Shown: one piece after another, positions 1 through 64,000 of the stretch | Layout: each line of letters opens with the position of its first letter | How positions within the stretch are numbered: position 1 is the first letter of the stretch | Source: Alphaproteobacteria bacterium | GTDB lineage: Bacteria; Pseudomonadota; Alphaproteobacteria; 16-39-46 | Direction of reading: 5' to 3' | Assembly (NCBI GenBank): GCA_018401675.1 | Contig: JAGYKM010000004.1 | Location: 34,491 to 98,490 of the forward strand | Length of the DNA stretch: 64,000 nucleotides | The notes under the pieces: model-generated | Told to the model about the DNA's origin: nothing | Database searches by the model: none | What the model saw: the letters and a program-made list of their open reading frames with translations, nothing else | Made by a program: the position numbers and the translations under genes

Positions 1-290
1 CTTAAGCGCCTACTTCCTATCATATCGTTTACACAAAAGGCACAAAAACAACATACAGGATAAAATTCCCAAGTGATTAAAAACCTGAATTATTCCACAA
101 AAGCTCGCCCGAGTTTGTTCATCCTATCTATGCAGTTTTTATCTAAAAATACTGCCGGGTAATATGAGCAATCGATGCCCATATGAAGGTCTAGCCACCA
201 TTCATATGGAAATGAACCCTGTCCCGTTGAAATGCCCTTTACCTTACGGATAGAGACTATTAAATCTGGTTTATCGCGCTCCAGATCTAA

Positions 291-677
291 ATGAACCCTA
301 TATACCCTGCATCATATCCTTTCCTCTATGCACCCGTCGTTGAATATGCCCTCTCTTTACCTACTTATACTCTTTTTGATAAAGGATATGATCGCTATCC
401 TTTACGCAAATCTGTTAGTGATCGTTTTAGAACAGAGAGAGTCTGGAGGCGCGATAAAAGCCAAACAACTGGCATCTTTCAATTAGGCATGAAAAAAAAT
501 CTGGACTATATTCTTAGTCTTTGTGCTAAAGGACATTTCGTTCAACGAGAGCTCATCGAGAAAGAAGAACTCGAAAAAACAATAAGCCTAATTAGCCATG
601 GTGATACGAATGATTTGTGGCCTTTTACACATTTAGCCTCCGCGGAGATTTTTTTATCCTACTGGGATAAATCCTAA
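291..677 (+). pseudogene. Asparagine synthetase (AsnB/McjC-like) C-terminal fragment. An in-frame stop (taa) sits immediately upstream at 288-290, so the N-terminal two-thirds of the gene is missing or degraded.
   Basis: Translation PFLYAPVVEYALSLP...YPLRKSV matches the conserved C-terminal region of AsnB-family enzymes (PFLD..vVEFalsLP...K.LLR). The ORF is only 128 aa and is preceded by a stop. No intact frame in nt 1-290. Confidence 0.5.
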
Positions 678-679
678 TC

Positions 680-2371
680 ATGGATCAATATCAGTATCCT
701 TATAGACAATGTATTAAAGAGATTCTCACTACGGCTTTTTCCGATAAAAAAATCCGCATAAATTTCCTACTGGGACTACTCTTTTTGTTATTAAGCGTTC
801 TTTCTAGCTTAGCCTTACCTGTGATTCTCAAGAAAATTATCGACTTGTTTTTGAATTCTGATCAATCTTTTATTGTATTTTTGCTCCTTAGCTATGGCAT
901 TATTTGGACGATTAGTCAAATTTCAGTCCATTTGCGTACGTTACTTATTTTTAAAATCGAACAGCGCCTCACGTTAATTTTGGGAACAAAGATTCTATCC
1001 CATCTTTTTGACCTCTCTGTAAATTATTTTGTAAATCAACAACCAGGGGCTCTCACAAATATTATCCGAAGAGCCCAACAGAATGTACCTCCCATTGTAT
1101 TGGGACTTTTTTTTCATGTCATACCAACCCTTCTCGAATTCTTCTTTGTAGTGTCTCTTATTTACTATTTTTATCCCTTTATTTATAGCCTTTTAATGGT
1201 GATTATACTTGGAAGTTTTTTTGCATACACCCTTCTATCTCTTAAAATGGCTCTAAAAGCACGCGAACAAGCTAATGATGCAGACAAAGATGCTGACGGC
1301 GTTGTTGCAGATTGGGTATCGAACTATGAAGCAGTTAAGGTGTTTGGAAAGTCTGATTTAGCTCTGAATACTTGCGAGTCAGAGTTAAAAAAAAGAGAAA
1401 CTTCAGAAATTAAGTTTATGCGACTTATTTCTTTTTCCTATATAGGCCAGTCTATGATTTTGGGGATAGGCCTTTCTTTGTTTACTTATCTTGTTGGACA
1501 AGGTGTAGTCCTTGGCTCCCTGACCGTAGGGGATTTTGTTTTATTTAACGGATATATCCTACAACTTGTAGTTCCAGTCGCCATATTAGGACAAGTTATC
1601 CAAGATATTAAGAAAACAATCCTAGACATGAAAGGCATCATTAGAGTTCTTCTCACTCCTCCTGAGATTACTGAAGCGCCTTTTCCTCTTAAAATATTAA
1701 CAAAAAGTCCATCCATAACTTTTGACAATGTTTCCTTCAGGTATAAAGAAAGATTTATCCTTAAAAAGGTTTCTTTTAAAATTAAGCCAGGTGAAGTAGT
1801 TCAGATTATGGGGCCGACTGGAGTTGGGAAATCCACAATTGCAAAACTCCTATTAAGACTTTTTGACCCTACAGAAGGCACTATTTTCGTAGACCGTACA
1901 AACCTCCGACAGGTGTCATTAAAGTCTCTATCTGAAACTATTAGATGGATTCCTCAAGAAACTTACTTACTAAACAATACCATCCAAAATAATCTCACTT
2001 TCGTCCATCCAGACGCAACTATCGTCCATCCAGACGCAACTATGAGGGAAATTGAAGAAGCTCTGCACCTCGCCCATCTTTTAGAATTTATCAATACCCT
2101 CCCTGACGGATTAAATACAGTTGTGGGAAATAGAGGGCTAAAACTATCTGGGGGAGAAAAGCAACGACTTTCCATAGCCAGAATTTTTCTAAAGAAACCT
2201 AAAATTTGTGTTTTTGACGAAAGTACATCTTCTCTCGACCAAGTAACAGAAACCGCTATACAGGAAAATATTCTAACCCACTTGCCTCATACGACGAAAG
2301 TTATCATTACGCATCGTTCTTTTCTCAAAGATAGAATTGATCAGGTTATCCATATCACCCCGCCCTCCTAA
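680..2371 (+). CDS. ABC transporter, fused permease/ATPase, type I exporter (MsbA/MdlB/McjD-like)
   Basis: N-terminal multi-TM domain. C-terminal NBD has Walker A GPTGVGKST, signature LSGGEKQR and Walker B ICVFDE. The start codon abuts the asnB-like fragment. Contains an in-frame 21-bp tandem duplication at 2001-2042. Confidence 0.85.
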   Translation: MDQYQYPYRQCIKEILTTAFSDKKIRINFLLGLLFLLLSVLSSLALPVILKKIIDLFLNSDQSFIVFLLLSYGIIWTISQISVHLRTLLIFKIEQRLTLILGTKILSHLFDLSVNYFVNQQPGALTNIIRRAQQNVPPIVLGLFFHVIPTLLEFFFVVSLIYYFYPFIYSLLMVIILGSFFAYTLLSLKMALKAREQANDADKDADGVVADWVSNYEAVKVFGKSDLALNTCESELKKRETSEIKFMRLISFSYIGQSMILGIGLSLFTYLVGQGVVLGSLTVGDFVLFNGYILQLVVPVAILGQVIQDIKKTILDMKGIIRVLLTPPEITEAPFPLKILTKSPSITFDNVSFRYKERFILKKVSFKIKPGEVVQIMGPTGVGKSTIAKLLLRLFDPTEGTIFVDRTNLRQVSLKSLSETIRWIPQETYLLNNTIQNNLTFVHPDATIVHPDATMREIEEALHLAHLLEFINTLPDGLNTVVGNRGLKLSGGEKQRLSIARIFLKKPKICVFDESTSSLDQVTETAIQENILTHLPHTTKVIITHRSFLKDRIDQVIHITPPS

Positions 2372-2397
2372 AAACTTACTTTAAGAAGGAGATAATA

Positions 2398-2589
2398 ATG
2401 CTCTTTTTTCTCCCTTCGTCTTTAACGCCCCCATTTACTTCTTTATTACACCCGCCTCGAGATTCACACGATGATCATTCTTTCTTGTATCTTCTTCATA
2501 TTTTTGTGATCTGGCGCATCCTATTGCCCCAATACCTATCAGGCCTTTGTGAACTGTGCTCCATCCTGAATCGTTCTGGACCATCTTAA
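2398..2589 (+). CDS. Small hydrophobic ORF (63 aa) with a strong Shine-Dalgarno, directly after the ABC exporter
   Basis: aagaaggag lies 8 nt upstream of the ATG at 2398. No recognisable family. Could be a small membrane protein or peptide. Confidence 0.25.
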   Translation: MLFFLPSSLTPPFTSLLHPPRDSHDDHSFLYLLHIFVIWRILLPQYLSGLCELCSILNRSGPS

Positions 2590-2701
2590 GTAAAAGGAAA
2601 GTCAATTTTTTTACCTTTTAATTAACTCACTGACTCGTTAGGCCAGGATAGCCTTATCATCAACACCAGCCCAACTCTCTAACGTCTTTTCATAAAGGCA
2701 T

Positions 2702-2727
2702 AAAAAAAGGGGCCGAATGCCCCTTTT
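2702..2727. terminator. Bidirectional rho-independent terminator
   Basis: A7 then GGGGC-cgaat-GCCCC hairpin then TTTT. Lies between convergent genes 2398..2589(+) and 2754..3041(-). Confidence 0.6.
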
Positions 2728-2753
2728 CCTTGAAAACTTAAAAAGAAAAGATG

Positions 2754-3041
2754 CTAAGAAGTACTTACACCCTCTGAAGGATCAAAGTTTTCTTCAGCTG
2801 TAGGAGCTTCCATTTCCACAGTGTCAATTTCGCTCATAGGAGCCGCTTGCACAGACACTTCTTCTACCACAACTTCTGGAGCGTCTTCATCCGTTGACGC
2901 CGCATCAGTCGCAATTATAACGTCATCGGTCTTCGGTGCTTTGTTTTTGCCAAAATAAGATCCAGCATAAAGAGGCGACGCACAAACAGCCGCCAAAGCA
3001 ACAACCAAGGATATCGATGCAGATTTATTTGAGATTTTCAT
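2754..3041 (-). CDS. Small secreted acidic protein, hypothetical
   Basis: N-terminal signal peptide (MKISNKSASISLVVALAAVCASPLYAG). Asp/Glu-rich C-terminus. Terminator immediately downstream. Confidence 0.45.
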   Translation of the reverse strand: MKISNKSASISLVVALAAVCASPLYAGSYFGKNKAPKTDDVIIATDAASTDEDAPEVVVEEVSVQAAPMSEIDTVEMEAPTAEENFDPSEGVSTS

Positions 3042-3355
3042 TAGGGAACAACTCCATTTAAGATAAAAAAACGCCTAGATTGTTTGTAACATACTCAAAG
3101 AATTCCCAAAAGAAGATTTTGCATCCATCTCACTCAGATACTTACCGTAATGTATGTTATCAACCACTCCCTTAAATTCAATACGCCACAGGACTGTCTA
3201 TGATTTCAACAATATTCACTCCTTCTGCTACCGGTTCATTTCTCGCATTCTTTAGGTGGGTATTTCTTCCTTCTCTCTTTTTATATGAGAGGAACACGGC
3301 TCCAGTGAGCCCCGCTCTTCTCTTCTAAAACAGCGGGGAGGAATGGTCAAAAGGC

Positions 3356-4621
3356 CTATTTTTTAGCCAATGCCTCTTGTAAGTAGTCAGCAATTTTTTC
3401 CGCAGACCCGGAGGGAATTCCATAATCCTCTAAATGCGGTACTCCCTTTGAATCGTGTTTCCGACTCAAAATTTTACGCAATTCATCTGCCGTCCCTACT
3501 CTTGGGGCCATCTGCGCTTCAATGGCAAAGTTCGAATAACCTTCCTCTGCCATATAAAGAGCTGGAATACCTACGGCGAGCCCTTGCATACACACGGTTG
3601 ATTTATGGCACACAAGATAAGTAGGCTCTAAGGTACTTAAATTCATAGTGGATAATCCCCCTTCTTGCTGCTCACGAAAAATAATCCGAACCTGCCCTAT
3701 ATCCGCATGCTCCTCCACAATGGAGGCTTCTACTGACCCATCTGTCTTAGGATGGGGGGTCACCAAAACCTTAAAGTCCGTGCCCTTGACGCCTTTAATA
3801 AACTCTTCAAACGCGGCCCTGTAGGTAAGGTCATACCCACCTGCAAATATAAGCAAAGGATGCTGCTGCATATCTTTGGTTAAAACTTCCGCGGCAACTT
3901 GGTCCTTAAGCGCTGTATTCTGATGCGCCTCTTGCCAACTTTCCAAACTGGGCTGGCCCAATACCGTAATAGGGACTACCTCGTTTCGAATTGCATTAAG
4001 ATGCTTAAAACTGAGTTCGGTAGTAGATGACGGGGTCACATAGCCATCAAGGCCACGAGCCGATGCCAAAAAAGGACGTACGTATTCTTTGATAACCCGA
4101 TCTCTTCTTCCAACCACATCATCAAAGTTATCATAGTAAGCAACAACCCGCGCTCCTTTCTTTTTAAAGGCGTTGGCTAAATCCCCGTGAGCACGGCTTG
4201 ACATAGAGGTAAAGACAACTTTTTGAGGATGAGCGGTTACGATCCCCTCATATTGAGCACCAGTTAAGTTACCCACCCCAGAAAGAATTTTAAGAGGTGC
4301 GTTCGAAGGCGTGTTGGATAAGGCGTGATGGCCATCAAGAAGGTCGGATGCTTTACCGCTGGCTAAAATCTGATAGGGAACTTTTCGTTCATCTAAAACC
4401 TTGAATACTGGCTTTAACGCAAAAGTCTCCCCCGCATCATGAACCATAAAAAGAATTTCGTCTTTCATGGCCGAACAAGGAGACGACACAATGCCCCAAG
4501 CTAAAATAAAGAAACTAAACACTCCCGCTAGCCTGGATCCCAAAGAGCTTAATCCCCTTTGTTCTCTGTATCTCTTGATCATCAGAATGGCATCCTTATC
4601 TTTTTTGTGAAACTGGGCCAA
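3356..4621 (-). CDS. Hypothetical membrane-anchored protein, possibly a GT-B fold glycosyltransferase (LpxB-like pattern, weak)
   Basis: 421-aa intact ORF with an N-terminal hydrophobic segment. Loose resemblance to lipid-A-disaccharide synthase-like layouts (DAGETFALKP..., central and C-terminal G-rich loops). Not verified. Confidence 0.35.
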   Translation of the reverse strand: MAQFHKKDKDAILMIKRYREQRGLSSLGSRLAGVFSFFILAWGIVSSPCSAMKDEILFMVHDAGETFALKPVFKVLDERKVPYQILASGKASDLLDGHHALSNTPSNAPLKILSGVGNLTGAQYEGIVTAHPQKVVFTSMSSRAHGDLANAFKKKGARVVAYYDNFDDVVGRRDRVIKEYVRPFLASARGLDGYVTPSSTTELSFKHLNAIRNEVVPITVLGQPSLESWQEAHQNTALKDQVAAEVLTKDMQQHPLLIFAGGYDLTYRAAFEEFIKGVKGTDFKVLVTPHPKTDGSVEASIVEEHADIGQVRIIFREQQEGGLSTMNLSTLEPTYLVCHKSTVCMQGLAVGIPALYMAEEGYSNFAIEAQMAPRVGTADELRKILSRKHDSKGVPHLEDYGIPSGSAEKIADYLQEALAKK

Positions 4622-4974
4622 GCCCTATCGCCTGCTTGTTTACTCTGCCATTAAACACAGAAAAGAGAGATATTCCACCCTATTTATTACTCTCATTCTT
4701 TTTAAGAAGACTCACTATTTCATGAAGTTGATCCATTTCGTGTGTATCTAGGGCTTCTTTTCGTTTTGTAGCATTCTTTTTTCGCCAGTGGAACTAGAGC
4801 CCTTTTTTTCTTTGTTTTTTTTAACTATCCAGTACGCCCCAAAAGCGCCTAAGGCTACTAGCGCTGTTTTTAAAATTTTCACTTATTTCTCCCTCAGTCA
4901 TTACTATTTTTATTAATTCTTTTTTTATGAATCTTTCAAGTACCAGTATAAAGAAATCATATACAAGAAACAAC

Positions 4975-5211
4975 TCACGCGTTCAGGCCATCAGTGTCCC
5001 TTGTTTTAGAGTCATTTCCCAAAAGTATATCGTCTAGAATGAGGTAGTTTTTGGATGCTTCTCCATCCGCTCTATAGGATTCTATTAGGTTTAGAAAATC
5101 TTGATCCCTGTCCACTTTTTCAGAGTTTTTAAATGTCACAACTGCGAGCGACAATTCGGTTTTTTGTTGTTGGCTTGCTTTCTCTTGATGAGGTTCGCCA
5201 ATCGCGCCCAA
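4975..5211 (-). CDS. Hypothetical small protein (78 aa)
   Basis: ORF only. No motif recognised. Confidence 0.2.
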   Translation of the reverse strand: MGAIGEPHQEKASQQQKTELSLAVVTFKNSEKVDRDQDFLNLIESYRADGEASKNYLILDDILLGNDSKTRDTDGLNA

Positions 5212-5444
5212 AAAGAGCCCAGAACCATAAGCATACTTACTGAAAGTATTATTTTTTCCATCTCACCCTCCCGAATGTTCTGTATTTGTGATTTTTTTTA
5301 CTTGTTGTTAGTTTATCTATTTTTGAGTTTACCAAAATAACCTCATACCCACAACGTTGTTCAGAAGTTTGGCCCTCCCGTAGACGGTCCTCTAGCCTCA
5401 GTCCGTAGCTTTTAATCTCTCTTTCTGGAGATAATTTTAATCAC

Positions 5445-5477
5445 AAAAAAAGGAGAGTATTCCTACTCTCCTTTTTA
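5445..5477. terminator. Bidirectional rho-independent terminator
   Basis: A7 then AGGAGAGTA-ttcc-TACTCTCCT then T5. Sits just downstream of the small minus-strand gene that ends at 5503. Confidence 0.6.
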
Positions 5478-5502
5478 AAAACTTTCTCATGAAGAGAAAT
5501 TT

Positions 5503-5676
5503 TTACTTTGCTTCTTCAGCGTGTACTTCAGCGTGTACTTCAGCTAGTTCTGCGTCTGCTGTAGCTTCTACTGCTGCAGCTGTGTCAGTTACTGCTGCTT
5601 CATCTGCTGCAAATACTGGAGTTGCGAAAGCAACAACGGCTACCAAAGACAAAAGTGCATTTTTTAGAGTTGTCAT
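5503..5676 (-). CDS. Small exported protein (57 aa) with a signal peptide and AEVH repeats
   Basis: Minus-strand translation MTTLKNALLSLVAVVAFATPVFAADEAAV...AEVHAEVHAEEAK. A GAGGAA RBS lies 7 nt upstream. It is below the 60-aa ORF-track cutoff. The plus-strand ORF 5489..5974 overlapping it is a low-complexity Ala/Ser artefact. Confidence 0.4.
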   Translation of the reverse strand: MTTLKNALLSLVAVVAFATPVFAADEAAVTDTAAAVEATADAELAEVHAEVHAEEAK

Positions 5677-6019
5677 AATAAGTTCCTCATTAAAAGATTA
5701 TCAGGTTACGTCCATTCGCTCCTCGGCGTTGTTACCAAGAACGTTCGGCTTTTTCAGCCCAAAGTTCTACGAATTAACTCCCCCTTTAGAAGCGATCTTC
5801 ATGACGTATACAGTGGGCTTTTTTTATTTGCAACAAAAATACTTACAGCCCCATTATGATCTTTTTTTTAAGCGGTTACTGTCTGTTACCCTTTTGTTGA
5901 AACACCTATCAATTTCCCAATTTTGGTTACGACTTTACCCAATTTGGAACGGTCTCCTTGGCTCTATGGGCTGATTGTCTCAGACTTGTATTTTGTTTAT
6001 CATTTTTCTTGCACTCTTG

Positions 6020-6205
6020 GAATCAGAAGACTAGGCTAAGGATAAGGCTGCAAGGTTCGGTTATCTTACTATTCCAGGGGCCTGAGTTTGTAATTGGAAG
6101 TTGCTTCTGTAAACATCGTGGTGTTTGCATGTGACCTCCCCCTGTTTCTAAGGGCCACGTCGGGATACAACAAAGATGCCGGCCATTGCGGCTTTTTTCT
6201 TTTTA
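6020..6205 (+). ncRNA. ssrS: Candidate 6S RNA (ssrS) upstream of the 5-formyl-THF cyclo-ligase gene
   Basis: Positional only. ssrS-ygfA is a widely conserved linkage. About 200 nt of non-coding sequence ends in GCCGgccattgCGGC + T6 just before the MTHFS start. I could not verify the 6S fold by eye. Confidence 0.2.
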
Positions 6206-6216
6206 GTTTGCACCTA

Positions 6217-6831
6217 ATGATTCTTGAAAAAAAACGCCTTCGTTCAAGGCTTCTTCAAAAGCGTGAGGCTTTTCTTAAAAGTCACGAGACATCGGTGTTA
6301 ACGCCGGGGCTCAACAGCCACTTATTGTCTTTCGTTGAGCTCTACACTCCACACCCGTGTCTCCTTTATGGCTTTTGGCCCTTGCCTACAGAACCGGATA
6401 TTAGGCCTGCTCTTCAGTCCTTATACCACCGCTCTTATTCTATAGGTCTACCCAAAATACTCTCCTTTCAATCTCCCCTTTCTTTTGGCTCTTGGACCCC
6501 ACCTACCTCTTTAGCCCCCAATCCTCACCTTACGTCCATAGACCTTCTTGAGCCCAAAAGTCCTGATCTGGAGTTAGGGCGCCCTTTGGTGGTTTTTGTT
6601 CCGTGTTTAGGGTACGACCACCAAGGTCATCGCCTTGGGTATGGCAAAGGCCTTTACGACAGAACCTTGTACCAGATCCGATCTTTGACGCCTCAGTGTA
6701 TGATTGTAGGGGTTTCTTTTTCTTGCGGGTTGATGGCTGATTTGCCCCATGGCCCTCACGATCATCCTCTAAATGCTGTGATTACGGAGGAAAAATTTCA
6801 CCTTTTTTCCTATCCCTCTCAGGACCGATGA
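6217..6831 (+). CDS. ygfA: 5-formyltetrahydrofolate cyclo-ligase (MTHFS/YgfA)
   Basis: MILEKKRLRSRLLQKREAF N-terminus. Conserved C-terminal motif GYDHQGHRLGYGKGLYDR. The track ORF starts at 6094, but the in-frame ATG at 6217 is the likely start. Confidence 0.8.
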   Translation: MILEKKRLRSRLLQKREAFLKSHETSVLTPGLNSHLLSFVELYTPHPCLLYGFWPLPTEPDIRPALQSLYHRSYSIGLPKILSFQSPLSFGSWTPPTSLAPNPHLTSIDLLEPKSPDLELGRPLVVFVPCLGYDHQGHRLGYGKGLYDRTLYQIRSLTPQCMIVGVSFSCGLMADLPHGPHDHPLNAVITEEKFHLFSYPSQDR

Positions 6832-7937
6832 CGGCCGTAGCGTCTGTCTAAATCCACACCCAATAATAATCCAAACGCCATCATCAAGGTCAACAAGGAT
6901 GTGCCTCCATAAGATACCAAAGGAAGCGGCACGCCCACTACAGGCACTAAACCCATGACCATAGCCGTATTTATAAAAACATAAATAAGAAGCATGGATG
7001 CAATACCTAAGGCCAATAACCGCGCAAAAAGGTTTCTCGCTTCGAGGCTAATTCTCAAGGCTTGATAAAGCAAAATTCCATAAAGGGCCAACAAAAAAAT
7101 AGCCCCTAGAAAACCAAACTCTTCCCCAAACATAGTGAAGATAAAATCCGTCTGCTTTTCTGGCAGAAAATTTAAGCGACTTTGACTTCCTTCCATAAAA
7201 CCCTTGCCTAAAAAACCCCCTGACCCCAGGGCTATTTTAGACTGAACAATATGGTACCCAGCCCCTAATGGATCTCGCTCGGGACTCCAAAAAGTCATGA
7301 TTCTTTCTTTTTGATATCCCCGTAAAATGCCAGGCTAACGGCAAACTGGCAGCCCTGATCACCCCACTATACTGAAATACCAGGATTTCACACCTCTGAG
7401 AAAGAATAAGCTTCCTCCAATAAGCAAAAGCAGAAGCCCTGTACCCAAGTCCGGCTCTTTCAGAACCAAGGCCACGGGGACACAAATCACACCCACTGGA
7501 ATGAGAAGCCTCTTTAATGAATCAATATGCTCTTCTTTAATCTCACTCAAAAGACGCGCCAAGACTAAAATTAAAGCAATTTTCATCAATTCTGAGGGCT
7601 GTAGATTAAACACCCCCAGCTTAATCCATCGTTGAGCACCCATCCCCACGGCTCCGATCACCTCCACAGCCACCAACAACAGCAAGGATATGCCATAAAT
7701 AACGTAAGAAAGCTGATACCACAGCCTTACCTTGGTGGTCGCAATGACGAGCATAAGAACGAAACCTAACCCAAAGCGTAAAAGTTGGGGAAGAGCCCAA
7801 GGCATCCACTGCCCCCCCGATGCTGAAAAAAGCATTAATAATCCCAACCCAAAAATAGAACTCATTACAAAAATAAGCCCCCAATCTAACCGAATCAGTG
7901 CCTTACTTTTTTCATAAAAAAAACCGCTCACACTCAT
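6819..7937 (-). CDS. rodA: Rod shape-determining protein RodA (SEDS family), split into two ORFs by a frameshift near 7300-7358
   Basis: 7359..7937 encodes the N-terminal half with multiple TM segments. 6819..7298 encodes the C-terminal half (DPLGAGYHIVQSKIALGSGGFLGKGF...PEKQTDFIF..EEFGFLG...PLPLVSYGG). Reading upstream of 7298 in the C-terminal frame continues RodA-like sequence until a stop. Confidence 0.85.
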
Positions 7938-9859
7938 AAGCTTTTCCTCTCTTCCCTATAAAAGGGTAAATCGCCCTCCCTCTTTATTGACTCATCAGCC
8001 CCTTCTTCTAGGTCCTCTTGAATTTCCCCCTCTTTCTCTTTGGGATCAGAACGACTTTGAGCTGCCAGTAAGATCTTGTTCCCTATGGGCACTGCCACCC
8101 GGCCCCCATATCCGCCGTGTTCAATAACGACACATACCGCATATCTAGGCGCCTCTATGGGCGCATACCCCACAAATAAAGCGTGGTCTCTTATTTTCCA
8201 TGAAATATCTTGGTTATCTCTTACCCCTTGAGCACGCTCTTTCAAAGAGATACGTCTTACTTGTGATGTCCCCGTTTTTCCAGCCATGGCCTTATTTGGA
8301 TCTTGGATACGACCAGCGTACCCCGTTCCTCCAGGCTCGTTACAGACCGCAACCATGCCTTCAAGAACGTGGGATAAAGCTGTTTGAGAAATATCTATGG
8401 GATGCTTAGGATTCCTCGCACACTGCTCTTTTGTGTAACAAGGCTGCACTGCCATACCACCATTGCATAATCGCGCAGTCATCACCACCATCTCTAAAGG
8501 TGTAGCAAGCATAAATCCTTGACCAATGGCCGCTACCAAACTTTCTCCCAAATGCCATTTTTCCTTGAATCTTCTTTTTTTCCACGCCTTTGTGGGCATA
8601 AATCCAGTTTTTTGCCCGACAAAAGCTGAAAAATACACCTCTCCGATCCCAAATTTTTCGGCCATCTGGGCTACCTTATCAATATCAAGTCTCTTTCCAA
8701 TCTCGTAAAAAAAGACATCGCAAGAATGCTTGAGAGCGTTTTTTAAGGACATAGAGCCATGCCCGCCCTTCCTCCAATTCCAACAATGAAAAGGATGTGA
8801 TCCTAAAACCAACTGCCCCGCACATCCAAAACGCGTCTGCGGGGTACAAATTTCTGCCTCCAAAGCTGCCAAACTCACACACATCTTTAGAGCCGATCCA
8901 GGAGCGTATAAACCCGAGATTGCTTTGTTGACTAGAGGATTCAAAGGATCAAATTGCAAAGAATGCCATATCTCCTTAGAAATAGGATAGGCAAAAAGAG
9001 TGGGGTCAAAAGAAGGTTGGGATACCATGGCCAAAATCTCACCAGAATGCACATCTAGCACCACCCCTGCGGCCGCTGGAAAGACCGATAGCTCCTCCAT
9101 TAATAACCTCTGCAACTCGAGGTCCAAAGTCAACGTCACATCCGTCCCAGGGACAGCTTCCAAAGTATCTAGGTTCCGTACATACTTGCCCCGCGCGTTG
9201 ACTTCTATTTTTTGGAGGCCCACTTTCCCCCTTAACAGGGAATCAAAAGCGTGCTCAATACCGCTCTTCCCCACCCGCATATCCGCATGAAGCAATAACC
9301 TATCTCCTTCCATTTGAGCCTCACTCATAGGTCCTAAAGCCCCCATTACTGACCCAAACAGGTTTCCCTCCTGGTAAGAACGGCCCACGGCTTCTTCCAC
9401 CTGAATTCCAGGAAAATCAGTCAAGTCCATTTCTAATCGAGCAACCTCTTCCCATGAAAGATTTTCTTTCAACACCAATGACAAAAAACCAGGCCGGTGG
9501 CGGTGTTTCTTTATTAACTCTTCTAATTCATGTTCTTCTATATCAAGAAGTTGACTGAGCTTTTTTTGCCGATGTTCTGTCCAGTCTTTTTTACGGAAAG
9601 TCATATCCGGGATCGCTGTCAGTTTAAAAGTCTTTCGAGAACTGGCCAACTCATTCCCCAACCGATCCAATATTTTCCCACGGGTAGGGAGTAAAACCCG
9701 CATACCTAAGCGATTGCCTTCAGCAAGGTGAGCATAATGATCGTTTTGAAATATCTGCAAATACCCTAAACGGCCTATAAGAATTGCCATAAGCCCCACT
9801 GCCAGCAAAGCAAGCATCACCGTCCGTCGGGTTACGTTCTTCCCTTCATTGTCCTTCAT
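7934..9859 (-). CDS. mrdA: Penicillin-binding protein 2 (elongation transpeptidase)
   Basis: SxxK (PGSALK), SxN (SCD) and KTG (KTGTS) motifs, plus the PBP dimerisation domain. The track ORF extends to 9955. The likely start is MKDNEGK at about 9859, right after the mreD stop. Confidence 0.9.
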   Translation of the reverse strand: MKDNEGKNVTRRTVMLALLAVGLMAILIGRLGYLQIFQNDHYAHLAEGNRLGMRVLLPTRGKILDRLGNELASSRKTFKLTAIPDMTFRKKDWTEHRQKKLSQLLDIEEHELEELIKKHRHRPGFLSLVLKENLSWEEVARLEMDLTDFPGIQVEEAVGRSYQEGNLFGSVMGALGPMSEAQMEGDRLLLHADMRVGKSGIEHAFDSLLRGKVGLQKIEVNARGKYVRNLDTLEAVPGTDVTLTLDLELQRLLMEELSVFPAAAGVVLDVHSGEILAMVSQPSFDPTLFAYPISKEIWHSLQFDPLNPLVNKAISGLYAPGSALKMCVSLAALEAEICTPQTRFGCAGQLVLGSHPFHCWNWRKGGHGSMSLKNALKHSCDVFFYEIGKRLDIDKVAQMAEKFGIGEVYFSAFVGQKTGFMPTKAWKKRRFKEKWHLGESLVAAIGQGFMLATPLEMVVMTARLCNGGMAVQPCYTKEQCARNPKHPIDISQTALSHVLEGMVAVCNEPGGTGYAGRIQDPNKAMAGKTGTSQVRRISLKERAQGVRDNQDISWKIRDHALFVGYAPIEAPRYAVCVVIEHGGYGGRVAVPIGNKILLAAQSRSDPKEKEGEIQEDLEEGADESIKREGDLPFYREERKSL

Positions 9860-10446
9860 CCGGCCCCACTTTGAACATCCACAACCCCTCTGGGCGTTGA
9901 TCCCCCTTGGAAAATCCCACTCACAATTTTTCGGTCGCCATAACTTAATAAGCAAAATACCCCTGGATAAATGGCCACAGTAGTCAAGATAATTAAGGCC
10001 GTTCTACCCAACATAAATGGGCACCCATAGACCAAGGAGAATACCACCCCATTCATCAAAATTACTGCTGAAGCTAGTATAGAAAATGCCCCCCATATCA
10101 TGCCAAAAGGCGCTTTAATCAGAAGTCTTCTTTGGGACCAGACCAAAAATCCAAAAAAGGTCCAGATAAAGGAGGTCCAACCGAAAGGGCTTGTTTCCAT
10201 TATATCAAGCCATAAACCTAGCAAGATCAAAACTGTAAAAGAAATAAGTCGAGGACGATAGAGAGCCCAAAAAAATAAAACAGCAAGAACCACCTCAGCG
10301 GAATAGTTTGTAAAAAAACAGTTTTCTAAAAACCGAATACCCAAAGCCCCGAGAAATGTCCCCGTAGGAAAAACGTGGGCTACGGCTATCCTAAAGGCAT
10401 ATTTTTTTGACTTTTTTAAAAAAAAACGCTTCCTTTCTATCCCCAC
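9856..10446 (-). CDS. mreD: Rod shape-determining protein MreD
   Basis: Small polytopic membrane protein in the canonical position between mreC and mrdA. Confidence 0.6.
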   Translation of the reverse strand: MGIERKRFFLKKSKKYAFRIAVAHVFPTGTFLGALGIRFLENCFFTNYSAEVVLAVLFFWALYRPRLISFTVLILLGLWLDIMETSPFGWTSFIWTFFGFLVWSQRRLLIKAPFGMIWGAFSILASAVILMNGVVFSLVYGCPFMLGRTALIILTTVAIYPGVFCLLSYGDRKIVSGIFQGGSTPRGVVDVQSGAG

Positions 10447-10483
10447 TACTTTTCATATGCTCCTATACTAATTCTGGGCGACT

Positions 10484-11416
10484 TCATGAGGCCACCTCTC
10501 GTTCTCCAGCATCGGACGGAAGCGCTTCAAGTATGCCCACCACATCCAGAAGGCTAAAATCAACGTCGGGTTTTACTCGAAGAACACCCATACGATCTTT
10601 GAAAACCTTCCCTATAGGAATACGCCCATAGAATACGCCGCCTACGCCCGAGGTATATACCCTTTCTTCGTTTAGATCTTCCCCTGAGGACAAGGAGGTT
10701 TCTAATCGACTCAAGAGAGGAAAATCGCTGTAATCTCCAGACATTATCCCTTGGTACCCAGAAGGATCTAATATAATCGGGATACGTGAACGAGGATCCG
10801 TCAGCAACAACCCTCGAGAAATTTTCTTTCCCCCATCAAACACCTGCCCTACCAACCCTTTTTCTTCCACAATGATATCTTTTGGAAGTATCCCTTGGGG
10901 TTCCCCTCCTGAGATAATCACCATACGCCCATACTGATGGGGAATTTGGGCAACAACTTGTCCTATAAGCTTAAAATCATACTCTTGGTTAACGAGTATT
11001 TGTTTTAGATTGAGGGTTTTTTTTAATCTTTGATTCTCATAGGCCAACTTTCTTGAACGCGCTTCCCACACTTCCTTTTGCAGCCGCATCCCTTGGTATT
11101 TTGTAGGATCTTCCATTAACTCCAGAGCGTCCGCTACATAAAGTTTCATCTTATCTACAGCGGTCGTGCCTCGATAAACGAGACGCAGAAAAGGGGCTGA
11201 GTAATCAATGCAAGAAGATCTCACATAAGTAAAGAAAGAGATGAATAAACCGGAGCCAAAAAGAAGAAGACCCACCACAGCCATAGCTGCGAAAATCCTT
11301 CCCCTGCGTGATGTCCCTTTGTAGTGAGCAGAAAAACTCACTTTTCGCACACGTTTTCCAAGAAAATGGCGCGTTGATCGGGCAGAAACACCTATGCTTT
11401 TTTTGATTCCCGCCAT
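10484..11416 (-). CDS. mreC: Rod shape-determining protein MreC
   Basis: N-terminal TM, coiled coil and C-terminal beta domain (GGEPQGILPKDIIVEEKGLVGQV...DPRSRIPI...SGVGGVFYGRIPIG). Confidence 0.85.
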   Translation of the reverse strand: MAGIKKSIGVSARSTRHFLGKRVRKVSFSAHYKGTSRRGRIFAAMAVVGLLLFGSGLFISFFTYVRSSCIDYSAPFLRLVYRGTTAVDKMKLYVADALELMEDPTKYQGMRLQKEVWEARSRKLAYENQRLKKTLNLKQILVNQEYDFKLIGQVVAQIPHQYGRMVIISGGEPQGILPKDIIVEEKGLVGQVFDGGKKISRGLLLTDPRSRIPIILDPSGYQGIMSGDYSDFPLLSRLETSLSSGEDLNEERVYTSGVGGVFYGRIPIGKVFKDRMGVLRVKPDVDFSLLDVVGILEALPSDAGEREVAS

Positions 11417-11449
11417 TTCACTACCAACTAGGTTACAAGAAAACCGGTA

Positions 11450-12487
<1,038 letters not shown>

Positions 12488-12636
12488 TTATAATTCCTCT
12501 TTATTTACACCTTAACGTTAAACCCTCTAACCTATAAATAACTTAGCTAAAGACTAAACAGTTCGTATTTTGATACGTGCTTTTCAATGAAATGGCAAGG
12601 ATCACCTCAGCTTCTTGAAAAAAACCACCCCTCGGG

Positions 12637-13314
12637 TCAAGAATTCTTATTTTCTTGAAGAGCCTTCTTTCTTACACGTCTTTTCTTAACGTGATGACGG
12701 CCCAAAAAGAAAATGGCGACCATCAACACAATAATCAACAGACCTATTCCCAAATAGATTTGATAGTCATGAAACCTTGAAATAAGTTTTTCGATAGCAG
12801 TAGCACATACATAACCCACACAACTCACCGTAACGGCCCAAAAAGCCGCCGAAGTCACTGTTAGAATGGTATACCTTCTGATAGACAGACCGCTGGCACC
12901 CACCACCATAGGGGTTAGCGTCCGCAACCCATACACAAATCTGAATCCCATTATAAGCCAGTAGTCATACTTCTTCAAAAGACGAAAAACCCTTTGAGAT
13001 TTCTTTTCCAAAGCCTCAGAACGCCTCAAAAAGAAAGTGAGACCCCGACGTCCAGCAAAATAAAGAAGCTGATCATGAATAATAGCTCCCACAAAAGATA
13101 CAAGAATCACAAGCGGTAAGGACAAATACCCAAAATAGGCCATGCCTCCTCCGAGCAAGAGAACACTTTCCCCTTCCAACAAAGCACCCAGTATTAAGAT
13201 TGGGTACCCATATTCTTGCAAAAGACAATCCATCCTATTTTCCTTTTTCTCGTGCCGATTTTCGATAAATGCTAAGAGACCGTCTTTAGTTTCCTTGCCC
13301 CCCAACCTCTTCAA
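12637..13314 (-). CDS. DedA/SNARE-associated family membrane protein
   Basis: EYGYPILILGALLEGESVLLLGG...RFVYGLRTL signature of the DedA family. The start is probably the internal Met (MDCLLQEYGY). Confidence 0.7.
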   Translation of the reverse strand: MKRLGGKETKDGLLAFIENRHEKKENRMDCLLQEYGYPILILGALLEGESVLLLGGGMAYFGYLSLPLVILVSFVGAIIHDQLLYFAGRRGLTFFLRRSEALEKKSQRVFRLLKKYDYWLIMGFRFVYGLRTLTPMVVGASGLSIRRYTILTVTSAAFWAVTVSCVGYVCATAIEKLISRFHDYQIYLGIGLLIIVLMVAIFFLGRHHVKKRRVRKKALQENKNS

Positions 13315-13437
13315 ACCTGAAGGAAGTTAAAAAAATAGATCCTTAAGCCTCTCACTATGACTTTGTCTTTCCTAGAAAACAACACGTCATTTCAATTTAC
13401 AATCCGTACCCATTGGTTTTTCTCATGGAAATTCCGC

Positions 13438-13827
13438 TTATGGGACCATAACCACCTCTTCTCCTGGATCCACAATTTCGATAACACCCGCCCAGTTACA
13501 CATCAATATAGAAGTATTCGCCAAGGCAGGGAAGCCCTTAATGGTCACCGTAGGCGCACCAGCTATCCAAGGAGCGCTCGTGGCCGGTATGCAAGGCATT
13601 GGCGTTAATACACCTAAAGCCGCTGCCGTCGCTGCCGCAACCTCAGGATTCGCCAGACTGATACACATTGCAAAGGGCATAACATTCACCATAGGTGCAT
13701 GATCCATAATGGTGGCTGCAGGCAATCCGTTTGTGGTGGTTTCATTTACAGGCAGCACCGTAAGAACGCTTGGGGCCGTACCCATACTACAAGTACACTG
13801 GGCCGACATACAGGTTGCAATTGGCAT
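13438..13827 (-). CDS. DUF4280-type PAAR-like small protein (spike-tip-like domain)
   Basis: 129 aa. CMSAQCTCSMGTAPSVLTVLP...PFAMCISLANP.VAAAT...PCIPA..WIAGAPTVTIKGFPAL...C pattern with the GAP and PAL motifs I recall for DUF4280. No T6SS or eCIS genes in the window. Confidence 0.45.
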   Translation of the reverse strand: MPIATCMSAQCTCSMGTAPSVLTVLPVNETTTNGLPAATIMDHAPMVNVMPFAMCISLANPEVAAATAAALGVLTPMPCIPATSAPWIAGAPTVTIKGFPALANTSILMCNWAGVIEIVDPGEEVVMVP

Positions 13828-13829
13828 TA

Positions 13830-14396
13830 TTAATCCTCCCTTATTTCTTCTTTACCGAATTGAGTCCTTCTTAGCTCTTCTGAACTATCGAGAGCCCGAC
13901 GTTTTTCTTCGAAACGCCTCGCCAGTTCTCGCTTCTTATTTTTATAAGCACGGCGGTGTTTCAAGGAGTTTTTGTCTACCCACATTTTATGAGCCTGTTC
14001 TACCTCACTCCTTATTCTATTTACTTCTAAAGGGAGGTTCACCTTAGTAGAATTATCTTTCGTTCCATCAATCTTCGGTATTAAACGATCTTCCGCTTTT
14101 TCTTTTAAAAATCCGTCTTCTCTAAGAGGTCTCTTTTCGATGTCACGATGTATAGCCGCCTCTGTTCCTACTACTCGACCCTCAACCACAGTAAGTTCTT
14201 CACGGCATTTATCAGAAACTTTTTCATCACCAAAGAAGGCTTCTTTGCATGTAGGGATATCTCCCAACGCATACAAATGTTTATTTCTGTCTTCTACCTT
14301 CAGTCCTACCGGTGCAACTTCTATTCCTTCCACTGAGAATGAAATGAGTCCAATACTTATAGCCACCAAAGATAATAGCCCCTTTATTCTGCTCAC
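13830..14396 (-). CDS. Secreted hypothetical protein, immediately upstream of and co-oriented with the PAAR-like gene
   Basis: Signal peptide (MSRIKGLLSLVAISIGLISFS). Charged, coiled-coil-like C-terminus. The stop is 3 nt before the PAAR-like start. Confidence 0.45.
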   Translation of the reverse strand: MSRIKGLLSLVAISIGLISFSVEGIEVAPVGLKVEDRNKHLYALGDIPTCKEAFFGDEKVSDKCREELTVVEGRVVGTEAAIHRDIEKRPLREDGFLKEKAEDRLIPKIDGTKDNSTKVNLPLEVNRIRSEVEQAHKMWVDKNSLKHRRAYKNKKRELARRFEEKRRALDSSEELRRTQFGKEEIRED

Positions 14397-14480
14397 TTTT
14401 TCAAACTCCTTTGCTAGCGACGATCTGACTCAGTTATACCCCATTCGAATCAATGGCTCCACCATAATTCTTCAGCCTTT

Positions 14481-16328
14481 TTAAGCCATTGTAAGATTTC
14501 TTGATTGAGACTTAACGCCTATTTCACCTCCAACCCCACTGAAACACGCATCTTCTATAATCATTTGGACTTTTTCACGCCCTTGCCATGTGTCCACCCG
14601 GACAGTGCCCACCACGTCCATAGGCCTCTCAGTTCTCCCTCGCAAAAGCGCTTCTCCCAAGGGCGTCTGGCCAGCACGAAAGGCCATGGCCTCCAGGCAA
14701 GTGCCGTCTTCTCCTTGAAGGCGAACCCGCACATGGGTGTTTTGAATCAGTTGGGGAGCAGTAATGTGAAGCCGGCTCAATAATAAACGAGGGGTAGAGT
14801 TCCCCATGCCAAAGGGGCCCAAAGCTTCAAGAGATTTTATAAAAGGAACACTTATTCCCTTTAAGCTCAACATCCCATCCACGCTCAACTGTGGAATCTC
14901 CAATCCTCCACCTTCTTGAACTGTTTGACATAAAAACGCCACCAGTTCATTTTCTTTTTCTTGAAGAATGGTAAACCCAATAGCCATGGAATGACCACCG
15001 CCATCTATCAAAAGATCTTTTGCTTTTGCCTCGTGGATAAGTCGACCTAGGTTAATACCTGATACCGATCGCCCCGATGCTTTGCCTACACCATTCTCAT
15101 AGGCAATAACACAAGTGGGCCGGTGAAAGCGCTCTTTCAGGCGTCCTGCGATAATGCCAATAACCCCTCCATGCCACCCCTCCCCAGATACCACCAGGAC
15201 TTCCGGCATTTGATCGGGTGTTCCGTAGCGCTTTTCAAGATCTTGGGAAATATCTTTAAACAGAGCCGTTTCAATTTCTTGTCGTTCACGGTTTAAGCTA
15301 TCGCCTTGCATAGCTAAAGCATAGGCTTCTTGCTCGCTCTCAGTGGACAACAACCGTGTGCCCAATGTACTCTCTCCAATGCGCCCCCCTGCATTAATGC
15401 GAGGCCCCAAAATGAAACCCAAATGATAGGCGGTAATCTCATTTTCTAAAGACGCCACTTGAGATAAAGCCGTCAGTCCTTTATTCGATTTTCTATTAAG
15501 AATCTTAAGCCCTTGGGTCACAAAAACCCGATTTATCCCCGTTAGCGAAACCACATCGCATACCGTTCCTAAGGCCACCAAATCTAAGAGCTCTCTCAAA
15601 TCTGGTTCTGCCAGGTTATGAACTTTGTACCACCCCGTCTCTCTGAGTCTTTGATTAAGCCCTACCAGGAATAAAAAAGTCATGCCAACGGCTGCCATGT
15701 GGCCATACATCTGCGTTATATTGGTCGTCTCTTCAGGTTGATTGGGATTAATTAACGCACAAGTGGGTGGCACACTTTCTGAGGTTAAATGATGATCTAT
15801 CACAATCACATCAATCCCACATTTTTGGGCATAGTCTAAAGGCTCAAAAGAAGCTGTCCCACAATCCAGGGTCAATACAACTTTGATGCCCTGCTCATTA
15901 AAGGTTTTGAAAATAGATGTTTTAGGACCATATCCTTCTTTAAAACGATCCGGTATATAAAACTGGATCTCTACCCCTAGTTTTCTAAAAAAACGTATCA
16001 TAAGAGCGGTGGAAGTGGCCCCATCCACATCATAATCTCCCAATACCATAATGGGCTCACCACCCTCCAGCGCACGAATAATCCGATCTACCCCTTCCTT
16101 CATCCCCTTAAATGAAAAAGGGTTGGGTAATTGATCTTTCAAAGAAGGGGACAAAAATCTCTCAATTTTGTTTATGTCGTCGAACCCCCGTGCCACCAGT
16201 ATACGACTGACCAAGTCACTTACGCCCAATCTTTGCGACACTGAAAGAGCAAACCGTTCATCCAAAACGGGCAACGTCCATCTCTGGCCTTTAAGCGATT
16301 TTTGGGAGTCTTGACTATCTGAATTCAT
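14481..16328 (-). CDS. recJ: Single-stranded-DNA-specific exonuclease RecJ
   Basis: DHH motifs (VLGDYDVDGATS, DHH) and DHHA1 domain. Correct length. Confidence 0.9.
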   Translation of the reverse strand: MNSDSQDSQKSLKGQRWTLPVLDERFALSVSQRLGVSDLVSRILVARGFDDINKIERFLSPSLKDQLPNPFSFKGMKEGVDRIIRALEGGEPIMVLGDYDVDGATSTALMIRFFRKLGVEIQFYIPDRFKEGYGPKTSIFKTFNEQGIKVVLTLDCGTASFEPLDYAQKCGIDVIVIDHHLTSESVPPTCALINPNQPEETTNITQMYGHMAAVGMTFLFLVGLNQRLRETGWYKVHNLAEPDLRELLDLVALGTVCDVVSLTGINRVFVTQGLKILNRKSNKGLTALSQVASLENEITAYHLGFILGPRINAGGRIGESTLGTRLLSTESEQEAYALAMQGDSLNRERQEIETALFKDISQDLEKRYGTPDQMPEVLVVSGEGWHGGVIGIIAGRLKERFHRPTCVIAYENGVGKASGRSVSGINLGRLIHEAKAKDLLIDGGGHSMAIGFTILQEKENELVAFLCQTVQEGGGLEIPQLSVDGMLSLKGISVPFIKSLEALGPFGMGNSTPRLLLSRLHITAPQLIQNTHVRVRLQGEDGTCLEAMAFRAGQTPLGEALLRGRTERPMDVVGTVRVDTWQGREKVQMIIEDACFSGVGGEIGVKSQSRNLTMA

Positions 16329-16822
16329 AAAGGTTGATCTTTCTCATACTGGCACCATAGCTTCTGAGCTCTGTTCTCAAAAGCGTCCATCATAGTGACC
16401 ATAAGCCCATCCATTTTACAACCCACCAGTCCCGTCAATAGGGCGGACTGGAGCTTAAAATGAACCTCAAAATGAACCACCGTTATATCAGGGGTTTTTT
16501 GGATGAAACGCCATTGGCTGTTTAAAAATTCTAAGATACCTCCTGATTCAAAGATCAAAGTACTCCGAATAGATTCCCCTTGCACGCACACCACTTGAGA
16601 TGGGTAGGTGACTTGAAAGAGGCCAGATCCTAAGGTTAAATCAGCACAAAAAGAATGGTCATCCCCTCCTTCTCTTATCAACGCTTTGTGACACTTTGGA
16701 ACAAATTCTGGATAGGAAGAGACATCTTTGACAAGGGTGAATAAAAACTCTTTGGGAAACCCTATTTCTCGAGACCCCCTTTTATAAATGCCCAATGCTC
16801 TGTCTGCAGATTCGTGCTTCAT
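16325..16822 (-). CDS. SRPBCC-family protein (COQ10/RatA-like polyketide-cyclase fold)
   Basis: 165 aa with an SRPBCC-like pattern. Overlaps the recJ start by 4 nt. Lies next to lipA, as is common in alphaproteobacteria. Confidence 0.6.
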   Translation of the reverse strand: MKHESADRALGIYKRGSREIGFPKEFLFTLVKDVSSYPEFVPKCHKALIREGGDDHSFCADLTLGSGLFQVTYPSQVVCVQGESIRSTLIFESGGILEFLNSQWRFIQKTPDITVVHFEVHFKLQSALLTGLVGCKMDGLMVTMMDAFENRAQKLWCQYEKDQPL

Positions 16823-17186
16823 ATGCGCCCTATTATTTACTTATCCCCACAAAACCCTCCCTGGATTGCCAAAAAGACTCCGTCTTTTCTGCCCTGGGAC
16901 AATCCACCCCCAATCATACCTCAAATATCTTGTCTTTTATCTATTCTAGCCCAGACAACCTACCATACCGCCTTCCAGCCTATTGATCAAATAGTGCACC
17001 CATCCCACAGGTCTTACACTGAGGCAATGGGTTCCAACAAAGTAGACAGACGGGGAAGTCTCTTCTTTTTATCTTTTGAATAGGGTTTTCCCCTCATTAC
17101 CCAGCTTGATTATCCAAAAATAGTTTTTTCTTTTGTTAATAGTTAGGCTATACTAAAAAAAACAATAAGAAGAAAGGAACTCTTTT

Positions 17187-17420
17187 ATGAACGCAAAATT
17201 TCTATTAGGCCTCCCTTGTGCGAGTTTTGTTTTTGCTCTGCTTGTGGTCGTCATTCCCGATACGAGCGAATCATCGGACGCTTATAACGACTTCATGGTA
17301 TGTCAAAGCAGACAACAGTGTCAGAAAGTAGGTGACAGTTCTAACGGCGTAGCCCCTAAAGCCCTAGACTCTAATACCGTGACAGAAGCTTATAATCATG
17401 CTCATTCCTCAACTTCGTAA
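17187..17420 (+). CDS. Small secreted protein, hypothetical
   Basis: Signal peptide MNAKFLLGLPCASFVFALLVVV. Cys-containing mature part. Confidence 0.3.
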   Translation: MNAKFLLGLPCASFVFALLVVVIPDTSESSDAYNDFMVCQSRQQCQKVGDSSNGVAPKALDSNTVTEAYNHAHSSTS

Positions 17421-17433
17421 ATGGAACAATGAA

Positions 17434-17676
17434 ATGAATAAACACTTTTCTTTGCCCTTAGCCTTTTTAGGATTAAGTTTTTCAATTTGGGTGTCTTTTT
17501 CTCCAACTTGGGGAACAAAAACCGAACCTGTTCCTCGTGCGTCTACCAATGTGTCTCCCGGTAAAGAAGCTGACCTAGCCAGCGCAAGTACCTCAGAACC
17601 CCTCGCATATGAGCTTGAGTCTTGCTCAAACACACAAAACTGTGGAGCTATAGGCATGCAAGGACGCGACCACTAG
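17434..17676 (+). CDS. Small secreted/lipoprotein-like protein, hypothetical
   Basis: Internal start MNKHFSLPLAFLGLSFSIWVSF (signal peptide). Ser/Thr/Cys-rich mature part. Confidence 0.3.
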   Translation: MNKHFSLPLAFLGLSFSIWVSFSPTWGTKTEPVPRASTNVSPGKEADLASASTSEPLAYELESCSNTQNCGAIGMQGRDH

Positions 17677-17682
17677 AGCGCC

Positions 17683-18633
17683 TTACGGAGCAGTCCGCCG
17701 TCTTGATTCCTTTAGCTTCTGGAAATCTTCCCCCGCATGGTAGGAAGAACGGGTAAGGGCAGAACAAGAGACCATCTGGAATCCTTTACCCCACGCCATT
17801 TTCTCATAGTCCTTGAACTCTTCTGGAGGAATATATCTAACCACGGGATGATGGCTGGGCGTGGGACGCAAATACTGTCCAATGGTTAAAAAATCCACAT
17901 CCGCGGAACGCAAATCATCCATTACTTGATAAAGCTCTTGCCGGGTTTCTCCTAAACCCACCATTAACCCAGACTTAGTAAACAAAGTGGGGTTTTTCTG
18001 CTTGGCTTGAGCCAGCAACTGCAAAGAATTAAAGTACCGAGCCCCGGGACGCACACTCGGATATAACCGGGGAATGGTCTCAAGATTGTGGTTAAACACA
18101 TCGGGAGCTGATTGCAAAATAATATCCAAAGCGCCTTTTTTTCCTCGAAAATCAGGGGTCAGAATCTCTATAGTGGTGTTAGGCGCTTGGGCCTTGATAG
18201 ATTCTATGACCCTTTTAAAATGGTCGGCCCCTCCATCGTCTAAATCATCTCGGTCCACTGAAGTGATCACAATGTGGGCCAAACCCAACTGTTGGGCCGC
18301 CCGTCCCACTTGTTCCGGCTCATGAGGATCTAATTGATCGGGACGTCCGGTTTTAATATTACAAAAGGCACAAGCACGGGTACAGACACTGCCTAAAATC
18401 ATCACTGTCGCGTGTTTCTTAGCCCAACATTCTCCAATATTTGGGCACGCGGCTTCCTCGCACACTGTGTTGAGCTTCAGGTCTTTAATGAGTTTTCTGG
18501 TATCGTGATAAGCCTGACTCACAGGCGCACGAACGCGTATCCACGACGGTTTTTTATCCCCCCCGTCTTGTAGACGCACCTCGTCAACGGTCTTTTGGTC
18601 TTCAAGTCTTACCCTTTGAACGTTGGTCGTCAT
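17683..18633 (-). CDS. lipA: Lipoyl synthase
   Basis: Both Cys clusters ([12 protein letters not shown] and CTRACAFC). Radical-SAM core. Confidence 0.95.
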
Positions 18634-18711
18634 AAATAATACCTCCTCAGGCTCTTGAGAGGATAAAAACCCCTCTTCTTGACTTCCCTCAAATAACAGT
18701 GAAGTGTTCTT

Positions 18712-20181
18712 CTAAGCACTATGGATGGCAAGGCCAAAGGCATGATGGATGGACTCCCCCATCATTTCTGAAAGGGTGGGGTGGGGAAAAATAACTTCCA
18801 TCAAGCCCTCTTCTGTCGCTTCAAGAGTGCGCGCAATAGCAAACCCTTGGACTAGCTCAGTCACCTCTGCCCCAATCATATGAGCCCCTAATAACTCGCC
18901 AGTTTTAGCATCAAATATCGTTTTTATGAGGCCCTCAGATTTGCCCAATGCCAGAGCCTTTCCATTGGCCTGAAATGGAAACTCACCCACCCTTACTTCG
19001 TACCCCATCTCTTTTGCCTTAGCTTCGGTCAAACCCACGCTCGCTACTTGAGGAGAGGAATAGATACATGACGGAATCAGCGTTACATCCAAAGGATCCA
19101 CACGCTCACCCATAAGATGGCGCACCAAAATAAGACCTTCGTGCGAGGCTTTATGAGCCAACCAAGGAGGGGTTGCCACATCACCAATGGCGAATACGGA
19201 CGGCTCATCTGTTTGAGAAAACCCAGAGGTCACTATATGACCCTTATGGGTTTTTACCTTTGTGTTCTCAAGGCCCAAATCTCCCGAATTAGCCTCAATC
19301 CCAATAGCAACTAATATCTTATCAGCCACAATCGTATGTGAGGTTTTTGGCTCTTTGGTGACCACTTCCACCTTTATCCGAGTGCCCTCTCGGGTGAAGT
19401 TCTCACAAGTAGACCCCTTATAGAAAGTTATCCCTTTTTTCTCAAAAGCTTTTTGAGCTAAGCTTGAAATCTCCGAATCTTCTTGAGGAAGAATCCGATC
19501 CATAAGCTCTACCACACTGGTTTTAGTTCCCAGGGCATTAAAAAAGCTGGCAAACTCCATGCCAATAGCACCCGACCCGATAACGACCAATGATTTAGGG
19601 AGATCTTCACAAAGCATAGCCTCTTTGGAGGACCAGAAAAAAGACTCTAAATTTTTTTCCTGGGGAAGAATTCTTGGTCTAGCCCCAGTGGCTATAACCA
19701 CATTTTTACTCGTAACGTTATGGACTTTTCCCTCTTTTGAAGTCACTTCTACTGTATGAGGATCCTTAAAACGTCCGTGCCCCTCTATAACGTGCACTTT
19801 GTTTTTCTTTAATAAAAATGTAACGCCTTGTTTAAGACCTTGGGATATTTTTCGAGACCGCGCCACCGCTTTTTTTAAATCGACTCGGGGCTTCCCGTCT
19901 ATCTCAATTCCAAAAGAATCTGATTCTTTTAATCCGTCATAAAGGTCAGCCGTCTTAAGAAGGGCTTTTGTGGGGATACATCCCCAGTTGAGACAAACGC
20001 CCCCCAAATCTTCTTTTTCAATCAATGCCGTTTTCATACCACTTTGGGCAGCCTTAATAGCCGAAACATACCCACCTGGGCCACCGCCAATCACCAAAAA
20101 ATCAAAGTCAAATTTTGATTCTGAGTATGTTGTCATTTTCATTATCTCCTTAAATATTGAGTAAACGGACAGGCGACTCAA
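18712..20181 (-). CDS. lpdA: Dihydrolipoyl dehydrogenase (E3)
   Basis: GGGPGGY FAD motif, redox-active CLNWGCIPTK, C-terminal interface HPTLSE. The likely start is MTTYSE at about 20136. Confidence 0.95.
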   Translation of the reverse strand: MSRLSVYSIFKEIMKMTTYSESKFDFDFLVIGGGPGGYVSAIKAAQSGMKTALIEKEDLGGVCLNWGCIPTKALLKTADLYDGLKESDSFGIEIDGKPRVDLKKAVARSRKISQGLKQGVTFLLKKNKVHVIEGHGRFKDPHTVEVTSKEGKVHNVTSKNVVIATGARPRILPQEKNLESFFWSSKEAMLCEDLPKSLVVIGSGAIGMEFASFFNALGTKTSVVELMDRILPQEDSEISSLAQKAFEKKGITFYKGSTCENFTREGTRIKVEVVTKEPKTSHTIVADKILVAIGIEANSGDLGLENTKVKTHKGHIVTSGFSQTDEPSVFAIGDVATPPWLAHKASHEGLILVRHLMGERVDPLDVTLIPSCIYSSPQVASVGLTEAKAKEMGYEVRVGEFPFQANGKALALGKSEGLIKTIFDAKTGELLGAHMIGAEVTELVQGFAIARTLEATEEGLMEVIFPHPTLSEMMGESIHHAFGLAIHSA

Positions 20182-21403
20182 TGTGCTTTTTTACCTCTTG
20201 CAAGAATCGCGCCGCTACCGCGCCATCAACCGCCCTATGGTCCACAGACAAAGTCAAAGACACTTGAGACATTTTGCTAATCTCTCCATGGATAACACCC
20301 ACTTTTTCTTGGGACGCGCCAATGGCCAAAATGCACGATTGGGGCGGATTGATAATAGCGCTAAAAGAAGAGACATCATACATCCCCATATTTGAGATGG
20401 TAAAAGACCCACCTTGATACTCATGAGGCGCCAACTTATTGTTTCGAGCTCGTTTTATGAGGTCTTTCATGTCAGCAGAAAGCTCACGTAAAGACTTTGT
20501 CTGGGCCTCTCTCACAATAGGGGTAATGAGGCCCCCATCAATAGATACTGCCACAGAAATATCTGAAGATCTGTACTGGCGTATCACAGTGTCATGCCAC
20601 GAAACGTTCGCCTCCGGAACCGCTTGAAGCCCCAAAGCACAGGCTTTAATAAAAAAATCATTTATGGAGAGCTTTTCGCCTGTTGCCGCTAACATCTCAT
20701 TAATCTGAGCCCGAGTCGTCAGCAAAGCATCCATGATAACGTCTGTGCTCACATAAAAGTGAGGAACGGTTTGTTTGGATTCAGTGAGCCTCTGGGCAAT
20801 CACTTTACGCATAGAAGACAAAGGCACTTCGATAAAGGCACTCTGGGATGACCCAGGCTGGGCCCTCTTTTGCCCCGACCCTTGCCCATGACCCACCACA
20901 TCTTTGCGTACAATGCGACCCCGTGGACCACTCCCCGAAATATCAGCTAAATCTAAGCCCTTCTCTTGGGCAATTCTCCGAGCCAAAGGACTCGCTTTAA
21001 TACGTTCTACTAAACCTTTTTGATCCTCATTTCGACGCTCACTTGGTCCATCACCTTGAATTGGCTCTTGGGTCCTTGTAAGAGATCCTACGTGAATTGT
21101 GGGTGAAGAGGTCACAACGGCAAGTTCAACTTTGGAAGGTTCATAGGACGTGCCGTCTTCACCTTCTTCAAAGATAACCGCGATCACTTCATTTACCAAT
21201 ACCGCTTGAGACCCTTCGGGAACCAGAATACGGCCCAAAATACCATCATCACAAGCTTCCAGCTCCATGGTAGCTTTATCGGTTTCAATTTCCGCAATAA
21301 GCTCTCCAGAAGAAACCTTGTCTCCTTCTTTTTTACACCACTTTACGAGGTTCCCCTCTTTCATCGTCGGTGACAAAGCAGGCATTAGAATTTCTATTGG
21401 CAT
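20150..21403 (-). CDS. pdhC: Pyruvate dehydrogenase E2 dihydrolipoamide acetyltransferase
   Basis: Lipoyl domain (IETDKATMELEA), E3-binding domain, catalytic DHRAVDGA. Confidence 0.95.
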   Translation of the reverse strand: MPIEILMPALSPTMKEGNLVKWCKKEGDKVSSGELIAEIETDKATMELEACDDGILGRILVPEGSQAVLVNEVIAVIFEEGEDGTSYEPSKVELAVVTSSPTIHVGSLTRTQEPIQGDGPSERRNEDQKGLVERIKASPLARRIAQEKGLDLADISGSGPRGRIVRKDVVGHGQGSGQKRAQPGSSQSAFIEVPLSSMRKVIAQRLTESKQTVPHFYVSTDVIMDALLTTRAQINEMLAATGEKLSINDFFIKACALGLQAVPEANVSWHDTVIRQYRSSDISVAVSIDGGLITPIVREAQTKSLRELSADMKDLIKRARNNKLAPHEYQGGSFTISNMGMYDVSSFSAIINPPQSCILAIGASQEKVGVIHGEISKMSQVSLTLSVDHRAVDGAVAARFLQEVKKHIESPVRLLNI

Positions 21404-21530
21404 TTATATCTATCTCCCTATCCGTATAAGAAAAATGTCATCAGGGTATGAAGCGGTTACGATGGGCCCCAAGATACCAGTTGAAGCATCTAAAAGAAAG
21501 CTCTCTTCCTCAAAGATTCGCTGCTCTTGT

Positions 21531-22517
21531 TCAAAGACAAATGGAACGCACCGCTGCCACAATATCATGAGCCTTGGGAAGGGCCAGGCGTTCTAGATTA
21601 GCCGCATAGGGCAAAGGCACGTCTTTACTGGCAATGCGCAACACGGGAGCATCTAGATCGTCAAAGGCCCTATCCATTAATTGAGTGCAAATCTCCGAAC
21701 CCACACCAGCAAAAGGAAAGCCCTCTTCTGCGGTTACACACCGATGGGTCTTTCGTACCGATTCCAAAATAGTATCCATGTCTAAAGGCCTTATAGAGCG
21801 CAAGTTAATCACCTCCGCCTCTATATTTTCTTGAGCCAAAATCTCAGCTGCCTCCAAGGCATGACCCACCATAATTGAAAAAGCTACTATGGTAACATCT
21901 TTTCCCGAACGCATGACTTTTGCTTTGCCCAACGGCAACACGAAATCTTCCTCTTCGGGAGCTGCAAAGGACTGACCATAAAGCAACTCATTTTCTAAAA
22001 AAATAACCGGATTGGGATCTCGAATTGAGGCCTTCAACAACCCTTTAGCATCCCGTGCGTCATAAGGCGAAACTACTTTTAGTCCTGGGCAATGTGCATA
22101 CCAACTGGCCAAACATTGAGAATGTTGTGCTCCCACCCGGGACGCAGGTCCATTAGGCCCACGAAACACCATGGGACATCCCATCTGTCCACCGGACATA
22201 TATAAAGTTTTGGCAGCCGAATTGATAATCTGATCAATAGCCTGAAGAGAAAAGTTAAAAGTCATAAATTCCACAATAGGCCGTAGCCCTCCAAAGGCTG
22301 CGCCTACCCCAAGTCCTGCAAACCCCTCTTCAGTAATAGGGGTGTCTATTACCCGCTTAGGACCAAAATGATCAAGCAGACCCTTACTCACTTTATAAGC
22401 CCCTTGGTATTGAGCCACCTCTTCTCCCATTAAAAACACTCTAGAGTCGCGCTCCATCTCTTCACACATAGCCTCATTTAAGGCCTCTCGCACGGTCATC
22501 ATTTTTCTGTCATTCAT
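21531..22517 (-). CDS. pdhB: Pyruvate dehydrogenase E1 beta subunit
   Basis: Transketolase-like pyrimidine-binding and C-terminal domains. 328 aa. Confidence 0.95.
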
Positions 22518-22567
22518 TGGGAATCACCATTCTAATTAATTGCCAAAAATCCACTCATCCAAATTTC

Positions 22568-23626
22568 TTAGGCCAAGGTTTCACAGTATATATCTGTCAT
22601 AAGCTCAGAAGGATCGGGTTCGGGGCTTTCTTTAGCAAATTTGACGGCCTCATCAATCTCCCCTTTGACCTCTTTAATAATTTGAGTCAAAGCTTGTTCC
22701 GTGCCCCCTTCGCTCAAAATGAGCTCTTCAAGCTTCTTTATAGCATCCTGGTCCGTTCTCACCATGTCCACCTCTTCCTTACTACGATAAGTAGCAGGAT
22801 CTGACATAGAATGGCCGCGGTATCGATAACATTTGGCCTCAATGATAAATGGGCCTTTCCCAGAGCGCACATAGGCAGACGCCTCTAAGGCCGCTTGACG
22901 AACTGCCACATAATCCATTCCGTCCACCTGGATCCCAGGAATACCTTGAGCCGCACCTCGAGTATATAATTGAGGAATCGCTGTATGCCGGTCTATAGCC
23001 GTCCCCATAGAGTACTGGTTATTTTCAATGACGTACAAAACAGGAAGTTTCCACAAAGACGCCATATTGAAAGCCTCAAAAACTTGGCCCTGATTAGCCG
23101 CCCCGTCACCCATATAGGTAAAACAAATACCCCCATCTTCTTTATACTGATGGGATAAAGCCAGCCCTGTACCTAAAGGGACTTGAGCTCCCACAATACC
23201 ATGGCCTCCGTAGAACTTCTTCTCCACGGAAAACATATGCATACTACCGCCCTTACCCTTGGAATAACCCCCGGACCTTCCCGTTAATTCCGCCATAACG
23301 CCTGCCGAAGACATGCCCACCGCCAACATGTGGCCGTGATCCCGATAGGCGGTAATAATGGTATCTTGGGGTTTCACGGCTTCTTGAAAGCCTGTCACCA
23401 CCGCTTCTTGTCCAATATACATATGACAAAAGCCCCCAATCAGACCCATGCCATAAAGCTGACCGGCTTTTTCTTCAAATCGCCGAATCAGATACATCAT
23501 GCGAAAAGCACTATACAGATTATCCAAGGAAGGAATGTCCATAGAGAAGACGCCCAAGGGCTCTTCTAATTTATCCAAAAGCTCCCGAATAAAAGAATAC
23601 TGAATGGTCATAACCAAACTCCACAA
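22568..23626 (-). CDS. pdhA: Pyruvate dehydrogenase E1 alpha subunit
   Basis: TPP-binding GDGA..NQG motif and phosphorylation-loop-like YRYRGHSMSDP. Confidence 0.9.
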   Translation of the reverse strand: MWSLVMTIQYSFIRELLDKLEEPLGVFSMDIPSLDNLYSAFRMMYLIRRFEEKAGQLYGMGLIGGFCHMYIGQEAVVTGFQEAVKPQDTIITAYRDHGHMLAVGMSSAGVMAELTGRSGGYSKGKGGSMHMFSVEKKFYGGHGIVGAQVPLGTGLALSHQYKEDGGICFTYMGDGAANQGQVFEAFNMASLWKLPVLYVIENNQYSMGTAIDRHTAIPQLYTRGAAQGIPGIQVDGMDYVAVRQAALEASAYVRSGKGPFIIEAKCYRYRGHSMSDPATYRSKEEVDMVRTDQDAIKKLEELILSEGGTEQALTQIIKEVKGEIDEAVKFAKESPEPDPSELMTDIYCETLA

Positions 23627-23787
23627 TAACTCTCTAAACTTGCACAGGAAAGACGCTCATCCTTACTTTAGCTGACTTATCCCAAGGATCGTTCACCTCT
23701 CCGTGTAGCTCGAAATCGACTTATTTGCAAGGCCAGAATGGACATGAGCACCCTTCAGGAGAGACTGAGATCCACATAGGTAACTGT

Positions 23788-23819
23788 TTCTCCATAGGGA
23801 AACAGTTACCGTTACAGAG
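23788..23819. other. Perfect 12-bp-stem hairpin (ggtaactgtttc-tccatagg-gaaacagttacc) in the pdhA upstream / MbtH downstream intergenic region
   Basis: Seen directly in the sequence. No flanking U-tract on either strand, so it is not a canonical terminator. Confidence 0.3.
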
Positions 23820-23955
23820 CATAGGAAGCTTTTGATTTGTGAAACCATGATTTACGAATATTACGATTTTTTTTGAGTTCCAAAAAGAGTATGTCGTAAG
23901 GTTGTTTTTAATCTCCTTAGATTCTTCCAGACTCCTTCACACCCAGAACCCTTGC

Positions 23956-24147
23956 TCATTTTAGCTCAGGGTTTAGCTCTTTCAAGGTCATATCTTTCCA
24001 ATTTAATTCGATATACTGGAGACACTGATCTTTGGTTCCCGAGAACCCTACTTCTTCCCACCCCCAAGGAATCTTTCTGCTTGTAGACCAAAGTGAGTAG
24101 TCTCCTTCCAAGCTTTTAACAACGCTCCATCCCTCGAGTTCTTTCAT
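23956..24147 (-). CDS. MbtH-like protein (NRPS adenylation-domain chaperone)
   Basis: 63 aa with YSLWST..KIPWGWEEV...QCLQYIELNWKDM: the conserved Trp pattern of the MbtH family. Confidence 0.8.
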   Translation of the reverse strand: MKELEGWSVVKSLEGDYSLWSTSRKIPWGWEEVGFSGTKDQCLQYIELNWKDMTLKELNPELK

Positions 24148-24311
24148 CTCTTGGCGCCTTCTCTTAATGTAAAACCATCTTAATTATCGTGGGACAAAGA
24201 AGTCATCAGCAATGTTTCTCTTCCGAAGCCCTCAAAAAAGTGATACTCTTCTCTCTATTATCAGAGGGTGATCGTCTTTTTTGGTAATTTCTCATTTTTG
24301 AACATCATCTT

Positions 24312-25187
24312 ATGTCTATTGCATTAAAGGTGGATTCTATGCACAGAGCAGCCGATAAATCAAGTTTGGAGAAGCAGTTACGCCATTTAGATATAAAAAA
24401 AATTATTTCCTATAGCGCTGATGACCATAAAACCTGGGAGAGACTTTATACCCTCCAGACTGAAAACCTAAAAGATCTTGCCCATCCTCGATTTTTAAAA
24501 AATCTTTCTGATCTCACTTTACCGCAAAATCAGATCCCCCAGCTCGAAGAAATCTCAAAGACGCTCTTTAAAAAAGCGGGATGGCGTATAGCAGAAGTTA
24601 CTGGATTAATTGATGGGGACGATTTTTTTGGACTTCTTTCCCAGCGTGTTTTTCCGTCCACGACATATTTGAGAAATTCGAGTGAACTTTTTATATCACG
24701 AGACCCAGATATTTTTCACGAATTGTTTGGCCACTGTCCTTTTCTACTCGATAAACGTCACGCCCTTCTATTCGAAAAATTTGGGCACCATGGCTTAAAA
24801 TTAGACAAAGTACAACGCCAATTTCTCCAACGCCTCTTTTGGTTTACCTTTGAAACAGGGTTAATTTTAGAATCCCAAAAATTGAAAATATACGGCGGCA
24901 GTCTCCTCTCTTCTATTAAAGAATCCTCCTTTTCTCTAAAAAGCCATAAGGTAAAACGTCCACTGTTCAACACTGTTCAAATTTTTAGAACTCCCTATAG
25001 AGCGGATATACTTCAAAATATTTATTATGTTCTCAAAGATTTCTCAACGCTTGATGGGCTCCTTGATGATCTTGATTTGCTAAAAAGAAAAATGGAGATT
25101 GCCTATGATTTGGGAGAATTTCCTCCCTCGTTTTCCTTAGACAAAACTCAGTCTCGCTACACAAATATTAATATAGAATCTTTATAA
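24312..25187 (+). CDS. phhA: Aromatic amino-acid hydroxylase (phenylalanine-4-hydroxylase-like, non-haem Fe / tetrahydropterin dependent)
   Basis: Iron-binding DIFHELFGHCPFL (H-x4-H), YGGSLLSS, and RTPY...QNIYYVLKDFSTL C-terminus. Confidence 0.85.
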   Translation: MSIALKVDSMHRAADKSSLEKQLRHLDIKKIISYSADDHKTWERLYTLQTENLKDLAHPRFLKNLSDLTLPQNQIPQLEEISKTLFKKAGWRIAEVTGLIDGDDFFGLLSQRVFPSTTYLRNSSELFISRDPDIFHELFGHCPFLLDKRHALLFEKFGHHGLKLDKVQRQFLQRLFWFTFETGLILESQKLKIYGGSLLSSIKESSFSLKSHKVKRPLFNTVQIFRTPYRADILQNIYYVLKDFSTLDGLLDDLDLLKRKMEIAYDLGEFPPSFSLDKTQSRYTNINIESL

Positions 25188-25200
25188 GAAGGAAATTAAA

Positions 25201-25548
25201 ATGAACAGTGCTTCCTCCTCCCTATTATTCAACAAAACTTGCAAGCCCTGCCAAGGGGAAGAGAGCCCTCTAGAGGATGTGCTGAGCAATGCTTTACTTC
25301 AAGGACTAGACCCCCTGTGGACAATAAATTCTGCGGGTCATCTCCAGAAAAAATATATCTTTCGGGATTTTGTCTGTGCTATGCACTTTGCTAATCAAAT
25401 TACTCTTCTGGCCGAAGCAGAAAATCATCACCCCGATATAAAAATTTCTTTTGGGAGTTGTGAAATTGAACTATGGACTCACAAGATCAATGGACTCTCA
25501 GAAAGTGATTTTATTTTAGCAGCGAAGATAGATCTTTTACCTCTTTGA
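25201..25548 (+). CDS. phhB: Pterin-4-alpha-carbinolamine dehydratase
   Basis: AENHHPDIKISFGSCEIELWTH (E-x-HHP motif). 115 aa. Lies 14 nt after phhA. Confidence 0.85.
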   Translation: MNSASSSLLFNKTCKPCQGEESPLEDVLSNALLQGLDPLWTINSAGHLQKKYIFRDFVCAMHFANQITLLAEAENHHPDIKISFGSCEIELWTHKINGLSESDFILAAKIDLLPL

Positions 25549-25807
25549 TCTGCATTTCCATACGACCTCTTGATTTTAGACTGCACCCAGCGACATACTG
25601 TCTTAAATAAAAGGCGATTTAAAAACTCTTATGCGCACAAGAACCCATCATCAATTTTACAGTAAAAACAGCTTGTATCAAAAACTATGGAATGCCGGGT
25701 CTGATGGAGCTCTTCAGTCCTATCAGACAGAAAATACTTAGATAATTCTCTATTGAATTACCGTAAACTTATTATATTCATGGCCTACTTTTGGATTATT
25801 TTACTAT

Positions 25808-28264
25808 ATGACTAACCCAACATACAGCGGAAAACAAATTAAGCACCCCGAAGCTCTTGTAGCTCCTGTGAGACTATTGACCCACGAATTTTTTGAACAA
25901 CAGGCTCAAAAAAACCCGGATAACACTGCCCTTTTTTTTAATACAGACTCGTTAACCTATGCTCAACTCAATGAGCGCTCAAACCACCTGGCTCACTACT
26001 TAACCAGTTTGGGAATTAAAGCAGAGGATCGAGTGGCTCTAGTCTTGGATCCTTCTTTTGAACTGCTCATCAGCATATTTGCCGTTCTTAAAGCTGGGGC
26101 TGCTTATGTTCCCATAGATCCAACAACTCCCCTAAAAAGAATCGAATTTATTCTCAAAGACACCTCAGCGCGGATCCTCCTTATAAGTCCTGGGTATAAA
26201 AACATCTTCAAGAAGCACGCTATCCACATTTTGGCCCTGTCTTTTAATTCATCTATGAAAACGCTCTTTGGATGGGAAAAACCCTTTAGCTCTCCAGTCT
26301 TTTTACGAACTCCTTTGAATCTAAATGAAATATTCGGCGCCACCAATCTTCACATAGACATTCTTCCCAGACAGCTTGCTTATATAATTTATACCTCCGG
26401 GTCTAGCGGCACCCCAAAAGGGGTGTGTATAGAGCACGCATCCTTAGCCAACTATTTACTTCATATAAGAGATAATTGCTCTTTTACTGAGGGAGGGTCT
26501 CTTCTGCACTCGTCAGTCGCTTTTGATATGAGTGTTACCTCTTTATTTCTAAATCTTATACAGGGGAATTCCCTTTATATACTCTCAAAGACCCAGACCC
26601 CTCTAGAATCACTCTCCGTTTTCTTAGAACAAAATAAACTAAACGCTCTCAAACTTACCCCATCCCACCTAAAAGCTTTTAAAAAATCTCTTTCTATTAA
26701 GGCGTCCCTTGTACCCAAGGGATCTTTGTTTCTAGGTGGGGAATCGCTTTCATGGGAGGATATCGATAGTTTTTTTTCGTCATCAGATTTGTCTGTTATG
26801 TCTATTTTTAATCACTATGGGCCAACGGAAGCCTGTGTGGGATGCTGCATTTTTCCAATACCACCTCACCATAGGAGGCATTCTTCAACAGTCCCCATTG
26901 GAAAACCAATTTCAAATACCCATATATACCTACTCACTGTTGCCATGGATCCAGTAGGAAATGGTGAAACCGGAGAGCTCTATATCGGAGGAGCCGGTTT
27001 AGCACGCGGGTATTTAAATCAACCTTCCCTCACTGCTGAAAGGTTTGTCCCAAATCCTTTTCTTCTCAAAGAAAACTTCCAGAGCCATAAGAATCCTCAG
27101 TCTTTAAGACTCTACCGGACTGGTGATCTGGGACGCTATTTACCTGATGGTACCATTGAACTTCTGGGCAGAACAGATGAGCAGATAAAAATAAAGGGGT
27201 ATAGAATTGAGTGTGGAGAAGTAGAAAAGTACTTAAACACTCACTCAAAGATTCTCACTTCTGCGGTTTTCTCCTGGAAAGATCCCTCCGGTATAAATAA
27301 ACTTGTCACTTATCTGGTTCCCACTATTAGAGAGACAAATAAGATAAGAAAAAAAAATGCCTCTTCCTTGGGAAATAAGGTTCCCATACTTAGGGGACCA
27401 ACTTTGGCTGCTTTATCGGAAACCTTACGAAAGCATGTAGAAAAATCCCTTCCCTCTTATATGGTGCCTTCTTATTTCATTTTCACTGAGTCAATTCCTC
27501 TAACAACCAACGGAAAAATTGATAAAAAAGATCTGCACGAGCATATCTCACTAGCTACCTCCAGTCCCTCAAGGGGTGAAGAGCCCGATTCTCATATCGA
27601 AAAGAAATTATCCATTATCTGGTCTTCTGTTTTTAACCTTCCCTCTATAGGAATGCATACCAATTTCTTTAGCTTAGGCGGCGATTCCATCATTAGTTTG
27701 CAACTCATTGCCCAAGCAAAAACTCAAGGAATTTTGTTCTCAGCTATGGATGTACTTAGTTATCCCACAATTGCCGCCTTGAGTCGTGTGTCCCGTCTTA
27801 CACTACCCCCCTCTCCACAACGACTGGTCCCTTGCAGCCCTCATGGCTCCTTTCCTTTGACACCTATTCAGAGTTGGTTCTTCAAAAGAAATTTGCGCAA
27901 TATAAATCATTACAATCAAGCGGTTTATCTTAATCTCTCGCCCGGGTGTAATTTGACTTTTATCCACAAAGCCTTTGAGCTCATCATTGAGGCTCACCCC
28001 ATCCTCCAATGTAAGTATAAACCAAAGACTCCTGGGACTTGGGATCAACAACTTAACCCATCGGAAGGTACAGTTTTCTCTTGGAAGGTAATTGATCTGA
28101 GCAATCTGTCTTCCTCTGATAGCAACATTCATATAGAGAAATTAACGCCCTCTTATCAGGCTAGCTTAAATATTGCAGAAGGCCCTTTACTGTCAGTCGT
28201 TGCTTTTAATCTGGGATCTAAAGAGCCTCCGTTTACTGATTATTATTCATCACCTGGTTATTGA
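25808..28264 (+). CDS. NRPS fragment 1: adenylation domain 1, thiolation domain 1, N-terminal part of an epimerisation domain (loading module with no starter C domain)
   Basis: A-domain core motifs YTSGSSGTPKGV, NHYGPTE, GELYIGGAGLARGY, YRTGDL, GRTDEQIKIKGYRIE, NGKIDKK. T motif FFSLGGDSI. Then PLTPIQSWFF. The ORF ends at 28264 but continues in the +1 frame. Confidence 0.85.
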   Translation: MTNPTYSGKQIKHPEALVAPVRLLTHEFFEQQAQKNPDNTALFFNTDSLTYAQLNERSNHLAHYLTSLGIKAEDRVALVLDPSFELLISIFAVLKAGAAYVPIDPTTPLKRIEFILKDTSARILLISPGYKNIFKKHAIHILALSFNSSMKTLFGWEKPFSSPVFLRTPLNLNEIFGATNLHIDILPRQLAYIIYTSGSSGTPKGVCIEHASLANYLLHIRDNCSFTEGGSLLHSSVAFDMSVTSLFLNLIQGNSLYILSKTQTPLESLSVFLEQNKLNALKLTPSHLKAFKKSLSIKASLVPKGSLFLGGESLSWEDIDSFFSSSDLSVMSIFNHYGPTEACVGCCIFPIPPHHRRHSSTVPIGKPISNTHIYLLTVAMDPVGNGETGELYIGGAGLARGYLNQPSLTAERFVPNPFLLKENFQSHKNPQSLRLYRTGDLGRYLPDGTIELLGRTDEQIKIKGYRIECGEVEKYLNTHSKILTSAVFSWKDPSGINKLVTYLVPTIRETNKIRKKNASSLGNKVPILRGPTLAALSETLRKHVEKSLPSYMVPSYFIFTESIPLTTNGKIDKKDLHEHISLATSSPSRGEEPDSHIEKKLSIIWSSVFNLPSIGMHTNFFSLGGDSIISLQLIAQAKTQGILFSAMDVLSYPTIAALSRVSRLTLPPSPQRLVPCSPHGSFPLTPIQSWFFKRNLRNINHYNQAVYLNLSPGCNLTFIHKAFELIIEAHPILQCKYKPKTPGTWDQQLNPSEGTVFSWKVIDLSNLSSSDSNIHIEKLTPSYQASLNIAEGPLLSVVAFNLGSKEPPFTDYYSSPGY

Positions 28265-30422
28265 CGGGGTATCTTGGCGGATTCTCATAGAAGATCTAGC
28301 CCGCATCTATCAAGATCTCACGTCTCATAAAAATCCTGTTTTACCCCTTGAAACCGTTTCTTATGGCCAATGGGGCCATATCCTCCAAGAATATGCGTCC
28401 TCAGACATAGCACAAAGGCAAATTCCTTACTGGAAGGCAGTTGAAGAATTGATTCAACCGTTGCCCACAGATTTTGAAAATGGAGATAATGCCAATTGCA
28501 ACCAAGGGCAGATCTCTATTTCTCTCTCCTCCAAACAAACCAGCTCCCTTCTAAAGAAAGTGCCTCAAGCTTACCACACTCAGATCAACGACATTCTTCT
28601 CACCGCCCTTACTTTAGGGGTAGGAGATTGGACTAAAGTTTATAATCTTTCCATAACCCTCGAAGGCCATGGGCGCGAAGAAATCCTACAAGATATGGAT
28701 TTAACACGCACCCTAGGATGGTTTACCACCATTTTTCCTGTCAATCTCTCTCTAAAAGATCCGAATAATCTTCCTCAAGCCATTCGAACCATAAAAGAAA
28801 TTTTACATGGCATACCACAAAAGGGAATCGCCTACAGTGCCCTTACTACTCTCCATAAGACACAATGCTCTTTAACCTCCCCCATTCCCTCTCTTAGTTT
28901 TAATTACTTAGGTCAATGGAATAAAATATCTCTCGCTGATGCCCCATTCAGCTTATCAAAAGTGCTTCCCTCCCACTGCGTTTCTCCCCTGAATATTTGG
29001 CCTCATGTTTTGAGTATTGACGCCGAAATCCGGAAAAACAACCTCACCTTCACATGGAGCTATAGTGAAAATCATTACACTGAAGAAACAGTGCGTGGAA
29101 TTGCGGAAAATTGTGTCTCTAGGCTTGAGCAAATAATCGATCATTGCTGCACCTTAACATCATCTTCCCATTCCCCTTCCGATTTCCCTCTTGTGAAATT
29201 TACTCAAGACCAAATAGATCAGTATTTCATCAATCTCCCTTTTCTAGACACAGCCTATCCACTTACCCCTATGCAGTTAGGGTTTCTTTTTCATAGCCTC
29301 TATGCCCCAAATTCTGATGCCTACATGGTTCAATCTATATGGAATTTAGAAGGAGTGTTGGATCCAAACTTACTTGAAACAGCCTGGCAACTCATAACGG
29401 ATCAGCATGATATTTTGAGAACAGGGTTTTTATGGAAAGAATTGGAAACCCCCGTTCAATATGTATTAACGTCTTTAAAAATCCCCTTTGTCTTTTTGAA
29501 TTGGATGTCTTTTCCTCCAACTGCTCTAAAAAAACAAATGGAGACTTTTTTCAAAGAAGATCGTCAAAAAGGGTTTGAATTAAACCAAGCCCCACTTTTT
29601 AGAGTAACCTTAATTCAAACAGGCTCTCTCTCTTACACTCTCATTTGGACCCGACATCATATAATTATTGATGGCTGGAGTGCAGCGACACTTTTGGAAG
29701 AACTGATGTGTTTTTATGACTGCTTGATAAGGAAAAAAAGAATCTATCTCCCCTCGCGCCCTCCTTATAGAGACTATATACACTGGATTAACCAACAAAA
29801 CTTCGACGACGAAGCTTCTTTTTGGAAGAAAAATTTAAGTGGAGTTACTGATCCTAGCCGCTTCAGCTTTAAATCAATTGTTCGAAAAAATCTCAGAAAA
29901 GAATATGATGTTTATTGCTTAAAAATGTCCAAAAAACATTCAGCCCATATAAGAACATGGGCAAAAAATAACAATCTGTCGCTCAATACACTGCTCCAAG
30001 GCATGGTAGCTCTTCTTATTAAATTTCTATATCAAAATAATTTTATCATGGGCATGACATTCTCAGGTCGAACGATTGACCTGAGTGACGTTTCGGAAAT
30101 GGTTGGCTTATTTATCAATACTCTACCCCTACGCATAACTTTTGAACCCAAGAAAAGTTTTTCTTCTTTCTTAAAGAAGTTACAACGCCAAATTCAAGAG
30201 TTAAATGCCCATGCCTATGTACCATTAGCAGATATTCAAACCTGGTCTGGCCTTGGATCTCATCTGTTTGACGTTCTATTTGTTTACGAAAAGTACATGA
30301 AAAATGTAAACGACCTTACTTATCCTAATGGCATTAAAAATACGCTCTATAGGCGCATAGAAAAAACAGAATATCCTCTCACCATTGTTGTCAGACGAGG
30401 GGGAAATCGTCTTCAATTTTAA
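28173..30422 (+). CDS. NRPS fragment 2: remainder of the epimerisation domain (HHLVIDGVSWRIL) and a downstream condensation domain (RHHIIIDGWS), overlapping fragments 1 and 3 in different frames
   Basis: E2-type HHxxxDGVSW at about 28247-28276. Second C-domain start YPLTPMQLGF and HHIIIDGWS at about 29652-29681. Confidence 0.8.
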   Translation: MQKALYCQSLLLIWDLKSLRLLIIIHHLVIDGVSWRILIEDLARIYQDLTSHKNPVLPLETVSYGQWGHILQEYASSDIAQRQIPYWKAVEELIQPLPTDFENGDNANCNQGQISISLSSKQTSSLLKKVPQAYHTQINDILLTALTLGVGDWTKVYNLSITLEGHGREEILQDMDLTRTLGWFTTIFPVNLSLKDPNNLPQAIRTIKEILHGIPQKGIAYSALTTLHKTQCSLTSPIPSLSFNYLGQWNKISLADAPFSLSKVLPSHCVSPLNIWPHVLSIDAEIRKNNLTFTWSYSENHYTEETVRGIAENCVSRLEQIIDHCCTLTSSSHSPSDFPLVKFTQDQIDQYFINLPFLDTAYPLTPMQLGFLFHSLYAPNSDAYMVQSIWNLEGVLDPNLLETAWQLITDQHDILRTGFLWKELETPVQYVLTSLKIPFVFLNWMSFPPTALKKQMETFFKEDRQKGFELNQAPLFRVTLIQTGSLSYTLIWTRHHIIIDGWSAATLLEELMCFYDCLIRKKRIYLPSRPPYRDYIHWINQQNFDDEASFWKKNLSGVTDPSRFSFKSIVRKNLRKEYDVYCLKMSKKHSAHIRTWAKNNNLSLNTLLQGMVALLIKFLYQNNFIMGMTFSGRTIDLSDVSEMVGLFINTLPLRITFEPKKSFSSFLKKLQRQIQELNAHAYVPLADIQTWSGLGSHLFDVLFVYEKYMKNVNDLTYPNGIKNTLYRRIEKTEYPLTIVVRRGGNRLQF

Positions 30423-32346
30423 CTATCAAACAGAACATTTTGATAAAAATAATAAAGGCTCTTACGAGTCACTTAGATCATCTTTTCAAAATCTTGTTCC
30501 CACCAACTTAGATTCTTCTTTTCCTTTTATGAGTGAAGGATTTCCTTCCCACTTATCTCGGAAAAAAGTTCCTGAGATGAAAGATAAGATGATTTTCCCT
30601 AACCAGGTCGTGGAAAGCCCAGACCCAGAAAATCTATGCACCACCTTTGAAAATACGGTTACAAAATATGGCTCTACTATAGCCCTGATTCATAAGAAAT
30701 ATACTCTCACCTATTCCGAATTGAATAAAAAAGCAAACCAACTTGCCCACCACCTCCGACAATCCGGCGTTTCTTCTAAGACCTTTGTAGGAGTGCTTAC
30801 CAAAGATCCTGTATACGCAGTCATAGGCCTTCTCGGAATACTAAAATCGGGAGGTATCTATGTGCCTTTGGACCCAAACCATCCAATAAAAAGACTCATG
30901 GGTCTTCTTGCGGATATGAAGTGGCCCATTCTTTTGAGTGACGCTTCTTTAAAAAATACTTTTTCTCAGTACAGAGGCGACCTATTTATATTGGATAAAG
31001 AGTGGTCTTCTTTTAATCAACAGGGAAGTACAAACCCTCCCTCTCTTTCTAAGAAAACCCACTTAGCTTATCTAATATTCACTTCAGGATCTACAGGGAC
31101 ACCCAAAGGTGTTCTATGTGAATTTGGTAGCCTAGAGAATCTCTTGGCATCCCTAAATGCCTCTATCTCTATAGAACCGGGAGAATATTTTTTACAAAAT
31201 GTGTCTTTTTCCTTCGATCCGTCTTTATGGACTACCCTATGGCCTTTACTCCAAGGGGCGACCTTGATTCTTTTGAACTCCAGAGAAATGGCTGATCCAA
31301 AGAGGATCTCTGATATCATACAGAAATATGCCATCAAAACGCTTCATGCAGGCCCCTCCCTCACGAGGAGCATATTAGCTCAAAAAGATATTCTTACTAA
31401 AATAAGATCTCTAGAACACCTAATCGGAGGCGGTGAACCATGGTCAGTGGAAGACCTCAAACAACTCGTAGGTCTACTCCCGCGCTGTACTTTTACGAAC
31501 GTATATGGCCCCACAGAAACAACAATCCATGTTACCCAATGGACCTACTCATCTATCCACAAAAGGGTTTCTTTGAAAACAATACCCATTGGAAAACCCA
31601 TTATCAATGTACAAGCTTACATTCTCGACGACGATCTAACTCTTTTGCCTCCTTTTGCTCCAGGCGAACTTTATATAGGCGGAATGGCACTGGCGCGAGG
31701 CTATTTGAATGATCCCTCCTTAACAGCCAAAAAATTCATTCCAAATCCATTTTGCACGCCTTCTCTCTTTAATCAAAAAAATTCTCTTAGGTTATACAAG
31801 ACAGGAGATTTGGCCCGTTTTTTATCTGACGGGACAGTAGAATTTTTAGGCAGGGTCGATAACCAAATCAAAATTAGAGGTTTCAGAATTGAGCCTGGTG
31901 AAATTGTGGCTCAGCTCAATAGAGGCACACATGTCTCCACCAGCGCAGTTTTTCTCTCCTGTGAAAACAACGGAGATAAGGCCCTTTTTGCATTCATTGT
32001 GCCTACCCCACATAGAGCTTGTTCTTATGATTTAGGACCGACGTTTTATGCATCCTCAGGAGAAAAAATTTCTCTATTTAAAGGACCATCCCTCATGGAT
32101 GACATTGAGACCTTAAAACAAATGCTATCCGACGAGCTCCCTGATTATTTTATCCCTTCGACTTTTATTTTCCTCAATAAAATCCCTCTTCATCTCAAAG
32201 GAAAACTTGACCCCCTTTCGTTTCCAAAAGAATTCATTTCTGAGCAAAAAGTCAAACCACTATCTCCCACCCAACCAATTATCTTCAGTATCTTATTCTG
32301 GAAAATTGGAAGAGGGTCCTTGGACCCAGAATATTTCTGTAGATGA
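30385..32346 (+). CDS. NRPS fragment 3: end of the C domain plus adenylation domain 2
   Basis: LIFTSGSTGTPKGV, NVYGPTETT, GELYIGGMALARGY, YKTGDLARF, GRVDNQIKIRGFRIE, KGKLD. The frame ends at 32346, just before the T-domain motif. Confidence 0.85.
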   Translation: MLSDEGEIVFNFNYQTEHFDKNNKGSYESLRSSFQNLVPTNLDSSFPFMSEGFPSHLSRKKVPEMKDKMIFPNQVVESPDPENLCTTFENTVTKYGSTIALIHKKYTLTYSELNKKANQLAHHLRQSGVSSKTFVGVLTKDPVYAVIGLLGILKSGGIYVPLDPNHPIKRLMGLLADMKWPILLSDASLKNTFSQYRGDLFILDKEWSSFNQQGSTNPPSLSKKTHLAYLIFTSGSTGTPKGVLCEFGSLENLLASLNASISIEPGEYFLQNVSFSFDPSLWTTLWPLLQGATLILLNSREMADPKRISDIIQKYAIKTLHAGPSLTRSILAQKDILTKIRSLEHLIGGGEPWSVEDLKQLVGLLPRCTFTNVYGPTETTIHVTQWTYSSIHKRVSLKTIPIGKPIINVQAYILDDDLTLLPPFAPGELYIGGMALARGYLNDPSLTAKKFIPNPFCTPSLFNQKNSLRLYKTGDLARFLSDGTVEFLGRVDNQIKIRGFRIEPGEIVAQLNRGTHVSTSAVFLSCENNGDKALFAFIVPTPHRACSYDLGPTFYASSGEKISLFKGPSLMDDIETLKQMLSDELPDYFIPSTFIFLNKIPLHLKGKLDPLSFPKEFISEQKVKPLSPTQPIIFSILFWKIGRGSLDPEYFCR

Positions 32347-33198
32347 TAATTTTTCAACCTTGGTGGGAACTCCTTAACAGCTATGCGCCTTATTTCTCAA
32401 CTCGAGAACCAACTTCATAAAGATTCTATGTTACGGATGTGTTTACCCATCCCACTATTTTTTCTTTTGCTCGACATATAGAGAGTCTGGCGGTGTCTAT
32501 AGGCCCTCAACCCATCTTTCCTATCCAAAGGATGGTCTCAGGTCCTTCTGTTCTTGCTTCATCCCCTGGGTGGCCTTTCTTTTGTTATCTAAGTCTTTTA
32601 AAGTTTATTACTCAAGGCCCCCTCTATGGTTTTAATAACCCAAGATTTGGGAAACAGAACCCTACCTATCCTAGCATTTCTGAAATGGCTCAAGCCTATG
32701 TAAAAGAGATCTCTGGGTTTGCACCATCTACATTTAGTCTGGGTGGATGGTCCTTTGGTGGATTTCTTGCCTTTGGAATGGCTGTCTTCTTCTAGCAAAA
32801 TGAAGTAGCATAGATCATCTTATTCTATTGACTCTCTCATTGAAGACGTCACCACCAAAGTGGCGTCTCCATCTGATTTTGAGGATACCTTATTCCTGAA
32901 GCACAAATTTCTAAAGGACCAACGTATTAACTTAGAGTCCAGAAGGGAAGCTGTCCTAGATCAATTACAATCCAATGAAAAGCTCGCTCAAAATTTTAGG
33001 CCCACCCAAATTTTCCAAGGAACGGTTCATCTTATTCCTGGATTAGCTTCTGTAAAAGCCTCATGGGAGCCCTATGTAGATGGGAAAATCCTTTTCTATC
33101 CTGTTCCCAGCAGTCATCGGGAAATTTTTGATCCCACAGAAGTTTGTCATGTCGCCCACCATCTTAATACGATCCTTTCTTCCACTTCTAACAAGTAG
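32340..33198 (+). pseudogene. NRPS fragments 4-5: thiolation domain 2 and a thioesterase domain, spread over at least three frames
   Basis: DDNFFNLGGNSLTAMRLISQLE (32344-32409) is in a frame not called in the track. 32439..32795 contains ...HPTIFSFARHIE and the TE GWSFGG. 32860..33198 holds the TE C-terminus (YPVPSSHREIFDP, catalytic His region). Confidence 0.7.
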
Positions 33199-33207
33199 GT
33201 TTCAAAA

Positions 33208-35091
33208 ATGCACTGTCAACGTAATGCCTTCATCTTTATGTTTTTGCTCATTTTCTCTGTTTTATCTCTAGGGGCCTTTGCAGGAGAGAATAAGGACCTT
33301 GAAGAGTGGGCTGCGGCGGCCACTAACTCCCTTCGCAAGAAACCATTGGTTCTTATGGGCCCTAGTTCATGTGGTAAAACTACCTCCTTACGTCTTCTGT
33401 CCCAGCGTCTTCCTGATTTATCTCATTTGGAACATGTAGTTTTTTTCAATAAGGTAGTTAACTCTTTTTTAAGAAAGTATGATAGTCAAACGGTAAGCAC
33501 ATTAAGGACTTCTTTTGGAAATAGTTTTTTCCATATTTTGTTCAGTGCCGCGCTGGGAAGCAGTCACGTCCATCAAGCAAACCTACCCCAAGAACTTCAA
33601 GAGATTCTCCAAACCATCCAACTAGATCTCCGAGCGCAAAAAGACAAATTTAACAGAGACAAACTTGTTGTAATGGAGCAAGAAGCATCTAAAAACCACG
33701 ATTTACGTCTTCCTGTTTCTCTTGGCATTCGCACTTCAACTGTTCATCTAAGAGCCTTTGAAAATTTAAATCCCCATAGAATTATGCTCACTTGCCCGAT
33801 TCAGACTCTAGTCACTAGATTTTTGGCGCGCAATGAGGCTGGCGTTAGGGAAAACAACTTTGCTCATTATCGGCCTCCGGAAGAGTTTGTAAATCGTCTT
33901 TCAGAGGTTTTTATTTTTTCCAATACGCCCCTGCAAGGACGTCAGCCTCTCGAACTGGTTCCTGAAGCTAGCTTATGCAATTTAGTACAAGCGGTTTATG
34001 GCTCGGCACTTCACGAGAGTAATGCATTCAATCCTCAAGATCCACTATGCCAACTGGATGCCCTTAGTTCAGGAACCATTTATGTTTACAATAAGCATGA
34101 ATATGATCATCTGATTGACGTACAAGAAAAGAGCCCAGAGACAGTCGTTCAAGAAATTCTTCACTACTTAGCTTACCAAGAACATCTTAGAGTGTCTTTG
34201 CGTACCCAGTATAGAGATTTTGAACTCTCCCACATGTGCGCCCAAAATACCCCCTTGCTTCTTCTGACAGGAGTGAGCTCAAGCGGTAAATCTACATTGT
34301 GCCGAGGGATGCAACAAAGTAATCCTTCTCTCATCGTTATTGAATTTGATAAAATTTTCTTCGGACACTGTTTTAGTTTTCTTAAGGAGGCCTATCCTGC
34401 TGCTTATGAAATGAGTAGATTAAAATTGGGGGATGCTCTTTTATATTATATGTTCTCTCCACTCGATCCAACGCATCCGTTTGGTAGAAAATTCATACCT
34501 GAGCCACAGTTCTCTAGTGAACTGACTTCCTTGGAAAGCAATCTCACAGATTTAAAAACCTCCTTCCATAAAAATTTTGAAACTATCTATTCTACGTCTT
34601 GGAGGGAAGCCATCAAGACAAGTTATGTTTACAATAGTTCAGGGGTCCCAGTGGTTGTTGATTCCGCCGTTCGACCCTCTCTTTTAGAATTTTGGAAAAT
34701 GCATCGTCCTAGTGTACAAACAATTCTTGTTTATACCCCGCTTTCATCAGTAATTCGGCTTCTCCAAATTAGAAATAAATTTGCCTTAGCCCATCATCTC
34801 CCTCTTGCTTGGAGAGACCCCCTTCCTCTCGTGACCCAATTCTTCACTTATTATGAACTTAAGGATCGCGTCGGGTTTTGGGATGAACCTCTTGAATATA
34901 TTGATAAACAAGGTTTACTAAACCAACTGGAAAATGTGGCTCCCTTCATGAATAACACTCAATTCAATGACTTAGAATTGCTTTTAAAAAGAATTGGAAA
35001 GAAGCGCTCTTGGGTGACTTATAGTTCGAGAGCTTACGACCACGTTCTTTTCTTATCTCCTTTTGAACGTGCCTTGGAATATGTATTATAG
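33208..35091 (+). CDS. Secreted protein with two tandem P-loop kinase-like domains (CPT/AAA_33-like)
   Basis: Signal peptide (MHCQRNAFIFMFLLIFSVLSLGAFA). Walker A LMGPSSCGKTT and a second LTGVSSSGKSTL followed by IVIEFDK, reminiscent of chloramphenicol-phosphotransferase-like kinases. Confidence 0.55.
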   Translation: MHCQRNAFIFMFLLIFSVLSLGAFAGENKDLEEWAAAATNSLRKKPLVLMGPSSCGKTTSLRLLSQRLPDLSHLEHVVFFNKVVNSFLRKYDSQTVSTLRTSFGNSFFHILFSAALGSSHVHQANLPQELQEILQTIQLDLRAQKDKFNRDKLVVMEQEASKNHDLRLPVSLGIRTSTVHLRAFENLNPHRIMLTCPIQTLVTRFLARNEAGVRENNFAHYRPPEEFVNRLSEVFIFSNTPLQGRQPLELVPEASLCNLVQAVYGSALHESNAFNPQDPLCQLDALSSGTIYVYNKHEYDHLIDVQEKSPETVVQEILHYLAYQEHLRVSLRTQYRDFELSHMCAQNTPLLLLTGVSSSGKSTLCRGMQQSNPSLIVIEFDKIFFGHCFSFLKEAYPAAYEMSRLKLGDALLYYMFSPLDPTHPFGRKFIPEPQFSSELTSLESNLTDLKTSFHKNFETIYSTSWREAIKTSYVYNSSGVPVVVDSAVRPSLLEFWKMHRPSVQTILVYTPLSSVIRLLQIRNKFALAHHLPLAWRDPLPLVTQFFTYYELKDRVGFWDEPLEYIDKQGLLNQLENVAPFMNNTQFNDLELLLKRIGKKRSWVTYSSRAYDHVLFLSPFERALEYVL

Positions 35092-35302
35092 GATCCAGAT
35101 CCATGGGCCACTAAAGAAAGTTCTCTTTATCCTTTCGCGTTTGAAACACGGGAAAGAGGACTAGAGACTCCATCGTCTCCCATTATAGGATCTCTCTTCA
35201 AGTTTGCCTTCGGAGATTGTTCTTTTATAGTTCACTACAATAATAACTCATTACCAAACTAAGAACCTGGGTTAGACTAGAGCGACCTATTTTCCCAAAA
35301 TT

Positions 35303-36586
35303 TCATTCTCCTTGAACTCTTTCGAAAAATTGGCACATTCTTTCGTAGTTGATAGCGTAAGTATGGAGTAGGTCTTCTGCCCACAACTTCTCTTTTCGGC
35401 TGATCCATTGGCTTCGTTCATTTTGCCATACAGTAATGGCCCCAAGGTCTCCTAATTTTATAGAATCAATGAGTTTGTTTCGAGCGGATTGTCGAAGATG
35501 TTTTGGCAGGATTTTCCTAAAACCATTTACCCCGAAAGCATAAAGAGTGCCTCCTCTGGGATCCCTTCCTTCCAAAGCCTCTTCACAACATGCAAGCACT
35601 TCGTGAACAGATTCTAGTAGATTACTTTCTGAGAGATCATCGCCCCTAAAGTGTTCACCTATGCATCTTCCAGAACGAATTGCATAGCAGGATAATCCTA
35701 ATCGTCTTTTTTCATCAAAAAGAGTCCTTTGGTGTTTTTCTTCGAGTTTAGGATCTCCCTCAGCTACAGAGTCCTCAAGACTTTTTTCATCGATATCCAC
35801 ATAGCGAGGATCCGCATCCCCTAAAAATTGGTTCAGTGTAGCTTTTTGACTTTTCAGCCGTCCATTCACTTTTTCCAACGACGCTACAAACCAAGCTTGG
35901 TTTCTCTCTGAGAGGCTTCTTTTATCCCCTCCTTGAGCGCTTAAGCTTTCCTCCCACACTGACCTAAAGGCTGCCAAAAAAATGAGAGAAGCTATAGGAT
36001 TCTTAAAACCTGAAGCGGCTATAAGTCCATAAAGCCCTCCTGTGCGCCTAAAGTAGTGATGATGCTCCATAAGGTTTCCGAGCTTTTCCACACATACCTT
36101 ATATTCTTCATCCCACGCCGCACCTGAAGCCTCTATGAGTGGTAATAAGATATTCTTTACCAGTTGCATATGCGGTTCATTCACAGCTGTTTCTAAAAAA
36201 AGAATCCCACATAAGTTCGTTTGGTATACTTTGGGACCTTCGACGCTCCATACCACTGCATTCTTCCGCTGGGTACGCTGGGTGAAATGTTCCCATTCTT
36301 CTTGCCATCTTTGAGAAGTGAGGTCTTTTTCTTTGAGCCGGGTATACAAAGCAAAAGCATCATAAGAGGAAGATTGTTCTACGGCTTGTTGGATTTCTTC
36401 CTGGACTGATACAAATTCACTTTTCAGACTCTTTGCCTCTCCTCTCTCTTCTTCGAGGCTCCCATCACCATAGGGCACAAGAGGGTCCATGGCCAAAGAA
36501 CTATGAACAATACCCGAAACCATAAGTCCACACACAACCTTACCGGCAAAAGAAAAAAAATGTTCGCCAAGCTTACTTTTTCTCAT
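35303..36586 (-). CDS. Hypothetical secreted protein (427 aa). A paralogous fragment lies about 300 nt upstream.
   Basis: Signal peptide. No recognisable domain. Its 3' end (35313-35372) is repeated at 36902-36961. Confidence 0.5.
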   Translation of the reverse strand: MRKSKLGEHFFSFAGKVVCGLMVSGIVHSSLAMDPLVPYGDGSLEEERGEAKSLKSEFVSVQEEIQQAVEQSSSYDAFALYTRLKEKDLTSQRWQEEWEHFTQRTQRKNAVVWSVEGPKVYQTNLCGILFLETAVNEPHMQLVKNILLPLIEASGAAWDEEYKVCVEKLGNLMEHHHYFRRTGGLYGLIAASGFKNPIASLIFLAAFRSVWEESLSAQGGDKRSLSERNQAWFVASLEKVNGRLKSQKATLNQFLGDADPRYVDIDEKSLEDSVAEGDPKLEEKHQRTLFDEKRRLGLSCYAIRSGRCIGEHFRGDDLSESNLLESVHEVLACCEEALEGRDPRGGTLYAFGVNGFRKILPKHLRQSARNKLIDSIKLGDLGAITVWQNERSQWISRKEKLWAEDLLHTYAINYERMCQFFERVQGE

Positions 36587-36889
36587 ACTTCTGCTCCATA
36601 CGTTTTCTAAATATAAAATACAGTTCTGAAGAAGACGTTCTCCAACCGTCTATTGTAACCGGCGTTCGACAAAAAACGACCTAACCCCATGAAAAACATT
36701 GGACTTTGGGGACGAGGGAATCATATTTTCATGTTTGTCTGTAGAAAAAAGGCGTCTATGAGGGCCCCTATATAAGAGATAATCTGCTCAATCGATGTTT
36801 TTTGCAAGCCGTTTGCACCAGAATGTCACTCATAAGGTGTAAAACACTCAACCCTAATATGAGCGCCAAATAGCTGCAGCTTCTGAAAG

Positions 36890-37250
36890 TCTTCATTCTT
36901 ATTGAACTCTTTCAAAATACTGACGCATTGTGCCATAGTTGATGGCATAAGTTTTTAGTAGCTTCTTTGCCTCATGCTTTTCTTGTGGAATACCTGTAGG
37001 AGTTCATTTCATATGAGACCGTTTGACCTCTAGAACAGATGTACGAATGTACTCCATAGGGGTCGGCCCTATGAGGGTGCGCGTTCATAGGATTTGAAAC
37101 AACGGTGCAGCGCGCACGGATTAGTGTGGCCGTGAACGTTATGCCCTTTAAAAATCTGTTTTCGCTTGGCGTGCAAAGATGAGGAATCCCTGGTTTTGAT
37201 GCCGTTTTTGCGCTTAGAAACTTTTCTTTTCGAACAAGCATCAAACAGAA
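36890..37250 (-). pseudogene. Degraded paralog fragment of the C-terminus of gene 35303..36586
   Basis: Minus-strand reading ...KKLLKTYAINYGTMRQYFERVQ* versus ...EDLLHTYAINYERMCQFFERVQGE* in the intact gene, with DNA identity over about 60 nt. The upstream part matches only in another frame. Confidence 0.45.
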
Positions 37251-37444
37251 ATTTTATAAAAGTTTTAGTGCACCTAATGATCTTGTATGATGAATTCTAG
37301 AGCTAAGAAGACGAACTTGCCTAGTTATCGAAGTATTTTTGTCTAGTCGAACTTATCCATAACTTGATTCAAGCTTGTCTTTTGAAACAGTTATAATACA
37401 ATTAGACCCAATGATAATAAATTAACAAATCAGAGAGTTTGTCC

Positions 37445-37576
37445 ATGAAAAAGATACTCATTTCGACAGGTGTTTTGGCCATAGCCTTTACTTTGGTCGC
37501 CCCCACCTCTTATGGGCAGGAGTGGTGGCAACATCGTTTAAAGCTCGTTTCCAACGTTCCCCAGAACAAAACATGA
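37445..37576 (+). CDS. Small signal-peptide ORF (43 aa), possibly the start of a frameshifted small secreted protein that continues in 37522..37719
   Basis: MKKILISTGVLAIAFTLVAPTSYGQ signal peptide. GAGAG lies upstream. Confidence 0.2.
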   Translation: MKKILISTGVLAIAFTLVAPTSYGQEWWQHRLKLVSNVPQNKT

Positions 37577-37913
37577 TGATTCAAAAAGCGGCCTCTAAAT
37601 TATCAGGTGTCGATAAAGAGACAAGAGGAAGATTATTAAAAAAGCGAGCCGGTATTTGCAAAATAGTTGTCCCTCTTTTTACACGCTGTCAATCAGAAAT
37701 GGTTCGGGTCATTCCGTAACTAGTTCCGCAGCAAAAAAAAACGAAAGCAAGAATACTGTTGTTGCTATCTTCCATTTAAAGAAATAATAACGGGAAACAT
37801 AGAGATCCGAATACCAAGAGCTCATTCCTAGAATTTCGTTCCACAGAGTCCGATTCTCTATCAAATACATAAAAAGTCGTACCTCTAGAGATGAAGATAG
37901 GCTTTTTTACCCT

Positions 37914-40246
37914 TTAAGTAAAATCTAGCGCACCGCAACCCTCTAAGTGATCTGCAAGAAGATGCACTTGGCTATGAGCTAAATTGATTCCATTCATTTG
38001 TCGAAAAATATCCCCATGGGCGATAAAATTTCTTTCCTCCCTCATCGCTTCCCACATTCTTGCTTCAGACTCAGGAACCACAGCTTCTCTTGCAACCCAA
38101 CCTTTGAGAGCGCCAACACCTACACTTAAGGAATATACAGAGGCTAGGTACGAGGTGGGATTTTCTTTAATTGCTTTAGGCAAGTCAACCTCATGAGCTA
38201 TTTTATAAAAACGTTTCATGGCTTCTTTACTAAATTCAATAAAGTCAGGATCAGTGGCTGATGGATATTTTAGCTTCTTTAGCTGCTTCATTTTCTTTAG
38301 TTTTTTAAGCTGTTCCAAACCCATTTCTGTTAAGTTGGCATATCCATATTCATCTACAGTGGCGTGTGTTGCGTGAAGTTGGCTTATGTCTTTCTCCAAT
38401 GCTTGCATTTTCGGATCAGACTCTAATCTTTTATAAAAGGCAAACTTCGTCGGTAATGTGAGTGCTTCTTGAACCATACGCTCGTTAAAACCAGGACCAT
38501 GAGCGAGCTCATGCAGGTGGGTTGTGGTTCGCTGAAACATAGCCTTATAAAGCTCTTTCCGGGCAGGTTGGTCCAGATCCTTGGCGTTATCCAAGGGTAA
38601 ATTGCTGCACACATTTTGGGTGATGAGCATCTCTGCTCGGAAACGGTTAAAGACAGCAGACAGAGCTTGAAATCGAACTTAGCTACTACCGACGCGTGCA
38701 CAAATAAATTGCTATGGTATGGTGTCAGATGGGCTTGATCCATGGTTAAGAGACCAAGACAAAAGCATGCAATATGGGGCGTATCAAAATGCTCCTGGGC
38801 CACCCTTATTAACAGATCCGTTTCTACCTCCTGAAGATGCATGGCCCCACTGATAAGACGACGCCACAGATAGTCTTTTACTCCTTTATATCCATCTAGA
38901 AACTTCTGAGATTGCCTTGAATCCGCCTGGGTAGGAATGAGCATCTCTAATGCTTGGATCTTCGCATCCAATTTTTTCAGCAAGAGATACGTGACTTGGA
39001 TTTGTCCACTTATCCCCCTTCCCCACAATAGAGCATCTTCTTTAAATAATGGCGTTTGGCGAAAGATTTTTTTAATGGGCTTTTCCAGAGAAGGACTTTG
39101 TGGCGTTCGGGCGCTAACACCATATACAGGCGCGCCGTCCAATTCATTTTGTAACCACAATTCAAAAACTACCCTAGGGTCATCTCCCCAAATCATCTGC
39201 TTAGCTTCGAAGATTCTTTTTTGTAAAGTTTCCAGTTCTAATTGCCACTTTTTAAAATTAATTGAGGGGTCACGTCCCCCCACAAGATTTTCAAAATAAA
39301 TACTAAATCCATGTTCATCTTGGTGTTCCAGCGCATCTCTCAAATGGACCAACTTAACCCAAGGGATGGTGGGCATTTTTTGACGCACAAAACTGGAGAG
39401 ATTTTTATTTGTTGCCAGTTCACCAATCTGGATCATGCCAGCCAGAAAAGCCTCTCTTTGCTCAACCTGGGTAAACTCAGGAATAGCCATGACAATACTC
39501 ACTTCATCTCCAATCCGGCCAAGAGTGAGATAATCATGAGCCATAGCAGAAAGAACCCTGAGCCCCTTCAGTTGAGAACTTGGTACTATAGCCCTTATTT
39601 CTTTCTGGGCTGCAGCTTTAGGCCCACCTGCTAATGACGTAGCAAGATCAACAAACTTCTTGAGCTCTTGCACCTTAACTTCATGGATAGGATCCGCCAA
39701 AGGGTGTCCTGCATACACAAGTTCTAAATCGTGCACCAAGCCAAAAACAGTTCTCAGAATAGGTAATTCTTCCTCAATAATTTTCCCAATTATTTTGCTA
39801 TAGGATGACCCTTCAGCCACGTCAAAAAGATTTGTACGGTAATGAAACACTTGGGCAAGTCGATCAAAAGTAAATAAACTAAAGGGAAGCTGTACAGAGT
39901 CTACCCATTGTTCAACAAAAATATCATAACGCTTTTTGAAGTCAGGGTGCTGCAGATTGACAACATCACATACATCAATAAGGAGCTCAGCAGTATGAGA
40001 GCTTGAAGCTAGAGTTTGGGCACCGTATTTTGTTGTTCCCGCCTCAATAAAATCAAGAATCCCAAGAGCCACATGAAAAGGCACACCTGGACGCTTCAAC
40101 TCAGTCCGGGTATCACGCAAAACACCGTGTCCGTTCTCCACAAACCCATCAACTTCCTCACTCCAAACACAACTTCCTTCTGAGTGCAACACGCTAAAAA
40201 ACAAAAAAACATACCCAATAAGTTTTACCCGTTTAAAAATTCTCAT
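37914..40246 (-). CDS. Large hypothetical exported protein (~800 aa) split by a frameshift into 38423..40246 and 37914..38630
   Basis: N-terminal signal peptide (MRIFKRVKLIGYVFLFFSVLHS). The two ORFs overlap by 208 nt in different frames. No Walker A, so it is not VirD4. Confidence 0.45.
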
Positions 40247-40381
40247 ACTTGTTATCTTTCTTAATCCTATGGACTCAGTCTATCGGCTATAGAGTCAAGA
40301 TAGGCCCTTTTACCCCTAACGCCCTATACCCTTGTTTTGTTGAGAGACTACCTTATCTACATTTCTAAACCAGATAAACGG

Positions 40382-41300
40382 TTATTTTGCTTCCCAAATA
40401 GCAGTCACTCTTCGTTTCCCATCACTTTGCTTATCAACTTGAATCACTTTGTCTAAAACGCTCCGTAAATAGGGTCCACTTTGGAAGGTATCATGACCAC
40501 TCAGAATTAAATTTGTTGGAACGTATGATCTAACGCTGCTTGGGGAGAATTGGCATGAATAGTGTGGACATAAAGCCTTTGTGACCTGTATTCAGTAATC
40601 TTAAAATAGGAAAACAATTATCCACCGAAATCTCGCCCGTAATGAGAATATCGGGACGCATACGCACCACATGATCAATCAAGGATTGATAACTCAGGTG
40701 GCGTGAAGAAGCATAGCGGGGAACACGATAGGAGACCCAATGGGGGTGAGGTAAGTCTAACTCAGGCGTATCTTCAATGGTTATTATCCGTTTGTCTAAG
40801 GGAATCTCTTTTACCAATATATTCAGTAAGCTTGTCTTACCTGAGGACGTCCCTCCAGAAATAAGCATAGAAGACCCCTTTTTGAGGGCTTTCTTTAAAG
40901 ACAGAATTGATGATTGCTCAAGCCCAAAATCTTCCATGGTACGGCTTTGAACACGTCTCAGCCGAACCGATACACTAATGCCATTTTGGACTCGGTCTCC
41001 CCACATGGCTTCAAATCGGTGCCATCCTCCTCGCCTTGCATCGGGGAGAATAGCAGCGAGTAACCCTTGACCTTCAGGCTTAAACTCAAGGCCTTGTTCA
41101 TTGGCCAACGTGTGGATTAAGCCCTCCCAATAGGACAGTGTTAACCGAGTATCTAAATGATGAAGGAACTCCCCCTTATGAGTTTCTAACACAAACTCAC
41201 CTGGTTTTACCGCCATAATTTCCACAAGAGTTAGATCGTCCAAAAAACCTTCCCACGGCCTCAGAAGACTCCCTAAAAGAGGGCTTATTGGAGCAATCAT
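40382..41300 (-). pseudogene. virB11: Type IV secretion ATPase VirB11 with two frameshifts in the C-terminal third (pseudogene or indel errors)
   Basis: Track ORF 40530..41300 contains Walker A GGTSSGKTS, Walker B IITIED, RMRPDILITGEI and His-box LNTGHKG. It then reads ...MSTLFMPILPKQR*. Shifting frame gives TIHANSPQAALDH, and a second shift gives NLILSGHDTFQSGPYLRSVLDKVIQVDKQSDGKRRVTAIWEAK*, which is the canonical VirB11 C-terminus, ending at about 40382. Confidence 0.85.
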
Positions 41301-43549
41301 AATCGACAGATTTCGGTGCGTACTTGATGGGGGCCAGAGACATGAGTCCAGGCACCCGATTGGATCTGACCACCTGGATATTTCCTGTTGAGTCGTTTCT
41401 CTACCGACTGGGTGTGCACAAGCTTGATAAACATATTGGGAAATTTATGAGGGACATGCTGGGCAAAAAGGCTGGCACAGGTGAGCGTCCCTTCAGTACT
41501 CCCGTGGGGATCAAGAGGTGTTTGTACGGGAATAGGGATATTCCGTCCCATATCCCACAACCCCCAGGATGAAAAAGACCGCGTACGGGTTTCTTCTTGT
41601 TTAATGCATAAATTACGACTTTTCTTAATCGTCCTCTCTGGACCCATTTCTTCATAAAAACTACCATCTCCTCTTATATAACGCTGAATTGTGCTCAAGG
41701 GCGTTAATTTAAAACACCCTTCAAAAGTCTCTTCTTCCGTCATGGGCTTTTTGAAAGTGCTTTCCAAAACATAAGCCACTGCGGCTCGAGGATTTTGGGA
41801 TTGAATGGTCCGGATAATAATCTCGTCTCCTCGTTGAGGACTCAAGACCGTTTGAAGTTTTGGATAAGAGTTCTTTTCCTCATCCTTATGAAGATAATCC
41901 ACGATGCGCTTTGAATGAGGGTAGATCTGTGTTGATACCTGACAAGGCGTCATATAAATTCTTTGACCGTCCTTTTCATAGTACTTTCGGGTATAAGAAC
42001 ACGAAGAGTGCGTTTCAAAATTATGCTCAAATAAGCCTTCGCATCCTTCTTCGCTTTCCATAAGCCTTTCACCCACCCTACATTCCGAAATCCACACAGG
42101 TCCTTCAGGCGTTTCTAAATACAGTCGTTCTTGCACAAAACTTTCTCCCGTGATCGGGTCTTGAAATAATGAACAAGTTTGGGTAGTTTTTTCATGGGGA
42201 TAAGCCAAACTATCTTCCAATTGGGGAGATAAGTAATGGAGCACCCCATCTTGTTCCAGAGTGAAACGGTGTTGTTTATAAGAAAATCCCAGTTCAAAAT
42301 CGTGACGCCACCCTTTGAATTCTTTTTGAATGTCCAACAAAGGTGCATCGGGTTTAGGTCGGCAAGGCTCTACCACTATGCGGGTGCCTTGGGGGTTACG
42401 GTAAACCAAAGATGTCTGAATCTGCGCTTTCATCCCATCAAAATCAGGTAGAAAACCACATCCTTCTGGCTCTTCTCTCATTATAAAAGACTGCTCTTCA
42501 TCCTTTTGACACACTTGATCCAAGGCCATTATTTGTCCAGTTCCATCTACCCAAAATCGAGTGTACTGTCGAAAGGCTTTTCCGTCCTCTCGGTCTATTA
42601 GATCGGGGCACTCTCGGTACTCATATTTTATAGGGTAATTCTCCTCAGAAATCTCGCAAGGCCCTTCTTCTATCTCTTGTCCGTTTTCAAAGGTAATTTT
42701 CCTTTTTTGGATGCTCACCCATCCGCGAACAAAATCGATCTTTGGAACGCACCCTCTTATCTCCCACCCAGAATGAATAACTGGGATACCATCACCTTCG
42801 TGGGTAACTGACCCTTCTGACACAGAGGTTATTGGTGCTGTCGGTGGAGAAATTGATGTTGTCACAAATCGATATTCTGGCTCTTTTGTTTTTTCTTGCT
42901 CAAGGGGATTCAGTGCATACAAACCCAAAGCACCACCGTCTCTCATGGCTTGCGATTTTGAATCTGAGGGCTTCTTGAAATCGTCTTTTTTTGATCCAGA
43001 TTTTTCTGGGGAAATTGAAGAGGAAGAATTTTGGTCTTTTTCAGCGCCTATGGTTTTCTGGCCCTCTTGATTAAGGCTTTTTGGCAACATTTCGTCGGTT
43101 TTAATAAACTGACGAACTTGGTGAATAAATTCTTTTTCATCTCCTTTTAGCGCCAAAGCAGTGGATTTTTCCAAAAATGATCCCTTATAGGGAATCACAG
43201 AAGCAATACGACTTTTAATGGTCTCTTTTTTCAATTTATTATTTACTTCTTTTCCTATCTGGGTCCAAATAACTTGGATCACCTCCAAAGATCCTTTTTT
43301 AAATTTTTTATACCGGCCAAAAACCCGTACGGGAGATGTCCCATCTAAAGTTGCATCCCCTGGCAAACGGAATTGGCCTAATATTTCTCCTTGTCCAGGC
43401 AACAAATAGGTGCCCACCATGGTTTCAATAAGGGGATGAGTCAAGAGATGTTCTGGCACAATAGCCATCACCTTTTGTGCTGGAAATTCCAACATACAGC
43501 TTAAGATGAAGACCATCTTCATGCCCTTTTGCGCCCAGCGAAATCTCAT
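41297..43549 (-). CDS. Cys-rich 750-aa hypothetical protein embedded in the virB operon between virB10 and virB11 (candidate novel T4SS component)
   Basis: Its stop overlaps the virB11 start by 4 nt (translational coupling). It starts 60 nt after the virB10 stop. N-terminal hydrophobic segment, many Cys in the C-terminal half, Ser/Lys-rich linker. No VirB1 lytic-transglycosylase motifs. Confidence 0.55.
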   Translation of the reverse strand: MRFRWAQKGMKMVFILSCMLEFPAQKVMAIVPEHLLTHPLIETMVGTYLLPGQGEILGQFRLPGDATLDGTSPVRVFGRYKKFKKGSLEVIQVIWTQIGKEVNNKLKKETIKSRIASVIPYKGSFLEKSTALALKGDEKEFIHQVRQFIKTDEMLPKSLNQEGQKTIGAEKDQNSSSSISPEKSGSKKDDFKKPSDSKSQAMRDGGALGLYALNPLEQEKTKEPEYRFVTTSISPPTAPITSVSEGSVTHEGDGIPVIHSGWEIRGCVPKIDFVRGWVSIQKRKITFENGQEIEEGPCEISEENYPIKYEYRECPDLIDREDGKAFRQYTRFWVDGTGQIMALDQVCQKDEEQSFIMREEPEGCGFLPDFDGMKAQIQTSLVYRNPQGTRIVVEPCRPKPDAPLLDIQKEFKGWRHDFELGFSYKQHRFTLEQDGVLHYLSPQLEDSLAYPHEKTTQTCSLFQDPITGESFVQERLYLETPEGPVWISECRVGERLMESEEGCEGLFEHNFETHSSCSYTRKYYEKDGQRIYMTPCQVSTQIYPHSKRIVDYLHKDEEKNSYPKLQTVLSPQRGDEIIIRTIQSQNPRAAVAYVLESTFKKPMTEEETFEGCFKLTPLSTIQRYIRGDGSFYEEMGPERTIKKSRNLCIKQEETRTRSFSSWGLWDMGRNIPIPVQTPLDPHGSTEGTLTCASLFAQHVPHKFPNMFIKLVHTQSVEKRLNRKYPGGQIQSGAWTHVSGPHQVRTEICRL

Positions 43550-43608
43550 AAATATTTCCTTATCTATAAACTCAATTTATCGAGAAAAAAGTCCTTTTAG
43601 ATCATTCG

Positions 43609-44658
43609 TCAGTGAGCTTGGTCCACCCCACGCATCCAGATATCGTTCATAGGAATGATGAGCAATCGAGAACCACTCGCCACATCCATCACTGGTGCTA
43701 TGTTGATGGTCTCTTTAAGGGTTTGCGCTGTCATTTGGGCTGTTTGTAGACCAAGCATTCCTGTGCTTTGCTGAACCACGCTGGGCAAATTATTGCGCGT
43801 GCCAGCAGCGGCTAAGGAAGAGAGGCCTGCCAAAACAAACGCAGCTCCATATTTATCCCATAACCGATGATTCAACGATCCCGGAATGCCCTTTCGACCC
43901 ATATGATCTGCCACATAAGAATCTGTTAGCACCACGTTAACGCCGTCAGGGCGTAATATTCTGGTACACGTAGCGATCAGCCGAGAATGTCCTTCACCGG
44001 ACAAACTTTCATAGGCGCAAATAAGTCGTGATCCTTTGGGAAGAATAATTTTGCGGCCCCGGTTCGCAAAAACATGCTCATCCACTATGCCAATAAATCG
44101 CCCTCCCATCTGACTATTGATGCTGTTTTCGAGAACAATAGGAATATATCTATCCGCCGTCAAAACCCGATCACTCCTTACAGGAAAAGTCGACACATCT
44201 TCACCGATGGATGGCAAGTGAGTTTTATAGTCAGGATCCACGGGAAATGACGTCTTCTTTTCAGGTTTTTTTGTAAGAGATACAGTTTTCCGCCCTTGAA
44301 GTGCTTGTTCCCGTTTCCTTTGAGCCATTTCCACTTCATAAGGCATAAATACCTCTTCTGACTTTGAAAAAGCTACTTCCGGTTGATCTTGAGCAGGTTC
44401 AAGTTGCCACTCTTGGCTCTCTTCTTGTATTTGTTCCACCACTTTGTCCTTGGGGGGATCTGGCATCTCATGAAGTCTTTGGGAGATAAAAGGAGAGGCC
44501 AAGAGAGATTGAGTCCCTGTCTGGGTCCCAACAGCCTTCTTGTGTTGAGGCTCTTCCCAGCACCCCACTAATCCACTTACCAAAAGTAAACCAACCACCT
44601 TGCCTGCACAGGTATGTTTTGGGATTGATCTTGTATCCGTTTTTCGAGATGAAGCCAT
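43609..44658 (-). CDS. virB10: T4SS protein VirB10 (TrbI family)
   Basis: N-terminal TM, Pro-rich linker, conserved C-terminal domain (...IPIVLEN..GRFIGIV...RLLIIP). Confidence 0.9.
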   Translation of the reverse strand: MASSRKTDTRSIPKHTCAGKVVGLLLVSGLVGCWEEPQHKKAVGTQTGTQSLLASPFISQRLHEMPDPPKDKVVEQIQEESQEWQLEPAQDQPEVAFSKSEEVFMPYEVEMAQRKREQALQGRKTVSLTKKPEKKTSFPVDPDYKTHLPSIGEDVSTFPVRSDRVLTADRYIPIVLENSINSQMGGRFIGIVDEHVFANRGRKIILPKGSRLICAYESLSGEGHSRLIATCTRILRPDGVNVVLTDSYVADHMGRKGIPGSLNHRLWDKYGAAFVLAGLSSLAAAGTRNNLPSVVQQSTGMLGLQTAQMTAQTLKETINIAPVMDVASGSRLLIIPMNDIWMRGVDQAH

Positions 44659-45621
44659 TTAAGACGCCTCCATGGGCTCAATACATACCACTTTCTTTCC
44701 GCTTTTAAGGCTGAGGGGTCCAAACCCTTGAACCACAATCTTTGTGCCCACCACTCTTGTATTGACCGGGGTATCCACGCCATCTACCTTCTTGTAAACA
44801 GCGGGAAGAGTTACAGAATCCCATTTTTTTCCGTAATCGAGCCATATCCATAAGCCATCCGAATAGACATGAAGAGGCGCTATGCTCATGGATGCTTGGT
44901 CTTTAGCTGACATTTCAAAGGCAAAGGAAATCTCATCAAGATTTGGGTGCAAGGTCTCCAAATAGTCAGACTCACTGGATTTTTTTTCTGCCTTCGAAAA
45001 AGATACCTTGTGTTTACTTGGGTAGGAACCTTCCTTTTTCTTGACTAAAGATAGGGGTTCACTAGCCTTAACGTGGACCACCACATCAGGAATATGAATG
45101 CTTAAAATAGGCTCAGACCGAATGTAAAATCCATATACATATCCGCTGGCTCCGATAAGCGTCATGGTGGTATCGCATTCCTCCTTGCGGGCCAGGATAC
45201 TGACTATGTGAGATGCTTTTTTCTCTGCTAAGAACAGATGATCATCTCCCATAAGAATATCTTGAATTTCTTCCCACTCAGGCAAAATTACTGTGGAAAT
45301 CATAAAAGGTCGGGCCTTAATTTTGATTAGCCTCTCCGGTTTAAATTCCACCACATATACCCCGTCGTTGGGGGCCGCTTTATCCCAAGCTCCTTGAACT
45401 TGCCCTAAAGGAATGCTCTCGGGCCTTTCCAACTTTTCACTCACATCTTGCCCTAAAAGAGTTGTGTTCTCAAATAACTCCACAGGAAGGTCAGGTAGAT
45501 CTTCCGTTTGAGCTCTTACCTCCCCATCACACAACAGAAAAAGAAGGCCTAAGCCCAACAGATGATACCTTCTAGAGAGGATCATTCTGCTCTCCTTGAG
45601 GCGATTTTTCACCCACCCCAT
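44659..45621 (-). CDS. virB9: T4SS protein VirB9 (TrbG/CagX family)
   Basis: Signal peptide (internal start MILSRRYHLLGLGLLFLLC at about 45585). Abuts virB10. Typical size. Confidence 0.8.
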   Translation of the reverse strand: MGWVKNRLKESRMILSRRYHLLGLGLLFLLCDGEVRAQTEDLPDLPVELFENTTLLGQDVSEKLERPESIPLGQVQGAWDKAAPNDGVYVVEFKPERLIKIKARPFMISTVILPEWEEIQDILMGDDHLFLAEKKASHIVSILARKEECDTTMTLIGASGYVYGFYIRSEPILSIHIPDVVVHVKASEPLSLVKKKEGSYPSKHKVSFSKAEKKSSESDYLETLHPNLDEISFAFEMSAKDQASMSIAPLHVYSDGLWIWLDYGKKWDSVTLPAVYKKVDGVDTPVNTRVVGTKIVVQGFGPLSLKSGKKVVCIEPMEAS

Positions 45622-46363
45622 AGGTCGTCACGTAAAATCCACAAGGATTATGGTAACGCTCTTCAAATTTCACCCTGTGGGTTTCAAATTTGATGGTCAG
45701 CGTAGATACCCAGCTTTGGACTTTGGTCTTGACGCCATTCTCGTAGTCAACACTGTCCCAGTCAACTTGAACGATATAGGGTAGCTTTGATAAGGTAGCC
45801 ACCGACCGAATTGAAACATGCCGGGTAAGCCCCCGGTTTTTTCTTTTCGAAAATAGCCCCTCGCCCTCCCGAGACATGAGTTGCTTAAAGGCTTGAAAGA
45901 CTTCTGGAGCACTGAAATTAAATATTTTTTGCCATCTCATTTCTTCTGTTTGAAGGTCTATATCTTCTCTCAGTTTCACATACTCTCTCGATAAGGATTC
46001 AACCATGAGAGCAAAGCCCTCAGTATGAGTGGCAATAGGCTCGATCTGCACGATTTGTTCTGTTTGAGGAGAAAAAGTAACCAACAAAGGCTCTACCTTT
46101 TTAAGAGGGAATAGATCAAAAAATAACATACAAAAACAAAAATTTATTATAAATGATCCAAGTAAACATACCCCAAGGAGCCTACATATCCAGTATAGTG
46201 TTCGATAAGCATGTCCAGTTTCCAAGGGACGCCCTTTGGCCAGAGAGGGCAATATAGCATCCTCTCTCTTATGTCTATGTAACCTAAAAACAGTTACAAT
46301 TAAATTCATAAAATATTTTCTTTGCTCTTTTATCGATCCAACTAAATTTTTCATGAAAGCCAA
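45572..46363 (-). CDS. virB8: T4SS protein VirB8
   Basis: Bitopic protein with an NTF2-like periplasmic domain and an NPCGFYVTTY motif (NPxGF). Confidence 0.8.
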   Translation of the reverse strand: MAFMKNLVGSIKEQRKYFMNLIVTVFRLHRHKREDAILPSLAKGRPLETGHAYRTLYWICRLLGVCLLGSFIINFCFCMLFFDLFPLKKVEPLLVTFSPQTEQIVQIEPIATHTEGFALMVESLSREYVKLREDIDLQTEEMRWQKIFNFSAPEVFQAFKQLMSREGEGLFSKRKNRGLTRHVSIRSVATLSKLPYIVQVDWDSVDYENGVKTKVQSWVSTLTIKFETHRVKFEERYHNPCGFYVTTYGVGEKSPQGEQNDPL

Positions 46364-46578
46364 ATACCATTTCTGTAGAATACATCACCACAGGGACATA
46401 CTGACTCTTTCAACTCATCTATACCTGACCCTACCCCCACCACCTCTTCTTCTTGACTTGAGCATCCCACCATACTCACCAGCAAAATACCTATCCCTAT
46501 GGGGAAAACCTGTCGCCATGTTTTTTTGTAGGTAAAACGGATATTCCTAGATGTTTCTCTCGTATTAAGCCCATCCAT
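46351..46578 (-). CDS. virB7: VirB7-like small lipoprotein
   Basis: 75 aa with a signal peptide ending ...ILLVSMVGC (lipobox-like Cys) and Cys residues in the mature part. Canonical position between virB6 and virB8. Overlaps both neighbours. Confidence 0.45.
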   Translation of the reverse strand: MDGLNTRETSRNIRFTYKKTWRQVFPIGIGILLVSMVGCSSQEEEVVGVGSGIDELKESVCPCGDVFYRNGIWLS

Positions 46579-47488
46579 AGCGTTTAGCCCCTCCTTTGTT
46601 TCCTAAAAATGTTCCCGCCACATACATGGCGTAATATCGAGCCCTCAAATGGAAATACCCAGATATAAATCCCAAAATCCAAATGGCCCAGTAAGCTTTA
46701 GAGAAAATAAATCCACTTATATTCCCCGCAGCCTGTTCCCCTCCAACCGGGATGAGGGGGGCAAATTTTTCGAACACTGCCAAGGTAAACCCCATGGCAA
46801 GACAAGAAAAAAGAAGGGTAAAAGTACCTGTAACGCCAATCCGAAGAGTATTGATGGCCATACCTCGGGTGCTTTCAAAGCAAAGAGCGATAAAAATCAG
46901 CGGGCTGATAGCTGTCACTATGAGAATTGAGAAAACAAAATCTATCAAAACAGCCAAAAAAATACATAAAGTGGCCATATAGGGAATAATAAAAATAATT
47001 CCCGCTATAAACGGTTTCCAGGAGGTCCATCCAGCTTCTTCCAAGAGAAGGCCCCACAATTGAAATACTGTTTTGTGCCATGCCCCGTCTACGCAGGAAA
47101 GAACGCCTTCAAAAGTTGCTGTTTGGATCGACGCTCCGCTCCGCATGATAATAACTTGTGCAATACCTGAAACGCTTTTCAAAAAAGGTTCATGCATAAA
47201 ATCCCAGTAGAAAGTAGATCCTTTTAACAAAATACCCATAAGACAAAACAACCCGAGATTCTTTAAAACCAAAGATCGATCAAAATCTGCTTTTAAGATT
47301 AGATGAAACAGAATTTGCCAGGCCACCCAAGCCCCAAGGCTCGCTTTAAAAAGTATCCACACCGGATCCAGGAGGTGCATATACACATCTTTTCCATACA
47401 CCACGCTAAACTCATAGAAGGCACCATACATCTCACATACATAGCACCGAGGATCTGGCTGAATCAGGCTCACGATAGTTGCCCCCAA
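46565..47488 (-). CDS. virB6: T4SS protein VirB6 (TrbL family) polytopic membrane protein
   Basis: Multiple TM helices at typical length, in operon position. Confidence 0.8.
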   Translation of the reverse strand: MGATIVSLIQPDPRCYVCEMYGAFYEFSVVYGKDVYMHLLDPVWILFKASLGAWVAWQILFHLILKADFDRSLVLKNLGLFCLMGILLKGSTFYWDFMHEPFLKSVSGIAQVIIMRSGASIQTATFEGVLSCVDGAWHKTVFQLWGLLLEEAGWTSWKPFIAGIIFIIPYMATLCIFLAVLIDFVFSILIVTAISPLIFIALCFESTRGMAINTLRIGVTGTFTLLFSCLAMGFTLAVFEKFAPLIPVGGEQAAGNISGFIFSKAYWAIWILGFISGYFHLRARYYAMYVAGTFLGNKGGAKRYGWA

Positions 47489-48216
47489 GGAAAGTCGGCC
47501 CCCTGCCCAGGCGATGTCCTGGGCTCGTCTCTAAGCAAGAGAGGGGAATGCCTTAAAGTATCACTAGCTGAAACACCCATAATGTGCGTCAGAGCCACCC
47601 TCATCTGTATGGTTTCATGAATGAGAAGCATGAGGAGATTATTGGTCAGCCCTACATCGCTCCTTAAATCTCGGCCCTGGGCGGATTGGCTCGCAATTTC
47701 TTCCAGTTTACCGTAATCTTGCTCTATGAGGGCTCCACTCCGAATTGAGAGCGTCAAAGCATTCAAGGTAAGATCCCTTAACAGAGCCTCTCTTTCTGCC
47801 ATCAATAAATGATGACTGGTAGGCGTATCAGAGCCTATTGAATCCATTCGCATAAGTCGAGAAAGGTGTTCTCTAACACTCTGTGAGGTCTCTTGGGAAG
47901 ACATGGAGCCCACTTTAGGAATCCATCTGGCAAAAGTCTTTTCCAAAGATTTCGCTCGGGTGACGTAGGCTGTGATCGTTCCATAATTCAAGGGAATCTG
48001 AGATCCCATAATAGTCTCCACGTCAGAAACACTTTGAATCACTTCTTTTTGGATCTCTTTAAGTCCCTTCATGGATGAAAGTAATTTTTCACAAAGCGTG
48101 TAGACAAGAGGGTCAAACACCTCTGAAGGGACTCCTTGACTTTTGAAAGGATACAACCACAGCATATTTAGTAAGCACACACTGCTGCATATTTTTGACC
48201 TTCTTAGTCTTTTCAT
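47470..48216 (-). CDS. virB5: VirB5-like minor pilus subunit (positional assignment)
   Basis: Start MKRLRRSK... overlaps the virB4 stop by ATGA. Signal peptide, predicted alpha-helical, about 250 aa, between virB4 and virB6. Confidence 0.4.
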   Translation of the reverse strand: MKRLRRSKICSSVCLLNMLWLYPFKSQGVPSEVFDPLVYTLCEKLLSSMKGLKEIQKEVIQSVSDVETIMGSQIPLNYGTITAYVTRAKSLEKTFARWIPKVGSMSSQETSQSVREHLSRLMRMDSIGSDTPTSHHLLMAEREALLRDLTLNALTLSIRSGALIEQDYGKLEEIASQSAQGRDLRSDVGLTNNLLMLLIHETIQMRVALTHIMGVSASDTLRHSPLLLRDEPRTSPGQGADFPWGQLS

Positions 48217-50579
48217 GATATTTTTCCTTGAGAACAGGCCTCTAAATAGGGCCCAACCCAATTGTGATCACCATGGTCTTTCACCATCTTCTGCATTAGT
48301 TTCTGAAACGAAAGACCAGATTTATAGAGGTAGAGAAAATCACCCAAGGCCAATAGATTAGCATCCACCACCACTGACGATTCTGGCCTTTTGATAAGCA
48401 CGCCTCGTGATAAGGAGCTAAAGCGCTTTTGAGTACTTTTTATAAAATTCCAATCATATTCCGTTAAATTAAACATTTCATAATCCTGTTGACGAGCTTT
48501 GGGATTAGGGAACAGAAATACTGTAGGGCACTGATTCAACAAGGTATCGCGTATCCCGCTTTGGGCTATGGACTGAGCATCTTGAAAACATAAATTCACA
48601 GAGCCCCTCAGCTTCCGATGCTCGCGCAAGAGCACTTGAACGTGGGCACAAAAATGGGAGTCTTGCAAAAGAGGAGCCGCTTCATCAATGAATATCATAT
48701 GAGGGAAATTATGCTGCCGCACTTGGGACCTAATTCTATTCAAAATATAGTCCACCATAGGTTCCATCACGCCGCTATCCCCCGGTAAAGAGGTCATGTC
48801 AAAAGACACCAACTGGGAAGAATGTAAATCCAGATCATCTTTTACACCGTTAATAAGGCGACTGTTGGCCCCTTGGGCCCAAGTAGCCATATGGGATCTC
48901 AGAACAGAATTTGCAGGAAAGGCACTCTTGTAGAGTTTTGCTAAACTTCTGTCCTGAGGAGGGACTTCAAAAAGAAGATTGAGGAATCTTTCAATATCTT
49001 CCCCAGGATCATCTTGAGCCACACTTCCCAGCCGCCTTAAAAAGTGCCTTAGAAACATAATATTATCTGGGGTTGGATCGCACAAAAGAGGATTTAAGGA
49101 GAGATTGCCGTCAAACTTAATGTAAGTGCCCCCTACGGAACGTGTGAATACTTCAGTGCCGCAGAATCGATCAAAGATATACCCATGGAGCTCCTTATGT
49201 CTCAAAGCACCCCCAATAATATGTTGGAAGAAAGTTGTCTTCCCCCCATGACTCGGGGCCACTGTAAGCGTGTGAGCTAAGGATTCATCTTCAGGGCCAA
49301 CGTGAACTTGGAGGGCATACTTTTGACGGTCCCAAGTCCAAAAATGCCGCAAGGCACCTTGACCCCAGTCTGACCTTTCTTCTCCGCAAGATGAAGGCTC
49401 AAAGTTGAACAAAAAAGATAAATTCCGTGCAAACACATTCCTAGGTCTTAAGGCCTTATCGTAGGTGGGAAACCGTGAAAACCAATACCATTCAATGGCA
49501 GCGCACTCTTGGATCATGCGCATACCATACTGTATGCACACTCTTCTCAATATCTCACCATAAGCGGTTAATGTTTCCTCATCCGTGGCTTTCAAAAACA
49601 CAAGACCCTGATACTCATAAAAAGCATCCTTAGATCCATCTATTTCTCCGATGGCTTGCTCAAACTGAGCTGTTTTAAAGGCATTTTTGTAAAAAATGTT
49701 TTCTTGTCGGGATCGATACTTCAAAAGAGTTGTTGCTTGGTATTTTCCCATCCCTTGAAAAAAATGCATCAGTTCAAAATCCATAGGTAATTTATACAAA
49801 TCTTGAAAAACCTCAGGAGAAATTTTATCTCCAAAACTCTTTAAAGAGTGCACACTCCAAATACGTTTCTCCTGGTCTTGGGTTATACGGATAAAACCTG
49901 ACTTAAGATCAAATTGAATATCTGAAGCTGAGATCTTTTCACTGACCTCTCTCCCAAAAGCCGGTAAGGCGTCTGGTCGTATATTGACCATTTCTCCCAA
50001 GAAGCTCGACAGAGGGCTGGATCCAGAATCACTGGGATTACTTCTTTGGGTTAGAATAACCGGCTTAAAATAATCAAGATAGTCGAGCGTTGCCGCCACA
50101 TTATCTTCCAGGATTTTTCTTGAAGCCCCTTGGAGAATCAAAGTGTGTTCTATATCTTGCCAGGACAAAAATTGGTCCTCCCAACGCCTATGAATCTCTT
50201 GCATCACTGGAGACAAAGAGGATCCATCCAAGGGTACCTCTTGGTGTTTTTTTCTTGTAAACAAACGGAAAGGGCTTCCCAATGAAGCCATGGCCTCAAA
50301 GTAGTTTTTCTTTTTTTGAAAAATACTTTCCTCATCGTCAGCTCCCGACGCGCCTTGGTTAGGGCCTTGTATTCTTATAAATTGGACGAATGTTCCGTCT
50401 TTGCAGTGAATGGTCTTCCCGTCTTCCAGAATGCTATCAAAGGGCAGATAGTCGGAGATATATGAAAGCTTAAACTGCCACTGCAAGAGTTTTTTTAAAA
50501 GAACTCCAAAGCCCAAACCACCTAGGGTGAGAAAAGTTATAGCGCTAAAAGTACTAGTAAAGGACACGGAAATCCTCAC
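48213..50579 (-). CDS. virB4: T4SS ATPase VirB4 (TrbE/CagE family)
   Basis: 788 aa. Walker A APSHGGKTT, Walker B MIFIDEAA. N-terminal membrane-associated region. Confidence 0.95.
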   Translation of the reverse strand: MRISVSFTSTFSAITFLTLGGLGFGVLLKKLLQWQFKLSYISDYLPFDSILEDGKTIHCKDGTFVQFIRIQGPNQGASGADDEESIFQKKKNYFEAMASLGSPFRLFTRKKHQEVPLDGSSLSPVMQEIHRRWEDQFLSWQDIEHTLILQGASRKILEDNVAATLDYLDYFKPVILTQRSNPSDSGSSPLSSFLGEMVNIRPDALPAFGREVSEKISASDIQFDLKSGFIRITQDQEKRIWSVHSLKSFGDKISPEVFQDLYKLPMDFELMHFFQGMGKYQATTLLKYRSRQENIFYKNAFKTAQFEQAIGEIDGSKDAFYEYQGLVFLKATDEETLTAYGEILRRVCIQYGMRMIQECAAIEWYWFSRFPTYDKALRPRNVFARNLSFLFNFEPSSCGEERSDWGQGALRHFWTWDRQKYALQVHVGPEDESLAHTLTVAPSHGGKTTFFQHIIGGALRHKELHGYIFDRFCGTEVFTRSVGGTYIKFDGNLSLNPLLCDPTPDNIMFLRHFLRRLGSVAQDDPGEDIERFLNLLFEVPPQDRSLAKLYKSAFPANSVLRSHMATWAQGANSRLINGVKDDLDLHSSQLVSFDMTSLPGDSGVMEPMVDYILNRIRSQVRQHNFPHMIFIDEAAPLLQDSHFCAHVQVLLREHRKLRGSVNLCFQDAQSIAQSGIRDTLLNQCPTVFLFPNPKARQQDYEMFNLTEYDWNFIKSTQKRFSSLSRGVLIKRPESSVVVDANLLALGDFLYLYKSGLSFQKLMQKMVKDHGDHNWVGPYLEACSQGKIS

Positions 50580-50878
50580 CCACGATAGAGCATTATATGG
50601 GGATGAAGGCGGGCCTTATGCTTGTTCTTAAAATACCTTTGAGCCCATAAAATGCGCAGACAATCCCCGTCTTTAAGCGTTATCCAAAAAGAAAATCCTG
50701 TACCCACTATCAATGCCAGGAAAGCGATAAGAAATCCTCCTTGGGCCACACAAGACATAATAATCCCCACGGAGAAGGACCCAAAAATAGTGCACCCGAA
50801 TAATTGAGGGATCATCCCCAAAATTCGCGTAGGATGAGAAATCAAAGTAAGAATAGTGGCAGGCTCTAGGACACTCAT
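50576..50878 (-). CDS. virB3: T4SS protein VirB3
   Basis: About 100 aa (start MSVLEPATIL... overlapping the virB2 stop) with a single hydrophobic hairpin region. Directly upstream of virB4. Confidence 0.55.
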   Translation of the reverse strand: MSVLEPATILTLISHPTRILGMIPQLFGCTIFGSFSVGIIMSCVAQGGFLIAFLALIVGTGFSFWITLKDGDCLRILWAQRYFKNKHKARLHPHIMLYRG

Positions 50879-51186
50879 GCTGCACCAATAATAAATTGCA
50901 TGACAAATTCGAAAGAAGCCATCAACAATGCGGCCCCCACTAAGGAAATACCCCAACGATAGTTAATACGCCCAAAAATAGCTTGAAGTAGTAAGATAGC
51001 CCCTGAAAGGCCACAAGCCACCGTCCCGATTTTCAAAACTCCCTGAGTTGTAATATTTATTTTTTCCGCGATGGCCGCAAAGGGATCAGCCCCTGCTTCT
51101 CCACCAGACATCATGCACATTAATGTGCAAAAAATAATATATCTGACAAACAGTATCCTGTCTTTATGAAACATCCCCAGCTCCAA
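50875..51186 (-). CDS. virB2: T4SS pilin VirB2 (TrbC family)
   Basis: 103 aa. Long signal peptide then two hydrophobic segments (GTVACGLSGAILLLQAIFG...ISLVGAALLMASFEFVMQF). First gene of the operon. Confidence 0.6.
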   Translation of the reverse strand: MELGMFHKDRILFVRYIIFCTLMCMMSGGEAGADPFAAIAEKINITTQGVLKIGTVACGLSGAILLLQAIFGRINYRWGISLVGAALLMASFEFVMQFIIGAA

Positions 51187-51330
51187 TTCTATATTAAATA
51201 GTATTTATACGTATTTTTAATATTTAAAATATGTAGCGTGGCTCCTTTTTTAGGTCAATAGCAAAAATAATAAAAAATGTAATAATATTTCACTTTATAC
51301 AAATAACATTGCATGAATGTGGGTGCCATG
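51187..51330 (-). promoter_or_regulatory. AT-rich putative promoter region of the virB operon
   Basis: About 140 nt of more than 80% A+T immediately upstream of virB2, with multiple TATAAT/TTGACA-like hexamers. Not resolved to a single promoter. Confidence 0.3.
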
Positions 51331-51575
51331 CCCCTCACAGTCAGTCTAGCGGATCCTTTTCCACCCACTATCTTGGCTATTGAACGAGCGGTAATTCCCC
51401 TTCTCTTAACCCCAGATTATAGGTTTTTGTCATTTTCTATGGAGAGATTCTGGCAGTCCCATGGACGCATTAGGTTCTCATACCTTTACCCACAAGAGCT
51501 TCGTGAGGTCACTCTTACTAGAGACTAGATGAGCGCAATGGCCTTCTATACGTAGCTATAGTTACTACTCAGCTT

Positions 51576-51881
51576 TTACTCTTCTGCTGACTCTTCAGGG
51601 ACTTCTAGAGATGGCTTCTGCTCTTGACCTCCTTGCCAAAGAACTATTGTTCCCGAATGTCCAGGACTCTGACCAATTTTTGTGGGGCAATTCTGTTTAA
51701 AAGTCTTACAAACAAAACCATCTACAGCGGCATGACGCTGGTCCCTTAGAAATACTTCGTCATTGGACTCATGACCCCTTCCGGTTATTGGAAATGCCAA
51801 CACACCAAGCATCAGGAAAAACCATCCTTTAGCCCGCTGAACTCTCAATTTTTTCCTGAACGTATCCTTCCTTATTGTCAT
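51576..51881 (-). CDS. Small membrane-anchored protein (about 100 aa) upstream of the virB operon
   Basis: Internal start MTIRKD..., one TM (GWFFLMLGVLAFPITG), periplasmic part with two Cys. Confidence 0.3.
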   Translation of the reverse strand: MTIRKDTFRKKLRVQRAKGWFFLMLGVLAFPITGRGHESNDEVFLRDQRHAAVDGFVCKTFKQNCPTKIGQSPGHSGTIVLWQGGQEQKPSLEVPEESAEE

Positions 51882-52158
51882 TATGGCCCCCTTATTATAG
51901 TTAGTTGTTTTTTCTATTATAGACATTTAAAAGAAAAATAGCATCTCCTTATGCACGGCACCTATAAAGGCTGACCCTATCCTTTATTCTCAGGGAGCTT
52001 GCTACTCTGGATTACAATGGCTGACTTAGTGCCAAGATCTCAGAAGACGGAATACCCCATGCAGATGTGCGCCAAATTCGTCATGACTCTTGCAGACTTT
52101 CCCCCATTTGTTATAACAAAGACTGCCTAGCCCTTTTGAGTCTTTTTGGAAAATCACA

Positions 52159-52911
52159 ATGACTTCTCCTATCCTTATTGATATTAAGTTCCCTCAAAGT
52201 ACTGCGTTAGGCACTATCATCATGGGAGAGCATATATTTCCTTTTGTTCTCTCCCACAGAAAAAATAGCCGACGACTCTCTTTACGCGTGAATGTCTCCC
52301 ACCAAAGACTTCACGTTACGGCACCGTGGCACACCTCTCAAAAGACTATTACAAAGTTCATCGCCTCCCAAGCGGAGTGGGTTTTGAAACATATGAGCTC
52401 GGCATTTTTGAACCCTTATTATATTAACGACGGTACTACCTTGAGTATTCTTGATGAGCCTCACCAGTTTGTATTTTGTGAAGATACTCGTTCCCATTTT
52501 TACATGAAAAATAAAGAGTTTATTATAAGCTCACCCCATAAAGAAAACTTCGGTGGCATTGCCCAACAAGCACTCAAAAACCATGCTTACAATTTCTTCT
52601 TGCCCATGAGCCAGAAATTCGCCCACCAAATTGGACAAGAAGCTCTGCAAGTAAAAATCAAAGATTATAAAAGTCGGTGGGGGACTTGCTCCAAAGATAA
52701 AGTTTTAACTTATTCTTGGCGGCTCCTTTTTGCCCCTCAGCACGTAGCCTCATATGTGTGTGCCCATGAAGTCGCCCACCTACAAGAAATGAATCATCAA
52801 AAGAGTTTTTGGCTTCTCGTGAAAGAACTAGATCCAGACTACAAAGCATCAAGAGGTTGGCTCAAAAAAAATGGACGCTCTCTTTTCAGCTATACGTTTC
52901 TACCTTCCTGA
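52159..52911 (+). CDS. YgjP/DUF45 (M48-like, SprT-like) zinc metallohydrolase
   Basis: SRWGTCS...SWRLLFAPQHVASYVCAHEVAHLQEMNHQKSFW (HExxH...NH). Confidence 0.7.
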   Translation: MTSPILIDIKFPQSTALGTIIMGEHIFPFVLSHRKNSRRLSLRVNVSHQRLHVTAPWHTSQKTITKFIASQAEWVLKHMSSAFLNPYYINDGTTLSILDEPHQFVFCEDTRSHFYMKNKEFIISSPHKENFGGIAQQALKNHAYNFFLPMSQKFAHQIGQEALQVKIKDYKSRWGTCSKDKVLTYSWRLLFAPQHVASYVCAHEVAHLQEMNHQKSFWLLVKELDPDYKASRGWLKKNGRSLFSYTFLPS

Positions 52912-53402
52912 ATTTGTAAATCCATGAGGCTTCTTACCTCTTTCTCTAAAACAATTTTGTAATGGGATAAGTTTTCCACAAAGATTTCGTCACCCCAAGG
53001 CGCAATCTCCTCACTCGCACCACCCATGCCTAATTTGGCGTAGCCAATACATCGTGCTTTGTGCTGTAAAAAAAGAGAAACTCCCGTCATCCCTTCAGGA
53101 ATGTGCCGCTTAGGAAGCGTACTCCAAGGGACAATACGCCCAAAGGTAGGCTGATTCATTATGGACCAATGGGGATCTTTACCCAAATAGTCAATACTCC
53201 GCGTCAAGCTACATTTTTGGAAAAGGGTCTTTTGCAAAATAAAAAAAGTATCTTGTTCCGGCATAAAGAACCATAGCTCCCAAAATACCCAGGGAAAACT
53301 CCTTCCATGCTGTAAGATCCGATTAATGATTTCGCAACGCTCCACACACACGGGTTGCGTCTGTAAGGAAGATTCCCCCCATCTTCCGTAAAAGCTCGGC
53401 AT
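52890..53402 (-). CDS. Hypothetical protein (170 aa)
   Basis: ORF only. Overlaps the end of the YgjP-like gene by 22 nt. Confidence 0.35.
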   Translation of the reverse strand: MPSFYGRWGESSLQTQPVCVERCEIINRILQHGRSFPWVFWELWFFMPEQDTFFILQKTLFQKCSLTRSIDYLGKDPHWSIMNQPTFGRIVPWSTLPKRHIPEGMTGVSLFLQHKARCIGYAKLGMGGASEEIAPWGDEIFVENLSHYKIVLEKEVRSLMDLQIQEGRNV

Positions 53403-53574
53403 AGCTAATGTTACTTTCTATATCTAAATACCATCTAAAATAAATAATAATATTACAAATAATATTCATAAATACAATATAACTTATATAAAGTCCAGGA
53501 AAACCTCTCAGAGAGTTTTCTTTTGAAAATCTACCTCTGCTCCTGCCTTAAGGCTTCCACCTAATTATTTCTTT

Positions 53575-54213
53575 TCAGCTTGCTAGTCTTGCATCTTTCC
53601 TACGTATCCAAGTAATACTCGCAACATAATCTACCTGATCAACGGAAATAGTCTGTAGCATCTCGTTATGTAAAGAATAGAGCTTCAGCTCCAACCGTGT
53701 AACGCCCACCACGCCAAAGTAAGTATCTCCCTCGGTGGTCTGAACAATGCACAATACCCCATCCAGTTTGTCAAAGTTACGAGACCCATTTTTGATGCCG
53801 CCCACATAGTCTCCAGGCAATAAGCAAGGACTAAGCAAGTCATTCAAAACCACTTTCACCACCGAATGATGCCGAGACTGGATAAAGTAGTTCACATCTT
53901 TAATGGCTAATATGTCATCAGAGGTTTCCGGGGGAATAGTAGGATGCAGAGCCGACTCTCCATACATAAGCCACTCTAGTCTCCCCGAACTCAATGCCCC
54001 TTCTAAAAATAAAATTATTTTCTTGGCACCTTTCAGACTCAAAGGAGATCTCCCCTTCTCCCAAGCATAAAGTGTTGATTCTGGGATACCTAATTTCTGG
54101 GAAAACTCTCGCATACAGTACCCATGACGGATTCGACAAATCTTCAAACGTTCTCCTCGTTGACGAGCCGAGTGCTCCGATGCCACAAAATTTTCCACTA
54201 CTTTCAAATTCAT
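53575..54213 (-). CDS. XRE-family HTH transcriptional regulator with a C-terminal LexA/CI-like (S24-like) domain
   Basis: N-terminal HTH (ICRIRHGYCMREFSQKLGIPESTLYAWEKG). The C-terminal beta domain resembles the S24 fold, but no clear Ser-Lys dyad (GDYVGG). Confidence 0.6.
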   Translation of the reverse strand: MNLKVVENFVASEHSARQRGERLKICRIRHGYCMREFSQKLGIPESTLYAWEKGRSPLSLKGAKKIILFLEGALSSGRLEWLMYGESALHPTIPPETSDDILAIKDVNYFIQSRHHSVVKVVLNDLLSPCLLPGDYVGGIKNGSRNFDKLDGVLCIVQTTEGDTYFGVVGVTRLELKLYSLHNEMLQTISVDQVDYVASITWIRRKDARLAS

Positions 54214-54290
54214 TCTTTTTCCTATGCCAAAACCTAGACTTAATGAAGTTTAAGCTATACCTACTTAAATAGCAAAAATATCCCTACCAT

Positions 54291-54305
54291 GCACCGGCCC
54301 GGTGC
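54291..54305. promoter_or_regulatory. Perfect 7-1-7 palindrome gcaccgg-c-ccggtgc, 78 nt upstream of the repressor gene (candidate operator)
   Basis: Seen directly. Followed by A9 on the plus strand. Confidence 0.25.
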
Positions 54306-54586
54306 AAAAAAAAGAAAAAAAAAATCTGAAGCTCTCTTTTTTCTGCGGTCTCTAAAAAATGAATCTGCACTTAGGAAGGATCCCCGCTAGGATCACTGTA
54401 TCCTTATAATAAATAACAAATTTTAATAACTTAAATTGTGTTTTTTATTACACACATTGAGTTATTCATTTGGAACGAAAGAATTTTATATATACATTCC
54501 GAAATAGTAACTATATTCTAATCTCTTGGTTTTGTTTTCAGTTTTTTACATCCCATTATTATATCCAAGCCCCATTTTCCCAATCG

Positions 54587-56407
54587 TCAGTTCTCTTTTT
54601 TGCGGCCCTCTCGTTTACGCACATTTGGGTCCAGATATCGTTTGCGCAGTCGGATGTTCTTTGGCGTCACTTCTACTAGTTCATCATCTTGAATGTAAGA
54701 AATAACCTCCTCTAGGCTCATCTGCTTATGAGGCGTAAGGCGGACAGCTTCCTCTTTTCCCGTGGCCCTAAAGTTTGTTAGCTGTTTTGACTTGACAGGA
54801 TTCACCTCCATGTCATTGCCCCGGGCATTCTCCCCTATAATCATACCCTGATATACTTTTGTATTGGCCCCTATAAACAATATCCCTCGATCCTCCAGAT
54901 GAAACAAACCATATGGAACTGTCTCGCCGCTCTCTGTGGAAATTAATACCCCACGCTCTCTTCCAGCTACTCCACCCTTATAAGCACTGTAGCTATGGAA
55001 AATACGACTTAAAACGCCGGTTCCACGGGTATCGTTTCGAAATTCGCTCTGGAATCCTATCATCGCCCGAGATGGAACTAAGAATATCAAACGAATTTTA
55101 CCCCCACCTGAAGGACGCATATCTAACATCTCACCCCGACGTAATGACAACTTCTCAACCACACAGCCGCTAAATTCCTCATCTACGTCACATACTATTT
55201 CCTCTATGGGCTCCAATACTTCACCTGAGGGCTCTCTTTTCAAAACCACACGAGGCCGCGACACTGACAACTCGAAGCCTTCACGACGCATGGTCTCGAT
55301 GAGCACGCCTAATTGAAGTTCCCCACGGCCGCCCACTTCAAAAGCATCCTTATCACCCGTCTCCGTAACCGCAATAGCGACGTTACTTTCTGCCTCTTTA
55401 AAAAGACGATCTCTGATCATTCGAGAAGTAACTTTAGTACCTTCTCTTCCTGCGAAAGGCGAATCGTTAACCCCTATGGTTACCGCCATAGTAGGGGGAT
55501 CTATAGGCGTGGAAAGTATGGGGTCAGAAAGTTCCATGCTACCCAAAGTATCTGAAACTGATGCATCCACCAACCCAGCAACCGCCACTATGTCTCCTGC
55601 CACCGATTCTTCAATAGCCACCCGCTCAATGCCACGGAAAGAAAAGAGCTTTGTTAAACGCCCTTGTTCTTTGAGATTACCCTCTCTATCCAGTACTTTT
55701 ACTGGCATATTGATAGTGGCTTTCCCATTATAAATCTTTCCGATCAAAACTCGACCCAAATATAAATCAGCATCCAATAAGGTAGCAAGCATAGCAAAAG
55801 GCGCATCGGGATCAACTGAGGGCGCGGGCACATGATGTTCAACCAAATCAAAGAAAGGCAATAGATTCTCTCGCTTCTCGTCTTCCAAGGATCGAACAGC
55901 CCACCCATTACGACCCGAAGCATACAACAGAGGAAAGTCTAACTGCTCGTCAGTAGCACCTAAAGCTACGAATAAATCAAAAATTTCTTCGTGCACTTCT
56001 TCCACGCGGGCATCAGACCGATCTACCTTGTTAATAATAACTATGGGTCTTAACCCCAAACTCAGAGCTTTTGTTAATACAAATTTAGTTTGCGGGAGAG
56101 GCCCCTCAGAAGCATCTACAAGCAACGCAACCCCATCTACCATTGAAAGCACTCGTTCGACTTCTCCGCCAAAATCTGCGTGTCCTGGGGTATCCACAAT
56201 ATTGTATTTGATGTTGTTGTAAATCACACTGGTACATTTCGCGAGAATCGTGATTCCTCTTTCTTTTTCAAGATCACTAGAATCCATGACACGGTCACTT
56301 ACGGTCTCATTCATACGGTAAGTTCCGCTTTGCTTTAACAACTCATCAATAAGGGTAGTTTTGCCATGATCCACGTGGGCAATTATGGCAATATTTCTAA
56401 TCTGCAT
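54587..56407 (-). CDS. typA: Translational GTPase TypA/BipA
   Basis: AHVDHGKTTL, DTPGHADF, NKVD GTPase motifs. EF-G-like domains. 606 aa. Confidence 0.95.
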   Translation of the reverse strand: MQIRNIAIIAHVDHGKTTLIDELLKQSGTYRMNETVSDRVMDSSDLEKERGITILAKCTSVIYNNIKYNIVDTPGHADFGGEVERVLSMVDGVALLVDASEGPLPQTKFVLTKALSLGLRPIVIINKVDRSDARVEEVHEEIFDLFVALGATDEQLDFPLLYASGRNGWAVRSLEDEKRENLLPFFDLVEHHVPAPSVDPDAPFAMLATLLDADLYLGRVLIGKIYNGKATINMPVKVLDREGNLKEQGRLTKLFSFRGIERVAIEESVAGDIVAVAGLVDASVSDTLGSMELSDPILSTPIDPPTMAVTIGVNDSPFAGREGTKVTSRMIRDRLFKEAESNVAIAVTETGDKDAFEVGGRGELQLGVLIETMRREGFELSVSRPRVVLKREPSGEVLEPIEEIVCDVDEEFSGCVVEKLSLRRGEMLDMRPSGGGKIRLIFLVPSRAMIGFQSEFRNDTRGTGVLSRIFHSYSAYKGGVAGRERGVLISTESGETVPYGLFHLEDRGILFIGANTKVYQGMIIGENARGNDMEVNPVKSKQLTNFRATGKEEAVRLTPHKQMSLEEVISYIQDDELVEVTPKNIRLRKRYLDPNVRKREGRKKEN

Positions 56408-56699
56408 CTAAATCCTACTTACCTTTCCACAACTCTCACTTTAAGTGTTGACCTCTAATACGGTCCGAGTAACCTTATCGTCCCTTCAGTCGTCTTAATG
56501 CTTAAGGGTATACATGAAAAGGCCCATTTTCCCAAGGATTTTATATTTCTTTGAATAACCAATCCTATTTTTCTCTTTAATTTTATAAAATTAAGAATAC
56601 TGCCCTGGATTGGAACCAATAGATCTATCCTCCTTAACTAGCGGGACAAACTTGCTCTTGGTAGAACCTCTTTGCCCACTTTTTTTGTTTTTCCCTTCA

Positions 56700-57725
56700 T
56701 CACCCCACTTCGCTCATCTTGGCTGCCGTATCCAACATTCTATTGGAAAAACCCCACTCATTATCATACCAAGCCAACACGCGACACAAAGATCCCATCA
56801 CTTTAGTTTGTGATAAATCTATAATGCTACTGGCCCGAGAATGATTAAAATCTACAGACACAAGGGGCAATTCATTAATTTCCAAAACACCCCTCAGCCG
56901 CCCTTCCTTAGCCGCCAGCTTCATTAACTCTTTGATTGCCTCTCCTTCGGGTGGCCTCTCCATCAAACATGTCAAATCCACTACGGACACATTAGGCACC
57001 GGAACTCTCAAAGCCATACCATCCAGTCGGCCTTTAAGATGAGGAAGAACAAGCCCTACTGAACGTGCCGCCCCCGTGGCTGAAGGAACAATAGATAAAG
57101 CAGCTGCCCGAGCCCGTTGTGGGTCTTTATGGAATCCATCCACCAATCGTTGATCTCCCGTATAGGCATGAATGGTGGTCATATGCCCTTGAACGATCCC
57201 ATAGGCTTTGTCCAAGATATATGCCACAGGCACTAACGCATTAGTGGTGCAACTGGCATTGGATACAATGAAATCTTTGGGTGTTAAGGTATGGTCATTC
57301 ACCCCAAAAACCACCGTGGCATCTGCATCTTGTGCCGGCGCTGATATTAAGACTTTTTTAGCCCCAGAGCCACAATGAAGATAAGCTTTTTCCCGGTGGG
57401 TAAAGAAACCAGAACATTCGAGCACTAAGTCCACCCCCAAGTCACCCCAAGGCAATTTTGAAGGATCTTTTTCATCCAAAACCTTTACCTCCGTGTCTTC
57501 GATTCTCAAGACATCTTGTTCTATTGTAACATCCCCTGGATAAGTACCGTGGATAGAATCATATTTAAATAAAAGAGCGCTCTCTTCCCACGACCCTACA
57601 TCATTAATAGCCACGATTTCCATGCCTGGATAAGCCCCTTTATCTCGGCTTCGAGCTTCTAGGAACGCCCGCAACACCAATCTCCCGATGCGCCCAAAAC
57701 CATTAATTCCGACTTTATATGTCAT
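56700..57725 (-). CDS. gap: Glyceraldehyde-3-phosphate dehydrogenase
   Basis: INGFGRIGR NAD motif, catalytic SCTTNAL. The start is MTYKVGINGFGRIGR (the track ORF extends to 57770). Confidence 0.95.
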   Translation of the reverse strand: MTYKVGINGFGRIGRLVLRAFLEARSRDKGAYPGMEIVAINDVGSWEESALLFKYDSIHGTYPGDVTIEQDVLRIEDTEVKVLDEKDPSKLPWGDLGVDLVLECSGFFTHREKAYLHCGSGAKKVLISAPAQDADATVVFGVNDHTLTPKDFIVSNASCTTNALVPVAYILDKAYGIVQGHMTTIHAYTGDQRLVDGFHKDPQRARAAALSIVPSATGAARSVGLVLPHLKGRLDGMALRVPVPNVSVVDLTCLMERPPEGEAIKELMKLAAKEGRLRGVLEINELPLVSVDFNHSRASSIIDLSQTKVMGSLCRVLAWYDNEWGFSNRMLDTAAKMSEVG

Positions 57726-57784
57726 GGTGTATCCTCTTTTTGCTGTTAAACCATTGTCGTGCTCCCTCAAGGAAGGCTAACGCC

Positions 57785-59794
57785 TCATTGAGTTGGACCG
57801 TCGTCCAGAAGGCCACGTATTTTCCCTACAATAGCATCCGCAGTCAGCCCAAAATAGGCCATAACGTCCGCACCTGGACCGGAAGCACCAAACCCACTCA
57901 CCCCAAAATGCTCACGCACAGGAGGCAAGTAAGCCGATAGACCTTCCCGCACCCCCGCTTCAATAGAAAAAAGAGGTATGCCTTTCGGAAAAAGGGTTTG
58001 CTTGTATGCCTCGGTTTGGTTTTTATATAACTCCAGACAAGGGGCAGATATGACCCGCACTCCCCTACCTCCCTCTTCCAAAATACGCCTCACCTCTAGG
58101 GCCAATGAAACTTCTGATCCTGTGGCCGCAATCACTAAGCCCAAGGGGTTAATTTCTTCTCTCATGATATACGCACCCCACCGGCTCATATTTTCCGCGC
58201 CAAAGTTTCGACACAAGGGAACCGCTTGTCGGCTAAGCGCTATGATGGAAGGAGCGTCAACAGTTTCCAAAGCACATTCCCAACATTCAGCGGTTTCTAT
58301 TGAGTCAGCTGGTCTATATACATAAGTATTAGGAATAACCCGTAAGGACGCTAAGTGCTCTACAGGCTGGTGGGTAGGCCCATCTTTTCCCAAGGCAATA
58401 GAATCGTGGGTTAAGACATAGATAACGCGAACACCCATTAAAGCCGATAGGCGGATAGCTGGACGCATATAATCACTAAATACCAAAAAGGTACTTCCAT
58501 AAGGAATGAATCCGCCATGGAGCGTCAACCCATTCATGATGGCGCCCAGGGCATGCTCTCGGACGCCGTAATGGATGAACCGACCATGAAAATCCCCAGG
58601 CCTAATGGATGTCATATAGGCGGGTTTGACGTTAGTAGATTCCGTCAAGTCAGCTGATCCCCCCACCAGGGCTGGAATCTCTTTTACCAAAACATCAAGA
58701 ACTCTTCCGGAAGAAACTCGCGTCGCCATGGATGACTGGGAATTTTTTAAGATCTCCTGCTTAAAAAGTGTTAGCTCTTTTTTCCATTCACTTCCCCCTA
58801 GAGGCGCTCGCAAACGATTTAAAAAAGCAGCCTTTTTACCAGGAGAAAGCGTATTAACAGTATGCTCCCACGCCTTTTTGCCCTCATCTCCCCTTTGTCC
58901 ATTTTTTCTCCACAACGCCACCAAGTCTTCCGGGACCTCAAAAGGATCATGGGGCCAATCTAGCGCCTCACGTGTTCTAGCAATCTCTTCGCGGCCCAAA
59001 GGGCTCCCATGAATTTTTTCAGAGCCTTGTTTAGTTGGTGCTCCCCACCCGATTATGGTTCTACATGCGATAAGAGATGGCTTTTGGGACTGTTCAGCTT
59101 TATCCAAGGCTTCTTTAATAGATTCCATATCATAGCCGTCAGTACAAAATACATCCCAATTTGCCGCACGAAATCGAGCCAGAGTATCCTCGGAGGTACT
59201 CAGCCCCGTATTTCCATCAATAGATATATGGTTATCGTCAAATAAAACCGTCAATTTAGAAAGCCCATAATGACCAGCAAAAGAAAGAGCTTCTTGGGTA
59301 ACGCCTTCCATGAGACATCCATCGCCAGCCATGACAAAGGTCTTGTGATTCACCAATTCGCCCCCAAATTCTGCGCGCATCATTTCTTCTGCCAATGCCA
59401 AACCCACGCCGTTAGCAAATCCTTGGCCTAAAGGTCCTGTGGTGGCCTCCACCCCTGGGGTATGCCCATACTCGGGATGACCTGGAGTCATTGATCCTAA
59501 TTGCCTAAACGACTTTAAATCATTTAGGCCTACACCTTTGTATCCATTGAGATACAACAGCGCATATAGCAACATAGAACCATGGCCAGCAGATAAAATA
59601 AATCGATCTCTGTTAAACCATTGAGGATCCGATGCGCTAAACTTTAACGAATGGGTAAAAAGACCCGTGGCCACATCAGCCATACCCATAGGAAAACCAA
59701 GATGACCAGATGCTGCCTGTTCCACAGCATCTATACTTAACAAACGCAAAGCATTTGCCATTTTTTTGAAAACAGACTCGTTAAAAGGTACCAT
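57785..59794 (-). CDS. tkt: Transketolase
   Basis: TPP-binding GHxG...GDGCLMEG, transketolase signature. 669 aa. Confidence 0.95.
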   Translation of the reverse strand: MVPFNESVFKKMANALRLLSIDAVEQAASGHLGFPMGMADVATGLFTHSLKFSASDPQWFNRDRFILSAGHGSMLLYALLYLNGYKGVGLNDLKSFRQLGSMTPGHPEYGHTPGVEATTGPLGQGFANGVGLALAEEMMRAEFGGELVNHKTFVMAGDGCLMEGVTQEALSFAGHYGLSKLTVLFDDNHISIDGNTGLSTSEDTLARFRAANWDVFCTDGYDMESIKEALDKAEQSQKPSLIACRTIIGWGAPTKQGSEKIHGSPLGREEIARTREALDWPHDPFEVPEDLVALWRKNGQRGDEGKKAWEHTVNTLSPGKKAAFLNRLRAPLGGSEWKKELTLFKQEILKNSQSSMATRVSSGRVLDVLVKEIPALVGGSADLTESTNVKPAYMTSIRPGDFHGRFIHYGVREHALGAIMNGLTLHGGFIPYGSTFLVFSDYMRPAIRLSALMGVRVIYVLTHDSIALGKDGPTHQPVEHLASLRVIPNTYVYRPADSIETAECWECALETVDAPSIIALSRQAVPLCRNFGAENMSRWGAYIMREEINPLGLVIAATGSEVSLALEVRRILEEGGRGVRVISAPCLELYKNQTEAYKQTLFPKGIPLFSIEAGVREGLSAYLPPVREHFGVSGFGASGPGADVMAYFGLTADAIVGKIRGLLDDGPTQ

Positions 59795-60870
59795 ATTTTT
59801 TTACTCCATCTTTCTTTCAGACAAACTGTCCCATGGCCCTATTGAGGCTCTAGCAATAAAAACCGCTTGGATTTCTTGTTTCCCACCGATTAAATAGTAC
59901 AGATCATTGGTACATCCGTCCACACTCTTTCAGTATGAACTCTTGATCTCCCTTTTTGAATGGGCATTTCAATTATTTTTTTTACTTTAGATTAGGATTC
60001 TGGTCAAAATTTCGGTTTTATTAAAAAATTTGTCTTTGATCCTTTTGTAAAAACACCCCTAAATTTACTTGATATCATATCTCTTGAATTGGGATAAACA
60101 GTAACGAGTTTGTTTTTACTCTAATCATACGCGTTACCCGTCATAGAGAGAGTCCTACGCTGAATCATGATTCTGTTGGGTCTTTCGTGGGCCGTTCTTT
60201 ATTCTAAGGCAAAAAAAAATGGTCTCATCACCACCACCCTTCGTATATCCCGCAACAACGGCTTGGATACAGGTGATTAAAACCCTCAAAACGACCAAAC
60301 TCATTAAATATTTCATAGATTTTTCCTTCTAACCTTAGCCGAGGGATTTTTCTTCTGGTGACAAAAAATAAGTCACCTTCTTACGTTAAAGAGCGAAGAA
60401 TCTCTTTAGTTTTTATGAAATTCCAATGAAGCCAATTCTCTATCCCCCGGGCTGAATGCTTGGTATAAGCAAAATTCCCCATTGCACCCGCGCTATGGTG
60501 ATAAACTTCAAAACACACCCATATTTTTCGCATCTATCCTTTCGGTAACTTCAGTAAAGCTTGTCCCTATTTACTTAGAAAAAACCTAAGCTGTTATGAT
60601 GTCACGGACAAATTCAGCTCATGCCTATGACGACTGCCAGACTGATTTGATGGCTTCTTGAAGTGTCCTTCATCGTTTTTTATCAAAATTATCAAGGCAA
60701 TTCTGCCTTTACCAAAAACTATGGATATTCCCCCTACTTTTTATGCTTCCCACCACTAGGTTTTCAAAAAAAAACTTGGTATAGGTATAACTTCTGTCAG
60801 CTTTTAGGTGCTCAAGCGGCATCAACGAGAAACTCCCTCTGGCCTCCATTTTCATGAAGGAACTTTAACA

Positions 60871-61680
60871 ATGCCAGCGTCATCTCTTACCGGACGATTC
60901 ATTCGCCCTCTTAGCCTCTGTCTTATTCTCTCCGGTCTTCCTGGGTGTGCACCTCTTTTATTCTTTGGCGCCGGTGTTGGAACCATTGATATGGCTACTC
61001 AAGAACGCGGCCTAAAGGGGGCTGCTACCGATAGCCAAATTCGTGCGGAAATTAATGGCTACTGGTTTGATGACAACATTGATCTTTATAGAAACGTATT
61101 GCTAGCCGTTCAAGATGGGCGGGTCATGGTCATGGGATATGTGCCTACAGACAGTCAACGAGCAAAAGCCATAGAACTGGCATGGAAAGCCACAGGAGTT
61201 AAAGAAGTAATCAATGAAATTATTGTGGGCCCAGAACCTTCTACCTCTTCTGCTTTCGAAGATGTGTGGATCGCGACAAAAATTCGCACCATCATGCTCA
61301 CCTCTCAAGACTTCCCTTCAAATAATTATAGCGTCACAACGGTAAATGGCGTGGTATATCTCCTCGGTATATCCACTAATATCCAAGAGCAAGAACAAGC
61401 CCTGGAAATTTGTAAATCCACACGGGGCGTGACCAAAGTGGTCAACCATCTTTTACTTAAAGCCCAAAGCCCGCATGAACTTTCCTCTCCTCAACCTACC
61501 ACTCCCCAGGATTCGTCTTCAGAAGGGCCTTTTTCTCCAGGCTATGAAGAAACCTCTGACGCCTTGCACCTCACCAAAGAGGAAGCTCGTAGTTATTTGC
61601 CTAGCTCTTCTTCACCAAGCACTATAGGCTCTTCCCTTTCAGGAATTCACGAAGAATCTTTACCTCCTCCTTCGTTTTAG
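60871..61680 (+). CDS. Lipoprotein with two BON domains (OsmY-like)
   Basis: Internal start MPASSL... with signal peptide LCLILSGLPGC. Two BON-like repeats (...VMVMGYVPT...KAIELA...GVKEVINEI and ...VVYLLGIS...ALEICKSTRGVTKVVNHL). Confidence 0.65.
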   Translation: MPASSLTGRFIRPLSLCLILSGLPGCAPLLFFGAGVGTIDMATQERGLKGAATDSQIRAEINGYWFDDNIDLYRNVLLAVQDGRVMVMGYVPTDSQRAKAIELAWKATGVKEVINEIIVGPEPSTSSAFEDVWIATKIRTIMLTSQDFPSNNYSVTTVNGVVYLLGISTNIQEQEQALEICKSTRGVTKVVNHLLLKAQSPHELSSPQPTTPQDSSSEGPFSPGYEETSDALHLTKEEARSYLPSSSSPSTIGSSLSGIHEESLPPPSF

Positions 61681-61717
61681 TCCCCTTCTTAAACCTAACG
61701 ACCCGGGATGATTTTTT

Positions 61718-62701
61718 ATGACTCTTAACGTGGGGTTTCAAGCTGATCCCTTATCCGGCTTGAAGAAAACCAGAGATACTTCCTTATTTCTAGCTCAAGA
61801 AGCCTATGCCCGCGGGCATAAAGTGTTTTTCTTTACCCCAGCCACCCTCCAGCTTTGTCTTACCTCTCCGGCTCACTCGCCTAAATTAACAGCTTCGGGC
61901 TACGAACTTTTTTTTAAACCCTCTGCTAATACCCCCGTCTCTATGTCCTATGAACTCGGGCCACTCCAGCTCCTAGACCTATCTTTCTTTAATGTTCTGT
62001 TCATCCGACAAGATCCCCCAGTAGATATGCATTATATTTCCACTACCTATCTCTTAGACTTTCTGCCAACACAGACATTGGTCATTAACAATCCTTCCTC
62101 TTTACGCAATGCGCCTGAAAAAATACTGCCTTTCTTTTTTCCTGATTTGATGCCCCCTACGCTCATTTCTGACAGTGAGAAAGAAATTCTTACTTTCATA
62201 AAAACCCATAAGACGATTGTCTGTAAATCCCTTTATAATGGAGCTGGACGGGATATATTCTTATTAAAAGAAAACGATCCCAATTGCGCGTCCTTATTAA
62301 CCCACCTTTTAAATACATCCCAAACTCCTTTATTGTTTCAAAAGTATCTCGTCGAAATAAACCAAGGTGATACCAGAGTCCTATTGTTTGACGGAAAAAT
62401 TCTTGGGGCCTATAAAAGGTTTTCTCAAGAAGGCTTCCGAAGCAATGAAGCCATTGGGGGAACTTTACAGCGTTATAAGCTTTCTGATTCCGATCTAATA
62501 ATTGTTTCCCGTCTTATCCCCTTTCTCAAAGAAAGACAAATTTTGTTTGCGGGCGTTGATCTTATTGGGCCTTTCTTAACGGAAATTAATGTAACCTCAC
62601 CCACTGGACTCGTTTCTCTCCAAAATCTTTATGGATCTCACCCCCAAGCCAAGATCTGGGACTCTATAGAACATGGGCTGTCTTCTTCATTGACCCCTTA
62701 G
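61718..62701 (+). CDS. gshB: Glutathione synthetase (prokaryotic ATP-grasp type)
   Basis: Collinear similarity to E. coli GshB: ...DPP.D..YI.TTYLL...TLVIN.P.SLRN..EK...F...L.P.TL......IL.F.......I.K.L.G.GG..IF..KE.DPN........L.......L..Q.YL......GD.RVL..DG......ARI.......NLAAGG......L...D..I......LKE...LF.G.D.IG..LTEINVTSPT. Confidence 0.85.
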   Translation: MTLNVGFQADPLSGLKKTRDTSLFLAQEAYARGHKVFFFTPATLQLCLTSPAHSPKLTASGYELFFKPSANTPVSMSYELGPLQLLDLSFFNVLFIRQDPPVDMHYISTTYLLDFLPTQTLVINNPSSLRNAPEKILPFFFPDLMPPTLISDSEKEILTFIKTHKTIVCKSLYNGAGRDIFLLKENDPNCASLLTHLLNTSQTPLLFQKYLVEINQGDTRVLLFDGKILGAYKRFSQEGFRSNEAIGGTLQRYKLSDSDLIIVSRLIPFLKERQILFAGVDLIGPFLTEINVTSPTGLVSLQNLYGSHPQAKIWDSIEHGLSSSLTP

Positions 62702-62747
62702 TTTCCTCTTTTTAAATGCAGTTGCCTATTTATTTACCCATTTTATA

Positions 62748-63863
62748 ATGTCACATTCCATGCCCTTCGATGTTACGAGACCTCTGGTTCTTAAAAGTTA
62801 TATTCCCTCGGCCCTAGGTATTAAAGTTGTTACCATCACCATGACCGCACCAGTTTTTCCCTGTGGTCTCCTCTTTAAAGGACTGTCCCGTCCTAAAATT
62901 CTTAAGCAATCCATCCAGGCACTATTTAAAAACCTCTCCTTGTCTCTCCCCACCATGGCGCTCACCATCACTATTTCCACAGAGGCTACGTTTCCCCTGT
63001 CACCTGGTTTCGCTCAACCTCTCACAGATAGAGACATGCCTTTTCTTCTGTTACCTGTTGCCATCGGATTTTTTATCACCCTGGATTTGCTTCCCAGATC
63101 AATTTCTCAAGAATACGCTCTATGTGGACTCCTAGATGAACAAGGATCTCTCCTTTTTACCCCAGGCATTTTACCCGTGGCCTTGCTGTGTTCCGAGAAA
63201 AATTTAGGGCTCATTTGTCCTGATGTAAATGGAACGGAAGCTCTGTGGGCCAACACGTCACCCCTGGCCATGGCAGATTTAAGAAGTTTTTGCGAGCATT
63301 TTCATGATGTACCTCTTCCCAACCCCTCTTTGGGATCCCTCGTAACACCATTTCCTCTGTCGCCAGCAAGCATCTCTCCTGGTATCTCGCCTGCCTCTCT
63401 AGACTTGTGTAAAATCGCTCTTCAGAAAGGAAAGCCTCTCCTTTTTCAAAACTTTTCTGTCTCTGCGAAGGAATTTTTACTTACCAGAGTCCTCGAAGCT
63501 CTTTCTCCACTCCTATCCGGCCACGCTTTGTTAAGTCTCAATTGCGCCCTCTCTTTAAAAGGACAACTCACCACCGGACATTTAATGGGTTTTGCCCAAC
63601 CTATTTCTTGGCCAGAAAAATCCTATCTTCTATTTCCCGAATTAGGCATGCCTCCTTTTATTACCATTTTGACTAATCCTTTCGGATGGCGCGAAGAAGA
63701 AGTTGATTCTTTTGTGAGTCATCGGAGATTAATAAAACAAACTGGGTCTCTCGCACCCAGTTGGATTATCTTTAGTGATGGAGAAGCGTCTTCAAGAAAA
63801 GTACATAAAGGAAATATTATTCGCTTGTTCCAAGATGAAGGAGGGGAATTCATGGATTACTGA
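62748..63863 (+). CDS. Hypothetical protein (371 aa)
   Basis: Intact ORF downstream of gshB. Leu/Pro/Ser-rich. No motif recognised. Confidence 0.35.
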   Translation: MSHSMPFDVTRPLVLKSYIPSALGIKVVTITMTAPVFPCGLLFKGLSRPKILKQSIQALFKNLSLSLPTMALTITISTEATFPLSPGFAQPLTDRDMPFLLLPVAIGFFITLDLLPRSISQEYALCGLLDEQGSLLFTPGILPVALLCSEKNLGLICPDVNGTEALWANTSPLAMADLRSFCEHFHDVPLPNPSLGSLVTPFPLSPASISPGISPASLDLCKIALQKGKPLLFQNFSVSAKEFLLTRVLEALSPLLSGHALLSLNCALSLKGQLTTGHLMGFAQPISWPEKSYLLFPELGMPPFITILTNPFGWREEEVDSFVSHRRLIKQTGSLAPSWIIFSDGEASSRKVHKGNIIRLFQDEGGEFMDY

Positions 63864-64000
63864 AGATATATTTAAGGTTCTTATGAATCTTCTTCATAAG
63901 GAAGTATATGATCTATAAATAAGTATTTTTTCTTTTTCCTAAGTACTTAGTATAGGCCTTCAGTTTCGATGCCCACATTGTCCCCTTCTAAATCTCTCCT

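What the first reader, a model, noticed from the sequence alone, without database searches (positions are those of the whole stretch)
13438..14396. Orphan DUF4280/PAAR-like spike-tip protein with a co-transcribed secreted partner, far from any contractile-injection genes
The 129-aa protein has the Cys/Gly/Pro pattern and the GAP...PAL motifs I associate with DUF4280, one of the PAAR-like families that cap VgrG/spike proteins of T6SS or eCIS particles. The gene 3 nt upstream encodes a signal-peptide protein of unknown function. No sheath, baseplate or VgrG genes are in this window. The pair sits between DedA and recJ in a housekeeping context.
Basis: partly seen in the sequence, partly recalled or inferred. 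Interest (0 to 1): 0.6.

Follow-up and report, generated by a model that had tools for sequence, protein, structure and literature searches.

The report
Solitary PAAR-like T6SS spike-tip gene
A small, very well conserved gene for the sharp tip of a bacterial injection needle (type VI secretion) sits alone among housekeeping genes in a small-genome uncultured lake bacterium; this is a known kind of protein in a known kind of arrangement, so the finding is real but fairly ordinary.

Summary
Window 13438-13827 (-) encodes a 129-aa DUF4280 protein (Pfam E=3e-32). It has the family's four invariant cysteines. Its AlphaFold model (pLDDT 93) best matches VgrG-bound spike-tip/PAAR structures. A 188-aa ORF with a signal-peptide-like N-terminus ends 2 nt upstream. 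No type VI secretion (T6SS) or other contractile-injection gene lies in the 64 kb.

Homologues 57-69% identical sit inside canonical T6SS clusters in most of the 80 genomes sampled. The window protein keeps 53 of the 55 columns conserved in those homologues, and its dN/dS is about 0.07-0.15. It is therefore a working spike tip, not a relic.

The window very probably comes from Lake Shunet MAG M30B67 (1.29 Mb, GTDB order 16-39-46). Four related contigs keep the gene solitary near dedA or recJ.

The upstream "partner" is an ORFan. It diverges beyond recognition where DUF4280 stays 80-88% identical, and it is absent in more distant relatives. A functional link is unsupported.

Most likely reading: the tip of a T6SS whose core genes lie elsewhere in the genome. 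Scattered T6SS genes are published for Holosporales symbionts. I could not search the rest of the genome.

Verdict: new member of a known kind, low to moderate interest.

The parts
13438..13827 (-). Gene for a 129-aa DUF4280 (PAAR-like) spike-tip protein with no extension domain. The invariant cysteines are C13, C55, C79 and C110.
   Evidence: Pfam E=3.2e-32. Four invariant Cys in alignments A2 and A3. AF2 pLDDT 93. Foldseek top hits are a VgrG-bound T6SS cargo-complex chain and PAAR proteins. 53 of 55 conserved columns are kept. dN/dS is 0.07-0.15.
13834..13839 (-). GGAGGA ribosome-binding site for the DUF4280 gene. It lies inside the 3' end of the upstream ORF, 6 nt before the ATG.
   Evidence: Read directly from the sequence.
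13830..14396 (-). 188-aa ORFan (GTG start). It has a signal-peptide-like N-terminus, two cysteines (C50, C64) and a highly charged remainder. It is a neighbour of the DUF4280 gene and possibly co-transcribed; a functional link is unproven.
   Evidence: ORF. No Pfam or NCBIfam family at a meaningful score. No PDB sequence match. Only itself among 5.8 billion proteins. Positional counterparts in L090 and L091 show marginal similarity, E=0.02 and 0.002. Hydropathy and charge. Codon-usage score favours this frame, +0.21 against -0.39 and -0.44.
14406..14410 (-). AGGAG ribosome-binding site 9 nt before the GTG start of the 188-aa ORF.
   Evidence: Read directly from the sequence.
12637..13314 (-). 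DedA/VTT-domain membrane protein. It is the conserved downstream neighbour of DUF4280 in this lineage. The real start is probably the internal ATG that gives MDCLLQEYGYP...
   Evidence: Pfam VTT_dom E=4.4e-15. Orthologues 56% identical lie downstream of DUF4280 in L025 and L007/L008. L091 shows the same N-terminus directly after DUF4280.
14481..16328 (-). recJ, the upstream flank, part of a conserved pyruvate dehydrogenase-lipA-SRPBCC-recJ block.
   Evidence: Homologues carry DHH/DHHA1/RecJ_OB domains and RecJ names. The same block is present in L090, L093 and L094.

Best explanation
The 129-aa protein is a functional, extension-less PAAR-like (DUF4280) protein. It forms a small conical beta-structure held together by a metal ion bound to four cysteines (C13, C55, C79, C110). 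[quoted passage not shown]

In this organism the gene is detached from the other T6SS genes. The organism is very probably Lake Shunet MAG M30B67, a 1.29-Mb genome of the uncultured alphaproteobacterial GTDB order 16-39-46. The gene has been inherited vertically at a fixed housekeeping position (recJ - small ORF - DUF4280 - dedA). The sheath, tube, baseplate, membrane-complex and VgrG genes are expected elsewhere in the genome, dispersed as described for Holosporales-type symbionts.

The upstream 188-aa ORF is a fast-evolving, probably Sec-exported lineage-specific protein. It shares a transcript or promoter region with DUF4280 but is not needed to explain it.

Shown here: family membership, the cysteine set, the fold, purifying selection, the T6SS context of homologues, the conserved solitary position, and the absence of T6SS genes in the window.

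Inferred: a T6SS encoded elsewhere, metal binding, VgrG capping and co-transcription.
For: Family. DUF4280 E=3.2e-32 over the full profile. C13, C55, C79 and C110 are invariant in 41 and in 63 homologues, matching the four-cysteine metal site that defines DUF4280/IglG (PMC5014421, PMC5349215).

Fold. The AF2 model has pLDDT 93 and pTM 0.82. The best PDB matches are 9jg8_B (a chain of a cargo complex bound to the VgrG spike; E=9.5e-6, TMq 0.66), 4jiw_D (E. coli PAAR) and 4ku0_D (T4 gp5.4).

Context of homologues. Homologues 57-69% identical lie within 10 kb of VgrG, ClpV, TssB, F, G, K, L or M in 63 loci (62 of the 80 genome loci). Only about 10 loci with a full or nearly full 10-kb flank on each side lack any core gene.

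Constraint. The window protein keeps 53 of the 55 columns that are at least 95% conserved in those 63 T6SS-embedded proteins. dN/dS is 0.07-0.15. DUF4280 is 80% identical between the window and L090, where RecJ is 71% and the SRPBCC protein 40%.

Vertical inheritance. The window, L091, L090, L007 and L025 form a clade with 97% NJ bootstrap support. They share neighbours: recJ upstream and dedA downstream.

Source. Contig L089 from run SRR14300309 is 100% identical to the window over 940 bp. That run belongs to the Lake Shunet study. Its MAG M30B67 has a 110,824-bp N50 contig, 43.1% GC, and GTDB placement in o__16-39-46 with the L025 genome as nearest reference.

Literature. T6SS is conserved in almost all Holosporineae genomes (PMC11909080). 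Its core genes are split over at least 4 loci in Paracaedibacter-like symbionts (PMC8163844).
Against: No T6SS gene is in the 64-kb window, and I could not read the other contigs of the genome. The existence of a T6SS in this organism is therefore not shown.

The order 16-39-46 is not shown to belong to, or to be close to, the Holosporales. The scattered-T6SS precedent is an analogy.

The link between the window and MAG M30B67 rests on matching contig length, GC content, one sequencing run and taxonomy, not on a direct sequence comparison.

About 10 other well-flanked loci in other phyla also lack nearby T6SS genes. Solitary copies exist whose partners are equally unknown.
Confidence: 0.7

Rival explanations
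1. DUF4280 and the upstream 188-aa protein form a two-gene functional module, with the partner acting as cargo, adaptor, chaperone or immunity protein. This is what the first reader suggested.
For: There is a 2-nt gap, the ribosome-binding site lies inside the upstream ORF, and no terminator-like site lies between the genes. An ORF with a hydrophobic N-terminus also sits directly upstream of DUF4280 in L090, and a (5'-truncated) ORF in L091. A weak shared motif (E-x-A-x-x-x-W-x-D-x-N-S) gives pairwise E=0.02 and 0.002. PAAR-like proteins are known to bind neighbour-encoded partners, for example IglG and IglF (PMC5014421).
Against: The partner has no homologue among 5.8 billion proteins apart from itself. 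It diverges beyond recognition while DUF4280 stays 80-88% identical. It is absent upstream of DUF4280 in the more distant clade members L007 and L025, and nothing similar is found in the 80 other loci. A Sec-type signal would export it to the periplasm, whereas the spike is loaded in the cytoplasm. T6SS immunity genes usually follow their effector gene, not a bare PAAR gene (general knowledge).
Confidence: 0.12
2. The gene is a relic of a lost T6SS, or the protein has been recruited to a job that does not involve a contractile injection system, in a genome that has no sheath, tube or VgrG genes.
For: No T6SS gene lies in 64 kb. The genome is small, 1.29 Mb with 82% coding density, and shows signs of gene decay in the window (split rodA, fragmented NRPS). 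DUF4280 is solitary in all five members of the clade. DUF4280 proteins also occur in Gram-positive bacteria, where no T6SS is known (PMC5349215; L041, L060, L068 and L072).
Against: Purifying selection is strong (dN/dS 0.07-0.15). The protein is more conserved than RecJ. It keeps 53 of the 55 positions conserved in T6SS-embedded homologues, which is not expected after loss of the VgrG partner or a change of function. T6SS is retained even in the smallest Holosporineae genomes (PMC11909080).
Confidence: 0.1
3. It is the spike tip of a phage tail, tailocin or extracellular contractile injection system rather than of a T6SS.
For: The fold also matches phage spike-tip proteins: T4 gp5.4, phage P1, phiKZ and a Klebsiella phage.
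Against: The close homologues (57-69% identical) sit in T6SS clusters with TssB, F, G, K, L, M and ClpV, not in phage or eCIS clusters. There are no phage or eCIS genes in the window. The phage matches are much weaker (E of at least 0.27) than the T6SS matches.
Confidence: 0.05

Closest known systems
Stand-alone ~129-aa DUF4280 proteins encoded in T6SS clusters of the canonical (T6SS-i) type in Acidobacteriota, Pseudomonas and Paraburkholderia. P. aeruginosa PA2375 is cited as a DUF4280 protein in PMC5014421; I did not compare it with the window protein.
   Same: Same length and no extension domain. 57-69% identity over the full length. The same four cysteines. 53 of 55 conserved columns are shared.
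   Different: Those genes lie next to vgrG, clpV, tssF/G, or ppkA/pppA with tssM/tssL. This one lies between recJ and dedA, with no T6SS gene within at least 13 kb on one side and 50 kb on the other.
Francisella IglG (DUF4280; NCBIfam NF041248)
   Same: The DUF4280 domain with four metal-binding cysteines and a predicted PAAR-like fold (PMC5014421). NCBIfam match E=7.5e-12 over IglG positions 55-167.
   Different: The score is far below the IglG family cut-off (45 bits against 200). The window protein lacks IglG's N-terminal amphipathic helix, which binds IglF. IglG is encoded inside the Francisella pathogenicity island.
Canonical PAAR proteins (PF05488; V. cholerae VCA0105, PDB 4JIV; E. coli c1882, PDB 4JIW)
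   Same: A conical spike-tip fold. Foldseek hit to 4jiw_D with probability 1.00, TMt 0.69.
   Different: The PF05488 score is below the cut-off (15.9 bits against 27). The metal site is Cys4 rather than His3Cys (PMC5349215). The PAAR motifs are not conserved.
Bacteroides T6SS spike-bound cargo complex BtpeA-BtaeB-BtapC on VgrG (PDB 9jg8 and 9jg9, chain B)
   Same: The best structural match: E=9.5e-6, TMq 0.66, 24% identity.
   Different: That chain belongs to a multi-protein cargo complex of a Bacteroides T6SS. The window protein is a bare 129-aa domain in an alphaproteobacterium.
Dispersed T6SS of Paracaedibacter-like / Holosporales protist symbionts (PMC8163844, PMC11909080)
   Same: A reduced alphaproteobacterial genome, with T6SS parts expected to be spread over several housekeeping locations.
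   Different: [quoted passage not shown] The window's order (16-39-46) is not shown to be part of that group.

Membership tests
DUF4280 / PAAR-like (Pfam PF14107) | Match to the family HMM above the curated cut-off, over the whole domain | tested here: met
   111.8 bits against a cut-off of 26.3, E=3.2e-32, profile positions 2-108 of 109.
DUF4280 / PAAR-like (Pfam PF14107) | Four highly conserved cysteines (PMC5014421) | tested here: met
   C13, C55, C79 and C110 are invariant in 41 close homologues (A2) and in 63 more diverse homologues (A3).
DUF4280 / PAAR-like (Pfam PF14107) | PAAR-like conical beta fold | tested here: met
   AF2 pLDDT 93, pTM 0.82. The top Foldseek PDB hits are all VgrG- or gp5-bound spike-tip proteins: 9jg8_B, 9jg9_B, 4jiw_D, 9f4b, 4ku0_D. 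The first AF2 run, with a shallow alignment, failed (pLDDT 34).
DUF4280 / PAAR-like (Pfam PF14107) | Coordination of a metal ion (Zn or Fe) by the cysteines | not testable with these tools
   This needs metal analysis of purified protein. Only the presence of the ligand residues is shown here.
DUF4280 / PAAR-like (Pfam PF14107) | Works with a VgrG spike of a T6SS encoded in the same genome | not testable with these tools
   There is no VgrG or other T6SS gene in the window. The other contigs of the genome could not be read: the source genome was not among the loci returned by the single genome-contig scan, and exact-sequence look-ups of three window proteins and P0001 found nothing on record. 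Homologues are T6SS-embedded in 63 loci.
Canonical PAAR (Pfam PF05488) | HMM match above the cut-off; three PAAR motifs; His3Cys zinc site | tested here: not met
   15.9 bits against a cut-off of 27, E=0.015, one short stretch at residues 85-110. It is related by fold only.
IglG (NCBIfam NF041248) | Score above the family cut-off, and the N-terminal alpha-helical extension that binds IglF | tested here: not met
   45.4 bits against a cut-off of 200. The alignment starts at IglG profile position 55, so there is no N-terminal extension.
PAAR-toxin / polymorphic effector | An N- or C-terminal toxin or Rhs extension fused to the PAAR-like domain | tested here: not met
   The protein is 129 aa and the DUF4280 match covers residues 6-122. 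Many distant homologues do carry extensions, with lengths of 200-1026 aa.

The most novel reading that the evidence does not exclude
The order 16-39-46 genomes have no sheath, tube or VgrG genes. Their strongly conserved solitary DUF4280 protein then works without a contractile injection system. It might, for example, be a small metal-binding protein acting with the fast-evolving exported neighbour or with the VirB-type type IV system in the same window. That would be the first T6SS-independent role for a PAAR-like protein.
Probability: 0.08. Interest if true: 0.6.

Novelty: new member of a known kind. Interest (0 to 1): 0.25.

Why it matters
The value is mainly in annotation. The gene shows that an uncultured, genome-reduced alphaproteobacterial lineage keeps a spike-tip gene under tighter constraint than recJ. 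That implies an active T6SS, probably used on a host or on competitors.

It also points to a component, the PAAR-like tip, that published inventories of dispersed T6SS in Paracaedibacter-like and Holosporales symbionts do not list.

It gives a simple prediction that can be tested on public data: the core T6SS genes should be on other contigs of JAGYKM000000000. It does not reveal a new kind of system.

Tried and rejected
1. Finding the source genome by exact protein look-up. The DUF4280 protein, P0001, RecJ and MreB are not on record. Only the 188-aa ORF gave a 940-bp Logan contig. That contig led, through the run accession, to the Lake Shunet paper.

2. The single genome-contig scan did not return the source genome, so genome-wide T6SS presence could not be tested.

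3. The first AlphaFold run, with 41 close homologues, failed (pLDDT 34). It was rescued with a more diverse alignment.

4. A profile search of PDB sequences found nothing meaningful (PsaR, E=0.26).

5. Homologues of the 188-aa ORF. None was found in the 5.8-billion-protein search, in the 80 loci, in Pfam or NCBIfam or in PDB sequences. An HMM built from the three positional counterparts did not reach the recJ-downstream ORFs of L094, despite a motif that looks similar by eye. That resemblance is rejected as unsupported.

6. Joining L093 (recJ at a contig end) to L007 (DUF4280 at a contig start) from the same metagenome. The ends do not overlap.

7. The promoter and terminator scan gave no more sites than shuffled sequence, so it is uninformative.

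8. Literature searches for '16-39-46', GCA_002257235 and NCGZ01 gave nothing.

9. A Biopython bootstrap timed out and was replaced by a numpy NJ bootstrap.

Full report
OBSERVATION

The two ORFs exist as described. A 129-aa ORF lies at 13438..13827 on the minus strand. A 188-aa ORF (GTG start) lies at 13830..14396 on the same strand.

The upstream stop codon and the ATG are 2 nt apart, not 3. A GGAGGA ribosome-binding site lies inside the end of the upstream ORF, 6 nt before the ATG. An AGGAG lies 9 nt before the GTG.

The flanks are a DedA/VTT membrane protein (12637..13314) and RecJ (14481..16328). They are embedded in mreBCD-PBP2-rodA on one side and SRPBCC-lipA-pyruvate dehydrogenase on the other.

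WHAT THE 129-aa PROTEIN IS

Pfam gives DUF4280 at E=3.2e-32, covering essentially the whole profile. The canonical PAAR model and the IglG model are hit only below their cut-offs.

Cysteines C13, C55, C79 and C110 are invariant in 41 close and in 63 more diverse homologues. These are the four cysteines that define the family. In Francisella IglG they are needed for metal binding and function (PMC5014421, PMC5349215).

A first AlphaFold run on a shallow alignment failed (pLDDT 34). With a more diverse alignment the model reached pLDDT 93 and pTM 0.82. Its best PDB matches are all spike-tip proteins sitting on VgrG or gp5:
- 9jg8_B and 9jg9_B, from the Bacteroides T6SS cargo complex on the VgrG spike (E=9.5e-6, TMq 0.66 for 9jg8_B);
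- 4jiw_D, the E. coli PAAR protein;
- 4ku0_D, T4 gp5.4;
- several other phage tips.

Family membership and fold are therefore established. The protein has no toxin extension, whereas many distant relatives do.

WHAT ITS RELATIVES DO

The family is very large, with more than 7,800 hits, and is strikingly uniform. Proteins of 128-129 aa that are 65-71% identical occur in Acidobacteriota and Acetobacteraceae, and 57-69% identical ones in Pseudomonas, Paraburkholderia and other groups.

I clustered the ORFs of 88 fetched loci and confirmed the cluster representatives with Pfam as VgrG, ClpV, TssB, TssF, TssG, TssK, TssL and TssM. In 63 loci (62 of the 80 genome loci) at least one T6SS core gene lies within 10 kb of the DUF4280 gene. 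It is often immediately adjacent to vgrG, or to ppkA/pppA with tssM and tssL. About ten loci with a full or nearly full 10-kb flank on each side have none. This subfamily is thus normally a T6SS-cluster gene, but solitary copies are not rare.

IS THE WINDOW COPY STILL WORKING?

Yes, by every measure available.
- It keeps 53 of the 55 alignment columns that are at least 95% conserved among the 63 T6SS-embedded homologues. Those homologues themselves keep 53-55.
- Against its relatives, dN/dS is 0.07-0.15, with synonymous sites saturated.
- Between the window and contig L090 the DUF4280 protein is 80% identical. RecJ next door is 71% and the SRPBCC protein 40%.

WHERE THE WINDOW COMES FROM

Exact look-ups of four proteins failed. 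The 188-aa ORF, however, is on a 940-bp Logan contig from run SRR14300309 that is 100% identical to the window.

That run belongs to the Lake Shunet meromictic-lake study (PMC8382752). Its supplementary tables list MAG M30B67 (JAGYKM000000000) with these properties:
- 1,294,506 bp in 44 contigs, with an N50 contig of 110,824 bp, the same length as the contig recorded for the window's proteins;
- 43.1% GC (the window is about 43%);
- coding density 81.8% and completeness 92.4%;
- GTDB classification c__Alphaproteobacteria; o__16-39-46; f__16-39-46, with GCA_002257235.1 as nearest reference.

That reference is 'Alphaproteobacteria bacterium 16-39-46', the genome that supplied locus L025 in my scan. 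The identification is indirect but internally consistent.

A CONSERVED SOLITARY POSITION

Four related contigs show the same kind of arrangement.
- L091 (DUF4280 88% identical): small ORF - DUF4280 - dedA.
- L090 (80%): SRPBCC - recJ - 149-aa ORF - DUF4280.
- L007 (66%) and L025 (58%): DUF4280 - glnA - dedA - phosphoribosyltransferase, with DedA 56% identical to the window's.

The five proteins form a clade with 97% NJ bootstrap support among 68 sequences. The gene has therefore been inherited vertically, detached from any T6SS cluster, for as long as this lineage has diversified. L094 is a further relative (RecJ 51% identical). It has the same pyruvate dehydrogenase-lipA-SRPBCC-recJ block but no DUF4280 in the 4 kb after recJ.

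THE 'PARTNER'

The 188-aa ORF looks like a real gene. It has a good ribosome-binding site, its codon usage favours this frame, and an ORF occupies the same position in L090 and L091.

Its N-terminus (MSRIK followed by 15 hydrophobic residues) resembles a Sec signal peptide. The rest is about 45% charged residues with two cysteines. The L090 counterpart has the same layout.

However, it has no homologue other than itself among 5.8 billion proteins. It has no family or PDB match. It is only marginally similar to its positional counterparts (E=0.02 and 0.002 in pairwise searches), although DUF4280 is 80-88% identical in the same genomes. Upstream of DUF4280, L025 has two trypsin-like protease genes instead, and L007 has 426 nt without an ORF.

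A periplasm-directed protein is also an unlikely cargo for a spike that is loaded in the cytoplasm. I therefore treat the adjacency as probably incidental. Co-transcription remains plausible (2-nt gap, no terminator-like site between the genes) but is unproven.

NO INJECTION MACHINERY IN THE WINDOW

Pfam or NCBIfam scans covered 36 of the 44 ORFs of at least 150 aa. The remaining eight were identified by sequence or synteny as MreC, MreB, RecJ, LipA and the four pyruvate dehydrogenase genes. Together the ORFs comprise:
- housekeeping genes;
- fragments of a non-ribosomal peptide synthetase;
- a VirB-type type IV secretion cluster (VirB4, VirB6, VirB8, VirB9, VirB10, VirB11);
- several ORFs without any family.

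None is a T6SS, eCIS or phage-tail gene. BLAST of every ORF from 12 T6SS-rich loci against all window ORFs hit only the DUF4280 gene and an ABC transporter.

MOST LIKELY MECHANISM

The protein caps the VgrG trimer of a T6SS whose other genes lie elsewhere in this small genome.

There is published precedent. T6SS is conserved in almost all Holosporineae genomes, including the smallest (PMC11909080). [quoted passage not shown] Those papers do not mention a PAAR or PAAR-like component.

Whether order 16-39-46 is related to that group, and whether it has a T6SS at all, I could not test. I put 0.7 on this explanation.

RIVAL EXPLANATIONS
- A true DUF4280-partner module: 0.12.
- A relic, or a T6SS-independent role in a genome without a T6SS: 0.10.
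- A phage or eCIS spike tip: 0.05.

VERDICT

'Orphan' holds only at the scale of the window, and the 'partner' is probably just a neighbour. This is a new member of a known family in a known type of arrangement (a dispersed or orphan PAAR gene). It has modest added value for understanding secretion in an uncultured, genome-reduced alphaproteobacterial order. Interest 0.25.

Noticed in passing
window 40530-50579 (-): A VirB/Trb-type type IV secretion gene cluster. It contains a VirB11-like ATPase (40530-41300), VirB10/TrbI (43609-44658), VirB9/CagX (44659-45621), VirB8 (45572-46363), VirB6/TrbL (46565-47488) and VirB4 (48213-50579). It is flanked by large ORFs with no family match (41297-43549, 750 aa; 38423-40246, 607 aa; 35303-36586, 427 aa).
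   Followed up: partly
window 6819-7937 (-): rodA (FtsW/RodA/SpoVE family) is split into two ORFs. ORF 7359-7937 covers profile positions 5-180 and ORF 6819-7298 covers positions 205-354. This is either a pseudogene or a frameshift or stop error in a hybrid long-read assembly.
   Followed up: no
window 25808-32346 (+): A non-ribosomal peptide synthetase is broken into three overlapping ORFs in different frames: A-T-C (start of a condensation domain), C-C, and A. Together with the MAG's 82% coding density this suggests gene decay or assembly frameshifts. A biopterin-dependent aromatic amino acid hydroxylase gene lies just upstream (24312-25187).
   Followed up: no
L025 7504-9741 (+): In 'Alphaproteobacteria bacterium 16-39-46', two tandem genes for trypsin-like serine proteases with hydrophobic N-termini lie 260 nt upstream of the solitary DUF4280 gene. 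The same contig encodes an 1194-aa ORF that looks by eye like a LuxR-type HTH / P-loop NTPase / TPR-like protein, and a 668-aa coiled-coil-like protein. Neither was scanned against any family library.
   Followed up: partly
L041, L072, L060, L068 (Acetivibrio / Bacillota MAGs): DUF4280 proteins about 60-69% identical to the window protein occur in Gram-positive (Bacillota) MAGs. L060 has a distant VgrG-like ORF (25% identity); no T6SS core gene was found by BLAST in the other three. [quoted passage not shown]
   Followed up: no
L094 9052-13111 (+): In a more distant relative (GCA_018242545.1), recJ is followed by a 159-aa and a 1055-aa Ser/Thr/Gln-rich ORF. They share a C-terminal motif (QA.T..(4)W...(8-9)YNA...I.(7)G.T.LP) with each other. 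It loosely resembles the W-x-D-x-N-S motif of the window's 188-aa ORF, but an HMM search did not support homology.
   Followed up: partly
window 1-64000: There are no Rfam matches at gathering score anywhere in the 64 kb: no tRNA, riboswitch or other known RNA family.
   Followed up: no

Follow-up and report, generated by a model that had tools for sequence, protein, structure and literature searches.

Genes for the core components VirB2 to VirB4 and VirB6 to VirB11 of a T4SS lie in one operon on the minus strand of the window, i.e. the whole 64-kb stretch of DNA that was analysed. The gene order is virB2-B3-B4-X-B6-B7-B8-B9-B10-X750-virB11, and virB11 is the frameshifted gene. From its first gene to its last, the cluster contains the following features:

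50875-51186, minus strand: virB2/TrbC-like pilin gene, 55% to its counterpart in the related locus L084
50576-50956, minus strand: gene for a virB3-like small membrane protein, recognised from related loci
48213-50579, minus strand: virB4 ATPase gene, recognised from Pfam, NCBIfam and related loci
47470-48261, minus strand: X263, a 263-aa protein in the place of virB5, with weak similarity to the protein at the corresponding position of the related locus L085
46565-47488, minus strand: virB6, with a TrbL domain
46351-46578, minus strand: virB7-like small lipoprotein with a lipobox (...MVGC), with homologs in relatives, where ORFs of 52-54 aa occupy this position (E 9e-14)
45572-46363, minus strand: virB8, recognised from Pfam and related loci
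44659-45621, minus strand: virB9, with a CagX domain
43609-44658, minus strand: virB10, with a TrbI domain, identical in the Logan contig L082
41297-43549, minus strand: X750, a conserved subfamily-specific protein encoded between virB10 and virB11, with a signal-peptide-like N-terminus
41300 to 40382, minus strand: virB11, 305 codons once corrected, with PF00437 and TIGR02788 as best match

The ten T4SS genes besides virB11 (about 10 kb) are intact and have the lengths seen in relatives. Pfam, NCBIfam and PDB searches gave no match for X750. Homologs of 718-980 aa are encoded between virB10 and virB11 in ten related loci (L002, L004, L005, L084-L088, L090 and L091), and the conserved portion of the family is the C-terminal ~480 aa. 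X750 is an uncharacterised component of this T4SS subfamily rather than filler.

The window also encodes mreB-mreC-mreD-mrdA-rodA, recJ, lipA, lpd-pdhC-pdhB-pdhA, typA, gap, tkt and gshB. Since these housekeeping genes are found across the window, the T4SS locus is chromosomal. The TypA protein shares no more than 76% identity with any other protein, its named neighbours are uncultured Alphaproteobacteria, and the window appears to come from an unannotated MAG of a deep lineage within this class. In a search for ICE boundaries, the window showed no tRNA genes and no Rfam families, and no integrase was found among the ORFs scanned with Pfam. Three further observations were made away from the cluster. 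A 627-aa protein with a signal-like N-terminus and two P-loop kinase-like modules (GPSSCGKTT and GVSSSGKST), giving weak AAA-type Pfam matches, is encoded at 33208-35091 (plus strand), in the low-GC accessory stretch, between the NRPS gene and the side where the T4SS lies. At 13438-14396 (minus strand), between recJ and a VTT/DedA-family gene, a DUF4280 protein of 129 aa, which we take to be PAAR-like, adjoins an unannotated secreted-looking protein of 188 aa; the window holds no other T6SS genes. At 291-2371 (plus strand), the C-terminal part of an asparagine-synthase-like gene, which is truncated or runs off the start of the window, precedes an ABC exporter, an arrangement that is reminiscent of a lasso-peptide/RiPP export pair.

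The three frames of virB11 were translated on the minus strand from 41300. Uncorrected, the gene consists of a 256-aa ORF (41300-40530) and two out-of-frame pieces. Frame 1 is VirB11-like through ...LLNTGHKGFMSTL and meets a TAG stop (40530-40532) 11 codons on, so that it ends ...NTGHKGFMSTLFMPILPKQR. Frame 3 carries ...TIHANSPQAALDHTFQQI, up to a TAA stop at 40507-40509. Frame 2 reads TNLILSGHD...DGKRRVTAIWEAK and ends ...TNLILSGHDTFQSGPYLRSVLDKVIQVDKQSDGKRRVTAIWEAK at the stop at 40382-40384. When the three pieces are stitched into a protein of 305 aa, 97-99% of its length aligns to homologs of 300-330 aa, with E-values down to 5e-90. A protein search with this stitched sequence returned thousands of VirB11/TrbB/CpaF-type ATPases, the closest being 43-51% identical. 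In an alignment with 11 homologs, the middle piece retains the family-invariant residues T246, H248, A249, N250 and A255, and the last piece retains N263, G268, L278 and D283. As invariant residues of the His box and of the C-terminal domain are kept in the out-of-frame pieces, the two-shift structure of virB11 is far beyond chance. Three-frame translation and homolog alignment thus agree with the earlier note, in which virB11 needed two frame corrections and continued in the two other frames.

The corrected protein scores 88.9 bits against the Pfam T2SSE domain PF00437, above the gathering cut-off of 24.9. Its Walker A, Asp box, Walker B and His box (GGTSSGKTS, EDTPEL, RPDILITGE and GHKGFMSTIHANS, respectively) are invariant across 12 homologs. 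PDB matches are CpaF (1.8e-27) and VirB11/HP0525 (about 1e-17 to 1e-18). The best NCBIfam match of the intact ortholog described below is TIGR02788 VirB11, at 141.8 bits and under the equivalog cut-off of 249.95. This VirB11 represents a divergent subfamily.

An intact allele is available from a closely related strain. The 90% cluster of the 256-aa ORF of the window (P0001) contains one other protein, P0121 (ENA ERZ27315791), which is 305 aa long. It is encoded on a metagenome contig of 1484 bp, L001, that aligns to positions 41642-40177 of the window with 98.6% identity. Positions ~1466-1484 of this contig read CTGTCTCTTATACACATCT, which is the Nextera transposase adapter, i.e. untrimmed adapter and not genome; the contig was accordingly derived from Illumina reads. 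Over 1465 nt, 17 substitutions and only two indels separate the contig from the window. Both indels lie in virB11:

40562-40566, minus strand: lesion 1, +2 nt, a CA duplication (CCACACT, against CCACT in the ortholog; GTGTG on the plus strand)
40512-40514, minus strand: lesion 2, -1 nt (A3, against A4 in the ortholog, at FQQN LILSGH; TTT on the plus strand)

At lesion 1, the minus strand reads TCCACACTATT in the window and TCCACTATT in the sister contig, and the insertion divides the His box of virB11 (GHKGFMST | IHANS). The two frame corrections are 51 nt apart, and positions 40537 and 40524 between them carry G>A changes that are specific to the window; the latter puts Thr in place of the nearly invariant Ala259. 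All the window-specific damage to virB11 (+CA, two G>A, -A) therefore falls within 52 nt. Outside this patch, the two alleles differ by 10 substitutions in 735 nt upstream and one in 133 nt downstream, which are shared between the two lineages. Removal of CA and addition of A give a 305-aa protein that differs from P0121 at seven residues only. By our own count, the virB11 differences between the two strains are seven non-synonymous and six synonymous.

Of the two single-base corrections proposed in the earlier note, the number stands but not the size, as the lesions are a duplication of 2 nt and a loss of 1 nt. Comparison with orthologous loci, also proposed there, was carried out: virB11 is intact in the sister contig and in the related locus L084, and broken in the window. 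An uninterrupted ORF of about 300-330 codons is thus present in the sister strain (305 aa), whereas the window gene stops after 256 aa. At the level of the species, the sister allele indicates that virB11 is intact whether the lesions are real or an artefact.

Two mutational origins of the patch were considered and rejected. A templated or quasi-palindrome mutation is not suggested, as no hairpin is predicted (z-scores +1.3 and +1.0) and each altered motif occurs only once in the window. The same lack of a second motif copy in the window speaks against gene conversion from a paralog, and only two substitutions accompany the indels.

Frameshifts were also found in three other genes of the window:

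37914-40246, minus strand: downstream hypothetical of a ~790-aa family, with one -1 frameshift near 38675 (AAGGCT>AAGCT)
6819-7937, minus strand: rodA, split into ORFs of 192 aa and 159 aa, with TGA and TAG stops in a garbled stretch
25808-33198, plus strand: two-module NRPS gene (A-PCP-C...A-PCP-TE), in many pieces

Frames were assigned with a crude codon-usage Viterbi procedure, which mis-called part of rodA, and were confirmed by eye and with Pfam. Downstream of virB11, two ORFs of 607 aa and 238 aa are colinear on a single 790-aa homolog (P0263). In relatives, this family adjoins RiPP-like genes, a ParE/Phd pair and F-type tra genes, with no VirB cluster. The unrelated, frameshifted hypothetical of about 800 aa that had been noticed at this place is indeed one gene of the ~790-aa family, with one frameshift and no link to T4SSs in relatives. 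Two Logan contigs from run SRR14300309 (L082, window 45354-43008, and L083, window 38890-37079) together match 4.2 kb of the window at 100% identity. The second one spans the frameshift at 38675, which is thereby reproduced in an independent short-read assembly and indicates that real pseudogenes exist beside virB11. Among the Logan gene products, none matches the 256-aa VirB11 ORF or its intact form. Within the stretch identical to L083, three consecutive small ORFs occur in three frames at 37439-37787 (plus strand), with a signal-peptide-like start (MSMKKILISTGVLAIAFTLVAPTSYG), and may be another small broken gene.

The rodA lesions are a -1 in a G4 run (7362-7365) and a +1 in a T4 run (7323-7326), 39 nt apart. 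When both shifts are undone, a RodA of 372 aa results in which the FTSW_RODA_SPOVE domain is continuous (5-354/356, 348 bits). The neighbouring genes mreB, mreC, mreD and mrdA are intact, and compensating indels of this kind in a core gene have the look of an artefact of the consensus. In the NRPS gene, single shifts near 28240 and 30386 are the only two in the first 6.4 kb. The PCP-TE part (32270-32830, 560 nt) contains about nine frame switches and one in-frame TAG, and the stitched 3′ end gives full PP-binding (7-67/67) and thioesterase (3-224/226) matches. About 36 kb of other intact coding sequence, with 299 homopolymers that are 5 nt or longer (34 reach 7 nt or more), has zero frameshifts. 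A nanopore-only error model was rejected on this ground, since these homopolymers are in frame inside intact ORFs.

The T4SS proteins are nearest, among the matches listed, to those of Paracaedibacteraceae/Holosporales MAGs and of a Candidatus Caedibacter acanthamoebae plasmid; a JGI metagenome scan returned relatives only at 45-47%. The same gene order, including the X750 homolog, was seen in every related locus examined. P-like vir T4SS operons are known from the plasmids of Candidatus Caedibacter acanthamoebae (Cca; Wang and Wu 2017, PMC5751055), and the related loci examined correspond to them. The cluster belongs to a vir family of the P type whose members reside on plasmids and ICEs of amoeba symbionts (Paracaedibacteraceae/Holosporales). 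With the elements of Candidatus Caedibacter (Paracaedimonas) acanthamoebae plasmids and of Paracaedibacteraceae/Holosporales, it shares the order B2-B3-B4-X-B6-B7-B8-B9-B10-(~720-980-aa protein)-B11, with 24-52% identity for VirB4, B6, B8, B9, B10 and B11 and 26-34% for X750. Unlike these elements, the cluster of the window sits between housekeeping genes and has a frameshifted virB11.

Most Cca-type elements continue with a lytic transglycosylase (SLT), VirD4 and a MobA/MobL relaxase, whereas the window is devoid of all three. In L085, L086/L087, L002, L005, L090 and L091, virB11 is followed by the SLT and VirD4 genes, and VirD4 also comes after virB11 in L003 and in a contig of GCA_041443045.1. 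A large MobA/MobL relaxase was called nearby in L086/L087, in L090 and in the GCA_041443045.1 contig. In the 64-kb window, tblastn with two cognate T4CPs and with two SLT queries gave nothing better than E=0.5, and two MobA queries from related loci found no match at E<=1. Pfam searches on all large ORFs of the window revealed no T4CP. The earlier statement that no VirD4 follows virB11 is in line with these searches. A T4CP profile search of a collection of 5.8 billion proteins that includes those of this MAG found no T4CP of the subfamily on the contig of the window; the NCBI-sourced matches that were followed up (P0290, P0291 and P0325) belong to other genomes.

The locus L084 (chromosomal, MAG GCA_018242545.1) is among the closest relatives. 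It has the same operon, including the X750 homolog, and its VirB6 and VirB8 are 50% and 49% identical to those of the window. As in the window, SLT, VirD4 and relaxase are missing, here from the 10 kb that follow the operon, and the flanking regions appear to be chromosomal. Its VirB11, unlike that of the window, is an intact ORF of 307 aa, 47% identical to the window protein.

Taken together, virB11 is an ordinary gene for a VirB11 traffic ATPase and the last gene of a chromosomal T4SS cluster of the P type (VirB-like). This cluster would descend from conjugative vir elements of the type carried by the Paracaedibacteraceae/Holosporales amoeba symbionts. Its downstream DNA-processing module (lytic transglycosylase, VirD4 and relaxase) would have been lost whole from the chromosomal copy, and the absence of VirD4 would reflect this loss. 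In the present record, a patch of 52 nt with four differences breaks an allele that is otherwise 98.6% identical to the intact one.

For the origin of this patch, a local error of consensus or assembly in the MAG contig, breaking virB11 only in this record, is given about an even chance. The intact 305-aa ortholog comes from an independent Illumina contig that shows no further indel in 1465 nt, and the ten other T4SS genes are intact. Decay after inactivation should spread along a gene, and the clustering of the damage was therefore counted toward an artefact. The same signature of a tight patch is repeated in rodA and at the 3′ end of the NRPS gene, and neither a hairpin nor a local donor for a single templated mutation was found. 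Against an error, the error-free homopolymers imply that the chemistry was not generally prone to indels, a CA duplication is no classic platform error, and we can name no assembly process that quantitatively fits patches of 50 nt. Moreover, the 38675 frameshift, which adjoins virB11, is present in the contig from SRR14300309.

The competing explanation is a genuine, very recent and strain-specific pseudogenisation, in which a T4SS remnant lacking SLT, VirD4 and relaxase is decaying and virB11 was struck first. It is a serious contender that falls somewhat short of even chances. The mechanism would be a clustered mutational event, with slippage at the CAC and the A-run and nearby transitions, beside the real pseudogenes of the 790-aa hypothetical and the NRPS. 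The independent short-read support for the 38675 frameshift is in favor of it, as are the error-free long homopolymers elsewhere and the fact that the frameshifts of the window, rodA excepted, sit in accessory genes of a lower-GC stretch at 24-41 kb. The seven non-synonymous and six synonymous differences in virB11 hint at weak constraint, and if VirD4 was truly lost, the loss of the energising ATPase is plausible. Against it, four changes fall within 52 nt of virB11, with none elsewhere in the window lineage. The -1/+1 pair of rodA and the distribution of the NRPS shifts (about nine against two) are very unlikely under uniform neutral decay. The remaining T4SS genes are intact, and so is virB11 in the sister strain at 1.4% divergence.

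Both sets of observations could be reconciled if the single frameshifts (the 790-aa hypothetical and the 5′ part of the NRPS gene) were real and the dense patches (rodA, the 3′ end of the NRPS gene and virB11) were consensus errors. We infer that the virB11 patch is an artefact, which is slightly more likely than a true mutation, and the organism probably encodes an intact VirB11 of 305 aa. Explanations other than an artefact or a recent real inactivation share a very slim remainder.

It is improbable that the lesions are real and that the ten intact genes form a chromosomally domesticated T4SS that has X750 as a lineage-specific secreted subunit but no T4CP, relaxase, SLT or cognate VirB11, working with an ATPase encoded in trans or with VirB4 alone. 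Still less credit is given to a functional ComB-type DNA-uptake machine lacking VirB11 and VirD4, with the frameshifted virB11 as a tolerated relic. VirB2 to VirB10 and X750 are intact, as such a machine would need, and the best NCBIfam match of VirB10 is the ComB10 model (128 bits, cut-off 300) over the VirB10 model (108 bits). Both scores are far below their cut-offs, and this match does not count as evidence for a ComB system; the cluster reaches none of the ComB equivalog thresholds. Nor is there an affinity to the ComB of Helicobacteraceae, as the nearest loci, among the matches listed, are alphaproteobacterial conjugative elements with T4CP and relaxase. Furthermore, VirB11 is intact in L084 and in the sister strain, and ComB itself requires a VirB11-family ATPase, HP1421/ComB11, that is encoded away from the comB operons (PMC13395361). 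The absence of VirB11 is therefore no hallmark of ComB, and the ComB-type resemblance suggested in the earlier note is not supported. Finally, programmed recoding or phase variation is barely conceivable. Both lesions do lie at short repeats (CACAC and AAA), but the tracts known for slippage or phase variation are much longer, and a +2 as well as a -1 shift would have to be bypassed. Neither a slippery heptamer (on inspection) nor a stimulatory structure (fold z-score +1.3) was found, and the sister allele is simply in frame.

If the lesions are an artefact, the patches in virB11, rodA and the 3′ end of the NRPS gene would give rise to false pseudogene annotations, and the correct reading of virB11 is the intact one. 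With real lesions, the locus is another case of a conjugative T4SS remnant in decay, in an alphaproteobacterium that resembles an endosymbiont, and the intact sister allele helps to date the loss. Should the lesions be real and the ten other genes be kept, a VirB machine would have been caught in transition and could be compared with the intact sister strain. In either case, the understanding of T4SSs is unchanged. The locus, a divergent chromosomal VirB cluster of the P type and of the kind known from amoeba symbionts, without a T4CP in the window, will not surprise a specialist; its only mildly novel element is the conserved unannotated gene of ~720-980 aa between virB10 and virB11.

Among the known systems, the ComB system of Helicobacter pylori has no VirD4 and no virB11 inside its operon, and the VirB10 of the window resembles ComB10 below threshold. 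In the cluster of the window, by contrast, virB11 lies inside the operon, is intact in the sister strain, and the kin are conjugative elements. The minimal P-type set VirB2-B4 and VirB6-B11 is shared with the VirB/VirD4 system of Agrobacterium tumefaciens, and the VirB11 proteins of both have the Walker A, Asp box, Walker B and His box in common. The cluster differs from that system by the absence of VirB1, of a clear VirB5 and of VirD4, by the extra 750-aa gene before virB11, and by a VirB11 that scores below the TIGR02788 cut-off (141.8 against 249.95). The VirB-type operons of Brucella (VirB) and Bordetella (Ptl) are chromosomal, lack VirD4 and depend on VirB11 and PtlH, respectively, and their substrates are known. 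As T4CP-less chromosomal VirB systems that keep VirB11 are well known, the absence of VirD4 is not unusual. The role of VirB11 in Brucella has been described (PMC5137499). Neither of the two operons has a sequence-level affinity to the cluster of the window or contains an X750-type gene; as a functional analogy for the intact form of the locus, Brucella VirB and Bordetella Ptl would nonetheless be better than ComB.
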